A stretch of 52,220 nt of DNA from the IMG/VR virus record IMGVR_UViG_3300014962_000011, positions 1-52,220 of that record. The stretch is one strand, 5' to 3'. The position numbers were made by a program, and so were the translations under genes. Under the pieces are notes generated by a model, which worked only from the letters and a program-made list of their open reading frames with translations, had not been told where the DNA came from and made no database searches. Positions 1 through 52,220 of the stretch are shown here, piece after piece (position 1 is the first letter of the stretch; every line of letters starts with the position of its first letter). Source of the stretch: a virus. Lineage: Duplodnaviria > Caudoviricetes.

Positions 1-291
1 GTACTAGGCAACGGACTGATAAAAACGGGTGCTCTCAAAACCTATGAGGATAGATTTTTCATGCAATGCGGTCTATACCGTAATAAGAACATCGAGGGGC
101 GTTTTGAGCTACATATCGACGTATTCTACCCGTCAGACCGTAGTGACCTAGATAATAGCTTAAAAGTTGTATTGGATTGCTTGCAGCAGGTAAAAGCCAT
201 TAAGAACGACAACAAGTGTGTGAAGATAGTAGCGCAGAAGTTTATCGACAAGAAGGAACCACGTATTGAATTCACAATAAAAGAAGTTTGA
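1..291 (+). CDS. rusA: RusA-family Holliday junction resolvase, 5'-truncated by the window edge
   Basis: Frame is open from base 1. Motifs SDLDNSLKVVLDCLQ...IKNDNKCV...EPRIEF match the RusA acidic triad pattern. Confidence 0.75.
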   Translation, partial: VLGNGLIKTGALKTYEDRFFMQCGLYRNKNIEGRFELHIDVFYPSDRSDLDNSLKVVLDCLQQVKAIKNDNKCVKIVAQKFIDKKEPRIEFTIKEV

Positions 292-497
292 CAATGAAAA
301 AGTACGCAACAGTTAAGCCAAACAAAGGTTGGCGCGGTAAGCTGACCGAAGGTAGGGAGTATGAAATACTGAAAACCGAAGCAGTGACGCCAGAGGAAAT
401 ATATCATACAGTTATCGACGATGAAGGACAAGATAGAATGTATAAAGCCAGCCGATTTACTGAACCAACATTATCTAAAACTAAAACTGAGTTATGA
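288..497 (+). CDS. hypothetical phage protein
   Basis: Overlaps the stop of the upstream gene; in a tightly packed + strand run. Confidence 0.55.
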   Translation: MTMKKYATVKPNKGWRGKLTEGREYEILKTEAVTPEEIYHTVIDDEGQDRMYKASRFTEPTLSKTKTEL

Positions 498-748
498 GCA
501 CGAAATGCACGGTGTTTGGGCAGCCGGATAAGCCCAGAGAGAGAAAGCCAATAGAATTACTCTTTGGCATTGAGACATCAGATACAGTCCCGTCTATATT
601 CCCTCCCGGGAATAATCCAAAACCTTACGACACCTATACACTAGTTGAGCGGGGCGGGAAGTACGACATAATAAGGGTATATAACGACAGCGACCCGCTT
701 AGAGGAATTACATACCTCGGCCACTGGAACGACGGATTTGTTGAATAA
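494..748 (+). CDS. hypothetical phage protein
   Basis: ATGA overlap with the upstream ORF. Confidence 0.6.
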   Translation: MSTKCTVFGQPDKPRERKPIELLFGIETSDTVPSIFPPGNNPKPYDTYTLVERGGKYDIIRVYNDSDPLRGITYLGHWNDGFVE

Positions 749-764
749 GAGGAAAAACAGAGAT

Positions 765-977
765 ATGAAAATTACAAGACACAAAATGAGACCGTACGTA
801 GCCAGAACCTACGGTATAAGCGATAAATCATTCTGGCGATTTAAGCTGTCTTTGCGGGGATTAAGAAACCCATCCGCCGACAGGCGAAGAGGGCAGCACC
901 GGCCAGCTAAGGGCAAGCTGCTGCAAAAGTTTAGGAACCAAATTGAATACATCTGGCTTCACAAACAACCATTCTAA
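765..977 (+). CDS. small basic hypothetical protein
   Basis: ATG at 765 preceded by an A-rich initiation region; Arg/Lys-rich. Confidence 0.45.
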   Translation: MKITRHKMRPYVARTYGISDKSFWRFKLSLRGLRNPSADRRRGQHRPAKGKLLQKFRNQIEYIWLHKQPF

Positions 978-1048
978 CATGAACATCATCACAGACATCG
1001 ACTTCGAGGAAGGAGGCGGGTAAAAAAGGAACATTTAAAACACACAAT

Positions 1049-1288
1049 ATGGCAATGATCAATTTTAAAGCATCTGTTAACCAAAAGGGTTTTGAGTATT
1101 ACAACTACATAGTTGGCATAGCATTTAGCCAACTGCAAGAACACCCGGAAATGCTCAAAAAGATAGACATAACATCCGACCAGCTAAGGCAAGCCTCCGC
1201 CTGTAAAGATAAGATTAAGAAAGCAATTATAGAGGAAATGAAGAAAACGCGTGGCGCTAGGGTGGCTTGCCTTATGAAGGGAGAATAA
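1049..1288 (+). CDS. hypothetical phage protein
   Basis: ATG after an A/C-rich leader; co-oriented with neighbours. Confidence 0.55.
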   Translation: MAMINFKASVNQKGFEYYNYIVGIAFSQLQEHPEMLKKIDITSDQLRQASACKDKIKKAIIEEMKKTRGARVACLMKGE

Positions 1289-1291
1289 CAC

Positions 1292-1368
1292 ACAACCATT
1301 TTAACAACCATAACGAGAAAGTATGAAAAAAGTAACAACAGTAGCTCTACTGGCATTGAGCATGGCGA
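1292..1368 (+). repeat. 77-bp direct repeat, copy 1 (identical to the window end)
   Basis: acaaccattttaacaaccataacgagaaagtatgaaaaaagtaacaacagtagctctactggcattgagcatggcga is identical to 52144-52220. Confidence 0.95.
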
Positions 1369-1697
1369 TTGTTGGGTGCGAAAAAATAAACAGGTATGCT
1401 GAACGAAGTAAAGAAATTGACAGTATATCGACCGATTTGCGCATGTGCCAAGCGGCAGAAAAATATTGGGAGGCGGCTTGGAATAACCAATTAAAGTATG
1501 ACGACAGCGCTTATGGGGAGCTGTATAGGGAATACCTATACCTTAAGGACACGGTCAACATGCTACGCAAACAAACAAAAATTGGACGTGCAAATGTCGT
1601 TTCTATTGGGCAACATGGCGGTACAACATCGGCTATTATCATAAATGGCGATAACCAAATAGGAAACCACAACACTCAGAACAACTACAGTAAATAA
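1323..1697 (+). CDS. putative lipoprotein
   Basis: MKK, hydrophobic stretch, lipobox IVGC. Confidence 0.65.
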   Translation: MKKVTTVALLALSMAIVGCEKINRYAERSKEIDSISTDLRMCQAAEKYWEAAWNNQLKYDDSAYGELYREYLYLKDTVNMLRKQTKIGRANVVSIGQHGGTTSAIIINGDNQIGNHNTQNNYSK

Positions 1698-1720
1698 AAA
1701 CAGCCCGTTGGCGCGGGCTG
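1696..1720 (-). terminator. intrinsic terminator hairpin
   Basis: cagcccg-ttggcg-cgggctg preceded by an A run, which is a U tract on the - strand. Confidence 0.55.
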
Positions 1721-1832
1721 AATAAAATAAGGTAATCGGTTTACAACAATCACCACTACAAAATTAGTGATCTATGCACAGTATATCAACTTGCGTGCCA
1801 CGCGGCGCGTTACAAAAAGAGCTTAACATTTT

Positions 1833-2031
1833 TTTGGCTAGTTGGGGACAATTTCGTACATTCGTAACTGAATCCGCGAAATTCAAACTTTACATTAATG
1901 CCCCAACTACATGGACTACATATCAATCAAAGATAAGGCTGGGGTTACTCCATTGGGGTTGTTTGTTTCTTCGCGGATTCAAGCACCCCAGCCGCGCGTC
2001 CATACCTCAAGTAATCAAAAATCCGCGATAT
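1833..2031 (+). promoter_or_regulatory. promoter plus structured leader RNA (P4 CI / C4-like switch)
   Basis: TTTG 1833-1836 and TACATTCG 1857-1864. tgaatccgcgaa 1869-1880 pairs with ttcgcggattca 1970-1981; ggctggggt 1937-1945 pairs with accccagcc 1985-1993; aatccgcga recurs at 2020-2028. Confidence 0.5.
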
Positions 2032-2409
2032 ATGAGTACCTATTCAAAACTTCTACTCGATCCGAGGTGGCAGCGTAAGCGCCTCGACATTCTAAAACGG
2101 GACGATTTTACTTGCACGCTATGTACTGATAGCCGAACAACTTTACACGTTCACCATAAGGCTTATAAAGGCAACCCGTGGGATATTCCCGACGATCAGC
2201 TGCGCACTCTTTGCCATCATTGCCACGAGATCACACACCACCTGAAAAACCACACCATTCTTGCCATTAAAAAGCAACATAGCTGGAACGGCAAATGCTG
2301 GGAGGTTGTCGCATTTACCACAACTGATTTGATATTCCTCTACCTGTTCTTTACCAGCGACCAGATAGAGATTGTGAGTGTATTTTCTAACGATAAAATG
2401 GCAGCGTAG
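2032..2409 (+). CDS. HNH endonuclease
   Basis: Likely start ATG 2032 (MSTYSKLLLDPRWQRKR); RDDFTCTLC...HVHH...LCHHCH HNH/zinc motif. Confidence 0.8.
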   Translation: MSTYSKLLLDPRWQRKRLDILKRDDFTCTLCTDSRTTLHVHHKAYKGNPWDIPDDQLRTLCHHCHEITHHLKNHTILAIKKQHSWNGKCWEVVAFTTTDLIFLYLFFTSDQIEIVSVFSNDKMAA

Positions 2410-2411
2410 GT

Positions 2412-3119
2412 ATGGCAAAGAGATTCACAGACACCGGGAAATGGAATAAGAAATTTATAAGGTCGCTTTCAAAGGACTACAAATTGCTTTGGTTGTTCAT
2501 TACAGACGAATGCGACACGGCTGGCATATGGGATGTTGACATAGATGTTGCCAGAATAAAGGCCGGAATAGAGGTTAATGAGGAAGATGCTTTGCTGTTT
2601 TTCAATGGTAAAGTAGTTGCAATAGACGGGGGGTCTAAATGGTTTATCCCTTCATTTATTGAGTTCCAATACGGCGAGTTGTCCGAAGGAAATAGGGCGC
2701 ACACAAAGGCAATATTGCAATTAAAGAAATTTAACCTACTCTCTAAGAACCTAAAAATTAAGCCCCTTACAAGCCCCTTACAAGGGGCCACGCAAGGGGG
2801 TAAGGCAGAGGAAGAGGATAAGGTAGAGGAAGAAGTAGTATTAGTAGGTGGCGAATTTGAAAATTTTAACAAGTGGGTTTCAGCTCATGCTCCGAGGGTT
2901 TTAGAAATGGAAGCGCCAATAACAGAATCTGAATATTTTTCTCTGGTTGCTGAGTTCCCAATAGACGTGATAAAAGAAATTTTATCCGCTATGCACAACC
3001 ATAAAAAGCTAACCAAAGACAATGTATCGGCAAACCTAACATTCAGGAACTGGGCAAGGCGCAGGGGCGTTAATCCGGCTTCACATTTACCAACGCATAA
3101 ACCTTCAGTGGCAGTATGA
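2412..3119 (+). CDS. phage replication initiator / replisome organizer
   Basis: MAKRFTDTGKW N-terminus, low-complexity middle with internal repeats, C-terminal TFRNWARR; directly upstream of the primase-helicase. Confidence 0.65.
   Translation: MAKRFTDTGKWNKKFIRSLSKDYKLLWLFITDECDTAGIWDVDIDVARIKAGIEVNEEDALLFFNGKVVAIDGGSKWFIPSFIEFQYGELSEGNRAHTKAILQLKKFNLLSKNLKIKPLTSPLQGATQGGKAEEEDKVEEEVVLVGGEFENFNKWVSAHAPRVLEMEAPITESEYFSLVAEFPIDVIKEILSAMHNHKKLTKDNVSANLTFRNWARRRGVNPASHLPTHKPSVAV
2760..2790. repeat. iteron-like repeats inside the initiator gene (candidate origin)
   Basis: aagccccttac x2 in tandem (2760-2781) followed by the inverted aaggggc. Confidence 0.45.
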
Positions 3120-4987
3120 TAGATCAGGCATGCATACAGGAGATAAAGGACACTGCGAACGTCGTGGAGGTAGTCGGAAAGTTTGTAAACTTAAAGCCTC
3201 AAGGCGTTAATGTAGTTGGCTTGTGCCCATTTCACAACGAGAAAAGCCCATCTTTCAAAGTTTCAAAGACGAAAAACATATACAAGTGCTTTGGGTGTGG
3301 TGAATCAGGGGATAGTATAGAGTTCCTTATGAAGTCGCAAAGCATGTCCTATCTGGATGCTATACGATACTTGGCAGATATGTACAAAATAACAATTGTT
3401 GAGGAAAATGCACAGCCCAAAAAAACATACACTAAGCCGGTTTTTAGAGATGGTCAACTATCCGGCAAATACCTGAATTGGTTTAGTGAACGTGGAATAA
3501 CGCCAAATACCCTGCAGCAATTCAAAGTGACGCAAGCAATGGAGTGGATGCCTAAAGCCGGTGCGACGGTAGAAACAATCTGCTTTAACTACTTCGTTAA
3601 CGATACGCTTGTTAACATAAAGTACCGCGCAGAAAACAAAGATTTCAAGCTATCGAAAGATGCCGAATTGGTGTTCTATAATGCCGACAGCATGAAAGGG
3701 CGCGATTACGTGGTAATTACGGAGGGGGAGATCGATTGCCTGTCTGTATACCAATCCGGCGCGAAGTCCGTCATTTCGGTTCCTAATGGCGCAGCAAAGG
3801 GTGTTCAAAAGCTCGATTACCTAAACAACTGCTGGGATATGTTTTCAGATAAGACAAACATCATACTCATGGTGGATAACGACGGGCCCGGAATTAACCT
3901 TAGAGACGAACTAGCTAGGCGGTTTGGATATGACAGGTGTTTTAAGGTGGAGTACCCGTCCGACTGTAAGGATGCAAACGATGTGTTAGTAAAGCATGGA
4001 CCATTGAAGATAGCAGAAATGATAAAAAATGCATCTGAGTTCCCGATAGAAGGAGTTTTTTCAATGTCGGAAATGGTGGAAGATGTGAGGGCTTATTATA
4101 ACACTGGCTACCCGGTAGGTATAAAGGTAGGCATACCGGTTTTTGACGATCACCTTTCTTTTATGCTCGGGCAGTTCACTACGATTACCGGCATTCCAGG
4201 TTCCGGCAAAAGTGAGTTTGTGGACTACCTAATGAGCGAATCCGCAAAAAATCACAATTGGAGCTGGGGAGTTTGCAGTTTTGAAAATCAGCCATCTAGC
4301 CTACACGTTACCAAGATAATGGAAAAGTATGCCGGCAAAGCATTTTCTAAGCAGTTTAATGATGAAGATAGAATTAGCCCGGAAATGTTTGATAGAGCAA
4401 TAAACTTTGTTGATGCTCATTTCTACTTCATCAACATCAACAAAGTAGATGTTACACTCGAAGGGATATTGGAGAAAACGAAAGAGCTGGTGTTAAGGAA
4501 GGGCATAAAGGGGCTTTTAATAGATCCGTGGAACTACATAGAACATAAGGGAGCAAAAGGGCAGACGGAAACACAATACGTTAGCGAATGCCTAACTAAA
4601 ATAAAGGCTTTCGCGCTGACGCACGGCATACATATATTCCTAGTCGCGCACCCGCTTAAAATGCCTAAGACGGGCGGCAAATACGAAGTTCCTACACTAT
4701 ACAATATTTCCGGGTCTGCGCACTTTTTCAATAAGACGGATAACGGGCTTACCGTTTACCGCGACCTAGATACCAAAATAGTCGATGTGCATATACAGAA
4801 AGTGCGATATAGTTGGCTTGGCAAAATAGGCGTTGCTTCATTCCTGTACAATTTAACTACAAGGCAGTACGAGCCATTGCACCGGCAAAAGGATCCACCG
4901 GCGCAGGAAGTGCCGGATAAGGCAAACGCTGGCATAATACAGCAGCCGACACGCCCCCCCGCCTCATTCTGGAACGAACCAACATAA
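3116..4987 (+). CDS. primase-helicase (CHC2 zinc finger + TOPRIM + Twinkle/T7 gp4-like helicase)
   Basis: CPFHNEKSPSF...KCFGCG; ITEGEIDCLS; DNDGPG...KDANDVL; Walker A TGIPGSGKS; LLIDPWN; LVAHP; SGSAHF. Confidence 0.92.
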   Translation: MIDQACIQEIKDTANVVEVVGKFVNLKPQGVNVVGLCPFHNEKSPSFKVSKTKNIYKCFGCGESGDSIEFLMKSQSMSYLDAIRYLADMYKITIVEENAQPKKTYTKPVFRDGQLSGKYLNWFSERGITPNTLQQFKVTQAMEWMPKAGATVETICFNYFVNDTLVNIKYRAENKDFKLSKDAELVFYNADSMKGRDYVVITEGEIDCLSVYQSGAKSVISVPNGAAKGVQKLDYLNNCWDMFSDKTNIILMVDNDGPGINLRDELARRFGYDRCFKVEYPSDCKDANDVLVKHGPLKIAEMIKNASEFPIEGVFSMSEMVEDVRAYYNTGYPVGIKVGIPVFDDHLSFMLGQFTTITGIPGSGKSEFVDYLMSESAKNHNWSWGVCSFENQPSSLHVTKIMEKYAGKAFSKQFNDEDRISPEMFDRAINFVDAHFYFININKVDVTLEGILEKTKELVLRKGIKGLLIDPWNYIEHKGAKGQTETQYVSECLTKIKAFALTHGIHIFLVAHPLKMPKTGGKYEVPTLYNISGSAHFFNKTDNGLTVYRDLDTKIVDVHIQKVRYSWLGKIGVASFLYNLTTRQYEPLHRQKDPPAQEVPDKANAGIIQQPTRPPASFWNEPT

Positions 4988-5008
4988 CTAACCCCCCAAT
5001 TTAACGAT

Positions 5009-5236
5009 ATGAAAAACACAGCATTACAGACGGCCCTTACTCGGGTAAATGAGATACCACAGGGCATAAACTACGACGGAATAGATTTCGTCAGGAAAGA
5101 GGATGTAACAAAGATACTTGAATCACTCCTCCCCGTCGAGCGCCAGCAGATAGTTGATGCGTATAACCATGCATGGGAGAATGCAGACTTAGGAGAAACA
5201 GCAAACGATTACTTCACCCAAACATACGAGAAATGA
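5009..5236 (+). CDS. hypothetical phage protein
   Basis: ERQQIVDAY...ANDYFTQTY, a pattern common in Bacteroidota phage early genes. Confidence 0.65.
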   Translation: MKNTALQTALTRVNEIPQGINYDGIDFVRKEDVTKILESLLPVERQQIVDAYNHAWENADLGETANDYFTQTYEK

Positions 5237-5451
5237 AAAACGAGACAATAGACTACAAAAAATATGTGCTAGATAAATTTCCTGACGCATTTATCTGCAA
5301 GTGTGCAGCATACGGAATACATGTGTTTTTTGGGCACAATAGCACGTATATAAGCGAATCGAGCGAGAGCGAAGAACAAGCATGGGAGAAAGCGCATAAT
5401 TACATTTTGAACAACAAAACCAACCAACATGAGCACTCTAACAAACTATGA
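5233..5451 (+). CDS. hypothetical phage protein
   Basis: Start ATG 5233 by ATGA overlap; similar to 11225-11440. Confidence 0.6.
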   Translation: MKNETIDYKKYVLDKFPDAFICKCAAYGIHVFFGHNSTYISESSESEEQAWEKAHNYILNNKTNQHEHSNKL

Positions 5452-5830
5452 GCAAAGTTTAGGATTAAAGGAGATTGGATTTAACGAACCAACTCAAAAC
5501 CTTTTCTTTTTTGATTGCGACAACACCTATTTTATGGGCAGTAAAGAAGATTGGGCAGAAGATTTCAATAGCGACGCAAGCAATTGGAACGCATTAACAG
5601 ACCATATCTCCCGCCCCACGCTCAACACCGCCGCATACTGGCTAAGGGAGCATAAGGGCATTCACGTATCGGTACGGCCTATTTCCTGTGACTGGGAATA
5701 CACTATCTGGCAGTGTAAAAATGCTATGAGCTGGGAGCAGGTCGAGCAAGATATTTTTACTTCACACGACAAGGCGCTATCTGAGGGAATAACGCGCGCC
5801 ATCGCTTTAAAACAAAAGGAGGGAGTATGA
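5429..5830 (+). CDS. hypothetical phage protein
   Basis: LKEIGFNEP...SRPTLNTAAYWLREHKGIHV pattern; overlaps neighbours. Confidence 0.7.
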   Translation: MSTLTNYEQSLGLKEIGFNEPTQNLFFFDCDNTYFMGSKEDWAEDFNSDASNWNALTDHISRPTLNTAAYWLREHKGIHVSVRPISCDWEYTIWQCKNAMSWEQVEQDIFTSHDKALSEGITRAIALKQKEGV

Positions 5831-6123
5831 AAAGGAACATAGTACAATCAGATGTTGTTTGGGCTACAATGTCCAATATTGACGAAACCAGATTGTCTAC
5901 ACACGGGTTTTACTCCAGAATAAGGTCGGGCTTGTTTGGCGAACAATATTACGGTAATGGCTCTTTATGCAACAAAAACTATGGCGTTAGCGAGGATGGC
6001 GAAACATTCTTGCCAATAACAAAAATTGATGCAGAGCCACTAAATGAGGAAACAGCATGTAAGCGATGTCTAAAAATATTCAATTCACTCAACCAAAACA
6101 CAAATCATGATACAGGGAAATGA
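5827..6123 (+). CDS. hypothetical protein, possible metal binding
   Basis: ATGA overlap; SLC...CKRC. Confidence 0.6.
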   Translation: MKRNIVQSDVVWATMSNIDETRLSTHGFYSRIRSGLFGEQYYGNGSLCNKNYGVSEDGETFLPITKIDAEPLNEETACKRCLKIFNSLNQNTNHDTGK

Positions 6124-6511
6124 ACTGCGAATAGGCAATCTTGTTCAGGATGAACTAGGTATTGAAAAAATGTTGCGCGTTTACCGCATAGATGAAGCGG
6201 CAATAACCTGTGGCGATAAGGAATTTTCACACCCATATCTGCCTGAAACTTTAAAGCCAATCCCGCTCACGCCGGAGGTGCTGGAGAAATGTGGGTTTGG
6301 TGCGCGTAAATTCATTGAGATAGGCAAATACTCATACTTAGAAATTGACATGACCGTTGTTAACACAATAGGATATAGAGCAATCATTCAGTTAGAGGAA
6401 AATGACGAAGGTGTAATAGAGAGGTATTTTATGCCACACATCAAACACCTACACCAGCTCCAAAACCTCTACTACGCATTGACAGGCACCGAACTAACCA
6501 TCACCCTTTAA
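6107..6511 (+). CDS. YopX-like phage protein
   Basis: NELRIGNLV...PIPLTPEVLEKCGF...HLHQLQNLYYALTGTEL. Confidence 0.7.
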   Translation: MIQGNELRIGNLVQDELGIEKMLRVYRIDEAAITCGDKEFSHPYLPETLKPIPLTPEVLEKCGFGARKFIEIGKYSYLEIDMTVVNTIGYRAIIQLEENDEGVIERYFMPHIKHLHQLQNLYYALTGTELTITL

Positions 6512-6609
6512 AACCACTGTATGAGAAAGATGAATTATTACATACCAATAATTGCAATGGTTTCAATAGCTTTCATTGCGCTGTATTTACTGACTAAACA
6601 CAAACCTTT

Positions 6610-6825
6610 ATGAGACACCTTACAACAACACTCCTCCTTGCGCTGATTTGCGCGGGGTGTGGGATTAATAAAAACGATAGCTTTTGGATTATCCAAAACA
6701 AAAGGACGAAAGATGCATGGGGGCGTTATTTACCTACTGGCATATGTCAATTCGACTTTAGCTACATACATACTACTCAAGATTCCTGCAACAAATACAA
6801 CATTGGCGACACGATAAAACACTGA
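6610..6825 (+). CDS. small putative lipoprotein
   Basis: Hydrophobic N-terminus with CAGC lipobox. Confidence 0.5.
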   Translation: MRHLTTTLLLALICAGCGINKNDSFWIIQNKRTKDAWGRYLPTGICQFDFSYIHTTQDSCNKYNIGDTIKH

Positions 6826-6829
6826 TACT

Positions 6830-7408
6830 ATGACAGCAGAACAGATTCTCGAAATATTTAACATAGAAGACTTACGCGACCTGCCAAATGCGGTATCGAG
6901 CCTTATTGATGGAGATGCCAAGATTAGATATGAGGCATATATAAAATTGATAGAAATAAACGGAGGTGATTTGTCAAAAGATTGGTTTCAGGAAATATAC
7001 GAAGGCGAGTTGTCGGAACGAAAGCAAAAGAAGCAGGATTTTACCCCAAACAGCGTAGGGCTTATTGCGTCATTACTGACCGGGAATAAGGGAATGCTAT
7101 ATGAGCCTACGGCTGGTAATGGATCTATGATAATATCCGATTGGTGGACTAGGTGCGGGAAGTCGAACCCGTGCCGATATTCTCCAGCCGAAAATATGGT
7201 CACCTGCTGGGAGTTGTCCAATAGATCAATACCGATATTACTACTCAACCTATCTATACGTGGTATTATGGGATATGTGTATCACGGCGATGTTTTAGAG
7301 CAAACAATAAAGGCAAAGTATGTGTTGCTAAACAGGAGCAATGACGCACTCGGTTTTTCTGAAATAATCAAAGATGTTAATAACAACCTTAAAATAGTAG
7401 AAATATGA
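6830..7408 (+). CDS. N6-adenine methyltransferase-like protein (HsdM-like SAM-binding half, no NPPY/F motif)
   Basis: QDFTP, motif I YEPTAGNGSM, ELS, HGDVL; the protein ends before any motif IV. Confidence 0.7.
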   Translation: MTAEQILEIFNIEDLRDLPNAVSSLIDGDAKIRYEAYIKLIEINGGDLSKDWFQEIYEGELSERKQKKQDFTPNSVGLIASLLTGNKGMLYEPTAGNGSMIISDWWTRCGKSNPCRYSPAENMVTCWELSNRSIPILLLNLSIRGIMGYVYHGDVLEQTIKAKYVLLNRSNDALGFSEIIKDVNNNLKIVEI

Positions 7409-8316
7409 AATTCGAAGAACTGGCAATACAATTTGAAGCCTACAAAAAAAATTTCATCAAGAAGTCGGCAATGTCAGTTTATGTAAACTGCATTGCTTCT
7501 CATCTAGTGCCAGCATTTGGTGAACTTGAAGAGATAAGCGAACACCAAGTACAGGACTTTATATTATCGAAGATCAGCAGCGGCATGAGTCATAATTATG
7601 TGCGCGACTGCATAATGGTGTTAAAGCAAATATTGAAGTGGGGTAAGTCTCGCGCAATATATCCTTACAAAGAATTTGAGAATATTAAATATCCTGTAGA
7701 CCACTCTGTTAAAAAAATAAAGACATATACGTTAGCAGAGACTAAAAAGCTCATTAACTATCTAAAAGACAACCTAACATTTAGGAATCTTGGCATTTTA
7801 ATAGCTGCCAGCTCTGGCATGCGGGTTGGCGAGGTGTGTGCGCTTCAGTGGGGTGATATCGACTTGCAGGCGGGAATAATCACCATTCAGAGAAATATAC
7901 AACGTATATACCACCAGCGAGAAAGCAGGACTGAAATTATTATAGATACACCAAAAACCAAGTCATCACAGAGGCAGGTGCCTATAAGCCCGGATTTGAT
8001 GAAGATATTTAAAGCCCTAAAGTCCATCGCTAAGGACGATCATTATGTAGTTACCAACAGCGCTAAGCCGGAGGAGCCTCGCACCCACCGATCTTATATA
8101 GAGGATTTAGTAAAGATAATTGATATCCCATATTACGGGTATCACGTGCTACGACACACATTCGCAACTAGATGTATAGAGGCGGAGATAGATGTAAAGA
8201 CAGTTAGTGTGATGCTCGGGCATTCAGATGTTAGCATTACACTTAACACATACGTTCACCCTAGCGACGCACAGAAGAAGACGGCAATTAACAAACTATT
8301 CAAAACGCTCGGATAA
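7405..8316 (+). CDS. second tyrosine recombinase (short form)
   Basis: Catalytic set intact: GMRVGE, TPKT, HVLRHT, LGH, NTYVH; ATGA overlap with the MTase-like gene. Confidence 0.9.
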   Translation: MKFEELAIQFEAYKKNFIKKSAMSVYVNCIASHLVPAFGELEEISEHQVQDFILSKISSGMSHNYVRDCIMVLKQILKWGKSRAIYPYKEFENIKYPVDHSVKKIKTYTLAETKKLINYLKDNLTFRNLGILIAASSGMRVGEVCALQWGDIDLQAGIITIQRNIQRIYHQRESRTEIIIDTPKTKSSQRQVPISPDLMKIFKALKSIAKDDHYVVTNSAKPEEPRTHRSYIEDLVKIIDIPYYGYHVLRHTFATRCIEAEIDVKTVSVMLGHSDVSITLNTYVHPSDAQKKTAINKLFKTLG

Positions 8317-8741
8317 TGACAGTGACAAAAAGATGTCCAATATGTGGAGAGGTGAAGGAGATGTGTTGTTTTGACACCTACTACTGTAAGGCTAGGAAAC
8401 GCCATAGGCCACAAAACTATTGTAAGGCGTGTCAAAGGCCAGAAAAGAGAAAGCGAAGTTCTAAGTATTACGAAGAGCACAAAACAGAACGATTGGACTA
8501 TGCAAAAAAATATAGGCAAGATCCAAGCAATAAAGAGAAGCGGAGAGAGCTATCAAAAAAGTTTAAAACTAAGTATAGGGAGGATTTGCAAGACTGCTAT
8601 GTAAGAGATCGGCTACATCAAGAAAACGGGATATCCACCCATCAAGCAAAAGAAAATCCAGAATTGGTCGAAGCAAAGCGTCTACAAATTAAAATAAAGA
8701 GAAAAATAAAATCCATAAAAAATGAGCAACACAAAAAATAA
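8316..8741 (+). CDS. basic zinc-finger protein
   Basis: CPICG...CKAC; Lys/Arg-rich helices. Confidence 0.65.
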   Translation: MTVTKRCPICGEVKEMCCFDTYYCKARKRHRPQNYCKACQRPEKRKRSSKYYEEHKTERLDYAKKYRQDPSNKEKRRELSKKFKTKYREDLQDCYVRDRLHQENGISTHQAKENPELVEAKRLQIKIKRKIKSIKNEQHKK

Positions 8742-8988
8742 ATTATCGGACTTAAACGATCATCTTTTTCTAGCACTGGAGCGACTAAACGATGATAGCC
8801 TGCCTCCAGAAAGAATACAAGAAGAGGTGTGTAGGGCTAGCGCAATAACTGGCGTAGCAGACAAAATAATTGCTAATGCCAAAGTCACCATAGACGCAAT
8901 GAAGCTAGTGGCTCACGGCGACGTTGATAAAATAGACTTGCCAGATAGCTTTCAACCTAAAAAGATTGAAAAACACAAAACCACCTAA
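8722..8988 (+). CDS. conserved phage hypothetical protein
   Basis: KNKLSDLNDHLFLALERLND...RASAITGVADKII family pattern. Confidence 0.7.
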   Translation: MSNTKNKLSDLNDHLFLALERLNDDSLPPERIQEEVCRASAITGVADKIIANAKVTIDAMKLVAHGDVDKIDLPDSFQPKKIEKHKTT

Positions 8989-8989
8989 C

Positions 8990-9322
8990 ATGCCACAAAC
9001 ACCAGAGTACATACGGGAGAGGGCGGACAATGTCGCCAATGAAATAGTTTGGGATGAATTAGGTCACCTATTCTCCAACAACAACGATGAAGCAGCAAAC
9101 GCAAAGGCTGCATGTGTGCAAGCAGCGATAAAAGGCGCTACCGACGAGCGCGAACTGTGGATGGAGTTTCACCAATGGGCCTATGATAATGAGTGGCGCA
9201 TGAGTACGCACCAATCAGGTATGTGGTATCATCCAAATACACCTTATATCTCGACGGAGCGTCTATTCAATTTATTCCTTCAACACAAAAACACAAAAGA
9301 CAAAAACGATCAAAATGGATAA
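8990..9322 (+). CDS. hypothetical phage protein
   Basis: ATG 8990 immediately after the upstream stop. Confidence 0.55.
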   Translation: MPQTPEYIRERADNVANEIVWDELGHLFSNNNDEAANAKAACVQAAIKGATDERELWMEFHQWAYDNEWRMSTHQSGMWYHPNTPYISTERLFNLFLQHKNTKDKNDQNG

Positions 9323-9812
9323 GAAAAAATGCACCTGCGATTTATGCAAAGAATATGACAAGCATAAATGGGATACAATAAAAGACTGTAAGTGCTTTTG
9401 CCATGAATCAGACGACGTATGCGGGCACGAATCATTGTGCTGCGAGTATCCTAACGGCAAGAAAAAGGACAACCCATATATCCGCGCAGAAAACGAAATA
9501 ACACTGTCCACCACAGACCTACCCACTCCCGATGTCCCCGACATGAATGTCGGAGAGATACCCGCCCACGTCAAAGCGGCGATAGATGGGGAGTACCCGT
9601 ATTGGGAGTATCGTGACCAGCCCATACAACAGGGAAAGGCGAACGCCCGAGTTGACCAGATACGCAAGGCTATGGAGAAGGGATACCAGATGGCGATGGG
9701 TGGCGATGACGCCTTCGATTCGCTCATGGAAGATATAGGGCTAGAGTTTTCAACGCACATGAAAGAGATGAAAGCAAAGTATAGTGTAACATTCAAAAAC
9801 AGGGAGAAATGA
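9315..9812 (+). CDS. hypothetical protein with Cys-rich N-terminus
   Basis: CTCDLC...CKCFCH...CGHESLCC. Confidence 0.6.
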   Translation: MDKKKCTCDLCKEYDKHKWDTIKDCKCFCHESDDVCGHESLCCEYPNGKKKDNPYIRAENEITLSTTDLPTPDVPDMNVGEIPAHVKAAIDGEYPYWEYRDQPIQQGKANARVDQIRKAMEKGYQMAMGGDDAFDSLMEDIGLEFSTHMKEMKAKYSVTFKNREK

Positions 9813-10042
9813 GCCAATATTTTAACTGGAAAGAGTACGGCACCGAAATAATCACGGGCGGCCCGAGAGAATATGCGACCGAGGCCAAACCTTATGTATC
9901 GGCTAAGCCTACAAGAAACAGAAACGAATACGCCCGCAACTATTACTACGCAAGGCGTGAAGAACTTAACGCAAAAGCAGCGCAAAGATACCATGACAAT
10001 AAGAGAGCAAAGGATATTGGAACTGCAAAGAAAGCAGCATAA
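9809..10042 (+). CDS. hypothetical basic protein
   Basis: ATGA overlap. Confidence 0.55.
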   Translation: MSQYFNWKEYGTEIITGGPREYATEAKPYVSAKPTRNRNEYARNYYYARREELNAKAAQRYHDNKRAKDIGTAKKAA

Positions 10043-10220
10043 GCAGCCCAATTACAGCCACGAGGAAATATCTGACAGGCTAGAGCGCTGCGCGTTAAAG
10101 CTGCACATGCAGGAACACGTTTCGGCAAATGCTATGGGCAACAATCTAACCGCTGCGGATCGTGAGCACTTCAAAGACATACTGCTATTTATTGACAGCG
10201 TTAAAAAGAAAGCATCATAA
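9993..10220 (+). CDS. hypothetical protein
   Basis: Likely start ATG 9993. Confidence 0.45.
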   Translation: MTIREQRILELQRKQHKQPNYSHEEISDRLERCALKLHMQEHVSANAMGNNLTAADREHFKDILLFIDSVKKKAS

Positions 10221-10232
10221 TCACAAATAAAA

Positions 10233-10427
10233 TTGAATGAAATGAGTGTATATACCGTATTCTTTCGCGTAGGTGACAAGAAGCTAAAGAAAGATGTTAT
10301 CGCAGACACAGAGGAACAGGCTAAAAAGAAGATAATCGACAGCTTGCGATTCGACAGGGTTGAAATGTATGTTGTAAAGCCAGAGGATAAGGACTTTATC
10401 GATAAGCTAATGAGTATCTTTAGATAA
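10233..10427 (+). CDS. hypothetical phage protein
   Basis: VIADTEEQAKKKI pattern; start uncertain. Confidence 0.6.
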   Translation: MNEMSVYTVFFRVGDKKLKKDVIADTEEQAKKKIIDSLRFDRVEMYVVKPEDKDFIDKLMSIFR

Positions 10428-10487
10428 CCCCCTCCGAGTAGAGCAGGGAGGGGAAAGAATATTTCTGAAAAATAATTTTTGAAATTG

Positions 10488-10518
10488 TTTGCAAATTCAA
10501 AATAAAGTTGTATCTTTG
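10488..10518 (+). promoter_or_regulatory. Bacteroidota primary-sigma promoter
   Basis: -33 TTTG (10488-10491), 19-nt spacer, -7 TATCTTTG (10511-10518); AT-rich upstream. Confidence 0.8.
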
Positions 10519-10559
10519 TGTTATCAAAGCAATTCCGCCGAGATAAAAAACTGTCAAAA

Positions 10560-10958
10560 ATGAAAATCAAACAAAGTGTTTGGAATCAAATTAGAAAGAT
10601 AGCCACAGCAAAGATTGGCGGCTATCAAATGAGGCTGGAGCTTGGCCAACGAGCATTCAACAGAACAGAAGACGTACCCGCTGAACTTAGGGGCGAAGCC
10701 TACTACAATAGACTTCACGAACTAGACGACGAATGCGGGGATTTAAGCGATTTGATTGATTGGGCAACCGCTAAAGGAGTAGACTATGAGCTTATTGACG
10801 GTAAGTTGCTACTTGACTTCTATGTTTACGACAAAGAAGAGCTTCGGGATAATCTACTTATTGAATTTGATGAGCAAGGGGAGATAATACAGGCCTATCT
10901 CACTGGGAATATGGAAGATGATAAAATACGCAACTGGAAAGAAATTGCATCAGCATAA
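10560..10958 (+). CDS. acidic hypothetical protein, first gene after the promoter
   Basis: Likely start ATG 10560 (MKIKQSV) with an A-rich initiation region. Confidence 0.65.
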   Translation: MKIKQSVWNQIRKIATAKIGGYQMRLELGQRAFNRTEDVPAELRGEAYYNRLHELDDECGDLSDLIDWATAKGVDYELIDGKLLLDFYVYDKEELRDNLLIEFDEQGEIIQAYLTGNMEDDKIRNWKEIASA

Positions 10959-11031
10959 AGTCCCTGTTTCCTGACAGTTCAGGCTTAGAACTCACCCCGC
11001 TCTGTTAATTCAGGCGGGGCTTCTAGGTGAT

Positions 11032-11223
11032 ATGAAGAAACAAAAACCAACGCACGGTGGAGCGCGTGAAGGCGCAGGCAGGCCGACAGATGACCCAAAG
11101 ACCAAAACGATCCGCGTAACAGAAACAGAGCATAAACTAGTGAAGGGGTATCGTACCAGCGACCACAAATCAGAAATACTAAAGCTGGCAGGCGTAACCA
11201 CCCCCAAGCGTAAAACTAAATAG
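11032..11223 (+). CDS. small DNA-binding protein (AT-hook-like GGAREGAGRP plus RHH-like strand)
   Basis: THGGAREGAGRP...TKTIRV. Confidence 0.65.
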   Translation: MKKQKPTHGGAREGAGRPTDDPKTKTIRVTETEHKLVKGYRTSDHKSEILKLAGVTTPKRKTK

Positions 11224-11224
11224 A

Positions 11225-11440
11225 ATGAAAGCTAAAGACTTTGTAAAGAAACATTATCCCGAAGCTGTTGCAGTAAAGCAGAGATTTGTCGGCATTCACG
11301 AAAGATACACTGGCTACATGATAAATCTGTCGCCGCAATGGGAGCATTATGCAGATGCAAGAACCGAGGCGAAGGCGTGGCAGGAGGCAAGAGAAAACAT
11401 AGAGCACGATTTAAAACAGGGAAACAACTTTAAGGCATGA
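11225..11440 (+). CDS. hypothetical phage protein
   Basis: Packed operon; paralog-like to 5233-5451. Confidence 0.6.
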   Translation: MKAKDFVKKHYPEAVAVKQRFVGIHERYTGYMINLSPQWEHYADARTEAKAWQEARENIEHDLKQGNNFKA

Positions 11441-11700
11441 AAGCGGAAATGAAGTACAGGGCAGAACAATCGAACTACGAACTTAGCCTATCAAAAATGG
11501 CTGGGAAAAATATTGTTGACGTGATAGGCTATGTATCTACCGATTTTGGCGAAGATGCGCCTGTATTCAAAACAACTAGAGTGGTATTTGAAGATGGCCA
11601 ATTGGTTAGATTTCAGGGCGAGCATGACATTGCATATATACCAGCAAATGATGGCGCAGATTGGCTAAGTGTTGATTTCTTAAATTCCCTAAATGATTAA
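11437..11700 (+). CDS. hypothetical phage protein
   Basis: ATGA overlap. Confidence 0.6.
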   Translation: MKAEMKYRAEQSNYELSLSKMAGKNIVDVIGYVSTDFGEDAPVFKTTRVVFEDGQLVRFQGEHDIAYIPANDGADWLSVDFLNSLND

Positions 11701-11702
11701 CC

Positions 11703-11918
11703 ATGACCAAGCTAAGCGACGCGCAGAAAGAGGTGATAAGGAAGATGCGGGAGGGGTATTTGGTTGTCGAAGATTTTTGGGGTGTCGTATGTGGATATTG
11801 GGACAGCAAGCGCATAAACAAGACTATTGATTGCCTAGAAAAAATAGGTGTCGTTTATAGGAAACAACATAGCAACATTTACACCCTCACCACTAAAGGC
11901 AAGAGCATAGAGTTATGA
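11703..11918 (+). CDS. winged-helix-like small protein
   Basis: LSDAQKEVI...LEKIGVV...YTLTTKG pattern. Confidence 0.55.
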   Translation: MTKLSDAQKEVIRKMREGYLVVEDFWGVVCGYWDSKRINKTIDCLEKIGVVYRKQHSNIYTLTTKGKSIEL

Positions 11919-12079
11919 AAGCATACGGAGTAAGAAAGCGGGACGATGAGTGCTGTCCGGGGCATAGCAAATATCCGTTGCCGGGTAAGCCGCACGGTCG
12001 CAAAAGCAAGCAGCAGAAGGCGGCAGATAAATCGCGTAAGGCAAAAGTTCGACATGTTAAAATCGATATTGGGAATTAG
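11915..12079 (+). CDS. 54-aa basic protein (below ORF-track cutoff)
   Basis: ATGA overlap; MKAYGVRKRDDECCPGH... Confidence 0.5.
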   Translation: MKAYGVRKRDDECCPGHSKYPLPGKPHGRKSKQQKAADKSRKAKVRHVKIDIGN

Positions 12080-12106
12080 ATATCGCGTAAAGAACCAATC
12101 AGAGAG

Positions 12107-12271
12107 ATGAAAACGTTTATAATCACTGTTGTATTTTTCGCAATGTCAAGCTGCATGCTAGCGATTGCGATTAAGCTGTATCAATATCAAATATTGTGGA
12201 TGTCAGCGCCCTGTTTTGTCTTATCCTATCTGTTCGCAAGAATGTTTTGGGAATGGACAAAAGAGTTATAA
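12107..12271 (+). CDS. 54-aa two-TM membrane peptide
   Basis: MKTFIITVVFFAMSSCMLAIAI...LWMSAPCFVLSYLFARMFW; ends at a terminator. Confidence 0.5.
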   Translation: MKTFIITVVFFAMSSCMLAIAIKLYQYQILWMSAPCFVLSYLFARMFWEWTKEL

Positions 12272-12273
12272 CC

Positions 12274-12299
12274 AAAAACCCGCCGAAGCGGGTCTATTT
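12274..12299. terminator. terminator at the convergence of early and late transcription
   Basis: aaaaacccgc-cgaa-gcgggt-ctattt. Confidence 0.7.
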
Positions 12300-12382
12300 A
12301 GAAAGTACTGCCAAGTCAATCGACCTGATAGCAATTTCGAGTCGGAGCACCAAAGTTACACCCTCCCTACCTTACAGCCAAA
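12274..12382 (-). ncRNA. candidate ~70-nt small RNA with its own promoter
   Basis: - strand TTTG (12379-12382), 20-nt spacer, TAACTTTG (12351-12358), then terminator 12274-12294; no ORF. Confidence 0.4.
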
Positions 12383-12383
12383 A

Positions 12384-12608
12384 CTATTTGATAGCCCTTT
12401 TGCACCAGCCTTTGAGATACTTTATCTGCGACGGGTTGCGGTCAACAATGCCGATGTAGTACCGCACTTTCTCCACCTTGAATTTCGCGTTAAATAGAGC
12501 CGTTTTAAGGCTGTCGTTCTGCCTGCGGTATATCTTGCAGGAATCTACTGTTTGCGCCTGTAATGACTGGCTAATGACCAGCAAAGCAACTATAATCGCC
12601 CATCTCAT
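12384..12608 (-). CDS. secreted small protein at the end of the lysis cassette
   Basis: Signal peptide SLQA|Q, coiled coil, two Cys; overlaps the endolysin stop. Confidence 0.6.
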   Translation of the reverse strand: MRWAIIVALLVISQSLQAQTVDSCKIYRRQNDSLKTALFNAKFKVEKVRYYIGIVDRNPSQIKYLKGWCKRAIK

Positions 12609-13018
12609 ATGCTAAACCCGTTTACGTTGTTCAATGCGTCTAATGCCGTCTGGCTCATAATGCCCGTTTCTGGCAATCCTAGAGCCTTCTGGCAAAGTGT
12701 GATTGCTGGCTTCACCCCGGCGTTAACTGCGAAATTTGCGATACTAGACGCACTCTCCTGACTATCTATGCCATCGCACCAGCACCTATCCCAATAGTTT
12801 GCCTTGTAGAAGTTTTTGAGCAGTGGGATTTCTGACGGCGGGAGCACATCGCCCACCTTCAGGCCAAGTTCCTTTACTCTGGCAAATATCGGGCTGTTAG
12901 GGTTCGCTTTTTGAGATACCCCGGCAACGGTAAAACCGCCCCGGTCATTCTGATCGTTAGTTATCTTGTAACTTTCGTCCTTCATTAATTCGTCAAAAAA
13001 AGGTTTGAAGTCTGCCAT
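12605..13018 (-). CDS. endolysin, glycoside hydrolase family 108
   Basis: DESY...NDQNDRGGFTVAGVS; FYKANYW; FAVNAG...CQKALG...GIMSQTAL. Confidence 0.85.
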   Translation of the reverse strand: MADFKPFFDELMKDESYKITNDQNDRGGFTVAGVSQKANPNSPIFARVKELGLKVGDVLPPSEIPLLKNFYKANYWDRCWCDGIDSQESASSIANFAVNAGVKPAITLCQKALGLPETGIMSQTALDALNNVNGFSI

Positions 13019-13040
13019 TTGCGATTGTTTTGTATATTTT

Positions 13041-13598
13041 CTACACCCGTATTAACCCTAAATTGCACCCCCTCCAAATAATCAAGTCAACCGTGTGTTT
13101 TGTTTCTCCTGTTATTTTTGATATTTCATCACAAAGGCCATCTGGCGTCATGTTGTATGCGTTAGCAACCCTTACAAGCCACCTGTCTGGCTTCACGACA
13201 TTAAGTCCTAAGTTTTTAGCTAAGTGCCAACAAGTAATGTCGCCAATCCACGGCAAAGACTTTAGATATTCAACCTTATTTTCCGAGTTTTTATACTCTT
13301 CGAAAAGCCTTATGCTGCAATTCATTATGTGGTCGATAGCGGCAACTTTTCCTTTGTGATTAAATGCGGATGATGTCGATTTTCCATTACTCCACGCAGC
13401 ACGTATTTTGTCCCATATTTTTTGGGCAATCTGGTTTTTCATACCCGAATTTAGTATAACCCAAACCGCTTCGTTGGCAAAAATGTTATGGTCGCTACAT
13501 TGCTCTATGTTCCTAGACCAAGATATTTCGGCCTCATAGCCGCACGACGTCAGCGTTTCCGTTAACGCCTGAAACTGTATTTTGTCTAACAAATTCAC
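13041..13598 (-). CDS. HhH-GPD superfamily DNA glycosylase-like protein
   Basis: HhH motif LKSLPWIGDIT followed by LGLNVVKPDRWLVR and C-terminal VDLIIW. Confidence 0.6.
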   Translation of the reverse strand: MNLLDKIQFQALTETLTSCGYEAEISWSRNIEQCSDHNIFANEAVWVILNSGMKNQIAQKIWDKIRAAWSNGKSTSSAFNHKGKVAAIDHIMNCSIRLFEEYKNSENKVEYLKSLPWIGDITCWHLAKNLGLNVVKPDRWLVRVANAYNMTPDGLCDEISKITGETKHTVDLIIWRGCNLGLIRV

Positions 13599-13609
13599 TT
13601 TATATACAG

Positions 13610-13632
13610 AGCAGCTTCACGGCTGCTTTTTT
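13610..13632 (+). terminator. intrinsic terminator (antisense to the late operon)
   Basis: agcagc-ttcacg-gctgct followed by a T run. Confidence 0.55.
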
Positions 13633-13668
13633 GTTTTTATCTTATTCCTGCGTCTCTCATAATTTCGT

Positions 13669-13777
13669 TATCTTTGTGCCAGCGATTTGCTTTAATTGTC
13701 CCGCCTGAACAACGGGGGCCGAAAGTCTAGAAGTTTCACATACGGCGGTGGGGTGCTTGGCAACCTGCCGCTTTTTT
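13669..13777 (+). ncRNA. candidate ~95-nt antisense small RNA
   Basis: -7 box TATCTTTG 13669-13676; terminator gcggtgg...cctgccgc plus T6 ending 13777; no ORF. Confidence 0.4.
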
Positions 13778-13862
13778 AATACCGTCTTTTCATCAACCTA
13801 CCAACCAGCAACACCAGCAGCGCACACGCTATCACGATATTGCCCTTGTCGTATGGGGTCAT
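13776..13862 (-). CDS. 28-aa single-TM peptide
   Basis: MTPYDKGNIVIACALLVLLVGRLMKRRY; start overlaps the spanin stop. Confidence 0.4.
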   Translation of the reverse strand: MTPYDKGNIVIACALLVLLVGRLMKRRY

Positions 13863-14416
13863 TACCATTTCGGTTTAAAAAACTTCCAAACAAGTACCAG
13901 GATAACCAGCAGTAAGAGTATACCCCATGTCCATAGTGCTCTACCTCTCCATTTCCCTACTTTCTCTTTGTATTCGTCCCGCTCCCTATTAGCAGTAGCC
14001 ACATCACTCCGCAAAGCATCATTGTGCAGCGTAAGGGCGCGTATTCTGGCTTCATTCTCAGCGTGTATGGTGGTACTATCCAAAACCGTATCAACACGGT
14101 AAATAATGACCTGTGGCGGACACTTGATTTGTAGCTTGGTTTTAGTTGCTTCATCCCATGTCGCTTTAACAAAGCTGTCGCAGTCGGCCTCTACATAAAC
14201 GGTTTCTCCGGTCACGGTATCGGTCTTGCCCTGCTTCCATTTGATAACGCGCACTGTGTCTACCCTGTTAGGATACCATGACGCGCATTTCTCAGCTGGT
14301 ATAGCCTTTTTACGGGGGTTGTCGCTTGCCTCTAGCCGATCGTGGCCGCGTTCCATTTGCTTGGCAGGATTGCACGCTATAAGCGTAAGCAGTAGTATGT
14401 AGATTATGTGTTTCAT
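13862..14416 (-). CDS. unimolecular spanin (u-spanin)
   Basis: True start ATG 14416 (MKHIIYILLLTLIAC lipobox), beta-rich middle, coiled coil, C-terminal TM LWTWGILLLLVILVLVW. Confidence 0.7.
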   Translation of the reverse strand: MKHIIYILLLTLIACNPAKQMERGHDRLEASDNPRKKAIPAEKCASWYPNRVDTVRVIKWKQGKTDTVTGETVYVEADCDSFVKATWDEATKTKLQIKCPPQVIIYRVDTVLDSTTIHAENEARIRALTLHNDALRSDVATANRERDEYKEKVGKWRGRALWTWGILLLLVILVLVWKFFKPKW

Positions 14417-14892
14417 GCGTCTGGCTTTGGTTCGTCTTTGGGTTGCGGTGGCGGGGCTTGCCTGCTGAATATCCCGGCTATTTCTGTTGACTTCACGATA
14501 CCAAGCACCACGGCTGCATACAATAGCACATAGCCCAGCTGTGTAGTGTCCAATACCTGCTTTCTTACACAATGGTAAGTAAACGCGTAAAGCACCGCCA
14601 CGGTAGATATATACCCTATAAGCCTGAACCCACTTGGCGATGTTACGCCGTGCTTTGTCTCGGATAGGCACTTGCTCACAAAGTCCCATTTCCACACATT
14701 GAACGCAGTAAATGCCAGCCAGAACGCACCGAACAGGCACATACCAAGATAGCCCATACGGAGCGCGAATAAGCCTTTACCACCCCATTGTGCCGGGGCC
14801 TGCTGAATAAGGCTGTCCACGTCAGACGCGAACACAGAATTACCTATCAACATCAGACAGGCGAACAATAGTATTTTGTAGATTGGTTTCAT
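14413..14892 (-). CDS. multi-TM membrane protein, holin/antiholin-like
   Basis: Signal-like N-terminus plus three hydrophobic segments; in the lysis region. Confidence 0.55.
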   Translation of the reverse strand: MKPIYKILLFACLMLIGNSVFASDVDSLIQQAPAQWGGKGLFALRMGYLGMCLFGAFWLAFTAFNVWKWDFVSKCLSETKHGVTSPSGFRLIGYISTVAVLYAFTYHCVRKQVLDTTQLGYVLLYAAVVLGIVKSTEIAGIFSRQAPPPQPKDEPKPDA

Positions 14893-14893
14893 T

Positions 14894-15091
14894 TTACCTT
14901 CTCTTTAAAAATTTATATAGCTTATACCCATAGCTGATAAGCGCACACATACCCGCAATAGTTGCAAGCCACTTATTTACATCATCATGGGTCAAGGATG
15001 CTAAATAGCCGAAAAAAGCTGTCCCGCAAACTAGTATAAGGCTTTGTGCGCTCGGCCTCGGAATCTCATGTACAAACTCGTTAAAACTCAT
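14894..15091 (-). CDS. putative holin
   Basis: 65 aa, two TM segments, basic C-terminus YKLYKFLKRR. Confidence 0.55.
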   Translation of the reverse strand: MSFNEFVHEIPRPSAQSLILVCGTAFFGYLASLTHDDVNKWLATIAGMCALISYGYKLYKFLKRR

Positions 15092-15417
15092 TTCTTATTT
15101 ATTCTATCATAAACAAACGATATCAGTATTGCGAACCCATGCCATCCAGCTTTGGCCCATCCATACCCATAAGGCATATGATACAGGTCTACAAGCTCAC
15201 CACATGCCCACAAAAACGCAAGCAAAGTATACCAACGGCTCCGCAACAGAAATATCCATAGACACAGACTTATAAAGCTCAAATCCAGAAACAAATCACT
15301 TTGCAACCGCGAAGCCTCAAAACCCATCCATACGGATAAGCCCATTGCATATAGCAGCCAGTTACGCATTAGTGGGTCTTGGTCTGCGAATATGTCCAAA
15401 TCCGAACGGCAACTCAC
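15088..15417 (-). CDS. membrane protein
   Basis: About four hydrophobic segments; start may be MRNW at 15369. Confidence 0.55.
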   Translation of the reverse strand: MSCRSDLDIFADQDPLMRNWLLYAMGLSVWMGFEASRLQSDLFLDLSFISLCLWIFLLRSRWYTLLAFLWACGELVDLYHMPYGYGWAKAGWHGFAILISFVYDRINKK

Positions 15418-15736
15418 ATGGGCCGCCGTCCTCCGCCTTCACAGTATAGGTGTGCGTTACAGCTTCCTCCCCTTCACCCTCCGTCCACTGGCAAGTAATG
15501 TCCAGACGCTGCCCATACCTCTTTATCTTTTGTATCTCCGCCGGATCGCCATCGCTGTTATAAACAATCACGCTATCACCCAGCAGCCTACCCATTTCAG
15601 GCATAGTCAATGGGTTTGTCCACTGAACAGATACGTCATTTACATGCGTAACTATGTCGGTAAGAATATCGTGAAATTTGTCCGCCGGATATACGGCAAC
15701 ATGGTAATCTAATCTGATGCAATTGTTTGAGCACAT
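15362..15736 (-). CDS. hypothetical protein
   Basis: Co-oriented with the late operon; A-rich initiation region. Confidence 0.6.
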   Translation of the reverse strand: MCSNNCIRLDYHVAVYPADKFHDILTDIVTHVNDVSVQWTNPLTMPEMGRLLGDSVIVYNSDGDPAEIQKIKRYGQRLDITCQWTEGEGEEAVTHTYTVKAEDGGPCELPFGFGHIRRPRPTNA

Positions 15737-15761
15737 AATCTTTGTTTTTATTGGTTAGTAA

Positions 15762-16472
15762 TTAATGAACCGGGACAATTTTTAAATAAGTACTGCCGCC
15801 GGTGGTTGTCTTGTATAGCGTATTTGATTCTGCACCATCTGCAATGGCCGCCGCGTCATCGTCATATTCCGGGACGCCAGGCAGATATATTGTGCCAGAT
15901 GTGATAGTGAGGTATGGTGTCGAGAAGGTAACGCCGCCGGGAGCAGTAAATGTTATGGCTTGACCCGACCCATCCATAAAAACGGTAGTGCCATTAACTG
16001 ATGTAGTAACTGCGGGTGTTACATTGTCCCACGCCGTCGTTGCACCTCCATACCCCGCGGTCGTAGTCTGAGCGTTAACATCTCCAAATAGAATACTTGT
16101 CGCCCCGGCAGCTATGTTTACACTGGTCGGGGCCGCACTCATTCCGCTACCCTCCTGAGCTGTTAGTATAAGGAATAGGCTATTTTGTATCGCTAACGCG
16201 TGCCCGTCACAGTCAACCGTTCTATCCCCCTCCAGCGTTCCGTCGCCTGTGTAGATTGTGGTGGAGCCGGAGCCGCCGTGTTCTGCGACATACGCCTGCA
16301 TTTCTGCCACAGTAGGAAACCAGCAAAGGGTGTCGCGCGTTCCGTTGGCATTTATCCTGATTTTAGCCCTTACAGGAACTTCGTATCCGCTTACGTTATC
16401 ATTAGCGCATGTCCCCTGCCCGAACGTTGTCGCGGCTGTTAGAAGAAAGAGTAGGGTTAGTAGGTGTTTCAT
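15762..16472 (-). CDS. signal-peptide-bearing fibre-like protein
   Basis: MKHLLTLLFLLTAATTFG|Q; Thr/Gly-rich beta repeats; C-terminal PEYDDDAAAIADG...LYKT...LKIV motif typical of fibre-like proteins. Confidence 0.6.
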   Translation of the reverse strand: MKHLLTLLFLLTAATTFGQGTCANDNVSGYEVPVRAKIRINANGTRDTLCWFPTVAEMQAYVAEHGGSGSTTIYTGDGTLEGDRTVDCDGHALAIQNSLFLILTAQEGSGMSAAPTSVNIAAGATSILFGDVNAQTTTAGYGGATTAWDNVTPAVTTSVNGTTVFMDGSGQAITFTAPGGVTFSTPYLTITSGTIYLPGVPEYDDDAAAIADGAESNTLYKTTTGGSTYLKIVPVH

Positions 16473-16484
16473 TGTTATGTCGAT

Positions 16485-17168
16485 TTAAAATAGTCCTGCA
16501 TTATATCCGTATGGCACACTATAAGTAAAAGGAGATGCCCCAAAGTTTGCTGAAACCTGAATACCAGGTTGTGCGTTGCTATCCCCAATGCCCCATGCTG
16601 CATATATGGTATTGCCCGAAAGCCCCGTGCTATAAGCCGCGCCAATTTTAGCGCTCCCGCTCCAAGGTATGCCCCCGCCAACCCAACCAGAAGAATTTCT
16701 GAAGTAGACAGCGCCATTATCCATATCCAACGCCACGCCAACAACCTCTCCATCTGTAAAGCCGGTGCCATATCCTTGCAACCCGGGCGGCGTGTGCCAC
16801 CTATCTCCAGTATAGTAGTACCCCCAGCCAGCATTGTTACCCCCAAGAAACTGATTGAGGTTAACGGTGCTGAGCGCTATGCCCACAAAACCATATGTAA
16901 CCCCGGTTGACCATACTATTTCCCAATACCATTTGCCGCTTGTTTCTCCAACGGTAGAGATGCCGCATCGGCTTAATCCTACTGGTACATTTACAACAAG
17001 GTCGCCCCCGCTAAGCGTTACGCTGCCACCCTGCTTTGCCGGGTCCCATGTAGAACAAACAGTGCATGTTGTTGCCGCCTGCACTTGTCCGAATGGTATA
17101 GGCGGCATGATCTGCGCATGGATCGACAGGCTAAACAATATTGCAAGTATGTATAGTATCCGTTTCAT
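16485..17168 (-). CDS. signal-peptide-bearing SPRY/B30.2 (ConA-like) domain protein, putative receptor-binding
   Basis: SIHA|Q; SGKWYWEI...VGIA...GWGYY...GEVVGVALDMDNGAVYF...ANFG. Confidence 0.75.
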   Translation of the reverse strand: MKRILYILAILFSLSIHAQIMPPIPFGQVQAATTCTVCSTWDPAKQGGSVTLSGGDLVVNVPVGLSRCGISTVGETSGKWYWEIVWSTGVTYGFVGIALSTVNLNQFLGGNNAGWGYYYTGDRWHTPPGLQGYGTGFTDGEVVGVALDMDNGAVYFRNSSGWVGGGIPWSGSAKIGAAYSTGLSGNTIYAAWGIGDSNAQPGIQVSANFGASPFTYSVPYGYNAGLF

Positions 17169-18025
17169 TAGTGTTGTGTGTAGGTTGCGCCTTTTAGGTC
17201 AAAAAACGGGCCGCCGCTAGAGGTGCTATTATACATGTACTCTTCAGATTGAACCTGACCGGGCACAGTGCCTATAAAGTAACTGACGGCCCCTTGCTTG
17301 AAAATGCTGTTGTGCGCTATTACCCTGCTTGTGCCATTATCCTCATACGTGATAACCAGCAATTGACCATTCGCCCATGAACCCGAAGGGGCGGCAAATG
17401 TTACATTTCCCGATTGGGCGGTTATGAATACATATACGGGCTTGTTTATGTCAGCGCTGGTTGATGTTATAGTGTATGTTGAGGCTACTGATACGGACGT
17501 TGTGACCTGTGCTGAGTTAGATGCGGCTGTTATGTCGCCAAGTGTTGCAAACGTGTCTGTAAGCCCCGGCTTATTTGGTAGGTAAATAGATTCATTGCTT
17601 GATATTGCGGATGGCAGTATCGCTATTAGATTTGAGTTTGAGCGGCTTTTCATAAGCCATAGACCTACACCGCTGGTGTTAGTGAATTGCCAGATAGCCT
17701 CGCTGCTCCATGTGCCTGTAATGCCCGTACTATCAATTGCTACTTGTCTTCCTGAGCCTGAGCGACCGAAAGCCGTTTGATATGTTGTGCGCGCTCCGGC
17801 TGCACAAACCGCCTGCAAATCCCACAGGGTAAGATATTTACAAACGCTGTCGATGTTGCCGCCCACGTTAACAGGTGTCACACTATTGGGCGCAGTTTTT
17901 ATCGTTATGGTTGTGTTGTTGGTGCTGCGAAAATTGGTAAGCAGGGAGTTGGTCGTCTGTGCGATTGATGGCACACCCGCTATAACCAACAGTACGCACA
18001 ATATGCGTTTAAGGTAAGGGTACAT
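17168..18025 (-). CDS. signal-peptide-bearing tail-fibre-like protein
   Basis: PSIA|Q; Ser/Thr-rich; C-terminal VTFAAPSG...GQLLVITYEDNGTSRVI domain. Confidence 0.6.
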   Translation of the reverse strand: MYPYLKRILCVLLVIAGVPSIAQTTNSLLTNFRSTNNTTITIKTAPNSVTPVNVGGNIDSVCKYLTLWDLQAVCAAGARTTYQTAFGRSGSGRQVAIDSTGITGTWSSEAIWQFTNTSGVGLWLMKSRSNSNLIAILPSAISSNESIYLPNKPGLTDTFATLGDITAASNSAQVTTSVSVASTYTITSTSADINKPVYVFITAQSGNVTFAAPSGSWANGQLLVITYEDNGTSRVIAHNSIFKQGAVSYFIGTVPGQVQSEEYMYNSTSSGGPFFDLKGATYTQH

Positions 18026-18050
18026 AGTAGAAAGAGTTTATTCGGTTGAA

Positions 18051-18078
18051 CAAATGTAATACTTTCCACGAAACGGAA
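18051..18078 (-). promoter_or_regulatory. late promoter -7 box plus TTCC-N7-GGAA operator
   Basis: TACATTTG on - (18051-18058); TTCCacgaaacGGAA 18064-18078. Confidence 0.55.
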
Positions 18079-18095
18079 AAAATCTATTTTTTGGA

Positions 18096-19115
18096 CTAAA
18101 CGAAAGCGCTGCTGAACTCAGAAGTGAATATCCGGGCGAATGGGTTGTCGCCGGGGTTCGCAATAGCGTTTTGGGATTCAGATACCAGGGCGATGGTCGT
18201 GCTGGCAAAAATCAGTGGAGCAATTTCGCTATCCTTTATCTTCCAAAGGTCGGAAAGGCTCGTTTGGCTTTGCGGGTTAAATACGATATATGGAAAGTCG
18301 TCTATGGTCAATTTATCCGCCAATAGCGCCTCAGTTATCATCTGGAGCATGTAGTAAGGTATTCCAATAGAAACCTCGCCTACTTTGAGCGTAAATGTGC
18401 TTACCTGATCGGTTTTTATCTGCACTTGGCTATATGACTGTTTGACATACCCCACATTGATAACCTTCGGCACGAATACGCTGACCAATGCCTCGCATCG
18501 TTGGTAAAACACCGCAGAGTATGGGTCTGAGTTGAATGGAAAATCGTTGTACCAGCCGCCGATAATGATGTTTTTACGGGCTACGTTGCTATTATAAGTG
18601 AAGGTGAATAGCATTGTGTCCGGGTGGTCTGTGGCTATATTCAGTGGCTCACTCCAATAGCTCAAAGTATCTTCGCCAGTCATTTCATTATCACATCGTA
18701 TGTAGTAAAATTCGCCGTCTACAATGTCCGTAAACGCTGATGGTGTAAATGAAAATAGATAGCTATTTAGCGGGTATGAAGTGCCCGTGCTTACCGCCGT
18801 CCATGTGTTCCCGGCAAGTGACTGGCCGCCCTTAAAATACGGCGCTACATTCAGGTCTATGGTGGATATTTCCTGCTGGTATTTATCACACAGATAGAGC
18901 TTTGCAATGCTGCTGCCACCCTGCACATGAACCATTATCGTTATTGTGTCATTAAGCCCTATTTTCTGGTAGTATTGCTGCGCTGGCTGCCAGTCCTGTA
19001 TAGTTAGCCCATACACCGCCTGACCTAGTATTTGCAGGCCTTTCGGCACGTCTCTATCACGGCTTATCTTCACCGAATTTGATAGCGGGAATATAGTTAT
19101 CCTCTGCGCAGGCAT
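18096..19115 (-). CDS. tail/baseplate structural protein
   Basis: Position after the tail genes; beta-rich composition. Confidence 0.6.
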   Translation of the reverse strand: MPAQRITIFPLSNSVKISRDRDVPKGLQILGQAVYGLTIQDWQPAQQYYQKIGLNDTITIMVHVQGGSSIAKLYLCDKYQQEISTIDLNVAPYFKGGQSLAGNTWTAVSTGTSYPLNSYLFSFTPSAFTDIVDGEFYYIRCDNEMTGEDTLSYWSEPLNIATDHPDTMLFTFTYNSNVARKNIIIGGWYNDFPFNSDPYSAVFYQRCEALVSVFVPKVINVGYVKQSYSQVQIKTDQVSTFTLKVGEVSIGIPYYMLQMITEALLADKLTIDDFPYIVFNPQSQTSLSDLWKIKDSEIAPLIFASTTIALVSESQNAIANPGDNPFARIFTSEFSSAFV

Positions 19116-19153
19116 TTAGAAAAGGGTTTGGTCTCACGAAGATAGGAATTGTT

Positions 19154-19250
19154 TTCCAAAAAATGGAAAAAGGACGGTAGAAACCGCCCTAACCTATAAA
19201 ACCTATCATGAGTCAATCGGTGCAAAGATACTAAATTCCGGAAAATGGAA
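19154..19250 (-). promoter_or_regulatory. two TTCC-N7-GGAA operators, promoter and terminator defining a ~50-nt RNA
   Basis: Sites 19154-19168 and 19236-19250; TATCTTTG on - at 19223-19230; hairpin ggacggt-agaa-accgccc 19172-19189 with a U tract. Confidence 0.55.
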
Positions 19251-19347
19251 AAGCCCAGCAAGTGCTTTTGCTGGGCTTGATGTTAGTTAGAGGCTAACGG
19301 TTGTATTAGGAGGATACAAAGGTATGTTATTTATTTCAATTGCAAAC
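19247..19347 (-). ncRNA. candidate ~60-nt small RNA with consensus promoter
   Basis: TTTG (19344-19347), 19-nt spacer, TACCTTTG (19317-19324); terminator aagcccagcaa...ttgctgggctt 19251-19278. Confidence 0.45.
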
Positions 19348-19799
19348 ATAGGAGGGTTACTCCCTTGCAACCCCTATAAATAGAGTCCGAAGGCTTCCGC
19401 TGTTTGAATAGACTTGGCTATTTGCTCACAGCTTCCTGCTCTGTCTTACCTGTCGCCTCCCATGCGAGTGTTGAAGTTGTTACGGGAACTTTTGCAAGTC
19501 GTTAGTTGCCCCCTCTAAAGCATTGCTAACACTGGTTACTTCAACAATTCTTTCTGTTGTGCCAACCGGCCTGTGAAGGCTCTAAACACACAGTTTCTTA
19601 AGATCAAAGCTAAACTTTCATTTTGCAAATGAAGCACCATTTGCGCGGAGTCAAACATACTTAAGACCGCTTTACAGCACAAATTTACCACATATACAGC
19701 GCGTGCGCGCGATAATATGCAAAAAGTTATCCACAATTTATATAGCTACCGTAAATTAATTTTTGGCCCGGCATTTGCTATATTTACAAAAATCACCTT

Positions 19800-20099
19800 A
19801 TGAGCAACGACGGTAAAATTCAATTCGGCGTGATAATGTTAGTGGTAGGCATAATCATTGGCATATACGCCTTTTTCTTTTTCGATGTAAGTGTATCATC
19901 ATACTATTCTAGCGGCACGGCTAATATGGACTTACTGAATCGGAGGACTTGCTTAATGATAGCGGCTGCCGCTCTATTTATTAGCGGGGCTGTTATGAGT
20001 TCATCCACAAATAATGATAGGCTTTATTCTATCGATGTAAAAATAGATACCATAACTTCAATTTTGACAAAGATTATATCAAACAAAAAAGAAGATTAA
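19800..20099 (+). CDS. membrane protein (moron)
   Basis: Two TM segments; opposite strand to the surrounding tail operon. Confidence 0.65.
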   Translation: MSNDGKIQFGVIMLVVGIIIGIYAFFFFDVSVSSYYSSGTANMDLLNRRTCLMIAAAALFISGAVMSSSTNNDRLYSIDVKIDTITSILTKIISNKKED

Positions 20100-20101
20100 C
20101 C

Positions 20102-20569
20102 ATGAAAAAATTTCTCCTTTTATTCGTAATCATCGCGGCTGTGAGCTGCAATAAGAAAGATAACAAGCGCGCAACTACGCTATCGCTCACCGCTGCTGCC
20201 AGTGATATGGGTTTGCTGTTTGAGCATAAGTACGCTATGGTATTGTACAGCGGAAGTGGCATAATGGATGCTGATAGCATTACATTTCACGCTGACAGCA
20301 CTATAACGGAAAAGCTATACAACGACAGCTCACATACTTACGTAACGACCCCCACGGTAGATGTTCACCCGTCCGCAAGGAATAATACGGCAATTAGAAT
20401 TTCCAGACCAGCTACATCATCCGGCTTTGGATTGCTAAACAACTACACAGGGGATACTGTTAATTTTGCTTATGTAGGATTTTATACAAGCGGGCCTATA
20501 TTTAACATTGGCAATAAGGCTACATTGGGCATTATGCTATCTAACAACAAATACGCGATACTTTACTAA
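20102..20569 (+). CDS. lipoprotein (moron, candidate superinfection exclusion)
   Basis: MKKFLLLFVIIAAVSC lipobox followed by NKKDNK; opposite strand to the tail genes. Confidence 0.7.
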   Translation: MKKFLLLFVIIAAVSCNKKDNKRATTLSLTAAASDMGLLFEHKYAMVLYSGSGIMDADSITFHADSTITEKLYNDSSHTYVTTPTVDVHPSARNNTAIRISRPATSSGFGLLNNYTGDTVNFAYVGFYTSGPIFNIGNKATLGIMLSNNKYAILY

Positions 20570-23169
20570 ACCACAGTATCCGGCGTTATCCATCCATAAA
20601 ACTCCGTAGCTGATCCGTCAGCAACCTGCACCGCTTTGTAGATAAAGAACCTGTATTCTGTTGTGGTGTAGCCTACTTCTTTCCATAAAAAGCGCACATA
20701 CCCTTTTGGGTCATTGCCAAACAGCTCATACATATTTACCGGGTATTTAGAGCGCACGCGGATAATGCTGTCACCAAATAATCTATCCGGCAAATCACCA
20801 ATGCGTATGTCTGAAAATTCAGTGTATGGTGTTGCGGATGCCCCTACATCTAGGTTGCTGGATATGCCAACAGGCGTAAAGGGCTGGTTATTTAGCTGAA
20901 TAATAGTGTTGTTCCTAAAGGTCAGGTATTCGTCATCCATATTGCTCAACACACTGCGAATAATAGGGCCATTGCGATAGATATTTCTGCATGGCGATAG
21001 CGGTATGTTTATAGCTGTATCTGGATAATAAAGGCCCGCAACGTATGGAGCGGTTGCCGCTGTCGGGTCTGTGCTCTGTGCGTTGCTGTATTTTTTTATT
21101 GCGTATGCAAAGCCGCCTATCGGATTGTTTTCGGGGTCATAAATCTGCACCAACTTGCCATTAACCATAGCTGGCAACTCAAAAGACTGTTCACTTTCCA
21201 TGTACAGTGCGACAACCTTGTCATTTGCTGATGGCTTGCCCGCGTCATATACCGCCGTCACATTCTGCGTCACCTGCTGCTGACGAATGAACTCAGTTTC
21301 ATACATGCCACATACAATGCCTGTTTCCTGCATATCCATAGTACCAGGTACTGCGACAGCAGGGGTGTCAAACTCTTCCTCTGTATTAAATTCGTCAACC
21401 CCGAAATTACTGTTGGTATCAGCTCGATTATAACCGGCTTTAAGTTGCGCTCCTATACCATCCGTCATTTGCTGTATCTCAAATTCTGTTACATCATAAC
21501 CCAAATCAAGTATCATAGTATTTGGGAAGAAGTAGCCGAAATTTTCAATCCTGAATGTATCGCCTTCTATGGCTCCGGCGCACCCTGCAACAGTTTTGCA
21601 AAAGTTGAAAAGCTCGTTAAATGATATAGCCATATAGCTACGCCCTTGCAAATTCTGCAAGGTGTATGAAGATGTAAGCAATATATTAAACGGTACTACA
21701 TCAGCAACCGGCGCAGCTTCATCGTTGAACAGGTATTCGCTAAGCCCGGTATATGGCGTTGCAACTGGCACGGGGAATCCCCAATCATCTGACCGGGTTG
21801 TTGCCAACATTGGGACTATCTTTTGCAATACCTGATAAAGCCTATATCCCATAAAAACAGACGGGGGAAATGAGGGGGCTTGGATTGGTGTGCCGCTTGA
21901 CCCGCTGTCGTAGTTTGACAGGAAAGAAAATTGTAGGTTTGAAAACTCTAAATTTAACTGCGTTCCCTGCGCAATACCTGCGTCGTCATCGAATATTAGC
22001 GCAAATACATAAACCTTATTATAGCTTAGTGTAGTTGTAATTGTTTCAGATATTGTGCCTCCGGGGGTAGATGCGCCGGTTAAATACCATTTATAAATAG
22101 TGGTATATGTGTAGTTGCTTCCAGACATTACGGGTTTATCGTCGGTGCCTATTTCAAAAAGTACAAATCCCAAAAAAGGGTTTGTAGACGGTGCGGCGCC
22201 GGTAATCTCCATTGTACCAGGTATAGTAGCCTGTACCTGCACGGACATTTCTATACTGCCAGAACCCGTTGGCAATATATTTTTTAAACTAAACCTGTTT
22301 GTTGTATATGGCTTACTGTTGTTGTCTCCATTAAAATCCCGCTCGTTAGCTCCCGGCTGTGATGGAACCGGCCCCGGCTTATCGCTTCCATTCGCTTGAT
22401 TGCCAGTTATTAAAAATGGGGTTAGAATTGTATTGCCGACATAAGTGGTACTGCCGTCTTTTTGCACTGGCGTATACGGCGACAAATATGGAATTGTGTG
22501 ATACCCGTCATCAGGCGCGTCAAAATGCTTCCCATGATTAAATCCAAGCAACTCACGCCCATTTATCTGCGCATAAACCAAAGTGTCATCTGGCGTTGCA
22601 CTACTAATAAACGTCGCATTATACAGCAGCTTTATCCCCTCATGCACGCCAAACTTTGCATCTGTAAGCCAATCATCCAAATCGCTGTCATACGTCCAAT
22701 AGGGTATTTTGAACTTGGTATTGCCCCTTGCCTGTATCTGCTGTATCAACTCACTATCGAGGGTTGATATTTCCAGAATTTGATTCATCTGGTTATCGAG
22801 GTAGGTACGGAAATCCAACAACGTTTGATACCATATGTCATACTCAAAAGTTGATTCGTTCCATATCCATATTTTCAGGTTGCCATATCCGCGTATGCCT
22901 GCCTGACGGCGTATATACTGAATGATGGCCCGAGCATCTTTGCTAAATTTAAACGCTCCATTTGAAGACTGCGAGCGAAATACGCCCAAGTATTCCGGGT
23001 GCCGGTTCCACTCAATGTTGATAGTTTGCCAGTCCTGCGGTAACGTAGATAAATATGTCTTGGTGGTAGTTGTGGTTACAGACCATGTGGCGGATTGTTG
23101 CAACGTAGCAACATAGTAGTTGCCGTCACGATCCTGCAGGGTCATTTCAAATTGACTATTATATGCCAT
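20566..23169 (-). CDS. large tail tip / baseplate hub protein
   Basis: 867 aa directly after the tape measure gene. Confidence 0.65.
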   Translation of the reverse strand: MAYNSQFEMTLQDRDGNYYVATLQQSATWSVTTTTTKTYLSTLPQDWQTINIEWNRHPEYLGVFRSQSSNGAFKFSKDARAIIQYIRRQAGIRGYGNLKIWIWNESTFEYDIWYQTLLDFRTYLDNQMNQILEISTLDSELIQQIQARGNTKFKIPYWTYDSDLDDWLTDAKFGVHEGIKLLYNATFISSATPDDTLVYAQINGRELLGFNHGKHFDAPDDGYHTIPYLSPYTPVQKDGSTTYVGNTILTPFLITGNQANGSDKPGPVPSQPGANERDFNGDNNSKPYTTNRFSLKNILPTGSGSIEMSVQVQATIPGTMEITGAAPSTNPFLGFVLFEIGTDDKPVMSGSNYTYTTIYKWYLTGASTPGGTISETITTTLSYNKVYVFALIFDDDAGIAQGTQLNLEFSNLQFSFLSNYDSGSSGTPIQAPSFPPSVFMGYRLYQVLQKIVPMLATTRSDDWGFPVPVATPYTGLSEYLFNDEAAPVADVVPFNILLTSSYTLQNLQGRSYMAISFNELFNFCKTVAGCAGAIEGDTFRIENFGYFFPNTMILDLGYDVTEFEIQQMTDGIGAQLKAGYNRADTNSNFGVDEFNTEEEFDTPAVAVPGTMDMQETGIVCGMYETEFIRQQQVTQNVTAVYDAGKPSANDKVVALYMESEQSFELPAMVNGKLVQIYDPENNPIGGFAYAIKKYSNAQSTDPTAATAPYVAGLYYPDTAINIPLSPCRNIYRNGPIIRSVLSNMDDEYLTFRNNTIIQLNNQPFTPVGISSNLDVGASATPYTEFSDIRIGDLPDRLFGDSIIRVRSKYPVNMYELFGNDPKGYVRFLWKEVGYTTTEYRFFIYKAVQVADGSATEFYGWITPDTVV

Positions 23170-23174
23170 AGGGT

Positions 23175-26100
23175 TTATCTTTTAACTCTGAACTGTAAAT
23201 TTTGCTGCGTCCTTACTGCGTCTACATATGCCTGTGAGACGTTGGGTATCTGTGGCCTGCTGCCATACATAGCCCTTACCATATCGTCGCCAACATCTTC
23301 AAACTTGTTGCCTATATACTTTGTAAGTTCCTTCATGATGGCTCCGTCATTTACCGGGTTGACCATAGGCTGGGTAATGAACATACGGGCCGCCGCCGCC
23401 TGTAAAATGCGGGTTGTTTCCTCTGCTGTATTGATTTTAGTACCAATAGGCATTTTATAAATACCCCTCTTTTCGGCTATGGTCATGCTGCCATCTGGTG
23501 CGGTCATAAGCTCTGCACCTTTTTCGCCCGCGACAAAGTGCTCTGTTGTAGTTGTACCGCCTTTGGCAAATTCGGGCAGTGGAGCGGATGCCGCCGCCGC
23601 ATATTGTACCGCTCCCGTGGCCGCCAGTAACGCCGCAATAGGCACAGCAACAGGGTAAGGAAAATCAACGAACGCCTTTATGATGGCAACGGCTGTATTT
23701 GCTATGATAGAGCTTTCTGCCGCCTGCTTTTGGGCTTTAGCCGCCTTCAATGCCAGCGCATTAGATTTAGCCTGCAATTCGGCTTCTTTTGCCTGTGCCT
23801 GAGCCAATACCTGCTGCTTTTCATTTGCCTTATCAATGGCATAACCCGTAGTAGCATCAATAGCCCTTAACTTTTGGTCTGTGTCATTGCGTAGTGTTTC
23901 CTGTTCGCGCTGGATTTGATTTTGCTCCGACTGTATTCTCTGCTGTGTAGCCTGTGCCTCCGCTTGTATTACTTCCTGAATGAGATTTACCGCCAAATCT
24001 CGGATATGGCGCATGTCATCTTCCTTCTTTCGCCTTATTGCGTCGTCACTATTTGCAATGGCCAGCTCATATTCCTTTTGTTGGCGAATTAGGTCATCGT
24101 ACACCTGCTGGCTCAATGCTACTTGCTTATCAGCTTCCTCTTTGTAGTCTGGAGATAATGGCCCGGATGCATTTTCTTTTGCCTTTTGCAATGCCGCCGC
24201 CGCGCCCGGAATCTGCTGATTCACCCCGTTTAGTCCTATTTGCGCCTGATTCCTATTGTTGCGCTGGTCTTCTATGAATGTTGCATAATCCCTCGTTGCG
24301 GAATTTCCGCCGCCCGACACGATTGATATGAGGCGCTCCAAATGGCCTATATCAGCATTGGTAGACAATGACCGTGTAGCTTCTATTACTTTTGCCGATA
24401 TCTTATTAAAATAATCCTCGGCTAGTTTTAATCTCTGCTTGTATGCATCCCGGTCAATTTGCTTCAATTTTTCGTCCTGCTGGCGCTGCGCCTCAATGAT
24501 CTGGTTGCTATCAGTTATGGTCGCTGCCATTCCCCGGAACTGCGCCTCTAAGGCTTCCTTTTTTGCTTTGGTTTGCAAGTCTATTGCCGCCGCCGATTGT
24601 TCATAGCTAGGAATGCCAAATGCAGCGTTGCTACTAGCTAAATCCGCAGCGCCTTGCAATAGTCCTACGCCGGTCTTTTGATTCCTGGAGTATTCATCTC
24701 GCGAAAATTCATATTCTGCGTTCTTGCGCTCCTGTTCGCCTATTGCCTTGAGCAGATTGAGTAATTTGTCGTAAGCCTGAATATTCTTATCAGTATAGCC
24801 TAGATTGTTTTCGTCTGTCACAGACAGCCTGTATATCTCTCGATTCTTACTGATTTCATCCGTTAAAGCCTTGTATTTCGCCCGGGTGTCTGCAACTATC
24901 TTGTCAACACTTGCTACATCCTCCTTCTCAGTCTCTTGGCGTAGTTGCTCCCGAGTAGCCGAAAGTTCCTTTTGCAGCTCTTTTTCTTTCTGATTCATTA
25001 GCCTGTTGCGATTTTCTACAAAGGCTACTATGGCATTCTGTGTGGCGGCTTCCGTTTCTGTTATCTGCTTTTCTATTGCCTTGCCGTCTGCAACATTCTG
25101 ATTTCTGATGTCATCTATTATCTTTTCTAAGTTCGTGCCAGCCTTAACTGCATCATTAAATTGCTTTTCTATGCCCTTAATTACCGATTCAGGTAGGTTG
25201 CCTTGCATTCGTAGGTATTTTGGCAAATTGGCCCTATCCCCCTCCGCATACGCAAGCGCAGAGCCAATATCCTGACTGATATCCAGCTTCTTTTTAAGTA
25301 GCTTTATTTCTGCCTCCCGGCGCTCGTTTCCTGCGTCCAATACCTCCTTTTCGTGCTCATAAACTGCGTCGTTTACAACTCCAATAGATTTTATCAATTC
25401 CTCTTTACGCTTCAGCCCATCTACCGTATTTGCTTCTATGGCTTTCAGTATTTCTACATTACTTATCGCAGCAAGATTCAGCGTTTTTTGTAACTCTTGA
25501 AGTTTTGTAACTTGGTCAATAACACTTTCAAATGCGGAGGAAAGATTTTTTGCCGCCTCAGCAGTTTTGTTTATACCTTCCTCTGTTTTAAATAGGTCTT
25601 TACCAAATATTTCAAAGGCGGCGTAAGCCAATACAAAAATGTTGGTAAAGTCAAAAAATGACGTTGCAAGTATCTTTAATGCTTTGCCGGTGCTCCCAAC
25701 CTCCGCCCTAAGTATCTTGAATTGGTCAAACAGCCCAGCGAAGTTGTTGGATAATGCCGATAGCCCGGTCTGTATCCCATTTGCAAATGCGGGCGCTTCA
25801 CGTATGAGCTGCGATAGGGCCAATGTTGCATTTTGGTACTGTCCTACTTTCCGCTGATGCCTGCCAACAGATTCCTCAATCTTCACTAGCTGGGTGTTCA
25901 TATCCCTAGCCTTAATAATGAATTTTTGAGCCTCTGCGCTGTCTACACCATACGCAGCCGCCAGCCGCATTGCCTCTTTGGCTGTATCGTTGTAGTTCTT
26001 CTTTAAAACCTCATATTCATCGTTTAGCTTACGCGCTTTTTCCTGTTCGCGCTGCAATAGCTTATCATTAAGATCCTTTTGCTTTTGCAGTTTAATGAGC

Positions 26101-26543
26101 TGCTGTATTTCCTCTGCTTTGGCTTTATTTCGCTCCCTAGTGTTTTTTATTTCTAATGCATCCGCCTTTGCGTTTTCTTGCTTCGCCTTAGCGCTCTGCA
26201 CCTCCACCTGCTCCAGTTGCTTCATCACGCCCACCAGATCCTTAGTGCTGCCATTGTGCTGCGCTTTTAATGCTGCTGCTCTCGCTTCAAGTTCATTGGC
26301 CTCCCGCGTAGCATTACCCAGCTTCAAAAGATTACCCTGAAGGTCTACAATGGTATTGCTGGCATTCTGAACCTGTTTCTGCCATTCGTTGATGTTGGTA
26401 ACTCCCTGTACATCGACCTTAAAGCTCAGAGCCTTAGAACTACCCTCGGCAATCTTGCCAACTACTTCGTCGATGGCCTTTAGCACTTTCGCTTTATCAG
26501 CCTCAATCTGCTCGACCCCAAATATTTTACTAATGTCCTCCAT
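23175..26543 (-). CDS. tape measure protein
   Basis: 1122 aa, Ala/Gln/Glu/Lys coiled coil, GRHQRKVGQY, C-terminal hydrophobic helices and FAKGG...AGEKGAEL. Confidence 0.85.
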   Translation of the reverse strand: MEDISKIFGVEQIEADKAKVLKAIDEVVGKIAEGSSKALSFKVDVQGVTNINEWQKQVQNASNTIVDLQGNLLKLGNATREANELEARAAALKAQHNGSTKDLVGVMKQLEQVEVQSAKAKQENAKADALEIKNTRERNKAKAEEIQQLIKLQKQKDLNDKLLQREQEKARKLNDEYEVLKKNYNDTAKEAMRLAAAYGVDSAEAQKFIIKARDMNTQLVKIEESVGRHQRKVGQYQNATLALSQLIREAPAFANGIQTGLSALSNNFAGLFDQFKILRAEVGSTGKALKILATSFFDFTNIFVLAYAAFEIFGKDLFKTEEGINKTAEAAKNLSSAFESVIDQVTKLQELQKTLNLAAISNVEILKAIEANTVDGLKRKEELIKSIGVVNDAVYEHEKEVLDAGNERREAEIKLLKKKLDISQDIGSALAYAEGDRANLPKYLRMQGNLPESVIKGIEKQFNDAVKAGTNLEKIIDDIRNQNVADGKAIEKQITETEAATQNAIVAFVENRNRLMNQKEKELQKELSATREQLRQETEKEDVASVDKIVADTRAKYKALTDEISKNREIYRLSVTDENNLGYTDKNIQAYDKLLNLLKAIGEQERKNAEYEFSRDEYSRNQKTGVGLLQGAADLASSNAAFGIPSYEQSAAAIDLQTKAKKEALEAQFRGMAATITDSNQIIEAQRQQDEKLKQIDRDAYKQRLKLAEDYFNKISAKVIEATRSLSTNADIGHLERLISIVSGGGNSATRDYATFIEDQRNNRNQAQIGLNGVNQQIPGAAAALQKAKENASGPLSPDYKEEADKQVALSQQVYDDLIRQQKEYELAIANSDDAIRRKKEDDMRHIRDLAVNLIQEVIQAEAQATQQRIQSEQNQIQREQETLRNDTDQKLRAIDATTGYAIDKANEKQQVLAQAQAKEAELQAKSNALALKAAKAQKQAAESSIIANTAVAIIKAFVDFPYPVAVPIAALLAATGAVQYAAAASAPLPEFAKGGTTTTEHFVAGEKGAELMTAPDGSMTIAEKRGIYKMPIGTKINTAEETTRILQAAAARMFITQPMVNPVNDGAIMKELTKYIGNKFEDVGDDMVRAMYGSRPQIPNVSQAYVDAVRTQQNLQFRVKR

Positions 26544-27138
26544 TGCGCGCTTTTTGTAACTGTAAATTATCCGCGTACTTCGCCAGCCTTTTCTCTGCGA
26601 CTGCCAGCTCCAGTACGCTCATTGTATTTATGCTGTATGCAACCCCTTCCACATGGTTTATGTCGAAAATCAGGTTAGTGATGGCTGCGTGTCTTTGCTC
26701 TTTGGTCTGCTTTGCTGTGGTGGTGTTCTTTTTCTCCCAATCTTCCAGCCTTTTAGTCAACCTGCTATATTTCAGGTCATACGACAATTCGCCGCGCCGT
26801 ATCATTTCTAAGTCATTATCCAGCGTTTCCGGTGTGTATTGGTATGGGTATAGCTTGCGTAGAATGTCGGCTATCCTATGGTCATATTGCAGGCTGATAG
26901 CCTCTGTAAGAACGGCGAGAACATTGCGGCGAACCTCTATAACGGTCATTTCAGTACCGATGCGCATCCGCTCGATCATTACCTCGTCACCCTTAGCCTC
27001 ATAGTATTGAGCTAAAAGGTCGTTAAGCCTGTTTTGTATCTCACGTGGCTCACCATCGCCTAGGCAGCTGTAATTTTCATAGATGGTGCATTGAATGAAG
27101 TCTTTGACCGTCCATTCAGATATAGAAGTAGGGTACAT
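26530..27138 (-). CDS. tail assembly chaperone-like protein
   Basis: Helical protein immediately upstream of the tape measure gene. Confidence 0.5.
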   Translation of the reverse strand: MYPTSISEWTVKDFIQCTIYENYSCLGDGEPREIQNRLNDLLAQYYEAKGDEVMIERMRIGTEMTVIEVRRNVLAVLTEAISLQYDHRIADILRKLYPYQYTPETLDNDLEMIRRGELSYDLKYSRLTKRLEDWEKKNTTTAKQTKEQRHAAITNLIFDINHVEGVAYSINTMSVLELAVAEKRLAKYADNLQLQKARNGGH

Positions 27139-27149
27139 AGTGATAGTTT

Positions 27150-27593
27150 TTAGCTTAAAGCCCGGTCTATCTTGTTCACTACGCTGTCATGTATCGCCGG
27201 GAGTATCTTAGAGTTATTTTCAGGCGTAAGCGTGAATGCTTTATCGCCGTCTCGCTTCTTTAGGTAGAAGCTCTTTTTTTCACCCTCCTTAGTGGTTGCA
27301 GGGCTATCGAAGCCATATTGCCCATTTTCGACGGTAAGGGTCATTTCTGCGTGCATTTCCCCGGTAAGTTCATAATCTACCTGCCCGGACTTACCCATAC
27401 GCATTTTTCTGCGCCTGTATGCTTCCGTATAAGGGTGAAAAGGTTGCTCATTGCCCGTCACGTGTTCGGTCTTCTGCTGCTCATTCATCAGGGCAACGAG
27501 CTTATCCTTTTGTTCTGTCATGGCCCGCCCCACTACGTCGATAACGTCAACAGCATTTAGCTTGTCGTACATCTGTTTAGCGGTAAGGCCCAT
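27150..27593 (-). CDS. tail completion / neck protein
   Basis: PYTEAYRRRK...VDYELTGEM motif typical of virion morphogenesis proteins. Confidence 0.6.
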   Translation of the reverse strand: MGLTAKQMYDKLNAVDVIDVVGRAMTEQKDKLVALMNEQQKTEHVTGNEQPFHPYTEAYRRRKMRMGKSGQVDYELTGEMHAEMTLTVENGQYGFDSPATTKEGEKKSFYLKKRDGDKAFTLTPENNSKILPAIHDSVVNKIDRALS

Positions 27594-27595
27594 AT

Positions 27596-27805
27596 CTATG
27601 CTTTTGGTTTGTCCTCAACAACGGGCGTAGCAGGTGCGGCTTTCTCTTTCTTGCCGTACTTAGCCCATGCGTCGTTCAGTTCTTCTTCGGTATGGCCGTT
27701 GTCCTTACCCCACTTAAAAAAGTCGTCTTTTTTTGTGTAGGATGCAACAAATTGAACATCCCAGCTTACGTTCTTCATGTGAAAATATTTTAACGGGGCA
27801 GGCAT
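27596..27805 (-). CDS. hypothetical tail-region protein
   Basis: Between the major tail gene and the neck gene. Confidence 0.6.
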   Translation of the reverse strand: MPAPLKYFHMKNVSWDVQFVASYTKKDDFFKWGKDNGHTEEELNDAWAKYGKKEKAAPATPVVEDKPKA

Positions 27806-27834
27806 ATTGCAGCCTGCGCCCGTAGGTGAAACAA

Positions 27835-28851
27835 TTAGAATGTGTGAACTGCTGCGTTAAAGCCGTTCTGTGTCAGGCTGCCTATTTCCACAACCACGTT
27901 GCAGTTAGGGATGATGCCATTCACCACCGATGGAGCCTGTAAGGTGAATTGTACCACATCACCAGATGTTGGCGCAGAAGACAGCACTATCTTAGCGTAC
28001 CAATATGTTTGATTGGACACTACTATGCTGCCACATGTGATGCTGGCTATGCTTGCCGCCGATGCGGTGGTTAGGTTGTAAGCCTTAAAGCAACCAGCAG
28101 TGAGCGCAGAAACATATGTCTGTATGAAGTCCGCGCTGTCGTCACCAAACTTTGCAGTAACCACGGCTGTTGTAGTGGTTGTAATGCTCAGTGGTGTACC
28201 CAGAACGCTAGATACGTCCTGCATTACCACATTTTGCAGCATAGCCACACTGTCAATGTCGTAGTTGGCCGCGTAATACCTTGCCCCCTCGTTGTACTGC
28301 GCGCGGTTCTTACCCTGCACAGTGAGCATATATTGGTTTGCGGTCTTATCGGTGGCGCGTTTTGCGTCCTTAACAAAGAACTGGTAGCGGCTAAACGCCT
28401 TAAGTCCACCAGCGCCGGTAGGATCTACGCAGCCCAGCCACGAACCATTGCTGTCAATGAAAAAGTAGTCATATTGCTGTGTGTTGTTGAAGCTCAACAT
28501 TTCCTGGTAGTTGCCCCAGTTGGACATGTACCTGAACTGGTATTTGGGAGCATACTTGAACACCTCTGTTTGCAGCACTCCGGTATCTTCGTTGGAAGCA
28601 TCCTTTGTCTGATCCTCAAAGGCATCAAGATTCATAAAGCCAAACCAGCGCGAAGGGCGACTATCAGCAATGAACTTGCCATTTACATACGTTGCAAACG
28701 TAGAAGGGTTAACCATCTGCGCAGCCGGTATGGTAGTGCCTGTTGGAACCATAGCAATGCCGCGAATAAGGCCCGGCTCCAGATAAGTTGATATTGCACC
28801 TGTATTCCCTATCTGGATAATCGGGTTAAGGTTGACATTTGTTTGTGCCAT
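27835..28851 (-). CDS. major tail tube protein
   Basis: Position and size (338 aa); FFIDSNG...LG; extra C-terminal beta domain. Confidence 0.65.
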   Translation of the reverse strand: MAQTNVNLNPIIQIGNTGAISTYLEPGLIRGIAMVPTGTTIPAAQMVNPSTFATYVNGKFIADSRPSRWFGFMNLDAFEDQTKDASNEDTGVLQTEVFKYAPKYQFRYMSNWGNYQEMLSFNNTQQYDYFFIDSNGSWLGCVDPTGAGGLKAFSRYQFFVKDAKRATDKTANQYMLTVQGKNRAQYNEGARYYAANYDIDSVAMLQNVVMQDVSSVLGTPLSITTTTTAVVTAKFGDDSADFIQTYVSALTAGCFKAYNLTTASAASIASITCGSIVVSNQTYWYAKIVLSSAPTSGDVVQFTLQAPSVVNGIIPNCNVVVEIGSLTQNGFNAAVHTF

Positions 28852-28863
28852 TTTTTGTAGAGT

Positions 28864-29496
28864 TTATTGGTTAAAAAGATTGTTGTTTTGCTGTTTTATT
28901 AACGGGTTATAGCGTAGTTCTAAGTCAATTCTAAAGCAGTATTTTGGGTGCATATCGTCGAGCAATGCCCTTAGTTTTTGTGCCCCACTGAACCGCTCCA
29001 GCACCTTGTCAATATCCCTGAAGGTGTCGTGGACCGTGAAGCCGTTGCCGTTGCTCTGAACGTAGTTGCGAACGTCATTGATACATACCTCGTCAAGCCT
29101 TTGCCCCTGCGCGTTTGTAATGCCGCCGGGCGTTATCTTCGACAGGTCAACAAAGAACAGCCATTGCAGGTAAGCGGTATCTTCATACTTGCCATATACG
29201 CCGGGGTCGCGCTTTTGCGGGTCTGACATAGCAAAGAATGACATAGCGCTCAATGTGTCCTGATAGAACAAACCGCCCTGTGCATTTACTCCGCCTCCGT
29301 CTACATACTGCCCCGTGGTTGGATCTAGGAACTCGGGGATATACCCGTCTTCGGTTTTGTTCCTGTATGCCCTGCCAAAGCAGTTGTAAGTGTCATCGGT
29401 TACACCCCAAAGCGATTTAGCCTTTCTGTACCATCGGTCTTGCAACCCCTGCACATAAAAGTCTATTCCTTGCAGTATGGGTACTTGGTAGTTCAT
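28864..29496 (-). CDS. tail terminator / head-tail joining protein
   Basis: Upstream of the tail tube gene; DMHPKYCFRIDLELRY C-terminus. Confidence 0.55.
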   Translation of the reverse strand: MNYQVPILQGIDFYVQGLQDRWYRKAKSLWGVTDDTYNCFGRAYRNKTEDGYIPEFLDPTTGQYVDGGGVNAQGGLFYQDTLSAMSFFAMSDPQKRDPGVYGKYEDTAYLQWLFFVDLSKITPGGITNAQGQRLDEVCINDVRNYVQSNGNGFTVHDTFRDIDKVLERFSGAQKLRALLDDMHPKYCFRIDLELRYNPLIKQQNNNLFNQ

Positions 29497-30794
29497 TATG
29501 CCGTGCCTACTTCTAGCGTTGATACTCTTTGCAATCCTTGCTTTGCCGTCCTGAGCGCGTCCTGCACACGATGTATTAGCCCGGTTGCCTTTGGCTTGTT
29601 TTCAAAGTAGTTGCCCGGTTGACCATTTAGTGCAATATTGAGCGCATCAAGTCCGCCTAAAGAATCAACTATGCGCTGAACCCCATTTGACCGGTACGAA
29701 AACTTGCAAAGCTCTATGACCTTGCAGGCCATCATAAGTCCGAATAATTCATCGAATAGGTGCGCGCTTTGCACGATGTTATTGGTGGCATCAATGAAAG
29801 TGCTGATTTCAAGATTCAGCCCGTACATAAGGTTGTTGGAGCCTATATTCGACCTGTTGAAATTACGCTCACCTGTCACGGGATCCGCCTGCTCATTTGC
29901 TGAAAAGGCAAGTACAGTAAGTGGGTGGAACCTATTATATCCGCATGGATAGTAAACAGCTTGCACATTTGGGTTTTCCTCCAAAATATCAGCTTGCCAA
30001 TACCCGAGATACCACCTGCCTCCCTTGTATTGCTCGGGAACCAGATTATTCAGTATAACTGTTTCTCCCAAATTGATAATGGTTTCCTCATATGCATTGC
30101 ACGTAACAGGAATGGTCATTATCGGGTTTAGGAAGAAGTCGTTATACAGATACAGGTTAAAGCTGATCGCCTCTGTGAAAAACAGGATAACACTGTTGAA
30201 CTTTACCCCATAATCCCCTTTGCCGATATATATCTTTAGTCCTACAAACTGATTGGAATTAGCCACAAGCTGCAAGGGCAGCGTAAGGTCATTGCGCCAA
30301 AAAGCCAGCTTTGCTTTATCTACTACCGGTGCGTTGCTGTAAACGGTATTTATCATTTCCAATGCGACAGACCTTTGCAGGTTGTCAAGATAGCTGGATA
30401 ATGTACCGCCTATTGGCTTCATAGCATCAAGCACCGTAGTATCGCATATGGGATGGAAGTCCTCGAAATATCGCTGACTGTCTGATATTAATCCCTGTGA
30501 CTTCCATAATACGCGATTCTTAACAGCGTTGTATACGTTGTTAAAGTTTATGCCATTTGTCAAAGAACGAATCGGCTCGACCGTTAGCTGGGCTGCTGTT
30601 GCATCACTGTCTACGGTGTAGACTATCTGCACATTACCCGCCGCTATCGCCGTTACTAATCCAGTAGAGGCGTTCACAGTAGCTATTGCGGTGTTTGTGC
30701 TGCTCCAAACACCTGCGGGCGTGGCGCTACTAAGGGTAGTCGTTGATCCTACCTTTAGTAGCGTTATTCCCGTTATAGGTGCAGGTATGGGCAT
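29496..30794 (-). CDS. head-tail adaptor-like protein with N-terminal Ig-like (Big_2) domain
   Basis: VWSSTNTAIATVNASTGLVTAIAAGNVQI is a Big_2 signature; position after the capsid gene. Confidence 0.6.
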   Translation of the reverse strand: MPIPAPITGITLLKVGSTTTLSSATPAGVWSSTNTAIATVNASTGLVTAIAAGNVQIVYTVDSDATAAQLTVEPIRSLTNGINFNNVYNAVKNRVLWKSQGLISDSQRYFEDFHPICDTTVLDAMKPIGGTLSSYLDNLQRSVALEMINTVYSNAPVVDKAKLAFWRNDLTLPLQLVANSNQFVGLKIYIGKGDYGVKFNSVILFFTEAISFNLYLYNDFFLNPIMTIPVTCNAYEETIINLGETVILNNLVPEQYKGGRWYLGYWQADILEENPNVQAVYYPCGYNRFHPLTVLAFSANEQADPVTGERNFNRSNIGSNNLMYGLNLEISTFIDATNNIVQSAHLFDELFGLMMACKVIELCKFSYRSNGVQRIVDSLGGLDALNIALNGQPGNYFENKPKATGLIHRVQDALRTAKQGLQRVSTLEVGTA

Positions 30795-30797
30795 TGG

Positions 30798-31376
30798 TTA
30801 GTAAGCGGTGGTTTGTGTTGCCGTAAATGTTGCCGTGCAGGTGCCGGTAACTATCGCCCGCACCTGCTTGTACGGGAATATCTCAGCATCTTTCGGCAAA
30901 TACCAGTAGTAGTGAGTAGTCCCCGAACCGGTGAGGGTTGCAGAACTGCCCGAGCAGCCCGCACATGCTGTTGTATTGCCGGTGAGCGTTAGCCAGTTTT
31001 GACCGTCCCTACTGCCTTGTAGTACTGCTGTGCCGGCAAGCGTACCGGTCAGCGATGTTACACTAAAATCAAATAGCTTATCCACATTGCTGGAGTTGCT
31101 GAATTGGTAATAACCGGTATCGGTATTGTAGCCCAACGAATTAACTCGTGGCGCTTTCAGCGTGTCCGGGTGGCTGGAAGATACCGGCGTAACTGTGCCG
31201 AGCGTGATCGTAGCCTGATTACCGGTGGCGTAGCCTATTGAAAGGTATGTGCCGCCAGCATTTATGCCGCCGCGTGTTGCGCTCTGCGTTTGTGCCGGTG
31301 TTTTCGGAATAAATGTTTGCGCCTGTGCGCTGAAACATAAGGCTATAAAAGCCATGATTGCTATTATCTGCTTCAT
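30798..31376 (-). CDS. signal-peptide-bearing protein in the head module (decoration-like)
   Basis: MKQIIAIMAFIALCFSAQA|Q; beta-sandwich-like LQGSRDGQNW; CAGC. Confidence 0.6.
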   Translation of the reverse strand: MKQIIAIMAFIALCFSAQAQTFIPKTPAQTQSATRGGINAGGTYLSIGYATGNQATITLGTVTPVSSSHPDTLKAPRVNSLGYNTDTGYYQFSNSSNVDKLFDFSVTSLTGTLAGTAVLQGSRDGQNWLTLTGNTTACAGCSGSSATLTGSGTTHYYWYLPKDAEIFPYKQVRAIVTGTCTATFTATQTTAY

Positions 31377-31382
31377 TGTTGA

Positions 31383-32495
31383 TTAGGGTTTAAGAGCGAA
31401 GAAATAAATAGGTGTCTCATCGGCTGTCGACAGGTACTGCGTCACATAGGCGATGTAAAAACCTATCTGCCATTGTGTAACACTATCCTGTGTGTAACCA
31501 TGTCCGCCGCCGGTGGTTGTGTCTGCCTGCGTTCTCCATCCGTGAACCATGTACTCCATGCCGGGCACAGTATCGTCAGGAACCATGCCGTAACCACCTG
31601 CGTAGTCGTCGTAGTTACCTGACCCGTCGATGTACAGCTTAGGCATCCACGGAATGAATGCGAAGCTGTTTGATGGCATACAAAGAGCAACACCCTGGTC
31701 GTATCCGCCCACTATTGGAACATCACTATCGCCGAGGATAATATCCTCCCATATGTTACCCATATAGCCGCCTGTCTGCGGCGGTACGGGTGTTGCCTTT
31801 AGCTGGTAAGCGAGGTTGGTCGCGTTCTGCGTAGCCTGCGCCTGCTGGAACTCATACCCGCTTGGGCCTGCATACAGCTTTTGGTCTGCAAAAACATCAT
31901 ACTTAGAGTATCCGTACTTGTTCCAGCGCAGTGTGCTGGTCATAGCAGACCACGGAAGTGTCGCGTTGTTGCCAGATATTTCGTAAGTCTTTGTTATTGG
32001 GTCGAGGGTAGACATTGCAGCGTTTGTGCCGCGTGAGTTTACGCCGTTACGGCTTGCATAAAGCTGCTGGGTGAGCCATGTGCGCAGGCGTTCGCGTAGG
32101 TTACGCTGAGCCTGTGAAACTTCATTGCGGAACAGTTCGCCTTCGCTGAAAACGTTGTCCATCGCTTCAGTTTCGTTGAAGTAAAACTCTTCCGTGAAGG
32201 CTATCCACGTCAGTGTCTGTTGAGAAGAAGTACCGCCGATACCGGTATTGAACGCGGTCATCGCTGTACCATTTGTTGAAGGCTTACGATTTTTAACGTA
32301 GCCATAAACCGGCCTGTTTACCGATTGTTTGATCGCTGAAATGTTCTTAGCGTTCATCAGGAAGTCTTGGTTTTCAAGACCTACGTTGAGCACCTGCGTC
32401 TCAAGTTCGCGCAGTTCCGCTTTGTTGAACTCATCGCGCACAGGGCTTTGATAGGCTGCTAAGAGCGAATCGTAGTAGTTACTACTAGCTGGCAT
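31383..32495 (-). CDS. major capsid protein
   Basis: 370 aa, position after the scaffold region, own promoter; C-terminal ETPIYFFAL. Confidence 0.7.
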   Translation of the reverse strand: MPASSNYYDSLLAAYQSPVRDEFNKAELRELETQVLNVGLENQDFLMNAKNISAIKQSVNRPVYGYVKNRKPSTNGTAMTAFNTGIGGTSSQQTLTWIAFTEEFYFNETEAMDNVFSEGELFRNEVSQAQRNLRERLRTWLTQQLYASRNGVNSRGTNAAMSTLDPITKTYEISGNNATLPWSAMTSTLRWNKYGYSKYDVFADQKLYAGPSGYEFQQAQATQNATNLAYQLKATPVPPQTGGYMGNIWEDIILGDSDVPIVGGYDQGVALCMPSNSFAFIPWMPKLYIDGSGNYDDYAGGYGMVPDDTVPGMEYMVHGWRTQADTTTGGGHGYTQDSVTQWQIGFYIAYVTQYLSTADETPIYFFALKP

Positions 32496-32712
32496 TGTGT
32501 AAGAAATTGATAAGGTTAAAGAATTTGTTGTATTTCGCTAGACGGGCCTACAATGCCGCGCCTATGTAGCATATAGGGAACAACCCTAGTTCTTTTGTGG
32601 GCGGCAACAATCCGCCGGTGGGAGAAGTAACTGGAAGGATGCTAATTGCCAATTACGATGTAAAGATATTCCATTTTCTGGAATAACCAAATAATTCGTC
32701 CGAAAAATGGAA
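32496..32712 (-). promoter_or_regulatory. capsid promoter, two operators and structured 5' UTR
   Basis: TATCTTTA on - at 32661-32668; TTCCattttctGGAA 32669-32683; GTCCgaaaaatGGAA 32698-32712; hairpins ggcgg-attgttg-ccgcc and taggg-ttgtt-cccta in the leader. Confidence 0.55.
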
Positions 32713-32730
32713 AATATTTTTAGGCGAGAC

Positions 32731-33066
32731 TTATTTTAACAATTGCCGAAGCTGTTTATTTATGCCGGAAAATGTATCATTCATCTGATTTGACGCTACT
32801 ACGATAGATTCAGCGCAATTAATCACAGAATTTGCGATGGCTTTCACCTTTTGCGAGCGCACTAACTCCTGCGTTTGTTCGCCCACTATTGCTAATGCGG
32901 GCGCTCCTAATGGGTATCGTGGTATTGGCTGCGCGGCGATTGTTTGAATCTGATTCCGCGTGAATATTGCAAACAGTGCAGCCTTTGCTGTAAACTCATT
33001 TTGCGCCCGTTTCTTCAGGCGAAGCAGCTTGTGTCTGGTGTGATATTTACGCTCTCTTGGTGTCAT
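32731..33066 (-). CDS. hypothetical protein
   Basis: MTPR start; part of the island between scaffold and capsid. Confidence 0.55.
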   Translation of the reverse strand: MTPRERKYHTRHKLLRLKKRAQNEFTAKAALFAIFTRNQIQTIAAQPIPRYPLGAPALAIVGEQTQELVRSQKVKAIANSVINCAESIVVASNQMNDTFSGINKQLRQLLK

Positions 33067-33082
33067 TATTTCATTTTAAATG

Positions 33083-33271
33083 CTATTTCTTGAGGTTTGA
33101 CCTATTTATATAAACCGATATTGCCATGAAAGAAGCCCAAGCGGGGAGGCAAAAGATTATCACCCACGGATTGTGATACACAATGGCGGATTGGGTGGCA
33201 TACACGGTGAGCGCAGCAGGCCCAGCGGCGGCCAATGAATAATGCAGATATTTGCGTAGTCGTGGTGTCAT
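33083..33271 (-). CDS. small two-TM protein
   Basis: Hydrophobic segments; ATGA overlap. Confidence 0.55.
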   Translation of the reverse strand: MTPRLRKYLHYSLAAAGPAALTVYATQSAIVYHNPWVIIFCLPAWASFMAISVYINRSNLKK

Positions 33272-33504
33272 AGCTTATTAATTTCTTCAGGTGGAGTGAA
33301 TGCGAATTTTACGTCTGGCATTGGCTTTCCATAGTTAAACATCGGCAGGTCTTCAATATTTGCGTCGCGCCAAAAAGCCGCGCTCTCATAATCCTCAACT
33401 TCGACAGACCACTTAATCATTAATGCTTTCATTTCCTGAAAGTATGCATTCCATTCTTCTGGTGTTGTTGTGCATTGTGTCATAACGAGAGTGAGGGTTA
33501 CCAA
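33268..33504 (-). CDS. hypothetical protein (UVR-like EDYESAAFWRD)
   Basis: Overlapping neighbours. Confidence 0.55.
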   Translation of the reverse strand: MVTLTLVMTQCTTTPEEWNAYFQEMKALMIKWSVEVEDYESAAFWRDANIEDLPMFNYGKPMPDVKFAFTPPEEINKL

Positions 33505-33761
33505 CTAAATGTAAATGAATAAATGTTGCCAAAATTGTAATTGATGCCAGGCTTAGTATGTAGTTTCAATGTGCGTCTGCCGCTACGATCAAACATAATA
33601 CATGTTTCCTCTCCAAAATAGTTCTTTATCCTCTCTACATCAAAGTCGAATTTCACATCTGCCGGTATCTCATAAATGTAGTGTTCAGGATGCGATACAT
33701 AGCTCTTAAAATATGGCTTTAAGAACTCAATATCTACGTTTTCCTGCAATACATTTTCCAT
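33498..33761 (-). CDS. hypothetical protein
   Basis: Likely start MENVLQE just downstream of the TATATTTG box at 33766-33773. Confidence 0.55.
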   Translation of the reverse strand: MENVLQENVDIEFLKPYFKSYVSHPEHYIYEIPADVKFDFDVERIKNYFGEETCIMFDRSGRRTLKLHTKPGINYNFGNIYSFTFSW

Positions 33762-33789
33762 ACCCCAAATATACAAAAAAACACCCGAT

Positions 33790-33859
33790 TGGCCCCAGCA
33801 GGATTCGAACCTGTGACCTCCCGGTTATCCCGGTTGCTCTACCGCTGAGCTATGGGTTC
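33790..33859 (-). pseudogene. degenerate tRNA (Ile-GAT-like)
   Basis: GAACCCA TA GCTC AGCGGTA GAGC A ACCGG GATAA CCGGG AGGTC ACAGG TTCGAAT CCTGC TGGGGCC A. D and T loops are canonical; the anticodon loop is 5 nt and the acceptor stem has two mismatches. Confidence 0.65.
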
Positions 33860-34031
33860 ATCTACAAAACTCCGAACATTCGCAACAGAGGTGTAAGCAG
33901 ATTTATTACACTTATGAAATTGCTTTGATTGTGCCACGAATGCCGTCTTTACCGGGCGTTTTTGTTAGATACAAATATACAAAAAGGCAGCCTAAAAAGA
34001 CCGCCTGTTCACCATAAAACATGAAAAAGAT

Positions 34032-34238
34032 TTAGTCCATTTGATGCACGTTATCCATGCTGTCGCGCGTCCATATAGCCGATTGGTAGTTGCCTACGTT
34101 CGGGCCTGTGCTGTGCGGGATTGAGTGCTCTATCGCAATAAGCTGTTCGCGAATATCTATCATTCGCGCTTTTGCAGAAAGTCTGGTATCGAACTGCAAA
34201 TCTTTATACTCATCCATCAATTCCTGATATGTTGCCAT
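34032..34238 (-). CDS. hypothetical protein
   Basis: ATG just downstream of the tRNA-Met; followed by a hairpin. Confidence 0.55.
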   Translation of the reverse strand: MATYQELMDEYKDLQFDTRLSAKARMIDIREQLIAIEHSIPHSTGPNVGNYQSAIWTRDSMDNVHQMD

Positions 34239-34251
34239 AAAACCTATTTTG

Positions 34252-34323
34252 TAGCGGGAGGCGGGATCGAACCGCCGACCTATGGATTATGAGTCCATTG
34301 CGCTACCCCTGCGCTATCCCGCG
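34252..34323 (-). tRNA. tRNA-Met(CAT), initiator-like acceptor stem, no encoded CCA
   Basis: CGCGGGA TA GCGC AGGGGTA GCGC A ATGGA CTCATAA TCCAT AGGTC GGCGG TTCGATC CCGCC TCCCGCT A folds as a full cloverleaf with a C1:U72 mismatch. Confidence 0.9.
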
Positions 34324-34328
34324 ATGTG

Positions 34329-34643
34329 TTAATATTCTATTTGTACGGTTTTGTCAATGCTGTCTGTGATTCGACTCCATCTAGGTATCAAGACGGTTTC
34401 GCGCGACCCACATCTAGCCATATACTTAAAAAAGGGACTGGGTGCGCAAGTATGGCGTATCATCCAAACTTTCATTTTTGTTCTCTCACTATAAAATCCA
34501 CCGCCGGTAGGATATTTCATTTCTTCCAATATTAAAGCTCCGCCCCTTTTGGTTAATACCTTGCCTTCGCAAAATAAAAACTCAGTTGTAGTGGGGAATA
34601 AAATCACTCCGCAGACAAACAAGAAAATTCTAATTGCTTTCAT
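34329..34643 (-). CDS. hypothetical protein with hydrophobic N-terminus
   Basis: Likely start MKAIRIF. Confidence 0.4.
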   Translation of the reverse strand: MKAIRIFLFVCGVILFPTTTEFLFCEGKVLTKRGGALILEEMKYPTGGGFYSERTKMKVWMIRHTCAPSPFFKYMARCGSRETVLIPRWSRITDSIDKTVQIEY

Positions 34644-34718
34644 AAAAATCCATTTAATCGTTAAATAAAACCCCACCCTGAGAACAAGGCGAGGTACTTA
34701 TCACCCCATGAAAAAAAC

Positions 34719-35591
34719 CTATGCTATCGTTTCGGCCCGTAGCCTGTTGAATAACTCCTGACGCTTGCGCGCCCAGCCTTCCGTCTTCCCCTTCTTTTCG
34801 ATAGGAAACTGCTTGTCAACCTCCTTTATAATGTCTTCGGTTGACTTGTATTTGCTCACCTTTGGCAATGCAGGGTTACGTACGCGCGGATCGTGTGTTA
34901 CCTTTGGGTCTTTGGGGTCTGTCGCTGGTGCAGCCTTTACCTTGTGCCACGACTTATATTTGTCCTTGCCGCGCTCCTGCTCCCATGCCTGTTGATACGG
35001 CAAGGTGTTTGCTTTTTCGTCTGCAACAAATTTTCCGGTAGACCTATCAAACAAACCCTCAACATCTCCATCCATCTTTATTTCGAAAGTGCGCTGAAGC
35101 CGGGCGATCCACTCATCTTCATCTAGCGCATCGGTCATGCCGTCAAAGAATAGCTTGCGGTACTTCTTTTCCGCTTTTAGCGCCTCTAGCTGTTGCTGGG
35201 CCGTTTGTATCTCTGTATTCTTTGAATCCACGGTCTTTTGCAGATCGGCGAACTTTGTTTCCCATTCCGCCGGTGTTACGCCCGCTTCTTTGACAGCCTT
35301 AGCCTTCATAGCCTCAACTATCTTCTTTGGGTCTTTTGCAGCCGCTCCGGTAAGGCCCAGCTCATACTCTGTATTCATGTTTCTGCACCATATTTCCTGC
35401 GCGTCCTTATCCTTGACGTAGCCCTTACGGATATTAGCCTCCAGCTCTGTATATCCCGCATCGTCATAGACGCGCAACGGCGGCAGCGTAATATCTACCT
35501 CGTCAGTGGCATCAAGCATTTCGGTGATTTGCTCGTCATTGTACTTTAGTGCTTTGAGCGCCTTTATCTGCGCTTCTCTTGAAAGTGGCAT
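34719..35591 (-). CDS. capsid scaffolding protein
   Basis: Charged coiled coil, Pro-rich linker, basic C-terminal helix; between portal and capsid. Confidence 0.65.
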   Translation of the reverse strand: MPLSREAQIKALKALKYNDEQITEMLDATDEVDITLPPLRVYDDAGYTELEANIRKGYVKDKDAQEIWCRNMNTEYELGLTGAAAKDPKKIVEAMKAKAVKEAGVTPAEWETKFADLQKTVDSKNTEIQTAQQQLEALKAEKKYRKLFFDGMTDALDEDEWIARLQRTFEIKMDGDVEGLFDRSTGKFVADEKANTLPYQQAWEQERGKDKYKSWHKVKAAPATDPKDPKVTHDPRVRNPALPKVSKYKSTEDIIKEVDKQFPIEKKGKTEGWARKRQELFNRLRAETIA

Positions 35592-35621
35592 AAGTGTTTG
35601 TTTTTATGTTATGGATGATGG

Positions 35622-36059
35622 TTACGCTTCTTTGGCAGTCTCAAATATAGGTTTGCCGTCCTTTTCGCCCACTATCTTCTTGTCAATGGAAATGTTCAGG
35701 CCGATAACCTTATATGTGCCGTCCGGATTGGTTACGCGCTCTTCTTTCCCGGTTTCCTCGTCAATCTCCGTCATAATAATGTCATTGGCCTTGTAGGTTT
35801 CGCCGCTCTTTACTTTGCCGGCCGGGAACCACCAAAGAACCATAGGATAGCCAAGCTCTGACGGATTTCGGTGATCCTGCGACCTGTTCAGCGCATCCAG
35901 TGTTGTTTGCATGTTTGGCATATTGCCGCGCTGAAGTTCCATTATCTGCACTGATTTAGTGACGGGGGCGCGCCGGCCAGGCTCCCGGTTAACTTTCACC
36001 AGGTACTTGTCGAAGCATTGTACATCCTTCGCATCGGGTGTGTTTGGTTTTCTGTTCAT
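35622..36059 (-). CDS. hypothetical head-module protein
   Basis: Between portal and scaffold. Confidence 0.6.
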   Translation of the reverse strand: MNRKPNTPDAKDVQCFDKYLVKVNREPGRRAPVTKSVQIMELQRGNMPNMQTTLDALNRSQDHRNPSELGYPMVLWWFPAGKVKSGETYKANDIIMTEIDEETGKEERVTNPDGTYKVIGLNISIDKKIVGEKDGKPIFETAKEA

Positions 36060-36078
36060 AATTGTTTGTTTTGAAGAT

Positions 36079-38022
36079 TTATGATACTAATTGCATTTCC
36101 TGTGTTCCTACTTTTTGAAGGTCGGCGGTCGTATATCCAAATACTCCATCCATCCCACCACCGGACATTGTAACATTTCGGTCAACTATATCTGTGACCT
36201 TGAATATGCGCCCGTTATGGTCTGATTTCTGCTCCTTGCCGTGTATCACCCTCACTTCGTCGCCAATGTTTATAATTTCGCCGGTCGCAGTCATAAGTAA
36301 TGCGTCGTATTTTTTCATCTCAACATACCGGGTGGTTACATATTGGCGAAGTTTCTCACGTAGAATAACCGCTCCGCCTTCATCTGGCACACTGGCTATG
36401 TCGTAATCAGTAAGCGTGCTTGTCCACTCATCAAAGTACTTTTTCTCCATGCGCTCAGTGAGCGATAATTGCGGATCCGTCCAAATGGTTTCTACCGGTT
36501 CATGGACGAACGGCTCTACCTGCCTGAGTAGTTCCGCCTTACGATATAATTCCGGGTTGCCGTCGAACTTATTTTCGTTGTACTCTATCAATAGCGTGTC
36601 GAGTGTGTACATAGGCGCTTTGCCCTGCACCGCCTTCAGGTATCTTTCCCAAGTGGCATCAGGGCTTTCTATCATAAACCGGTCTCCGCATATAATTGCG
36701 CTACCTTGAAACTGATCGCGGTATTTATACCACGCGCAGGCATCTATGATAAACCGCTGTATCGACACCTTCCACTTTCCAAACAGGCGCAGGCGCTCAT
36801 GTTGTGGCTGTGTATTTAGCTGCGCCTCATAAGCCGTCTTTGAAGTATCGCCGCCACCGCCGCCCGAAGACTTCTGCCCGGCTATTAACGTCCTGTTTTG
36901 ACCCGCAGATTCTGTCACACCCCATGTCGTCAAGTAGAAGTACTGCTCCAGCGTCATGTTATTATCGTACATGAACTGCAAGGCTGCTATATCTGATTCT
37001 ATTCGGCCTAGCGGGGGGTGTGGTATGCTCTTATTCTCGTCATTTCGGTAATCTACTATTGCCACGTCAGCGGTGCGCAAGAAAGGCAGATAGCCTTTGC
37101 CGTGACACTCGGGGCAGTCCTGACCGTCTAACAATGCGTGTCCGTCGCATGTGGGGCACTTAAATTTCTGCATCCACTCTTTAGGGAATACATTTCGCCA
37201 ATATGCCCATGAATACAACGCCCTGTCTGTAAGCATGGCATCCAGCAGATTCAGCGATACAGATAATGGGCTTTCAAAATAGTTGTCTACACCCCATATG
37301 TCCGATATAATCATGCAAGGAACGTAACCAAATTCGTTAGGCACTTCACTTACCACGGTCATATTCTCATATGTAGTCCCGATGCTGCCTCGTGATCCGA
37401 TAGATACGATCCTATCTGCCACATCGTCTATCACCCTGTACACCTTGTTTCTTGGTGGTGTGTCTGCCGGGATAATACCAGCAGATATATACGCGCCTCT
37501 TTCCTCCTTTCCTATCTCAAATACTACGTATTCGAGCGCGCGCCCATTGTTCAGGTAGTCATAAACCTCATCTATACACCTAACCCTCGGGTATGGCTCA
37601 TCGTCTGAATTTATCTCTATTTGAATAAGTCCGTTCGGATCGTAGTCGTAGCGCATCTGCACTATATTCCTAATCCATTCGTCGAGTGGCAGCCCTTCGG
37701 TTATAGACTGTAAGAATATGCTAAAATCAGTTTGCAGGTCTTCGGGCAGGTTGATTTGCGTGAGACCGCCCTTTGCCGTGTATATCTTGTTTCGCGGGGC
37801 CATTACACGGTGAATAGTATCCCTATTAGACCGCATGAACTTAACGAGGGTGTCTTTTGTCCCCTCGCGCATGAACTCTTCTATATTTTCGACGTAATCC
37901 TCAACACCTTCACCGGTAAAGAACATGCGCAGCTTTTGATATTGCGCTTGCGCGGCCTTTATAAAGTCTATGTTTGGCCTGTTGGTTATAATATCCAGTA
38001 TCTCTTTATAGTCGAGGGTCAT
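36079..38022 (-). CDS. portal protein with CxxCxG zinc-finger insert and C-terminal KOW/SH3-like extension
   Basis: 647 aa after terL; DPNGLI; CPTCDGH...CPECHGKG; INIGDEVRVIHG. Confidence 0.75.
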   Translation of the reverse strand: MTLDYKEILDIITNRPNIDFIKAAQAQYQKLRMFFTGEGVEDYVENIEEFMREGTKDTLVKFMRSNRDTIHRVMAPRNKIYTAKGGLTQINLPEDLQTDFSIFLQSITEGLPLDEWIRNIVQMRYDYDPNGLIQIEINSDDEPYPRVRCIDEVYDYLNNGRALEYVVFEIGKEERGAYISAGIIPADTPPRNKVYRVIDDVADRIVSIGSRGSIGTTYENMTVVSEVPNEFGYVPCMIISDIWGVDNYFESPLSVSLNLLDAMLTDRALYSWAYWRNVFPKEWMQKFKCPTCDGHALLDGQDCPECHGKGYLPFLRTADVAIVDYRNDENKSIPHPPLGRIESDIAALQFMYDNNMTLEQYFYLTTWGVTESAGQNRTLIAGQKSSGGGGGDTSKTAYEAQLNTQPQHERLRLFGKWKVSIQRFIIDACAWYKYRDQFQGSAIICGDRFMIESPDATWERYLKAVQGKAPMYTLDTLLIEYNENKFDGNPELYRKAELLRQVEPFVHEPVETIWTDPQLSLTERMEKKYFDEWTSTLTDYDIASVPDEGGAVILREKLRQYVTTRYVEMKKYDALLMTATGEIINIGDEVRVIHGKEQKSDHNGRIFKVTDIVDRNVTMSGGGMDGVFGYTTADLQKVGTQEMQLVS

Positions 38023-38040
38023 TATAGTAAGTGTTTGTTG

Positions 38041-38580
38041 TTACTGAATTATCTGGCTTACGGCTTTGCTGGTACGTTTTACCACGGCCTCAATCTCATT
38101 CTTCTGCTTAAACGTTGCATTGTTCCAAAAATCTTCAATAACCGCCATTTTGATAGGCGCTGAAATTTCCTGTAACTGCCGCTCTATTTCAAATGTGGCT
38201 TTGATCGTACCTATGGGGTCAAATTTTATTTTATTCAGTGCTGTTGCTCGAATCGTGCGGATAGCAAGCATTGACACCCCGGTATGCAGTTCGTGGAGCG
38301 GTTTTTGATTAAACTCAATAAATTCATTTATATTAAGGTTTAGCTCGAAGAAAGACATTTGATCTGAAATGCTCTTAAACGCACCATTAATTAGCCAAAG
38401 CTCTGCACTTTCCGGCAGCCTTATTTTTTCCACCTCTCTATCAAATATCGCCCTACAATCCGGGTGGTGAAAGATGGCGTTTAGCTTTTCTGGTGACATT
38501 ACGCCGGTAGCTGTCTTAGCTATGCCGGTTGTGTTGGCTGCTGTAATTGTGTTTTCTGCTGGTGTCATTGCGATTTCCAT
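38041..38580 (-). CDS. hypothetical protein
   Basis: Between terL and portal. Confidence 0.6.
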   Translation of the reverse strand: MEIAMTPAENTITAANTTGIAKTATGVMSPEKLNAIFHHPDCRAIFDREVEKIRLPESAELWLINGAFKSISDQMSFFELNLNINEFIEFNQKPLHELHTGVSMLAIRTIRATALNKIKFDPIGTIKATFEIERQLQEISAPIKMAVIEDFWNNATFKQKNEIEAVVKRTSKAVSQIIQ

Positions 38581-38591
38581 ATGGGTGTGTT

Positions 38592-39995
38592 TTATCTGCG
38601 TAAATATGTGTTATAACCAAATCTTTGCCTTTGCTGTTGTGGGCCGCGTATTATGGTGCAGTCTGCTTCTTGCTTTATCTCGAAGTACATCATCATAATG
38701 AGCATATCCAGATAGTCGGGCGAACGCCCTAGTAATTCTTTCATTAACTCCTTTTTGACAATGCGCTTCTTTGTTTCATCTTTATCAACACTCTCGGCCT
38801 TCAATACGCCAACTTCTTCTATTATCCGTTCTTTCTGCTCTGTGGTGCATATCACCTTTATCCTTCGCTCATTTATCGCACTGGCAAGCTCATAGGCGCA
38901 CTCTGCTTTTATGTTGGCATATTCTGCCTTATTGATTGCAGATGCGCCGCCGTGAAACTCTTTTATTCCAGTCAGGTAACTACCTTCGCCCTTGCTGTCA
39001 GTACCACCTAAGAAGTTACCCAGACCATCACTATCGGCAACCGTTTGACTGCGCGGCACGGCTTCATTTGTCATCGTAGCCTGTAAGTCGCGCACAATGG
39101 ATTTGCCTGTACTTTTTGGCTGATCTATTGGTATTCTCACCACCATGCCGTCACGAACCCCGACTATGAACCTATCCCGGCCCTGCATCGCCAAATCGGC
39201 GCTTATGTACTTCTTGCCCGTCGGCTTCACATGCTCATTGGTGAACATGTCGCAGATAGCATCGTAGTCACATAGTACTGTGGGGTCGTCGTCGTATTCC
39301 CAGTTGCCGAACAAAAGGCGCTCTTTCTGGTTGCGCGATAATGTGCGCATCAGGTTTTCGAGGTATCCATCGGGAAGGCATTTGTTATCCTGCGGTAAGG
39401 CCTGAACAAAACGCTTCCACGGCTCCAGATTCTTATCCTTATGCTTGCGGTAGTATTCGCGGTACAGGTAATTCTTTGACGGGTTACAGGTCTGCAATAG
39501 CTTACCTTTTAGCTTGTACACATCGTTCTTCCACCTGCCTATGCTTGCCCCCAGGTTGTTGACAGCGTCTTCATCAAACTCTCCCGATTCCTCACACCAA
39601 CCGCGCGTCATTTGCATCGAGCCAAAACGCATATAAAGCGGATCGCTCGGCATGAACTCAGCAGCCAGCAGGTAAACAACAGATTTATTGTGCAGCACGA
39701 AGCAATTATCTTGCCCATTGTACTTATACATGCTCTGCTTGATACCCCATTTCTCGAATACCTCATACACTGACGGTATCGTAAACTTACGCAGGTCTGA
39801 CAGCGTAGTACGGGCAATGAAATAGTGCGTACCCGGATAGATAAACGCATCACCAAATATCAAAGAACATCCTAAAAATGATTTACCACTACCCTTGCTG
39901 CCACCATATGCTATATGTGAGACTTCGTCATTAAGCCAATGCCTGCACACTTCTTTTTGCTTGTCGTTGCCTTGCGTATTAAAGACCAGCTCCAT
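38592..39995 (-). CDS. terL: terminase large subunit
   Basis: Walker A YGGSKGSGKS, Walker B WCEESGE, TCNP coupling motif, nuclease ISADLA...DSDGLG...SPDYLD. Confidence 0.93.
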   Translation of the reverse strand: MELVFNTQGNDKQKEVCRHWLNDEVSHIAYGGSKGSGKSFLGCSLIFGDAFIYPGTHYFIARTTLSDLRKFTIPSVYEVFEKWGIKQSMYKYNGQDNCFVLHNKSVVYLLAAEFMPSDPLYMRFGSMQMTRGWCEESGEFDEDAVNNLGASIGRWKNDVYKLKGKLLQTCNPSKNYLYREYYRKHKDKNLEPWKRFVQALPQDNKCLPDGYLENLMRTLSRNQKERLLFGNWEYDDDPTVLCDYDAICDMFTNEHVKPTGKKYISADLAMQGRDRFIVGVRDGMVVRIPIDQPKSTGKSIVRDLQATMTNEAVPRSQTVADSDGLGNFLGGTDSKGEGSYLTGIKEFHGGASAINKAEYANIKAECAYELASAINERRIKVICTTEQKERIIEEVGVLKAESVDKDETKKRIVKKELMKELLGRSPDYLDMLIMMMYFEIKQEADCTIIRGPQQQRQRFGYNTYLRR

Positions 39996-39996
39996 A

Positions 39997-40428
39997 CTAT
40001 TCTATTCGCATGCCTGTAACGGCAACATTCAATTCGCCCTCGTGCTTTATGTCCAGCTTATCGCCATACTTTTTAGGTGCCAGCTTTGACATAAGCCACT
40101 TACGAGCCTCTACGCGAAGTTTTGACCTGTTGGTTATCTCTTTATTCTCCTGCTCATAGGATTCCTCGCCCCTAACAATGGTCATCAAGTCATTACTCCC
40201 ATCGTCAGCAATATCGAGAATTTCATCGGCCATCAAATCCATCTGGTTTTCTTTCGCGCGCGTGTATCTGTCGCAGAGTTCTTTATCTTCTTTCAACCAA
40301 CGATAGAATGTAGCCCTATCTGGCATACCCTCCATGCTGCAAATAGACTTCAGCCCGAGAGTTGTAGTTTCTATCAGTTCGCATATTTGCTCAGCTTTTT
40401 CCTTGTTGTATTCGGTATTGGCTGCCAT
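39997..40428 (-). CDS. terS: terminase small subunit (Sf6/P22-like)
   Basis: ICELI...LKSIC...MPDRATFYRWL...YTRAKE...ADEILDIADD...SKLRVEARKWLMSKLAPKKYGD. Confidence 0.88.
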   Translation of the reverse strand: MAANTEYNKEKAEQICELIETTTLGLKSICSMEGMPDRATFYRWLKEDKELCDRYTRAKENQMDLMADEILDIADDGSNDLMTIVRGEESYEQENKEITNRSKLRVEARKWLMSKLAPKKYGDKLDIKHEGELNVAVTGMRIE

Positions 40429-40508
40429 AACAAATCAGTTAATTAAAAATGCCCACATAGACATGAAGGGCGTGAGTTGTGAATCGGGTTATAAGGGGCT
40501 GCGTCTGG

Positions 40509-40611
40509 TGCAACAATGTTGCATTTGACAGTACAATATTATGTAGGATATTTGTAATTTCCAAAATTCGGAATAAAATCTTTAAAATGGAATATTTGCC
40601 ATAATTTGGAC
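40509..40611 (-). promoter_or_regulatory. terS upstream control region with operator cluster
   Basis: Palindrome tgcaaca-a-tgttgca 40509-40523; TTCCaaaattcGGAA 40559-40573; half-site aaaatGGAA 40584-40592; TGCC-N7-GGAC 40597-40611. Confidence 0.5.
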
Positions 40612-40968
40612 AAAACCCACCTTGCGCCCTATCGGGCATCGTGAACCCCTCGATAACACATTGTGCCGGGCATGCTGCATAAAGCAGAACATTCCGACCT
40701 CAGTACCGGCGTTTTTAAGCTAATTTGGAAGTGGCGGCCCCACCCGTGAGCCTTGCAGTTCAGGACGTAGTGGGGCGAATGACGTCTGGAGGGTACGCGT
40801 ATGCCTGACTACTGCTTACTTGGCAATCTGGTATGAACAGGGTTATTAGGTAGTACAAAGTTAGGGGAATTGGGTGGAAAGAATATATTACTTTACAACG
40901 TCTTGATTATCAATTGGGTGTGATTTGGGATAATTATCCCATTCCTACAATCCCCCGAGCTTTTCAGA

Positions 40969-42111
40969 TTACCATTTGCTCATTGCATCGTCGAGGCGCT
41001 TTCCTTTTATCCTAAAGTATATTTCTGTGCTCGACCGCTTATTGTGCCCTAATAGCCGCTGAACTTCATCTATGCTCATGCCCAGCTCCGCACAACGCAT
41101 AGCAAATGAATGCCGGAATGAATGACTGCTTATGTCCTTCTTTGTGATCTCGGCAATCCCTATGAGTATTCCCAAAGCTTCATTAAATTCCTGGTTGGTG
41201 ATTTTGAGCGGCTTGTCTTTGATGTAGTCTACAACCTCTGAAATGTACTTGGTGAAAATGATGCTCACTATCTCCCCATTCTTTTGGGCATTTAGTACCA
41301 GCCTGCGCCCGCTGGCATCATGTATCACTTTCTTTGAGTAATCGAAATTTACAGCGTCGGAAAAGCGTAGCCCACTGTAACAGGAGAGTAGGGCATAGTA
41401 GCCAATCAGCCGGTTATGGTCTGTCATTGGCTTTGTCTTTACTGCGCTGTGGAAAGCCTGCATTTCAGCCCATTCGAGGTAGGCCGGTATTCCTTGCTTA
41501 TACTTGCCGGTGTCATAGTCTTTAAGTGGGTTCTTTTCAATAATGCCGCCAACTTTCAACGCGGTATTGCACATTGTCTTCATGAACTTAAATGACTTCC
41601 ACACCGTGTTATCATGATTGTGGAGCGTCTTACGCATGTAGTTCTCATAGCCCTGTAGCCACTTGTAGTTGATGTCTGAGAATAGCAGGGTAGGGGAGTG
41701 GGCTTTCATCTTTGTGATCTCGCTTTCATAGGTGCGTATCGTTTCTTTTGAGTACTTGGCGTTATCTATTTGCTCTGTAGCAAATGCATAGAAGTCGTGC
41801 TTGTTATCGGCTTTCAGCCCCATCATTCGGCGCCTAACATTATCCTCTGTAAATGCTATGCCTGCTTTCCTGTCTTCCTCAAATGCCGCTATAAGGTTGT
41901 GCTTTTCGTCCGATATTTCACGGTTGATGGCGTTGCCTGCAATGTTTTTTTTGGGGTCTACCTGTTCTTTTTTGCTGTCCCAGTGGCCGGGATTAACCTC
42001 TATGCCCAGATTTTTGAACAATCTTTTTTCGCCTTCGCATGGCAAAGTAACCTGCAAAGACAGCTTGCCACCATTGATGCACTTGATCTTTACCGTAGGT
42101 ATTTTTCTCAT
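40969..42111 (-). CDS. int: phage integrase (tyrosine recombinase, Bacteroidetes arm-binding type)
   Basis: N-terminal arm domain (LGIEVNPGHWD), SAM-like core, GLRFSD, QKNG, HSFRHSF, LGH, EIYF. Confidence 0.93.
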   Translation of the reverse strand: MRKIPTVKIKCINGGKLSLQVTLPCEGEKRLFKNLGIEVNPGHWDSKKEQVDPKKNIAGNAINREISDEKHNLIAAFEEDRKAGIAFTEDNVRRRMMGLKADNKHDFYAFATEQIDNAKYSKETIRTYESEITKMKAHSPTLLFSDINYKWLQGYENYMRKTLHNHDNTVWKSFKFMKTMCNTALKVGGIIEKNPLKDYDTGKYKQGIPAYLEWAEMQAFHSAVKTKPMTDHNRLIGYYALLSCYSGLRFSDAVNFDYSKKVIHDASGRRLVLNAQKNGEIVSIIFTKYISEVVDYIKDKPLKITNQEFNEALGILIGIAEITKKDISSHSFRHSFAMRCAELGMSIDEVQRLLGHNKRSSTEIYFRIKGKRLDDAMSKW

Positions 42112-42317
42112 TGCGATTGCTATTGTGGTTTCTATTGCGAATTAACGCAATTAGTGTCATAAAACGACAACAATCGACAAATATAAAAGTAGGTAGAAAC
42201 AAGAAGGGAAGCCGTTTGTGGCTTCCCTATTGCATTTTAGGCTTTTCAGCTCTGCGGACTGGACGGGACTATCTATTTGTATTGTAAATGCCCTGTCTAT
42301 TGCGATTTTTATTGCGG
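42110..42317. other. attP site; core matches a tRNA-Asp 3' end
   Basis: - strand AGTCCCGTCCAGTCCGCA (42253-42270) gives T-loop end, T stem, acceptor strand and G73. Hairpin agggaagcc/ggcttccct 42205-42228. Arm-like repeats tctattgcga at 42131-42140 and 42296-42305. Confidence 0.7.
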
Positions 42318-42323
42318 GGATAA

Positions 42324-43019
42324 TCATTTTTGCCGCTGCATAATGCCACTATTCCTATTGCGTTTTATCATTCCGGTAATGTCGTAAATGTGTATCACAT
42401 CGGCAAAATCTATGTCGAATGGCGGGTAGAAATATTCCCCTTCCATTGGCCCGTTTATGTGCTTGAGGTTATTGTCGCTGACGCACTTAAAGCCTGTTCT
42501 ATCCTTGTTGTAGTATAGCCTCTTGAATAACCTGTTGCCCTTTGTTACCAGCAGATACGTTTCCCCCGGCTGTATGAACTTGTCGAGGTTCAAACGTATG
42601 CCTACAACACAGCCGGGAGGGTAGGCTGGTGTCATACTATTGCCATACACGATAAATGCGGCCTGACTGTCTTTTAGCAGATCGCCGACGTTGATATATT
42701 CCTGTTCAACGGGGGTGTCGCTATAATGCATTTCCATGTCTGTTCCTGCCATTGCTTCTCCTAGTATTGGTACGCGCCTTTCGTTGTGTGACGCTGGCGG
42801 CGTAGGGGTTTGTGGTGGTGGATTTTCTATTTCTTGTGTGAATTTTTCTAATTCAGGATAAGCAGCATTGATTTTAGAAAGCATTTTTGGGGAAATATTG
42901 CTCCCTGTTTTGTCAATATTCCTCAAATAGCCATTACTTAACCCGGCTTTTTGCTCAAATGCCGTGTTTGTAATGTTTTGATTTTCAATGAATTTGAAAA
43001 TACTTTCTATTTTTCTCAC
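42324..43019 (-). CDS. cI: CI-like repressor (HTH + S24 peptidase)
   Basis: N-terminal FEQKAGLSNGYL HTH; VPILG, AG cleavage site (AMAG), VYGNSMTP, FKRL; divergent from cro. Confidence 0.88.
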   Translation of the reverse strand: MRKIESIFKFIENQNITNTAFEQKAGLSNGYLRNIDKTGSNISPKMLSKINAAYPELEKFTQEIENPPPQTPTPPASHNERRVPILGEAMAGTDMEMHYSDTPVEQEYINVGDLLKDSQAAFIVYGNSMTPAYPPGCVVGIRLNLDKFIQPGETYLLVTKGNRLFKRLYYNKDRTGFKCVSDNNLKHINGPMEGEYFYPPFDIDFADVIHIYDITGMIKRNRNSGIMQRQK

Positions 43020-43067
43020 AATTTTTCTAATTTTTATTTGGTAATTAGAAAATACTTTCTAATTTTG
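42991..43067 (+). promoter_or_regulatory. lytic promoter with CI/Cro operators
   Basis: TTTG 43037-43040, 19-nt spacer, TAATTTTG 43060-43067. Palindrome AATTAGAAA-atac-TTTCTAATT 43043-43064; second copy GAAAATACTTTCTA 42996-43009. Confidence 0.75.
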
Positions 43068-43088
43068 TGATGTCTTAATGAAATCGCA

Positions 43089-43313
43089 ATGAAATCACAG
43101 CAAAGTACAAAAATTCGCAAGTATCGCAAAGCGGTAAAGCTAACCCCCGCAGAAAAGCGTGCATTAAACGCTTTTGCCAAAGATTATAGCACCCAAGAAG
43201 AAGCCGCAGAGGCGATAGGAATAAAGGTTGGGGCATACGCACGAATCAAAGAACTAGGCCGGGGCAACTCTATCAACGTTGACAAAATACGTGAACGGAT
43301 TAAGGCCGCGTAG
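43089..43313 (+). CDS. cro: Cro-like HTH regulator
   Basis: TQEEAAEAIGIKVGAYARI HTH; first gene of the divergent operon. Confidence 0.7.
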   Translation: MKSQQSTKIRKYRKAVKLTPAEKRALNAFAKDYSTQEEAAEAIGIKVGAYARIKELGRGNSINVDKIRERIKAA

Positions 43314-43405
43314 TGTTAAGCCATCAAAACATGGGCCACTCACACAGCACGTAGCCACTTTTTAACACCCACATATAGTTACCAAGCATAGTAAAACTTT
43401 TAACA

Positions 43406-43615
43406 ATGTCAAAGGTCATTCAAATATCACTGTCGGACTTCAATAAGCTGGTGAGCGATGCAGCCAAGAAGGAGGTGAAGCCCATCGGAGTTAGCAGGCG
43501 CAAAGCATTACAGGCTACCGGCATGACACCACGCGAGTTGCGCACCGCTGTGCAATACGACCCATCTATCAAGATTAGGAATAATCGTTACGACCTAAAT
43601 AAACTCACCGCCTAA
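43406..43615 (+). CDS. excisionase-like small DNA-binding protein
   Basis: VSRRKALQATGM...RYDL winged-helix pattern near int/cro. Confidence 0.5.
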   Translation: MSKVIQISLSDFNKLVSDAAKKEVKPIGVSRRKALQATGMTPRELRTAVQYDPSIKIRNNRYDLNKLTA

Positions 43616-43631
43616 CATTTAAAAACGAGTT

Positions 43632-43904
43632 ATGAAAAAGAAAAGCAATCCGAAATACAGGGACTTACTTAACGCTATCGTGGATTACGGAGCAGCAAAT
43701 ATTGTAGTCAAAAATTCAGAAAATAAAGTTTGTCACAACGTCAAGAAAATAGCCATTGCCAAAGCAGATTATTTGTGGGATGGAGACGATGATATTTCAG
43801 CCGTTCATACTCGAACTACATGGAGGAAAATAGGCTACACAAAAAATGAAATTTCCGCAATGGGTATTGCGATACCTAAAGGATCGATAATACTTGAGTT
43901 TTAA
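43632..43904 (+). CDS. hypothetical protein
   Basis: Early operon ORF. Confidence 0.55.
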   Translation: MKKKSNPKYRDLLNAIVDYGAANIVVKNSENKVCHNVKKIAIAKADYLWDGDDDISAVHTRTTWRKIGYTKNEISAMGIAIPKGSIILEF

Positions 43905-43968
43905 CCACCCACTCCCACTTCACCATTCAACCAAAAACAATTATTCACAATAAATAAAACAGCAAATC

Positions 43969-44151
43969 ATGAGACCAATTACAACATCAAAACAGAGATC
44001 CTGCTATGGCGAAGGCTTATGCTTCCAGCCAATGGCGCAAACATTCGACTTTTCTAAGGAGCCGGCCGAGCGGCAGCTTATTGCATCCTACAAGGAGCAG
44101 CTTGGCAAGTCAAAGAATCACAAGTTCAAGACGATACTAAAGGTATCATAG
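43969..44151 (+). CDS. hypothetical protein
   Basis: A-rich initiation region. Confidence 0.5.
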   Translation: MRPITTSKQRSCYGEGLCFQPMAQTFDFSKEPAERQLIASYKEQLGKSKNHKFKTILKVS

Positions 44152-44450
44152 TTCACAACCACGCCAGAGCCAGCCCGTAGCCCACCAGCACGGGCCATTG
44201 GCGGCAAAACCATTCACCATTCAACCACCATAAATGAAAAGCAAGAAACAGAAAGAGCCAGAGGGCTACGTGAGAGATTACTACGTCGGCAATGCGTTCC
44301 TAGTCGGGTTATGTATAGCTATGGCGTGGGCATTGATTAAAGCGGTTCAAAGCATCGGGCAATGGCACTAAGATACGAGCGTGCAATATACGCGATACTG
44401 GCTGCGAGCCTTACAACATTGATTGTTTACGAGTACTTAACATTTTTTGT

Positions 44451-44789
44451 ATGAAAAACATTTGGACACCCAAAGACATTGAAGCGGGAATGCTTATAAT
44501 AAGAGAGAGCAGCCCCAAAAAATCAACCAATCTTTCATTTGCCACTACGGTTACCTACAAAATAGGCTTTGGGCATTTTGGCGAAAAGGGAAAGAGCGAA
44601 AAGGGGTACGATACGGATCAGCAATATTGCAAGATAGCTGTATTTACTGATGGATTGGTATATCCTGTAGGATTTACCAAGCAAGACCTGTGCGATGCCT
44701 TAAACAAAGACGAAATCGGGTACAGGCCGCTCACTATCGATGAGGCTATATCACTCCTGGAGCACAGCAAAAGTCAGCTATTCTATTAA
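44451..44789 (+). CDS. hypothetical protein
   Basis: Early operon ORF. Confidence 0.6.
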   Translation: MKNIWTPKDIEAGMLIIRESSPKKSTNLSFATTVTYKIGFGHFGEKGKSEKGYDTDQQYCKIAVFTDGLVYPVGFTKQDLCDALNKDEIGYRPLTIDEAISLLEHSKSQLFY

Positions 44790-44819
44790 CACTCACCCCA
44801 ACCAACTAACATTCATTTT

Positions 44820-45056
44820 ATGATACTCCAAGAAGCTATTGAAAAGCAAGTTGATATTCAGTGTGACAGCATGAAAGAACGTCGAGCTGTTGAGAAAATA
44901 CTTAAATCTAGCGGCGTTGAACTATGGGATGAATTTAGTAAGCATAACCTAACTATATCCCTGTACAATTCCCGCCGATACGACGTTGTGTCTGGAAGCG
45001 ATATCGGTATAACAGTTATCCCCGCCACCGCATTCATCACCTCAAACACGAAGTAA
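44820..45056 (+). CDS. hypothetical protein
   Basis: Shares VxIxC...GxTxxPAxxF with 45270-45659. Confidence 0.6.
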   Translation: MILQEAIEKQVDIQCDSMKERRAVEKILKSSGVELWDEFSKHNLTISLYNSRRYDVVSGSDIGITVIPATAFITSNTK

Positions 45057-45057
45057 C

Positions 45058-45273
45058 ATGGACAACACAAAGACAGGGGGCGCGGCGTTCCCGGTGCCAT
45101 ATCCTAATAGCGAACAAGGTATGCTACTCATTGACTATTTCGCAGCTAAGGCGATGCCATCCATAATAACCCGATCTATGGGATTGAAGGGCATAAAAGA
45201 AAGTAACATAGCGGCGGCAGCATACGAAATAGCCGCTGCCATGCTCAACGAACGTCAAAACTATATCAAATGA
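45058..45273 (+). CDS. conserved phage protein (GGxAFP...DYFAAKAM family)
   Basis: TGGAAFP...GMLLIDYFAAKAM...AYEIAAAML. Confidence 0.75.
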   Translation: MDNTKTGGAAFPVPYPNSEQGMLLIDYFAAKAMPSIITRSMGLKGIKESNIAAAAYEIAAAMLNERQNYIK

Positions 45274-45659
45274 AATCAATTCAATCAGTAATCGGCCAGA
45301 AGGTGGCGATACACTGCGAGACGGAGCAGCAGTTCCTTGAAATATCTGAGTTGCTAAAGTATGAGTGGGTATGGCCTTTAACCACGTACAATATGTTTAT
45401 GGAGTTCTCTGCTATCCGTTGCGACATGAAAAAATGTGGATATGTTGACGGCTACCGAGACGAAGGCTACACCATCCTCCCCGCGTCGGACTTTCTCGAC
45501 AAGAGCGATGTGGATGTGGCGGGCGCTATGAACACAATAGTAGACGGCTTAGGCAGGCTACATGAACTGCAAGAACCCGACAGCTACGCAAAGGCCCTCG
45601 CAACGAACTTGATTAATCAACTCCAAATCCTCAAACAACACTTAAAAAGCAAAATATGA
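45270..45659 (+). CDS. hypothetical protein
   Basis: ATGA overlap. Confidence 0.6.
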   Translation: MKSIQSVIGQKVAIHCETEQQFLEISELLKYEWVWPLTTYNMFMEFSAIRCDMKKCGYVDGYRDEGYTILPASDFLDKSDVDVAGAMNTIVDGLGRLHELQEPDSYAKALATNLINQLQILKQHLKSKI

Positions 45660-45928
45660 AAAGCAACACACTCAGCAAAATCGACAAGAAGCATTACACC
45701 TTATTAGGCGCAAAGCAGGACGAGCCACAAAACATATCATTCACCCATGCAGAGCTGCGCGAACATTCGCAGGTGAACCCCGGCAGGTGGCGAATAATGC
45801 ATGAGGCAGATAATCGCCGTGAGCGCCGTTCCTACCTGACAAAAAAGAACCGCAAAAGGTATCTGCGCGACTTTCCAAATCAAATAGATATACCCAAACG
45901 CATTGAGCACATAATATCACACAAATAA
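45656..45928 (+). CDS. basic hypothetical protein
   Basis: ATGA overlap. Confidence 0.55.
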   Translation: MKSNTLSKIDKKHYTLLGAKQDEPQNISFTHAELREHSQVNPGRWRIMHEADNRRERRSYLTKKNRKRYLRDFPNQIDIPKRIEHIISHK

Positions 45929-45936
45929 CCGCCGCC

Positions 45937-46359
45937 ATGAACGACCTGAAACAATCTATAATAGCCGACCTACACCACATACTGTACGGTCTGACGCTCC
46001 AAAGCGATAACGACAATTGGGACTTGCGTGTTGCTATGGCTAAGTGCATAATCAACCAGCACAATGTATACTTCAAAGACGACAGCGACGTAAAAGGCGC
46101 GGAATACTGGCAGAACGGGACAGATGCAAGCGAACATTTCTTTATGACCGCCGCTCCTGGAATCGTGCCGACAGTGACAGAATTTGAGCTGATGTGTGAA
46201 AACTACATGGATTGGCAGATGTGGAGTGATGTACAGGCAGTTAAGCCTATCGACCAAGCACTTGACCTATTCGGAGCACTCGGCAAGATACTGCGCCCTG
46301 AACCGACCGGAAACTACGAAGTAACAATGCTTGTTTCACCTGTTAAAAAAGTAGCGTGA
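45937..46359 (+). CDS. hypothetical protein
   Basis: Early operon ORF. Confidence 0.55.
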   Translation: MNDLKQSIIADLHHILYGLTLQSDNDNWDLRVAMAKCIINQHNVYFKDDSDVKGAEYWQNGTDASEHFFMTAAPGIVPTVTEFELMCENYMDWQMWSDVQAVKPIDQALDLFGALGKILRPEPTGNYEVTMLVSPVKKVA

Positions 46360-46360
46360 T

Positions 46361-46708
46361 ATGTGTAACACAAACTATAACACCGGACTTGCCAAATGGA
46401 CGCACGGCGAAGAAATGCGTGGTGACTGGCATAAGTACTTGGGGCCATGCCCGAAGTGTGGCTCCCCTACGTTTGACTATGGCGGCGGATGGAGGTGTCT
46501 AGCAATGTATTGCTTCAACAACGCATCAAATCCCGCCCCAAGTGTTGGGCCTACGCCTACATGGTGGAATAAAGGCATTCAAGTTGTTAGGGATGGTAAC
46601 GCATGGTGCGCTCACGGCGCTGACTTTCTAAATCTGCAAGAAAGCAACTGTGCTTTTGGGAGTACGCCGGATGAGGCCGTTAGTGAGTATTTAAAAATAG
46701 CAGCATGA
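46361..46708 (+). CDS. zinc-ribbon hypothetical protein
   Basis: CPKCG...CLAMYC; DGNAWCA...NLQES...FGSTPDEAV. Confidence 0.65.
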   Translation: MCNTNYNTGLAKWTHGEEMRGDWHKYLGPCPKCGSPTFDYGGGWRCLAMYCFNNASNPAPSVGPTPTWWNKGIQVVRDGNAWCAHGADFLNLQESNCAFGSTPDEAVSEYLKIAA

Positions 46709-46789
46709 CACCCCTAATAATCCTCCCCGCTCTCCCGCTATTCTTATCAATCGCAATAGCAATTATTTGGCCTCCTAAAAAATAGAGAA

Positions 46790-47095
46790 ATGAAGAAGAT
46801 AGAACTCAACCCGATACGCGAATGGGAAGAAAAGGACGGGAAGCGACTTACTGGCGGCATACGCCTCTACATAGGTAATCTGCACATTGGTACATGCCAC
46901 CCACGCAAAAACCTAGATGGAGACATTCAAAAGTACGATTTCATTTCAATGATGCCGGATGTCACATACCATATGAGCACAAAGAAAAAGACGATGGAAG
47001 AAATAAAGACAGAGGTAGAAGTGTCATTTAAGGAACTAGGAGCAAAAGTATTCAAGACAATTAGAACATTAACCCCATTAAAGCAAAAACAATGA
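46790..47095 (+). CDS. hypothetical protein
   Basis: Early operon ORF. Confidence 0.6.
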   Translation: MKKIELNPIREWEEKDGKRLTGGIRLYIGNLHIGTCHPRKNLDGDIQKYDFISMMPDVTYHMSTKKKTMEEIKTEVEVSFKELGAKVFKTIRTLTPLKQKQ

Positions 47096-47399
47096 AAGTA
47101 TACATCTCAGGTAAGATTTCCGGCATGAACCAATCAGAGGCTGAACAGATTTTTGAAAGCATGGAGCAAAAGACAGGGGTTTCTATAACGCCTACACTCC
47201 TTACAACAGGCTATTCAGCAAGCTATTTTATTCGGGTGGCGCAGTGTCTTTCAAAAAGGATATAGCGCCTGAATTTAAATCGAAGGCGTGGCCATATTGC
47301 CGCGCCCTTATGAGCAGCTTTGAGCCTAAACATGAAGATAAAGAGGCTGTTTGCGCTATGCTCATGTCTGAACTATTAGAAATAACAACTCCCGCCTAA
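47092..47399 (+). pseudogene. out-of-frame fusion of a DUF4406-like N-terminus and a headless conserved ORF
   Basis: MKVYISGKISG... runs into nonsense, stop at 47265. The -1 frame from about 47165 reads AKDRGFYNAYTPYNRLFSKLF...SFEPKHEDKEAVCAMLMSEL to 47399 with no start. Confidence 0.55.
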
Positions 47400-47428
47400 C
47401 CGCGTAATTATAAAATAAAGAGAAAGAT

Positions 47429-47647
47429 ATGAACACAAACAGACTAATAGGCGTTGGTAAAGACGCAAACGCGCTAACAATAGTAGGCGCTGAAATATCC
47501 ATAGAGCAATTTATGAGGCACGGGGAACAGCATTGGGGTATGGCTGTTCAAATATCCAAGTACTCGCTAGACGATGTTCTATTGGGTCTACTGGAAGACT
47601 ATGACATAGATGTAATAATTAAAAACCTTAAACAGCTAAACTCATAG
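47429..47647 (+). CDS. hypothetical protein
   Basis: Early operon ORF. Confidence 0.55.
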   Translation: MNTNRLIGVGKDANALTIVGAEISIEQFMRHGEQHWGMAVQISKYSLDDVLLGLLEDYDIDVIIKNLKQLNS

Positions 47648-47764
47648 CCATGAAGCTCCACATCGCCGCACTCCCGTACCCAAAGAGCCCGAAACGCCGG
47701 GTAAAACGAAACCTGCTGTTAGCGTTTTATGCAGCTTTGAACAACATCAATAAACAGTAAAAAC

Positions 47765-47983
47765 ATGATACTAGCAAAAGACGCAAAGCGTAACGCCGAA
47801 AACTTTAGTTCGCAGTCTGAATTGGATGAAATATACCAACAGATAGAGCGCATATCGCTTCATGGCGTAACATTCTTGTACTCCGGAAAGTACCTGATAG
47901 AATCGGACATAAAAGCGCTGGAAAGCAACGGGTACACCATAAGAATATCCGAAGTAAACAAATGCCACAGAATAGAGTGGTAA
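47765..47983 (+). CDS. hypothetical protein
   Basis: Early operon ORF. Confidence 0.6.
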   Translation: MILAKDAKRNAENFSSQSELDEIYQQIERISLHGVTFLYSGKYLIESDIKALESNGYTIRISEVNKCHRIEW

Positions 47984-48011
47984 TCACTTTTCATCAATAA
48001 ACAGTAAGAGT

Positions 48012-48863
48012 ATGAGCAACACAACACAAGTACAGAAAAAAACAGGCATCGCAGCCATATCAGAATACCTTAACGGCGGAGCGGTAGCTAAGAAGTTTGA
48101 AAGCATGATGGGCAAGCGGTCAACGCAGTTCATTACAAGCGTAATGCACGTTTGCGCCAACAATGAGCTATTAAAGAACGCCCTGCCCGAAACGGTCTAC
48201 CAAGCGGCAGCAGTAGCAGCTACGCTGGATCTGCCAATCAACAACAACCTGGGGTTTGCCTACATTATCCCTTACAAGGAAAAGCGCGAAGACGAACAAG
48301 GGCGCACCTATGATGTAGTAGTAGCTCAATTCCAGATGGGTTACAAGGGATTTATTCAACTGGCACAGCGTAGCGGTCAATTCAAGTACATAGGGGCAAG
48401 CCCTATATTCGAGGGGCAGCTAATAGAAAACAACCCGCTTACCGGCAACATCTTCGACTTTTCCAAAAAGAAGTCCGACACCGTAATAGGCTATGCAGCC
48501 GGATTCGTCCTTCTCAATGGCTTTGACACCACATTTTACATGCCGGTTGAAAAAATACACGCTCACGCCAAAAGGTACTCAAAGACCTATGAGAACAAAA
48601 ACGGTCGCTGGAAGCTGGACTTTGAAGGCATGGCAACCAAGACGGTTATTAAGTTGCTCCTGTCCAAATACGCCCCGCTATCAGTAGAAACAATCCAAAG
48701 CGCGGTAATGTTCGACCAAGCCACCATAAAGGACTTTGAGACAAAAGAAGTTGAGTACACGGACGCGGTAGAGGTGGAGCAGCACGTATTGGATGCTGTA
48801 AACATCGACAAAAAAGCAGTAGAAGCGGCAAAAACATCACAGCCAGAATTAAACATGCCATAA
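48012..48863 (+). CDS. recT: RecT-family single-strand annealing protein
   Basis: AATLDLPINNNLGFAYIIPY...AQFQMGYKGFIQLAQRSGQ...GYAA...HAKRYSK...MATKTVIK. Confidence 0.9.
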   Translation: MSNTTQVQKKTGIAAISEYLNGGAVAKKFESMMGKRSTQFITSVMHVCANNELLKNALPETVYQAAAVAATLDLPINNNLGFAYIIPYKEKREDEQGRTYDVVVAQFQMGYKGFIQLAQRSGQFKYIGASPIFEGQLIENNPLTGNIFDFSKKKSDTVIGYAAGFVLLNGFDTTFYMPVEKIHAHAKRYSKTYENKNGRWKLDFEGMATKTVIKLLLSKYAPLSVETIQSAVMFDQATIKDFETKEVEYTDAVEVEQHVLDAVNIDKKAVEAAKTSQPELNMP

Positions 48864-48864
48864 C

Positions 48865-50967
48865 ATGAGCCAGTACAAAGAATATACCCCCGAGCAGGTT
48901 GAAGGTCTGGTAAGCCAGTTCCTTGTAAGCAGTTGGAGCTTTTCCCGCGTGTCAACGTTTGCGCGAAATGAAAAGGCTTTCGAGATGCAATACATCTTTA
49001 ACGTAGCCGCAAAGCTGTCGGCAACCACCATAGCGGGGCAGGCATACCACGCGGCGGTAGAGGCGTATTTCTTTAACCGCAAACGGGGGCATACGCTGGC
49101 GCTGGCAGACTTGGAAATTGTTTCTTTCAACTACATAGATGAAGTAAAGGCTAACCGATGGAAGATACAGAAAACAACGCCAACCATTGACGAATGCAGG
49201 GCTAAGGCTACGCAGTTGGCTACTATGCTGGTCAGGAACTTCTTCGCGGAAATATCGACCTATGAGGAAGATATAAAGGAGATAATAGATGTTGAGGTGA
49301 AATGCGAGGAGTTCCTGACCATTAATGGGGTAGACGTACCGCTGCCATGCCATGCGCGTATCGACCTAGTGGTAAGGACGAAAAGCGACCGTGTGGCGAT
49401 TGTTGACCATAAAAGCCGGTCCGGATATACATCAGACGATGAAATAGCAATGTCCATAGGCAGGCAGGCAATAACCTACATAAAGAGCTATGAGGCTAAG
49501 ACCGGGCAGCCAGTAGATGAAGTTTGGTTTATAGAGAATAAAACATCTATGAACAAAGACAAGTCACCACAGCTTAAAGCCTTTAAGATTGTGCTCGACG
49601 CTGATACCCGCAAGCTATACGAATCCCTGCTTTATGAGCCACTACGCCGCATGATAACAGCCGTAAACGACCCGGATTATGTGTACATGATGAACGACAC
49701 AGACAACTATGTAGACCGGGCCGAAATGTACGACTTCTGGGCGCGTACCATGATAAGCGAGGTTGACGACTTCAATGTAGACACGAGCAAGCGCGACCTA
49801 ATAACCAAGCGTCTGCGAAAAATACGGGACGCATCCGCGCCAATGGTAAGCCCACAGGTAATAAAACAGTTCAAAGAAAACGCAGCATCATTCATTCAAT
49901 ACGATTTAAGCCATACTAATATGACACCAAGCGAAAAGATAGAGCACGTACTACGCAGCTTTGGCATTATTGCCCGAGTCGCCCACCAGATGCAGGGATA
50001 TTCCAGCGATACATTCTTACTTGAAGTGTCCGCCGGGGTGCAAATATCCTCCATGAAAAAACACAGGCTGGACATTGCCAACGCCCTCGACGTTTCAAAC
50101 GTCCGTTTCTCTGAAAACCTTGTAATGCATGAAGGGAAGTCTTACATATCTGTAGACTTTTCAAAGAAGCGCGACCGGGATTTGATTTTCGACGAATCAG
50201 CTTTGGTTGGTCGCAGGTTGCCGCTGGGTAAGGATAATTTCGGTAATACCGTTGTGTGGGACTTGGATAACCACGCCACCCCTCATATGTTGATATGCGG
50301 GCAGACGGGTAGCGGCAAAAGTGTTAGCATACAATCAACTATTGAGTATGCGATACAATCCGGGATTGACAATATTATCATTCTCGATCCAAAATTCGAG
50401 TTCACAGATTATAATGACGTGCTGGGCATAACTGTAGTTAATGAAATTCTCGCCATAGAAAAGGAAATGGCAAAGCTGGTAGAGTACATGAATGAGCTAG
50501 TTCGCACAGGACGCAAAGAACCCACGCTTGTTGTGTTTGATGAGTTCGCGGACGCAGTGGCACAGTCGCGTAAAGGCAAAGAGCTGGACATAATGGAAAT
50601 GGTTCAGACCGGCACATATAAGAATGGTGCGCCAAAAATGGACTTAAAGAAAACAGGAGAACTTAAATCACTAGAGGAAAACCTACGCATACTGCTGCAA
50701 AAAGGACGCTCGTCTGGATTCAGGATAATAGCCGCTACGCAGCGTGCATCGGTTAAGGTAATCACAGGAGACGCAAAGGTGAATTTCCCTGTACAGGTTT
50801 GTTTCCGCGTACCAAAAGAGGCGGACAGCCGGGTAGTACTTGACGAAGCCGGGGCCGAATCATTAGCCGGCATGGGTGACGGGCTTATCAAGTCACCAGA
50901 GTACACGGAAACGGTTCGATTCCAGGCATACTACAAACCAAAGACTAACAAGGTAAAAGCCGCCTAA
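48865..50967 (+). CDS. PD-(D/E)XK nuclease fused to an FtsK alpha/beta motor
   Basis: N-terminal WSFSRV...GQAYH...E...RIDLV...IVDHKS...QAITY. FtsK alpha VLRSFGI...GVQISS...DIANAL. ATPase PHMLICGQTGSGKS, ILDPK, VVFDEFAD, GRSSG...ATQR, DSRVVLD..GAESLAGMGD. Confidence 0.88.
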   Translation: MSQYKEYTPEQVEGLVSQFLVSSWSFSRVSTFARNEKAFEMQYIFNVAAKLSATTIAGQAYHAAVEAYFFNRKRGHTLALADLEIVSFNYIDEVKANRWKIQKTTPTIDECRAKATQLATMLVRNFFAEISTYEEDIKEIIDVEVKCEEFLTINGVDVPLPCHARIDLVVRTKSDRVAIVDHKSRSGYTSDDEIAMSIGRQAITYIKSYEAKTGQPVDEVWFIENKTSMNKDKSPQLKAFKIVLDADTRKLYESLLYEPLRRMITAVNDPDYVYMMNDTDNYVDRAEMYDFWARTMISEVDDFNVDTSKRDLITKRLRKIRDASAPMVSPQVIKQFKENAASFIQYDLSHTNMTPSEKIEHVLRSFGIIARVAHQMQGYSSDTFLLEVSAGVQISSMKKHRLDIANALDVSNVRFSENLVMHEGKSYISVDFSKKRDRDLIFDESALVGRRLPLGKDNFGNTVVWDLDNHATPHMLICGQTGSGKSVSIQSTIEYAIQSGIDNIIILDPKFEFTDYNDVLGITVVNEILAIEKEMAKLVEYMNELVRTGRKEPTLVVFDEFADAVAQSRKGKELDIMEMVQTGTYKNGAPKMDLKKTGELKSLEENLRILLQKGRSSGFRIIAATQRASVKVITGDAKVNFPVQVCFRVPKEADSRVVLDEAGAESLAGMGDGLIKSPEYTETVRFQAYYKPKTNKVKAA

Positions 50968-50970
50968 ATT

Positions 50971-51234
50971 ATGACAGTCACAATCCACGGTATAGACTAC
51001 GAATGCAGCCCTGAGCTGGCAGAGGTTGTAAAGCAGCTTTATGACGAAGGGGTGCGCCTGAACCAGCAGGTAGAAACTATGGTGCAGACCATTGCAAACT
51101 ACCAGATGAAGAATGAAACAGCGGTGGCGCACCCTACAAGGGAAACGAGGTTACAGGTGTGGAAGGCTAAGAAGCAGCTATTGGAGTTGATACCAAAGAA
51201 CAAGATTGAGCAATTACAATTTTTCAGAGCATAA
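50971..51234 (+). CDS. coiled-coil hypothetical protein
   Basis: Directly downstream of the nuclease-FtsK gene. Confidence 0.6.
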   Translation: MTVTIHGIDYECSPELAEVVKQLYDEGVRLNQQVETMVQTIANYQMKNETAVAHPTRETRLQVWKAKKQLLELIPKNKIEQLQFFRA

Positions 51235-51264
51235 ACCCACCCCACTCTCAGAAAAGATACAGGT

Positions 51265-51576
51265 ATGAAGCAACACAAATTCAAAGCACAGCGAACAGAA
51301 ATAGACGGGATAAAGTTTGCCAGCAAGAAAGAGGCTAATAGGTATGTGATACTAAAGCTAATGGATAAACAGGGGTATATACGAAACCTACGCCTGCAAG
51401 TCCCATACGATCTGAATCCCGGCGGCGCGTTCAAATATCGCTACTTCGCTGACTTTGTTTATGAGCAGGGTAATGATACGATTGTCGAGGATTGCAAGGG
51501 GTATTTAACAAGAGAGTACAAAAAGAAACGCGCTTTGATGCTAAAGATACACAACATAAAAATAAAGGAGGTATAG
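51265..51576 (+). CDS. DUF1064-family PD-(D/E)XK nuclease (putative resolvase)
   Basis: DGIKFASKKEANRY...LRLQVPY...YFADFVY...VEDCKG...YKKKR. Confidence 0.85.
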   Translation: MKQHKFKAQRTEIDGIKFASKKEANRYVILKLMDKQGYIRNLRLQVPYDLNPGGAFKYRYFADFVYEQGNDTIVEDCKGYLTREYKKKRALMLKIHNIKIKEV

Positions 51577-51577
51577 T

Positions 51578-52144
51578 GTGGAAATTATTTCATGGAAGCC
51601 GGTAGTAGGCTATGAAGGATTGTACGAAGTGAGCGACATGGGACGCGTGCGCAGCCTACATAAGAATACAAAGTCATCTAAGGTTGCTGGCAACATAATG
51701 CGTTTACACGCAAAACCAAAAGGGTATTTAGGAGTATCGCTTAGTAAGAATGGAAAGGTGTCCACTAAAATGGTGCATAGAATTGTCGCTATTGCGTTTA
51801 TATCCAACCCGTTTGGCAAGTTGACAGTAAACCACAAAGATGCAGACAAGCAAAACAACAGAGTAGATAACCTAGAGTGGGCTACGCAGTTAGAAAATGT
51901 CCAGCACGCTCGTGCTTTGGGGTTACAGCCGCCCATGTCCCCAAACTGTTGGGCTGCATCTACAAAAGCTATATCCAAAAAGGTGAGCATGTATTCAATT
52001 TCTGGAGATTATATCAGATCATTCCCTAGTACGCACGAAGCTTTCCGAGTTACAGGAATTTCTCAAACCGGAATATCGAAAATATGCCGTAATAAGATTA
52101 AAAATCCTACTAGGTATGTTTTCAAATACGACAACAAGCATTAA
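51578..52144 (+). CDS. NUMOD4-HNH homing endonuclease with C-terminal NUMOD1-like domain
   Basis: WKPVVGYEGLYEVSDMGRVRS; VHRIVA..F; VNHKDADKQNNRVDNLEW; FPSTHEA. Confidence 0.9.
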   Translation: MEIISWKPVVGYEGLYEVSDMGRVRSLHKNTKSSKVAGNIMRLHAKPKGYLGVSLSKNGKVSTKMVHRIVAIAFISNPFGKLTVNHKDADKQNNRVDNLEWATQLENVQHARALGLQPPMSPNCWAASTKAISKKVSMYSISGDYIRSFPSTHEAFRVTGISQTGISKICRNKIKNPTRYVFKYDNKH

Positions 52145-52220
52145 CAACCATTTTAACAACCATAACGAGAAAGTATGAAAAAAGTAACAACAGTAGCTCT
52201 ACTGGCATTGAGCATGGCGA
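52144..52220 (+). repeat. 77-bp direct repeat, copy 2
   Basis: Identical to 1292-1368. Confidence 0.95.

Follow-up and report, generated by a model that had tools for sequence, protein, structure and literature searches.

The window analysed here is a 52,220-nucleotide stretch of a tailed virus (Duplodnaviria; Caudoviricetes; IMG/VR record IMGVR_UViG_3300014962_000011). On its minus strand, downstream of the tape-measure and hub genes, lie three adjacent genes encoding proteins of 285, 227 and 236 residues, each with a predicted signal peptide that ends directly before a glutamine. Two further proteins, of 192 and 74 residues, begin in the same way; the gene for one lies beside the major capsid gene, and that for the other overlaps the last 4 nt of the GH108 endolysin gene. 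A sequence-only reading of the window had pointed to both the trio and the two outlying genes, and both observations hold: the coordinates of the trio at 15762-18025 are exact and the two other N-termini confirm the pattern (Table 1).

Table 1. Positions of the genes and regions discussed, with the basis for each assignment
Feature	Position	Strand	Basis or remark
GH108 muramidase/endolysin	12605-13018	minus	Pfam E 8.3e-10
74-aa ORF	12384-12608	minus	..SLQA, then QTV; signal peptide followed by Gln
Lysis region	12605-15417	minus	TM proteins, u-spanin-like lipoprotein, 185-aa ORF, GH108
Lipoprotein with C-terminal TM, u-spanin-like	~13862-14416	minus	sequence
Lysis-region TM proteins	15088-15417, 14894-15091, 14413-14892	minus
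236-aa ORF	15762-16472	minus	N-terminus MKHLLTLLFLLTAATTFG, then Q; signal peptide 1-18, Gln19
227-aa ORF	16485-17168	minus	N-terminus MKRILYILAILFSLSIHA, then Q; signal peptide 1-18, Gln19
285-aa ORF	17168-18025	minus	N-terminus MYPYLKRILCVLLVIAGVPSIA, then Q; signal peptide 1-22, Gln23
Tail protein, 339 aa	18096-19115	minus	signal-less; first gene of the unit with three signal-peptide genes and lysis genes
Moron-like cassette	19800-20569	plus	99-aa TM protein and 155-aa lipoprotein; breaks the tail operon
Distal-tail or hub protein, 867 aa	20566-23169	minus	signal-less; phrog_15220 virion structural protein, E 8.7e-22
Tape-measure-like protein, 1122 aa	23175-26543	minus	position, length, coiled-coil-rich sequence; homologues at the same place in related loci
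192-aa ORF	30798-31376	minus	..FSAQA, then QTF; signal peptide 1-19, Gln20
Major capsid protein, 370 aa	31383-32495	minus	36.6% identity over 99% of its length to the Pan5 major capsid protein; phrog_7231

The fibre-position genes are co-directional and tightly packed: the stop of the 285-aa gene and the start of the 227-aa gene share 1 nt, and gaps of 12, 25 and 70 nt follow. Terminator-like hairpins at 19171-19190 and 19251-19278 lie upstream of the 339-aa gene, and another at 12276-12295 closes the unit that holds the signal-peptide genes and the lysis genes. Between the signal-peptide genes and the neighbouring late genes no terminator was found, and the frames there overlap or abut. The 74-aa protein carries a PG_binding_3 domain (PF09374, 26 bits where the cut-off is 24.6) behind its signal peptide and Gln, and the related record G003 shows the same split endolysin arrangement, with a 157-aa protein and a 78-aa protein that again begins with a signal peptide and Gln. 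One of the lysis-region TM proteins, a 159-aa multi-TM protein (14413-14892), offers a sixth N-terminus resembling a signal peptidase I substrate, but there the next residue is Ser. In a second related record, G002, a homologue of the 155-aa lipoprotein of the plus-strand cassette sits at the same place.

Signal peptides that end before glutamine

The N-termini of the 285-, 227- and 236-aa proteins combine a basic n-region with a hydrophobic core (best 9-residue Kyte-Doolittle mean 2.7-3.7), contain no acidic residues, carry small or neutral residues at -3 and -1 and Gln at +1, and lack a lipobox Cys. Signal peptides were called by a heuristic of our own, by inspection and by conservation in homologues. 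All five signal-peptide proteins of the window have Gln at +1, an outcome with a chance of about 1e-7 given a Gln frequency of 4.1% across the window's ORFs.

Conservation points the same way. In the 192-aa family Gln20 is aligned and invariant in 22 of 22 members (the N-terminus is complete in 20 of them), beside a signal peptide whose sequence varies. Selection for a +1 Gln is intelligible only with cleavage, so this invariance counts for export. The survey of homologues that the earlier reading had proposed as a check also found signal peptide and +1 Gln kept in the nearest homologue of the 285-aa protein (P0002, 68% identity), in the single homologue of the 236-aa protein (P0005) and in the 220-aa homologue of the 227-aa protein in G002.

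Bacteroidetes signal peptidase I substrates with a +1 Gln are cyclised to pyroglutamate, a regularity known as the Q-rule (Bochtler et al. 2018, as reported in PMC10367356; PMC10653852). Its cellular substrates have the same signal peptide architecture as the window proteins, with Gln at the cleavage site and no lipobox. They are envelope proteins, whereas the carriers in the window are phage late proteins of fibre, lectin and decoration type. A Shine-Dalgarno-like 4-mer precedes just 3 of 59 genes and upstream regions are 42% A, which fits a Bacteroidota host. The assignment of these N-termini to Bacteroidota-style Q-rule signal peptides is thereby supported: by sequence criteria the five proteins are Sec and signal peptidase I substrates, with cleavage and pyroglutamate formation predicted. 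Among species genomes, a scan for related prophages turned up a single weak match in an archaeal MAG, probably a spurious one.

The pairing of cysteines claimed for the fibre-position genes is not borne out, as the mature parts hold 2, 3 and 3. Across all five window proteins the counts are 2, 3, 3, 3 and 2; relatives carry 1 to 3, with a single Cys in a 952-aa relative. Because the number is odd and unconserved, oxidative folding is weakened as a reason for export. T9SS cargo was also considered and rejected: no type A or type B C-terminal sorting domain model of NCBIfam matched at E<=0.1 among 14 proteins, namely the five window proteins and relatives.

Kinship with fibre, lectin and decoration modules

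Residues ~170-285 of the 285-aa protein form a C-terminal domain of the phrog_3030 or tailspike-associated kind, which it has in common with 547 proteins. A scan of 36 domain carriers gave phrog_3030 matches for 23, in many cases alongside tail-fibre or tailspike PHROGs, and the examined relatives include proteins of 600-1130 aa with tail-fibre PHROGs. The 285-aa protein itself has no PHROG match at E<=0.01, and its link to fibres goes via these domain relatives. The structural neighbours are 6o38_A, the Pa223 capsid spike (9ny6_C), a KP1 baseplate protein, Solidus gp83 and CBA120 TSP4.

Just after the cleavage site lies an N-terminal module, NFRxxNNTTITxKTxxxSITPxNVGGNIDS, that is kept in 10 signal-bearing proteins with differing C-termini. 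The G002 and G003 orthologues of the 285-aa protein likewise keep the module with different C-termini, and one family member, P0104, has it without a signal peptide. Receptor-binding fibres are typically modular in this way, with a conserved N-module and swapped C-termini. The gene thus has the marks of a fibre gene, being downstream of the tape-measure and hub genes and joining an N-module to an exchangeable C-terminus, and its product, which shares a domain with annotated fibres and tailspikes, is a putative receptor-binding protein.

What sets it apart from phrog_3030-type fibres and tailspikes is its export signal: they lack a signal peptide and assemble in the cytoplasm, whereas the 285-aa protein has a signal peptide followed by Gln. 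Among 152 examined relatives, 37 have a signal peptide by our heuristic, and the pair [AGSCT]Q follows the h-region in 36 of these 37 versus 19 of the 115 without one. A kinship between the signal-bearing N-termini beginning IGxLPTS... and the signal-less fibre start KISELP... was considered and found no statistical support (hhalign gave a probability of 6%, and hmmsearch found the six seeds only). Pattern scans of viral contigs found nothing close to the 285-aa and 236-aa genes, tblastn against cultured phages left the 285-, 236- and 192-aa proteins unmatched, and megablast of 15000-23200 returned no match.

The identification of the middle gene as SPRY stands. The 227-aa protein matches PF00622 at 38.5 bits, above the gathering cut-off of 26.3 (E 1.4e-9), as well as phrog_10080 (E 1.2e-20) and SPRY structures down to E 5e-7. 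SPRY is a ConA-like lectin fold, and SPRY segments are present in structural proteins of many phages. The 236-aa protein is fibre-like and rich in Thr, Gly and Ala, and shares its C-terminal motif Y.DDAAAI.DG...Y.TTT.GSTYLKIVP.H with P0005 (346 aa); it has no Pfam, PHROG or NCBIfam match, and its Atlas leads fall below a reliable score.

The 192-aa gene lies directly after the major capsid gene, the cement or decoration position. Its counterpart, with signal peptide and Gln, stands behind the capsid gene in every related viral locus (11 of 11), even where capsid identity drops to 23-25%. AF2 predicts a jelly-roll (pLDDT 81). An outer-membrane beta-barrel (Lom/Ail-like) had been considered because the C-terminal residue is aromatic, and was set aside on this model, a jelly-roll sandwich. 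The phage Pan5 provides a close parallel: its gp7 (ON968456) likewise follows the homologous capsid gene, likewise has a signal peptide followed by Gln, and aligns with the 192-aa protein in hhalign (probability 96.5%, E 9.8e-10), although it is shorter (133 versus 192 aa). The depositors label gp7 "cement", and the entries consulted leave unstated whether the label's basis is cryo-EM or AlphaFold2 (ON968456; PMC9837993 Table S2). Gene position suggests that the 192-aa protein is a candidate capsid cement or decoration protein. Foldseek against the PDB gave no match at E<=0.001 for either predicted model, matches of the 192-aa model in BFVD are uncharacterised proteins throughout, and no Pan5 structure was found in the PDB.

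Recurrence of the arrangement

At least two genes with signal peptide and Gln lie between the hub and lysis genes in all four lineage records that have readable DNA after the hub gene, namely the window, G002, G003 and Pan5. In G002, estimated by CheckV to be 100% complete, they are the sole genes in that interval, and no signal-less fibre candidate is found past the hub. Elsewhere among the relatives, proteins of ~1000 aa with fibre domains occupy the same position. Three loci from unrelated lineages (L052, L096 and L104) show the same arrangement without capsid, portal, tape-measure or hub homology to the window. Bacteroides phage B124-14 has a signal peptide followed by Gln in 0 of 68 CDS, which indicates that export is no general need of Bacteroidota phages.

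The statement that every tail-tip protein carries a signal peptide, leaving no signal-less fibre gene, fails in the window itself: the 339-aa and 867-aa tail proteins lack one and could serve adsorption. The 867-aa protein is conserved over its full length at 34-49% identity in 5 of 5 related records. The 339-aa protein has homologues in G003 (38% identity) and G004 (23%), and none in G002.

Where the exported proteins may act

We tentatively take the 285-, 227-, 236- and 192-aa genes to be late genes of a temperate siphophage whose host is of Bacteroidota type. Judged by descent and architecture, their products are virion-surface modules: a fibre that pairs a conserved N-terminal anchor with an exchangeable C-terminal domain, a SPRY lectin, a second fibre-like protein and a jelly-roll in the cement position. 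The earlier view of them as adsorption or decoration parts is upheld to the extent that they are related to virion fibre modules and are placed in a late unit with lysis genes. Signal peptides on proteins at fibre and decoration positions suggest that virion parts, or helpers released with them, mature outside the cytoplasm.

The assembly of tailed phages is generally regarded as an entirely cytoplasmic process. The reading we favour, if tentatively, is that these exported proteins meet particles only once the envelope is breached. They would cross the inner membrane through Sec, be cut before Gln by signal peptidase I and have their +1 Gln converted to pyroglutamate by host glutaminyl cyclase. 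The proteins would fold and build up in the periplasm late in infection until the envelope is opened by the unit's own holin, endolysin and spanin genes, whereupon they would meet heads and tails built in the cytoplasm and dock onto the finished particles as fibres and decoration. The sequences directly show the signal peptides with their conservation, the fibre-module homology, where the genes lie and that the arrangement recurs in other lineages; from these we infer export, cleavage, periplasmic location and docking, with docking the weakest link. Several points count against this reading: attachment after lysis competes with rapid dilution of the lysate, the signal-less 339-aa and 867-aa proteins are available for adsorption, and Pan5 gp19, a polysaccharide lyase with a signal peptide and Gln, resembles an ordinary secreted enzyme. 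We know of no tailed phage that adds exported subunits to its particles, and a literature search found no such report.

It is also quite possible, short of probable, that the proteins are exported but stay free, as accessory factors that serve the late or lysis programme in the periplasm or after release and never enter the particle. They could be lectins or enzymes acting on envelope glycans, could block or destroy the receptors borne by debris and sibling cells, or could be lysis helpers like XepA. No new assembly step is needed, the signal-peptide genes share a unit with lysis genes, and Pan5 gp19 looks like such a protein. Sec-exported late proteins are known from phages, including signal-peptide and SAR endolysins, Llp/Cor-type lipoproteins and XepA. 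Both XepA of PBSX and YomS of SPbeta (PDB 6i56, 6i5o) are exported prophage proteins adjoining lysis genes. In Porphyromonas gingivalis phages, five Q-rule genes of unknown function were interpreted as changing the outer membrane of the host (Matrishin et al. 2023, PMC10367356), which again favours free factors. Left unexplained on such a reading are the conserved N-module with its swapped C-termini, a C-terminal domain that occurs on virion fibres and spikes, and an exported protein fixed beside the capsid gene across the 11 relatives; G002, moreover, would be left with the conserved hub alone for adsorption.

Two further explanations are less compatible with the locus. The N-terminus might be unused, or only partly used, for export, with the proteins joining in the cytoplasm, either through the helix as an assembly or tethering element or as a signal-less fraction. 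All other known tailed-phage morphogenesis is cytoplasmic, P0104 does without a signal peptide, carriers of the C-terminal domain mostly lack one (66 of 69 complete viral-contig ORFs), and a Met lies three residues past the predicted cleavage site in the 227-aa gene. That Met is absent from the G002 homologue, however, the 285-, 236- and 192-aa genes lack a downstream start codon, and an invariant +1 Gln with canonical -3/-1 residues and a variable h-region is the signature of cleaved Bacteroidota signal peptidase I substrates; we regard this explanation as unlikely. Very improbable, in our judgement, is that these are lysogenic-conversion (moron) genes that alter the host envelope from the prophage, as in superinfection exclusion. 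A temperate lifestyle is probable (a candidate integrase-like ORF lies at 40969-42111), moron-like genes occur nearby on the other strand, and the motif TAnnTTTG, which we take to be the Bacteroides -7 promoter element, stands 33-26 nt upstream of the 285-aa start. Yet this motif is not above chance in the window (41 observed versus 47.8 expected), and the genes lie on the late-gene strand with overlapping or near-abutting frames and no intervening terminator, rather than as a separable unit with promoter and terminator of its own. Nor would morons account for the ~1000-aa fibre-domain proteins at the same position in relatives.

Virion proteins with Sec signal peptides are familiar from filamentous phages, whose pIII and pVIII are made in this way. 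Those phages assemble at the membrane and are extruded, whereas the window phage is tailed and has a lysis cassette. The Q-rule genes of P. gingivalis phages resemble those of the window in being phage-encoded and differ in that the account of them states no link to fibre or decoration positions or to fibre domains, as far as the relevant passages go (PMC10367356). This was the sole phage work found that bears on the Q-rule (Matrishin et al. 2023, PMC10367356). Relative to those passages, phage proteins that follow the Q-rule were known before and their fibre and decoration positions are new.

An export signal conserved in several lineages would imply either an unrecognised extracytoplasmic maturation step or widespread secreted fibre-like factors. 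If such a step exists, pyroglutamate and possibly glycans would be present on the virion surface. Either outcome bears on the prediction of receptor-binding proteins for gut, oral and environmental Bacteroidota phages, on whether to express them with or without the leader in host-range work, and on how "tail fibre" annotations in viromes are read. Since Pan5 is cultured, the question is open to direct test.

In its fullest form the docking model describes a two-compartment virion, with heads and tails from the cytoplasm and Sec-exported, pyroglutamate-capped fibres, lectin modules and decoration that dock after the holin has opened the membrane. The exported parts might also be O-glycosylated by the host's general periplasmic system. 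We consider this full version somewhat doubtful; if true, export would give exposed virion parts the protective modifications of host surface proteins. O-glycosylation sequons are not enriched in the exported proteins (0-2 each, all within shuffles), and the cytoplasmic capsid protein holds 4. The one lead left is a D(S/T)(A/I/L/V/M/T) site that is invariant in each of two families.

Signal peptides followed by glutamine in the window

Five window proteins begin with a Sec/SPase-I-type signal peptide followed by Gln at +1, as in the Bacteroidota Q-rule (hereafter a Q-leader). The sequence-only reading had placed three consecutive genes of this kind at 15762–18025. The open reading frames (ORFs) are indeed there, encoding proteins of 285, 227 and 236 amino acids (aa) whose N-termini, MYPYLKRILCVLLVIAGVPSIA, MKRILYILAILFSLSIHA and MKHLLTLLFLLTAATTFG, each run into Q. 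Its further examples at 30798 and 12384 carry the pattern as well (..CFSAQA and ..SQSLQA, each before Q), and its naming of the middle gene as SPRY agrees with the SPRY / ConA-like lectin domain of the 227-aa protein. In all five leaders a basic start leads into a hydrophobic core free of charged residues, positions −3 and −1 are small or neutral, and a lipobox is missing. Because Gln makes up 4.1% of window ORF residues, its presence at +1 in 5/5 proteins has a chance of ~1e-7. A sixth SPase-I-like N-terminus, that of a multi-TM 159-aa protein, has Ser after the cleavage site, and four more window proteins are lipoprotein-like.

Other parts of that reading went too far. The five mature proteins contain 2, 3, 3, 3 and 2 Cys and their relatives 1 to 3, so neither the "paired Cys" nor the oxidative-folding rationale built on them is supported. 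Signal peptides are missing from two tail proteins, of 339 and 867 aa, which makes the wording "all" and "no signal-less fibre gene" too strong for the window.

The record (52,220 bases, linear class, CheckV completeness estimate 66%) has a siphophage-type late region on its minus strand. A accounts for 42% of gene upstream regions, and a Shine-Dalgarno-like 4-mer precedes 3/59 genes of at least 90 aa versus 7.6% of random positions, which is typical of Bacteroidota genes. The three genes run in the direction of the late genes, and their spacing is tight: a 1-nt overlap, then gaps of 12, 25 and 70 nt. A hairpin scan found terminator-like hairpins at both ends of the stretch from the 339-aa gene to the end of the 74-aa gene and none between, so the three genes and the lysis genes appear to belong to one transcription unit. 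TAnnTTTG motifs, not enriched over the whole window, cluster at 19223–19687 (six on the minus strand), with another upstream of the 285-aa gene; the fibre/lysis unit may have its promoter region in the cluster and hairpin area.

Within 19116–20569 the tail operon is broken by an opposite-strand cassette encoding a 99-aa TM protein and a 155-aa lipoprotein, the latter conserved in the related virus record G002. Both may serve in superinfection exclusion; the hairpin that follows them (19251–19278) is a two-way one. The last 77 bases of the window exactly repeat 1292–1368, including a lipoprotein gene start, which suggests an assembly overlap and a unit of 50,852 bases to which 1.3 kb has been added on the left.

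Features of the window in late-region order, with the terminal repeat last
Feature	Coordinates	Strand	Remarks
Terminase-like ORF	38592–39995	minus	
Portal-like ORF	36079–38022	minus	
tRNA-Met (CAT)	34251–34323	minus	between head genes and small ORFs
Major capsid protein	31383–32495	minus	36.6% identity over 99% length to annotated capsid protein of cultured phage Pan5 (ON968456)
192-aa gene	30798–31376	minus	adjoins major capsid gene
432-aa protein		minus	Big_2 domain; followed by proteins of 210 and 338 aa
1122-aa protein		minus	tape-measure-like
867-aa hub protein		minus	phrog_15220, "virion structural protein"
Opposite-strand cassette	19800–20569		after hub gene
Terminator-like hairpins	19251–19278, 19171–19190		5' of 339-aa gene
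339-aa protein		minus	precedes the three genes
285-aa gene	17168–18025	minus	
227-aa gene	16485–17168	minus	
236-aa gene	15762–16472	minus	
Membrane proteins		minus	after the three genes
184-aa lipoprotein	~13862–14416	minus	C-terminal membrane helix; start inside longer ORF 13862–14740
GH108 muramidase and 74-aa ORFs	12384–13018	minus	overlap by 4 nt
Terminator-like hairpin	12276–12295		past 74-aa gene
Terminal repeat	52144–52220		

Conservation of the leader and its position

The +1 Gln is conserved where the sequence of the signal is not. The 192-aa protein has 21 homologues (E<=0.001), and in the family alignment, where 20/22 members have a complete N-terminus, the post-signal Gln is present in 22/22 and is among only 13 invariant columns, while the hydrophobic stretch varies freely. 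Q-leaders also occur in P0002, the sole close homologue of the 285-aa protein (68%), and, for the 236-aa protein, in its sole homologue P0005 (35%, covering 66% of the query). We called signal peptides with our own heuristic in 152 proteins (P0002, P0003, P0005 and 149 other C-terminal-domain relatives of the 285-aa protein among the matches listed), and found them in 37, including 600–1130-aa proteins with tail-fibre PHROGs. [AGSCT]Q follows the hydrophobic core in 36/37 signal-bearing versus 19/115 signal-less proteins. Such selection on Gln is hard to account for unless the signal peptides are cleaved, and export and cleavage are likely.

Gene positions are fixed as well. The 192-aa gene lies directly 3' of the capsid gene, always with a Q-leader, in 11/11 related viral loci whose capsid proteins are 23–66% identical to that of the window. 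Past the hub gene, G002 (CheckV 100%) has four Q-leader genes in a row (the same N-terminal module as the 285-aa protein, a 534-aa protein, an SPRY homologue and a 103-aa protein), and the lysis genes follow without a signal-less gene in between. In the related record G003, Q-leader genes of 952 and 483 aa flank a homologue of the 339-aa protein that lacks a signal; in the other three related records this region ends off the contig. Three viral-contig loci (L052, L096, L104) have 2–3 Q-leader genes at the same place, including 956-aa and 998-aa proteins, and share nothing else detectable with the window beyond the fibre domain, the SPRY protein and a spanin-like protein. Pan5 has the window's overall gene order, and Q-leaders on gp7 ("cement"), gp18 (973 aa, lectin-like C-terminus) and gp19 (a heparin-lyase-I-like polysaccharide lyase); no Pan5 structure was found in the PDB. 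In the control Bacteroides phage B124-14 0/68 CDS have a Q-leader, so the trait belongs to particular lineages and is not universal. Pan5 (in full, Pseudanabaena phage Pan5) was deposited as a cyanophage, and with three Bacteroidota-style leaders its true host may be worth a second look.

Fibre-type modules behind the leaders

Receptor-binding fibres usually pair a constant N-terminal part with an interchangeable C-terminal one, and the 285-aa protein likewise has two parts. Its N-terminal module, right after the cleavage site (NFRxxNNTTITxKTxxxSITPxNVGGNIDS), is kept in ten signal-bearing proteins with differing C-terminal parts; the G002 and G003 orthologues retain it and end otherwise. AF2 modelled the C-terminal domain well (pLDDT >90) and the N-terminal half poorly (47–63). 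An exhaustive search with the C-terminal ~115 residues gave 547 matches of 88–1450 aa (E<=0.001). The C-terminal part of phrog_3030 was matched by 23/36 scanned relatives, often beside PHROGs for tail fibres, tailspikes or depolymerases; for the matching Pfam scan 30 proteins were used. IMG/VR contigs hold the domain at 78 loci, where only 3 of the 69 ORFs with a complete 5' end have a Q-leader (L052, L104 and, from an internal start, L096). The domain is thus for the most part a phage fibre module without a signal, and a minority of these fibres has gained a Bacteroidota-type leader.

SPRY segments, as in the 227-aa protein, are found in structural proteins of many phages. An SPRY homologue in L096 (11163–11873, 33% identity over 227 residues) starts with MDRNDFIKNSIALASGLL.., a leader that looks Tat-type rather than Sec-type. 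The 236-aa protein matched no family in Pfam, PHROG or NCBIfam, and Atlas leads to spike-like folds scored under the reliable range. It shares the C-terminal motif Y.DDAAAI.DG...Y.TTT.GSTYLKIVP.H with P0005, the remainder having diverged to 33% identity; the motif found no match in cultured phages or viral contigs.

Predicted destination of the proteins

No T9SS C-terminal domain was found in the five proteins, which also lack a lipobox, so they are predicted to stay in the periplasm up to the time of lysis. We tentatively favour the possibility that they would then dock onto particles as soon as the envelope has been breached, because of their fibre-like modularity, virion-type domains and fixed positions, and the G002 case. 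Docking of this kind has no known precedent, however, and dilution at lysis works against it. Both points speak for free secreted factors, as does the ordinary-looking secreted lyase of Pan5, and we regard that alternative as plausible and only slightly less probable. Retention in the cytoplasm is a poorer fit to the data and unlikely; lysogenic conversion, also a poorer fit, is somewhat less likely still.

When the literature was searched for Bacteroidota phages whose tail fibres or virion proteins bear signal peptides, only Matrishin et al. 2023 (PMC10367356) came up, the available text of which describes P. gingivalis phages with five Q-rule genes of unknown function, interpreted as envelope modifiers. 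The Hankyphage paper has signal peptides absent from phage DGR target proteins, and in the rumen-phage, BV01 and B124-14 papers they appear only as counts or methods. Q-rule phage genes are thus already in print; the new part is fibre-type and decoration-type phage proteins as Sec substrates.

Export might also, speculatively, open these proteins to host glycosylation, since sequons are kept in the exported families. The Bacteroidota O-glycosylation motif is (D)(S/T)(A/I/L/V/M/T), according to the available text of PMC8550257. D-T-[LMV] occurs in 22/22 members of the 192-aa family (D71 and T72 invariant, then L, M or V) and twice in Pan5 gp7; D-S-[VTL] occurs in 10/10 signal-bearing proteins with the N-terminal module, and the only member without a signal lacks it. 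Sequon number showed no enrichment over shuffles.

The endolysin of the window appears split over two ORFs, a 137-aa GH108 catalytic ORF without a signal peptide and the 74-aa ORF, in which the Q-leader precedes a PG_binding_3 domain; G003 has the same split (157 aa + 78 aa). The peptidoglycan-binding module would be in the periplasm ahead of holin firing. The 184-aa lipoprotein (MKHIIYILLLTLIAC...) looks like a unimolecular spanin; G002 and L052 have weak homologues at the corresponding position.

Follow-up and report, generated by a model that had tools for sequence, protein, structure and literature searches.

What would an FtsK-type motor joined to a nuclease do beside a single-strand annealing protein (SSAP)? 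The question is raised by a temperate Bacteroidota phage in which the gene for a nuclease-FtsK fusion lies directly 3' of the annealing gene. The window analysed here is the whole 52,220-nucleotide stretch of IMG/VR record IMGVR_UViG_3300014962_000011. It encodes a RecT-family SSAP of 283 aa (48012-48863, + strand), identified by PF03837 (4e-39, 134.7 bits, cut-off 24), TIGR00616 (173.7 bits, cut-off 52.65) and phrog_148 (4.2e-66), and then the 700-aa fusion (48865-50967, + strand), identified by Pfam, PHROG and structure matches. The recT stop and the fusion start codon are a single nucleotide apart (...CCA GAA TTA AAC ATG CCA TAA c ATG), and the ORF coordinates and this junction bear out the arrangement described in the first-pass annotation. 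The fusion gene is co-oriented with the SSAP gene in the lytic early operon, downstream of a CI-like repressor region, and a primase-helicase gene is also found beside the module. The 35 window ORFs scanned against PHROGs include no further exonuclease.

The fusion is followed by an 87-aa ORF (50971-51234, + strand) without family assignment (no PHROG, PADLOC or significant Pfam match), which had been suggested to belong to the system. Among 65 ORFs located downstream of fusions, it is a singleton; the largest cluster comprises 8 near-identical loci. The gene downstream of the fusion is not conserved, and the 87-aa ORF lies outside the conserved module. Next comes a gene for a DUF1064 protein (51265-51576, + strand; PF06356 1.3e-15; phrog_190 1e-27, labelled Holliday junction resolvase). 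This gene belongs to the same replication-recombination operon as the fusion and is common in the flanks of fusion loci, not adjoining the fusion; tblastn matches to its protein were obtained in 5 of the 20 genome loci of the fusion.

The N-terminal part of the fusion (aa 1-300; 48865-49764, + strand) is a Cas4/RecB/Dna2-type PD-(D/E)XK nuclease domain, assigned from PF12705 (PDDEXK_1; aa 23-234, 6e-13) and from E144, D167, D181, K183 and Q201/Y205. In our conservation set of 51 fusion members, with identity down to 25%, D167, D181-H-K183 and Q201 are conserved in every member, while E144 (48/51) and Y205 (35/51) are less strict. Q201 and Y205 form the Q-x3-Y motif of Cas4/RecB-family PD-(D/E)XK nucleases. 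Foldseek matched this half to Dna2 (5eax, 1.8e-8) and to the Cas4-family protein ACE1 (9iac, 1.5e-7), and the BFVD matches are phage PD-(D/E)XK, Cas4-family and RecB-like exonucleases. No cysteine column is conserved among the 51 members (best column, 16/51), and therefore the family has no Fe-S cluster.

A helical, partly low-confidence linker (aa 301-350; 49765-49914, + strand) follows in the AlphaFold2 model of the 700-aa protein (mean pLDDT 90.6, pTM 0.55). Over aa 321-350 the pLDDT means of 10-residue blocks are 62, 67 and 55, and this stretch is probably flexible. We assigned an FtsK alpha domain (aa ~351-435; 49915-50169, + strand) from PF17854 (FtsK_alpha; aa 353-431, 2.2e-6, 28.2 bits, cut-off 22.9), a profile alignment with 2iuu and Foldseek, and an FtsK beta (RecA-like) ATPase domain (aa ~436-690; 50170-50934, + strand) from Pfam (FtsK_SpoIIIE, PF01580; aa 453-544, 3e-10, 40.4 bits, cut-off 24), the 2iuu alignment, the model and motif conservation. 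A phrog_1358 match covers aa 330-691 (4.4e-47). The Walker A (G479..G484-K485-S486), Walker B (D559-E560) and A-T625-Q626-R627 motifs are conserved in the family, with G479, G484, K485, E560, R615 and Q626 invariant in 51/51 members. A beta-hairpin insertion after Walker B (aa ~570-600) is missing from FtsK, appearing as a gap in the FtsK alignment. The fusion profile aligns only to the alpha-beta construct of P. aeruginosa FtsK (2iuu, E 5.5e-102, positions 338-673), and the motor half matched 2ius (6e-24) and 2ius/6t8o (~1e-23) in Foldseek, whereas HerA structures score far below FtsK in the profile comparison (8xau, 4.4e-6).

The profile match to FtsK stops where the beta domain ends. The window protein has no gamma domain, stopping 10 aa past beta and 13 aa past the last conserved residue, Q687; among the 51 members, the residues after Q687 number 5 in the median and 33 at most. 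It has no membrane segment either (top 19-residue Kyte-Doolittle mean, 0.93), and its N-terminus is modelled as a globular nuclease domain with no anchor. All of the nuclease and ATPase motifs named earlier are present and conserved among the 51 members, and the cysteine columns, the hydropathy and the end after Q687 confirm that Fe-S cysteines, membrane anchor and gamma domain are absent, as had been reported. Both enzymes of the fusion look active, because the catalytic residues are invariant in 51/51 members and the halves match FtsK, Dna2 and ACE1.

The architecture is not an assembly chimera, a concern raised at the outset, since scoring of 8000 candidates gave at least 2320 protein clusters that match the fusion at E<=1e-3. 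In the 120 clusters listed, the match spans 96-100% of the query, and PF12705 and PF01580 occur together in 118 of these 120. Clustering at 50% gave 124 representatives (E<=1e-30), and the fusion is also present in complete chromosomes (L002 and L011). The family is real, old and widespread, with both halves under selection.

We then investigated the upstream neighbours in 66 full-length loci (the window, 19 genome loci and 46 IMG/VR loci), 65 of which have upstream DNA. The surveyed loci are a pattern-limited sample with near-duplicates, including 8 from one virus group, and the PHROGs/Pfam scan of neighbours covered the representatives of each BLAST cluster. An SSAP gene lies just upstream of the fusion in 63/65 loci, and its stop abuts or overlaps the fusion start in most of them. 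The linkage is near-obligate, so that the rarity of linkage to annealases feared beforehand is not seen. The proposed pairing with RecT holds in the window, but RecT is not the sole partner, and six SSAP groups are possible. The 63 upstream SSAPs include phrog_3657 (22), RecT phrog_148 (18), RecT/Bet-like phrog_2780 (9), RecT-like phrog_561 (7), Sak4-like (4) and Erf (3) proteins. From its position, the fusion appears to occupy the exonuclease slot of a phage recombination module, and its location just after an annealing gene in many phages suggests an ATP-powered version of the classic recombination pair. Stand-alone phage FtsK alpha-beta proteins are represented by 33 FtsK-only or truncated loci, and the six SSAP-group profiles have no match in the available flanks of these loci; therefore, a phage FtsK motor does not necessarily work for an SSAP.

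A fusion tree of 61 distinct rows, from a quick ML search, requires at least 22 changes of SSAP class, and the linkage spans two of its deep clades. The nearest relative of the window fusion (L017, 72% identity) has a Sak4-like partner. The fusions of L033 and L032 are identical (697/697), with a RecT-like partner in L033 versus a phrog_3657 partner in L032. The sister locus L029, whose fusion matches that of L033 at 695/697 residues, also has a phrog_3657 partner, and 98.2% DNA identity between L033 and L029 begins in the final codons of the SSAP gene of L033. Free exchange of SSAPs is evident on the fusion tree. The commonest partner, phrog_3657, is unannotated, and its model (pLDDT 82.8) looks Rad52/Sak-like. 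The VIA-align scores, all with Z below 8, are 7.7 for RAD52 8tkq (137 aa), 7.6 for 5jrb, 6.3 for Sak of phage 80alpha and 6.2 for Mgm101, and aa 181-246 align with the Red beta C-terminal domain (Z 5.9, likewise below 8). The model has no Foldseek match at E<=0.001, and hhalign shows no link between phrog_3657 and the RecT sequence profiles (probability 1.9%).

Unrelated SSAPs in the Bacteroidota clade of fusions have a C-terminal tail motif in common, KK-x2-[LM][KR]...P-x-[LM]-P-COOH. In the window RecT, the tail comprises aa 261-283 (...IDKKAVEAAKTSQPELNMP; 48792-48860, + strand) and is a candidate docking peptide. Our tail alignment (A4) covers 35 tails, which represent at least six SSAP groups. 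In the close clade, 38 of the 40 distinct upstream proteins end in [LM][PLMA]-COOH and 27 fit the strict tail pattern; the tail is found in 0/16 upstream proteins of the distant fusion clade. Only one of 497 background ORFs fits the pattern (L041:2623-3411), and this ORF is a phrog_3657 SSAP gene 1.6 kb upstream of a fusion. SSAPs may dock on the fusion through this portable tail, which would explain the exchange of SSAPs of unrelated folds beside one fusion.

We propose that the 700-aa protein is probably the ATP-powered ring nuclease partner of a two-gene exonuclease-annealase module. The FtsK alpha-beta part would form a hexamer on dsDNA, with an end as the probable loading site; the presumed hexamer of the fusion amounts to 4200 residues. 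The ring would pump DNA in at the beta face and out at the alpha face, where the six flexibly linked N-terminal Cas4/RecB-type nuclease domains would hang at the exit and degrade one strand, probably 5'->3', leaving 3' single-stranded DNA. The upstream SSAP (RecT here, other classes elsewhere) would coat and anneal the 3' strand, and in the Bacteroidota clade it would be recruited by the short portable tail KK-x2-[LM][KR]-linker-P-x-[LM]-P-COOH. Relatives are the basis for the inferred oligomeric state, loading at DNA ends, strand polarity and coupling to ATP. In FtsK, the alpha ring is the face where DNA exits (available text of PMC7321959), and in HerA-NurA the motor feeds a nuclease that sits where DNA exits on its N-terminal side (available text of PMC9960219). 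The nuclease of the fusion is N-terminal to alpha, i.e. on what would be the FtsK exit face, which fits a motor feeding a nuclease. FtsK encloses duplex DNA, and we know of no strand-separating element in it, which counts against one-strand resection; with six nuclease domains per ring, destruction of both strands could equally occur. The fuller reading is an ATP-powered single-chain ring resectosome, an FtsK pump with six tethered Cas4-like nucleases, which would be a universal front end to single-strand annealing, with annealases of unrelated folds (RecT, Erf, Sak4/Rad51-like and Rad52-like) as interchangeable cassettes recruited via a portable C-terminal peptide; it is advanced tentatively, at somewhat less than an even chance.

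Six nuclease domains per ring, and a model in which no strand-separating pin is visible, would also suit a machine that destroys DNA in host takeover or anti-defence, drawing in DNA of the host, plasmids or competitors and shredding both strands, the SSAP neighbour merely profiting from, or being protected against, the resulting ends. HerA/FtsK-superfamily motor-nuclease pairs are frequent in conflict systems, DndH joins an REase to a HerA/FtsK ATPase (PMC10853773, in its available part), and PHROGs places phage FtsK-like proteins in the category 'moron, auxiliary metabolic gene and host takeover'. The PADLOC matches to mad8 (3.1e-21) and SspH (4.2e-16) favour this explanation as well as a prophage defence or superinfection exclusion system, in which an FtsK/HerA-type ATPase with a nuclease effector would lie near recombination genes by chance; HerA-clade ATPase-nuclease defence complexes are indeed known (PMC11291478, in part). 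However, the defence models match the ATPase half only, with no full-length PADLOC match. We regard the DNA-destroying machine as improbable given the near-obligate, translationally coupled SSAP linkage (63/65 loci), the place of the fusion gene within the early replication-recombination operon and an SSAP tail that tracks the fusion clade. Prophage defence is very improbable: the gene runs in the same direction as the SSAP gene, is translationally coupled to it and lies in the lytic early operon, not in a moron position, the linkage holds across two deep clades, and the other DndH/SspH domains are missing from a protein of 700 aa, against SspH profiles of 1561 and 1766 positions. A late recombination or fork enzyme, whose FtsK ring would be a branch-migration or protein-clearing motor and whose nuclease would cut branched intermediates in a RuvAB-RuvC-like manner, agrees with duplex DNA as the track of FtsK (PMC7321959, in part), with the DUF1064/phrog_190 'Holliday junction resolvase' and primase-helicase genes beside the module and with replication initiators 3' of the fusion in some loci (L013 and L044). 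This too seems quite improbable, because the nuclease domain falls among exonucleases of the Cas4/RecB/Dna2 type and phage 'RecB-like/Cas4 family exonucleases', the SSAP-adjoining slot is the exonuclease position in known modules (PMC2896510 and PMC8093625, both in part), and a separate resolvase-like gene is already there.

As for the tail, it might bind another factor (host SSB, a sliding clamp or a phage protein) or reflect nucleotide constraints at the translation start, which we consider unlikely but a serious contender. SSAP C-terminal parts are reported to interact with host SSB (available text of 10.1101/2020.04.14.041095 and PMC6393309), and a bound phage or host factor could merely co-occur with the close clade; in many loci, the 3'-terminal SSAP codons overlap the start of the fusion gene, and the lysine codons are A-rich. 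Against this, the tail is retained in four loci where the SSAP gene does not adjoin the fusion start (L008, L013, L066 and L041), at separations of 176-1600 nt with other ORFs between. It is missing from RecTs without a fusion (0/75 by the strict pattern, 1/75 by a loose one), and neither the tail nor an adjoining fusion was found for 11 RecTs in 401 genomes of one host's phylum (host G001, whose record is a Flavobacterium). RecT phrog_2780 proteins have the tail in L010 and L011 versus acidic tails in L053-L075, indicating that the tail follows the fusion clade within one SSAP family.

With the ring nuclease partner as our preferred reading, the earlier interpretation of the locus is partly supported; the roles it suggested in removing proteins, mending CRISPR or restriction breaks or degrading host DNA are putative. 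Its suggestion that the architecture is undescribed agrees with our literature search, in which no printed description of the nuclease-FtsK fusion was found, and the C-terminal tail shared by unrelated SSAPs of the Bacteroidota clade likewise appears to be a new observation. In the available text of a review and surveys, exonuclease-annealase pairs contain RecE, lambda Exo, YqaJ or other PD-(D/E)XK-type nucleases, and a motor is not mentioned. Known pairs of this kind underlie recombineering. If our reading is true, a nuclease family driven by an FtsK pump would be a new mechanistic class of exonuclease-annealase system, would connect FtsK-type motors with resection of ends in a lineage other than HerA-NurA and would account for phages swapping annealases of different folds. 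Should the resectosome reading hold as well, the module would be the first exonuclease-annealase system driven by a motor, offering a transferable docking tag and a natural start for dsDNA recombineering in Bacteroidota. Three leads follow: phrog_3657 as a large unannotated SSAP family, the tail as a simple candidate sequence tag predicting which SSAPs work with the motor-nuclease, and candidate dsDNA recombineering parts for Bacteroides, Flavobacterium and relatives.

Like lambda Exo-Red beta, RecE-RecT and YqaJ-RecT, the module consists of adjoining, co-transcribed nuclease and SSAP genes in a temperate-phage early operon, and its nuclease has the PD-(D/E)XK fold, as in the lambda Exo, RecE and YqaJ modules. 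The lambda Exo, RecE and YqaJ exonucleases are not known to have a motor domain and form toroidal trimers or tetramers. Unlike in these Red/RecET-type modules, the nuclease of the fusion is of Cas4/RecB type and is joined to an intact, conserved FtsK alpha-beta ATPase. The available text of one review uses ATP-independent of annealases only (PMC11611040). The SSAP family is exchangeable beside the nuclease in known modules (PMC2896510, in part), and the same is seen in fusion loci. In lambda, the exonuclease is bound by the SSAP C-terminal domain (PMC6393309, in part), whereas the candidate docking element of the fusion partners is a short linear tail and not a folded domain.

Like DndH/SspH, the fusion is a single chain in which a nuclease of restriction-endonuclease fold precedes a HerA/FtsK-like ATPase (available text of PMC10853773). 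[quoted passage not shown] The DndH/SspH core comprises a helicase remnant, TRD, inactive MTase, REase and HerA/FtsK ATPase, and the fusion matches the ATPase part only, the PADLOC SspH match (aa 323-690, 4.2e-16) lying at the C-terminal end of the SspH profiles. Membership of DndH/SspH was rejected on these grounds, as only aa 323-690 of 700 aa match profiles of 1561/1766 positions; the fusion also has a phage recombination context, unlike DndH/SspH in host defence islands. The fusion shares the alpha and beta domains and the full ATPase motif set with FtsK/SpoIIIE, but it lacks their N-terminal membrane domain, long linker and gamma domain, and so would have no KOPS reading or XerD activation, and it adds the N-terminal nuclease and the beta-hairpin insertion.

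Like Dna2, AddAB and RecBCD, which serve end resection, the fusion couples a RecB-family PD-(D/E)XK nuclease to an ATP motor, and it has the nuclease-to-motor domain order of Dna2. The motors of Dna2, AddAB and RecBCD are SF1 helicases that track along a single strand, whereas that of the fusion would, by its likeness to FtsK, be a ring dsDNA pump. Dna2, AddB and Cas4 contain a four-cysteine Fe-S cluster, unlike the fusion family. Similarly to HerA-NurA, the fusion would combine an FtsK-HerA superfamily ring translocase for dsDNA with a nuclease at the N-terminal exit face, which is presumed for the fusion; resection by HerA-NurA of archaea and Deinococcus is ATP-dependent (PMC9960219, in part). 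However, HerA-NurA has a HerA-clade motor with a HAS barrel, whereas the fusion has an FtsK-clade motor with an alpha domain, and NurA, whose fold differs, is a separate dimeric subunit (6:2), whereas the fusion is one chain with six PD-(D/E)XK domains per presumed ring. The phage context and the SSAP partner also set the fusion apart. Membership of HerA-NurA was rejected, the best matches being FtsK proper and the nuclease being PD-(D/E)XK and fused. By analogy, the fusion would work like HerA-NurA, yet as a separate system.

The window is a complete virus record of 52,220 bases, and its gene layout is that of a temperate tailed phage. The minus strand encodes a terminase large subunit (38592-39995), a portal (36079-38022), a tape-measure-like protein (23175-26543) and a tyrosine recombinase integrase (40969-42111), which adjoins a CI-like repressor (42324-43019) on the same strand. 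The plus-strand early operon begins near 43.6 kb and contains recT (48012-48863) and the 700-aa fusion ORF (48865-50967). These are followed, also on the plus strand, by an 87-aa ORF (50971-51234), a DUF1064 protein (51265-51576) and an HNH/NUMOD4 endonuclease (51578-52144), and an ORF with a signal-peptide-like start leaves the record at its 3' end (about 52175). Further plus-strand genes, at the left end, code for a primase-helicase (3116-4987), a methyltransferase and, downstream of the latter, a second tyrosine recombinase of 303 aa (7405-8316), giving one phage two genes of the integrase family. HNH endonuclease genes lie near both record ends (51578-52144 and 1774-2409), one of them with NUMOD4. 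A search for a terminal repeat in the window record found none.

The first-pass annotation had described a RecT gene followed after 1 nt by a nuclease-FtsK fusion, and this description stands. The 1-nt spacing was confirmed on the sequence, and RecT scores above the curated cut-offs (PF03837, 4e-39; TIGR00616, 173.7 bits against a cut-off of 52.65). The fusion has the domain order PDDEXK_1 (aa 23-234), FtsK_alpha (aa 353-431) and FtsK_SpoIIIE (aa 453-544), and all of the motifs reported earlier are found and conserved in an alignment of 51 members. The family alignment has no conserved cysteine column, in agreement with the reported absence of Fe-S cysteines, and the protein contains no hydrophobic segment for a membrane anchor and ends too soon to accommodate a gamma domain. 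Among the 51 members, the most divergent of which have 25% identity, substitutions are absent or rare at the nuclease triad, the Q of Q-x3-Y, Walker A and B, R615 and T-Q-R. This indicates that the nuclease and motor activities are both under selection. An AlphaFold2 model with 51 relatives as input has a mean pLDDT of 90.6 and a pTM of 0.55, with low confidence at aa 321-350; the latter two features suggest two bodies joined by a flexible linker. The C-terminal body resembles solved FtsK motor domains (Foldseek 6e-24; profile E 5.5e-102 against 2iuu). For the N-terminal body, Foldseek finds Dna2 and ACE1, a protein of the Cas4 family, and a BFVD search finds the common phage 'PD-(D/E)XK / Cas4 family / RecB-like exonucleases'. 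We also observed a confidently modelled beta-hairpin insertion at aa about 570-600 (50572-50664), after Walker B and before the helix that carries R615; about 30-40 of the 51 members share this insertion, which FtsK lacks in the profile alignment.

An assembly chimera, named in the first-pass annotation as a possible explanation of the fusion, is excluded by family searches and genome loci, since many full-length relatives exist, also in complete chromosomes. A word-indexed search with the fusion gave at least 2320 matches among 8000 scored candidates; all 120 matches listed have 96-100% query coverage and 63-100% identity, and PF12705 and PF01580 are both present in 118 of these. When 1.84 billion representatives were searched exhaustively, 124 matched at E<=1e-30, many of them over the full length with 25-57% identity. 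Species-representative genomes yielded 20 fusion loci, all with Bacteroidota names and two in complete chromosomes, and a nuclease-domain query found nothing in a sample of 300 other genomes from the phylum of one host. The gene is sporadic in species-representative genomes. Among 50,697 cultured-phage records searched with tblastn, 278 have matches, none of which covers at least 80% of the fusion query; these matches are confined to the FtsK half (Mycobacterium and Bacillus phages). Likewise, no viral model spans both halves in a BFVD fold search (best TMq 0.40). Where a source gives the protein a name, it is 'FtsK/SpoIIIE family protein' or 'hypothetical protein', and ten distant cluster representatives have no recorded names. 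None of the NCBIfam models represents the fusion, which scores 105.7 bits against the FtsK equivalog cut-off of 1566. The three Pfam families of the fusion also occur together in further ESM Atlas clusters from Uroviricota, Myxococcota, Nitrospirota and Cyanobacteriota, which are taken as leads only.

We surveyed 66 full-length fusion loci, made up of the window, 19 from genomes and 46 from IMG/VR; 8 of the 66 are near-duplicates of one virus. A single-strand annealing protein (SSAP) is encoded upstream of the fusion in 63 of them, the upstream ORFs being grouped by BLAST clusters of which only representatives were scanned against PHROGs and Pfam. The SSAP is phrog_3657 ('unknown function') at 22 loci, RecT (phrog_148) at 18 including the window, RecT/Bet-like (phrog_2780/252) at nine, RecT-like (phrog_561) at seven, Sak4-like AAA_24 (phrog_1366/124) at four and Erf at three. 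Small ORFs separate the SSAP from the fusion in 3 of the 63 (L041, L051 and L057). At L025 the upstream protein (226 aa) belongs to no known family, no SSAP is seen within the 1.26 kb of upstream DNA of L012, and L037 has no upstream DNA. The downstream neighbour of the fusion is not conserved among the loci, and the 87-aa ORF at 50971, suggested earlier as part of the system, therefore falls outside the unit. A phage FtsK motor is not always tied to SSAPs, since none of the six SSAP-group profiles matched in the flanking DNA covered at 33 FtsK-only or truncated loci. At six IMG/VR loci (L083, L084, L095, L097, L098 and L074), a separate PD-(D/E)XK ORF lies 2-4 kb downstream of a stand-alone FtsK alpha-beta protein of 264-396 aa, which may be an unfused form of the nuclease-motor pairing. 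Another locus, L047, encodes a 318-aa FtsK-only protein that is 54% identical to the C-terminal half of the window fusion, with no nuclease ORF detected.

The commonest partner, phrog_3657 (e.g. L001:5177-6004, L007:4964-5992, L020:3298-4416 and L041:2623-3411), has no Pfam or NCBIfam match. It is not a divergent RecT: the hhalign probability is 1.9%, with the tails alone aligning, and the BLAST single-linkage bridge between the two groups vanishes at E<1e-15, where they split. Its structure model (pLDDT 82.8) is most like human RAD52 (Z 7.7 and 7.6), followed by phage 80alpha Sak (Z 6.3) and Mgm101 (Z 6.2), and a helical portion at its C-terminus is similar to the C-terminal domain of Red beta (Z 5.9 and 5.5). 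Although all of these Z values are moderate, SSAPs fill five of the six top ranks, and the gene occupies the position of the SSAP. We regard phrog_3657 as a probable SSAP family, large and so far unrecognised; one of its ESM Atlas clusters has 2148 members.

On a tree of 61 distinct fusions from a quick maximum-likelihood search (the careful search being unfinished), the SSAP class changes at least 22 times, against a minimum possible of 8 and a shuffled mean of 35.2. The tree has two deep clades: a close clade of 43 rows, in which all named records are Bacteroidota, and a distant clade of 18 rows, with host unknown and RecT-type partners only. The sister of the window fusion (L017, 72% identity) has a Sak4-like partner. 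The fusions of L033 and L032 are identical in 697 of 697 residues, yet their SSAP partners are non-homologous, RecT-like in the former versus phrog_3657 in the latter. L029, the sister locus of L033, also carries phrog_3657, and its fusion is identical in 695 of 697 residues. Between L033 and L029, DNA identity of 98.2% sets in inside the final codons of the SSAP gene of L033 (about 4985), as if a cassette had been exchanged very recently at a breakpoint within the tail. Judged from these comparisons, SSAPs are swapped beside a constant nuclease.

Unrelated SSAPs of the close clade share a C-terminal tail, roughly [DE]-x-K-K-x2-[LM]-[KR]-(5 to 30 residues)-P-x-[LM]-P-COOH; the window RecT ends in ...IDKKAVEAAKTSQPELNMP. 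Among distinct upstream proteins of at least 200 aa in the close clade, 38 of 40 end in [LM][PLMA]-COOH (the exceptions being L035 and L045) and 27 of 40 conform to the strict form of the tail pattern. Both counts are 0/16 in the distant clade. Distinct RecT relatives that are 40-62% identical and fusion-free within 4 kb gave 1/75 and 0/75, respectively. The strict pattern occurs in 1 of 497 other ORFs of at least 100 aa, for which the shorter ending was not counted. This sole background match (L041:2623-3411) is a phrog_3657 protein 1.6 kb upstream of the fusion, so the tail motif itself found an SSAP. For RecT genes without an adjoining fusion, taken from 401 genomes sampled from the phylum of one host (G001, a Flavobacterium by its record), both counts are 0/11, which counters a merely host-specific trait. 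The tail is also kept where ORFs or 176-215 nt part the SSAP from the fusion (L008, L013, L066 and L041), so that overlap with the start region does not account for it. In a single family, phrog_2780, it tracks the fusion clade, being present in L010 and L011 and replaced by acidic ends in L053-L075. The simplest reading of these patterns is that the tail would be a portable docking peptide for the fusion. A complex prediction for the fusion with 45-residue SSAP tails scored 0.00 without controls and is uninformative either way. RecT/Bet-like partners of the distant clade (L053-L056, L069, L070 and L075) have short acidic tails (...EESDDE, ...ETVDGE), which may be a clade-specific alternative docking signal. 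Several of the fusion-less host-phylum RecTs (L181-L191) end in an aromatic residue after Pro or Gly (...APF, ...DPGF, ...GPGY, ...DVPF), a different tail type, possibly for another partner. The L025 protein (4085-4765), directly upstream of its fusion and with a weak phrog_15333 match and no NCBIfam match, ends in the same C-terminal tail as the close-clade SSAPs (...KKETLKEKGNSSKPEML) and may represent a further annealase family.

It seems reasonably probable from this analysis that the fusion is the ATP-driven nuclease partner of the annealase in a two-gene phage recombination module. The fusion ring would load at a DNA end, ATP-driven pumping would drive the duplex into the nuclease domains, these would remove one strand, and the SSAP, tethered by its tail, would take up the 3' strand. 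No strand-separating element is seen in the fusion. The same architecture could instead belong to a DNA-shredding machine for takeover or anti-defence, which we regard as unlikely, or to a branch-migration or fork enzyme, which is slightly less likely still. A prophage defence system is very improbable; PADLOC mad8 and SspH match the fusion, but only in its ATPase half. Each of these three explanations fits some features, but none accounts for the near-obligate SSAP linkage together with the tail.

We found no description of a PD-(D/E)XK-FtsK fusion beside SSAPs in the literature covered, which included passages of PMC7824862, PMC4569894, PMC2896510, PMC8093625, PMC11611040 and PMC10853773. 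In the SSAP-neighbourhood papers PMC2896510 and PMC8093625, the words 'FtsK' and 'translocase' have 0 occurrences each. Nor did the text covered describe a C-terminal tail common to SSAPs whose folds differ. The regular pairing of SSAPs with a Cas4-like nuclease that is fused to a true FtsK alpha-beta motor is likewise undescribed there. In the FtsK-HerA ATPase superfamily, HerA-NurA and DndH/SspH are known cases of a motor coupled to a nuclease, and the pairing of an exonuclease with an annealase is textbook knowledge. According to passages in PMC7321959, duplex DNA in FtsK passes the beta ring first and exits through the alpha ring, and passages in PMC9960219 place the motor-fed nuclease of HerA-NurA on the N-terminal exit face of HerA. 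The nuclease of the fusion lies N-terminal to alpha, so that a ring would carry up to six nuclease domains where the DNA emerges.
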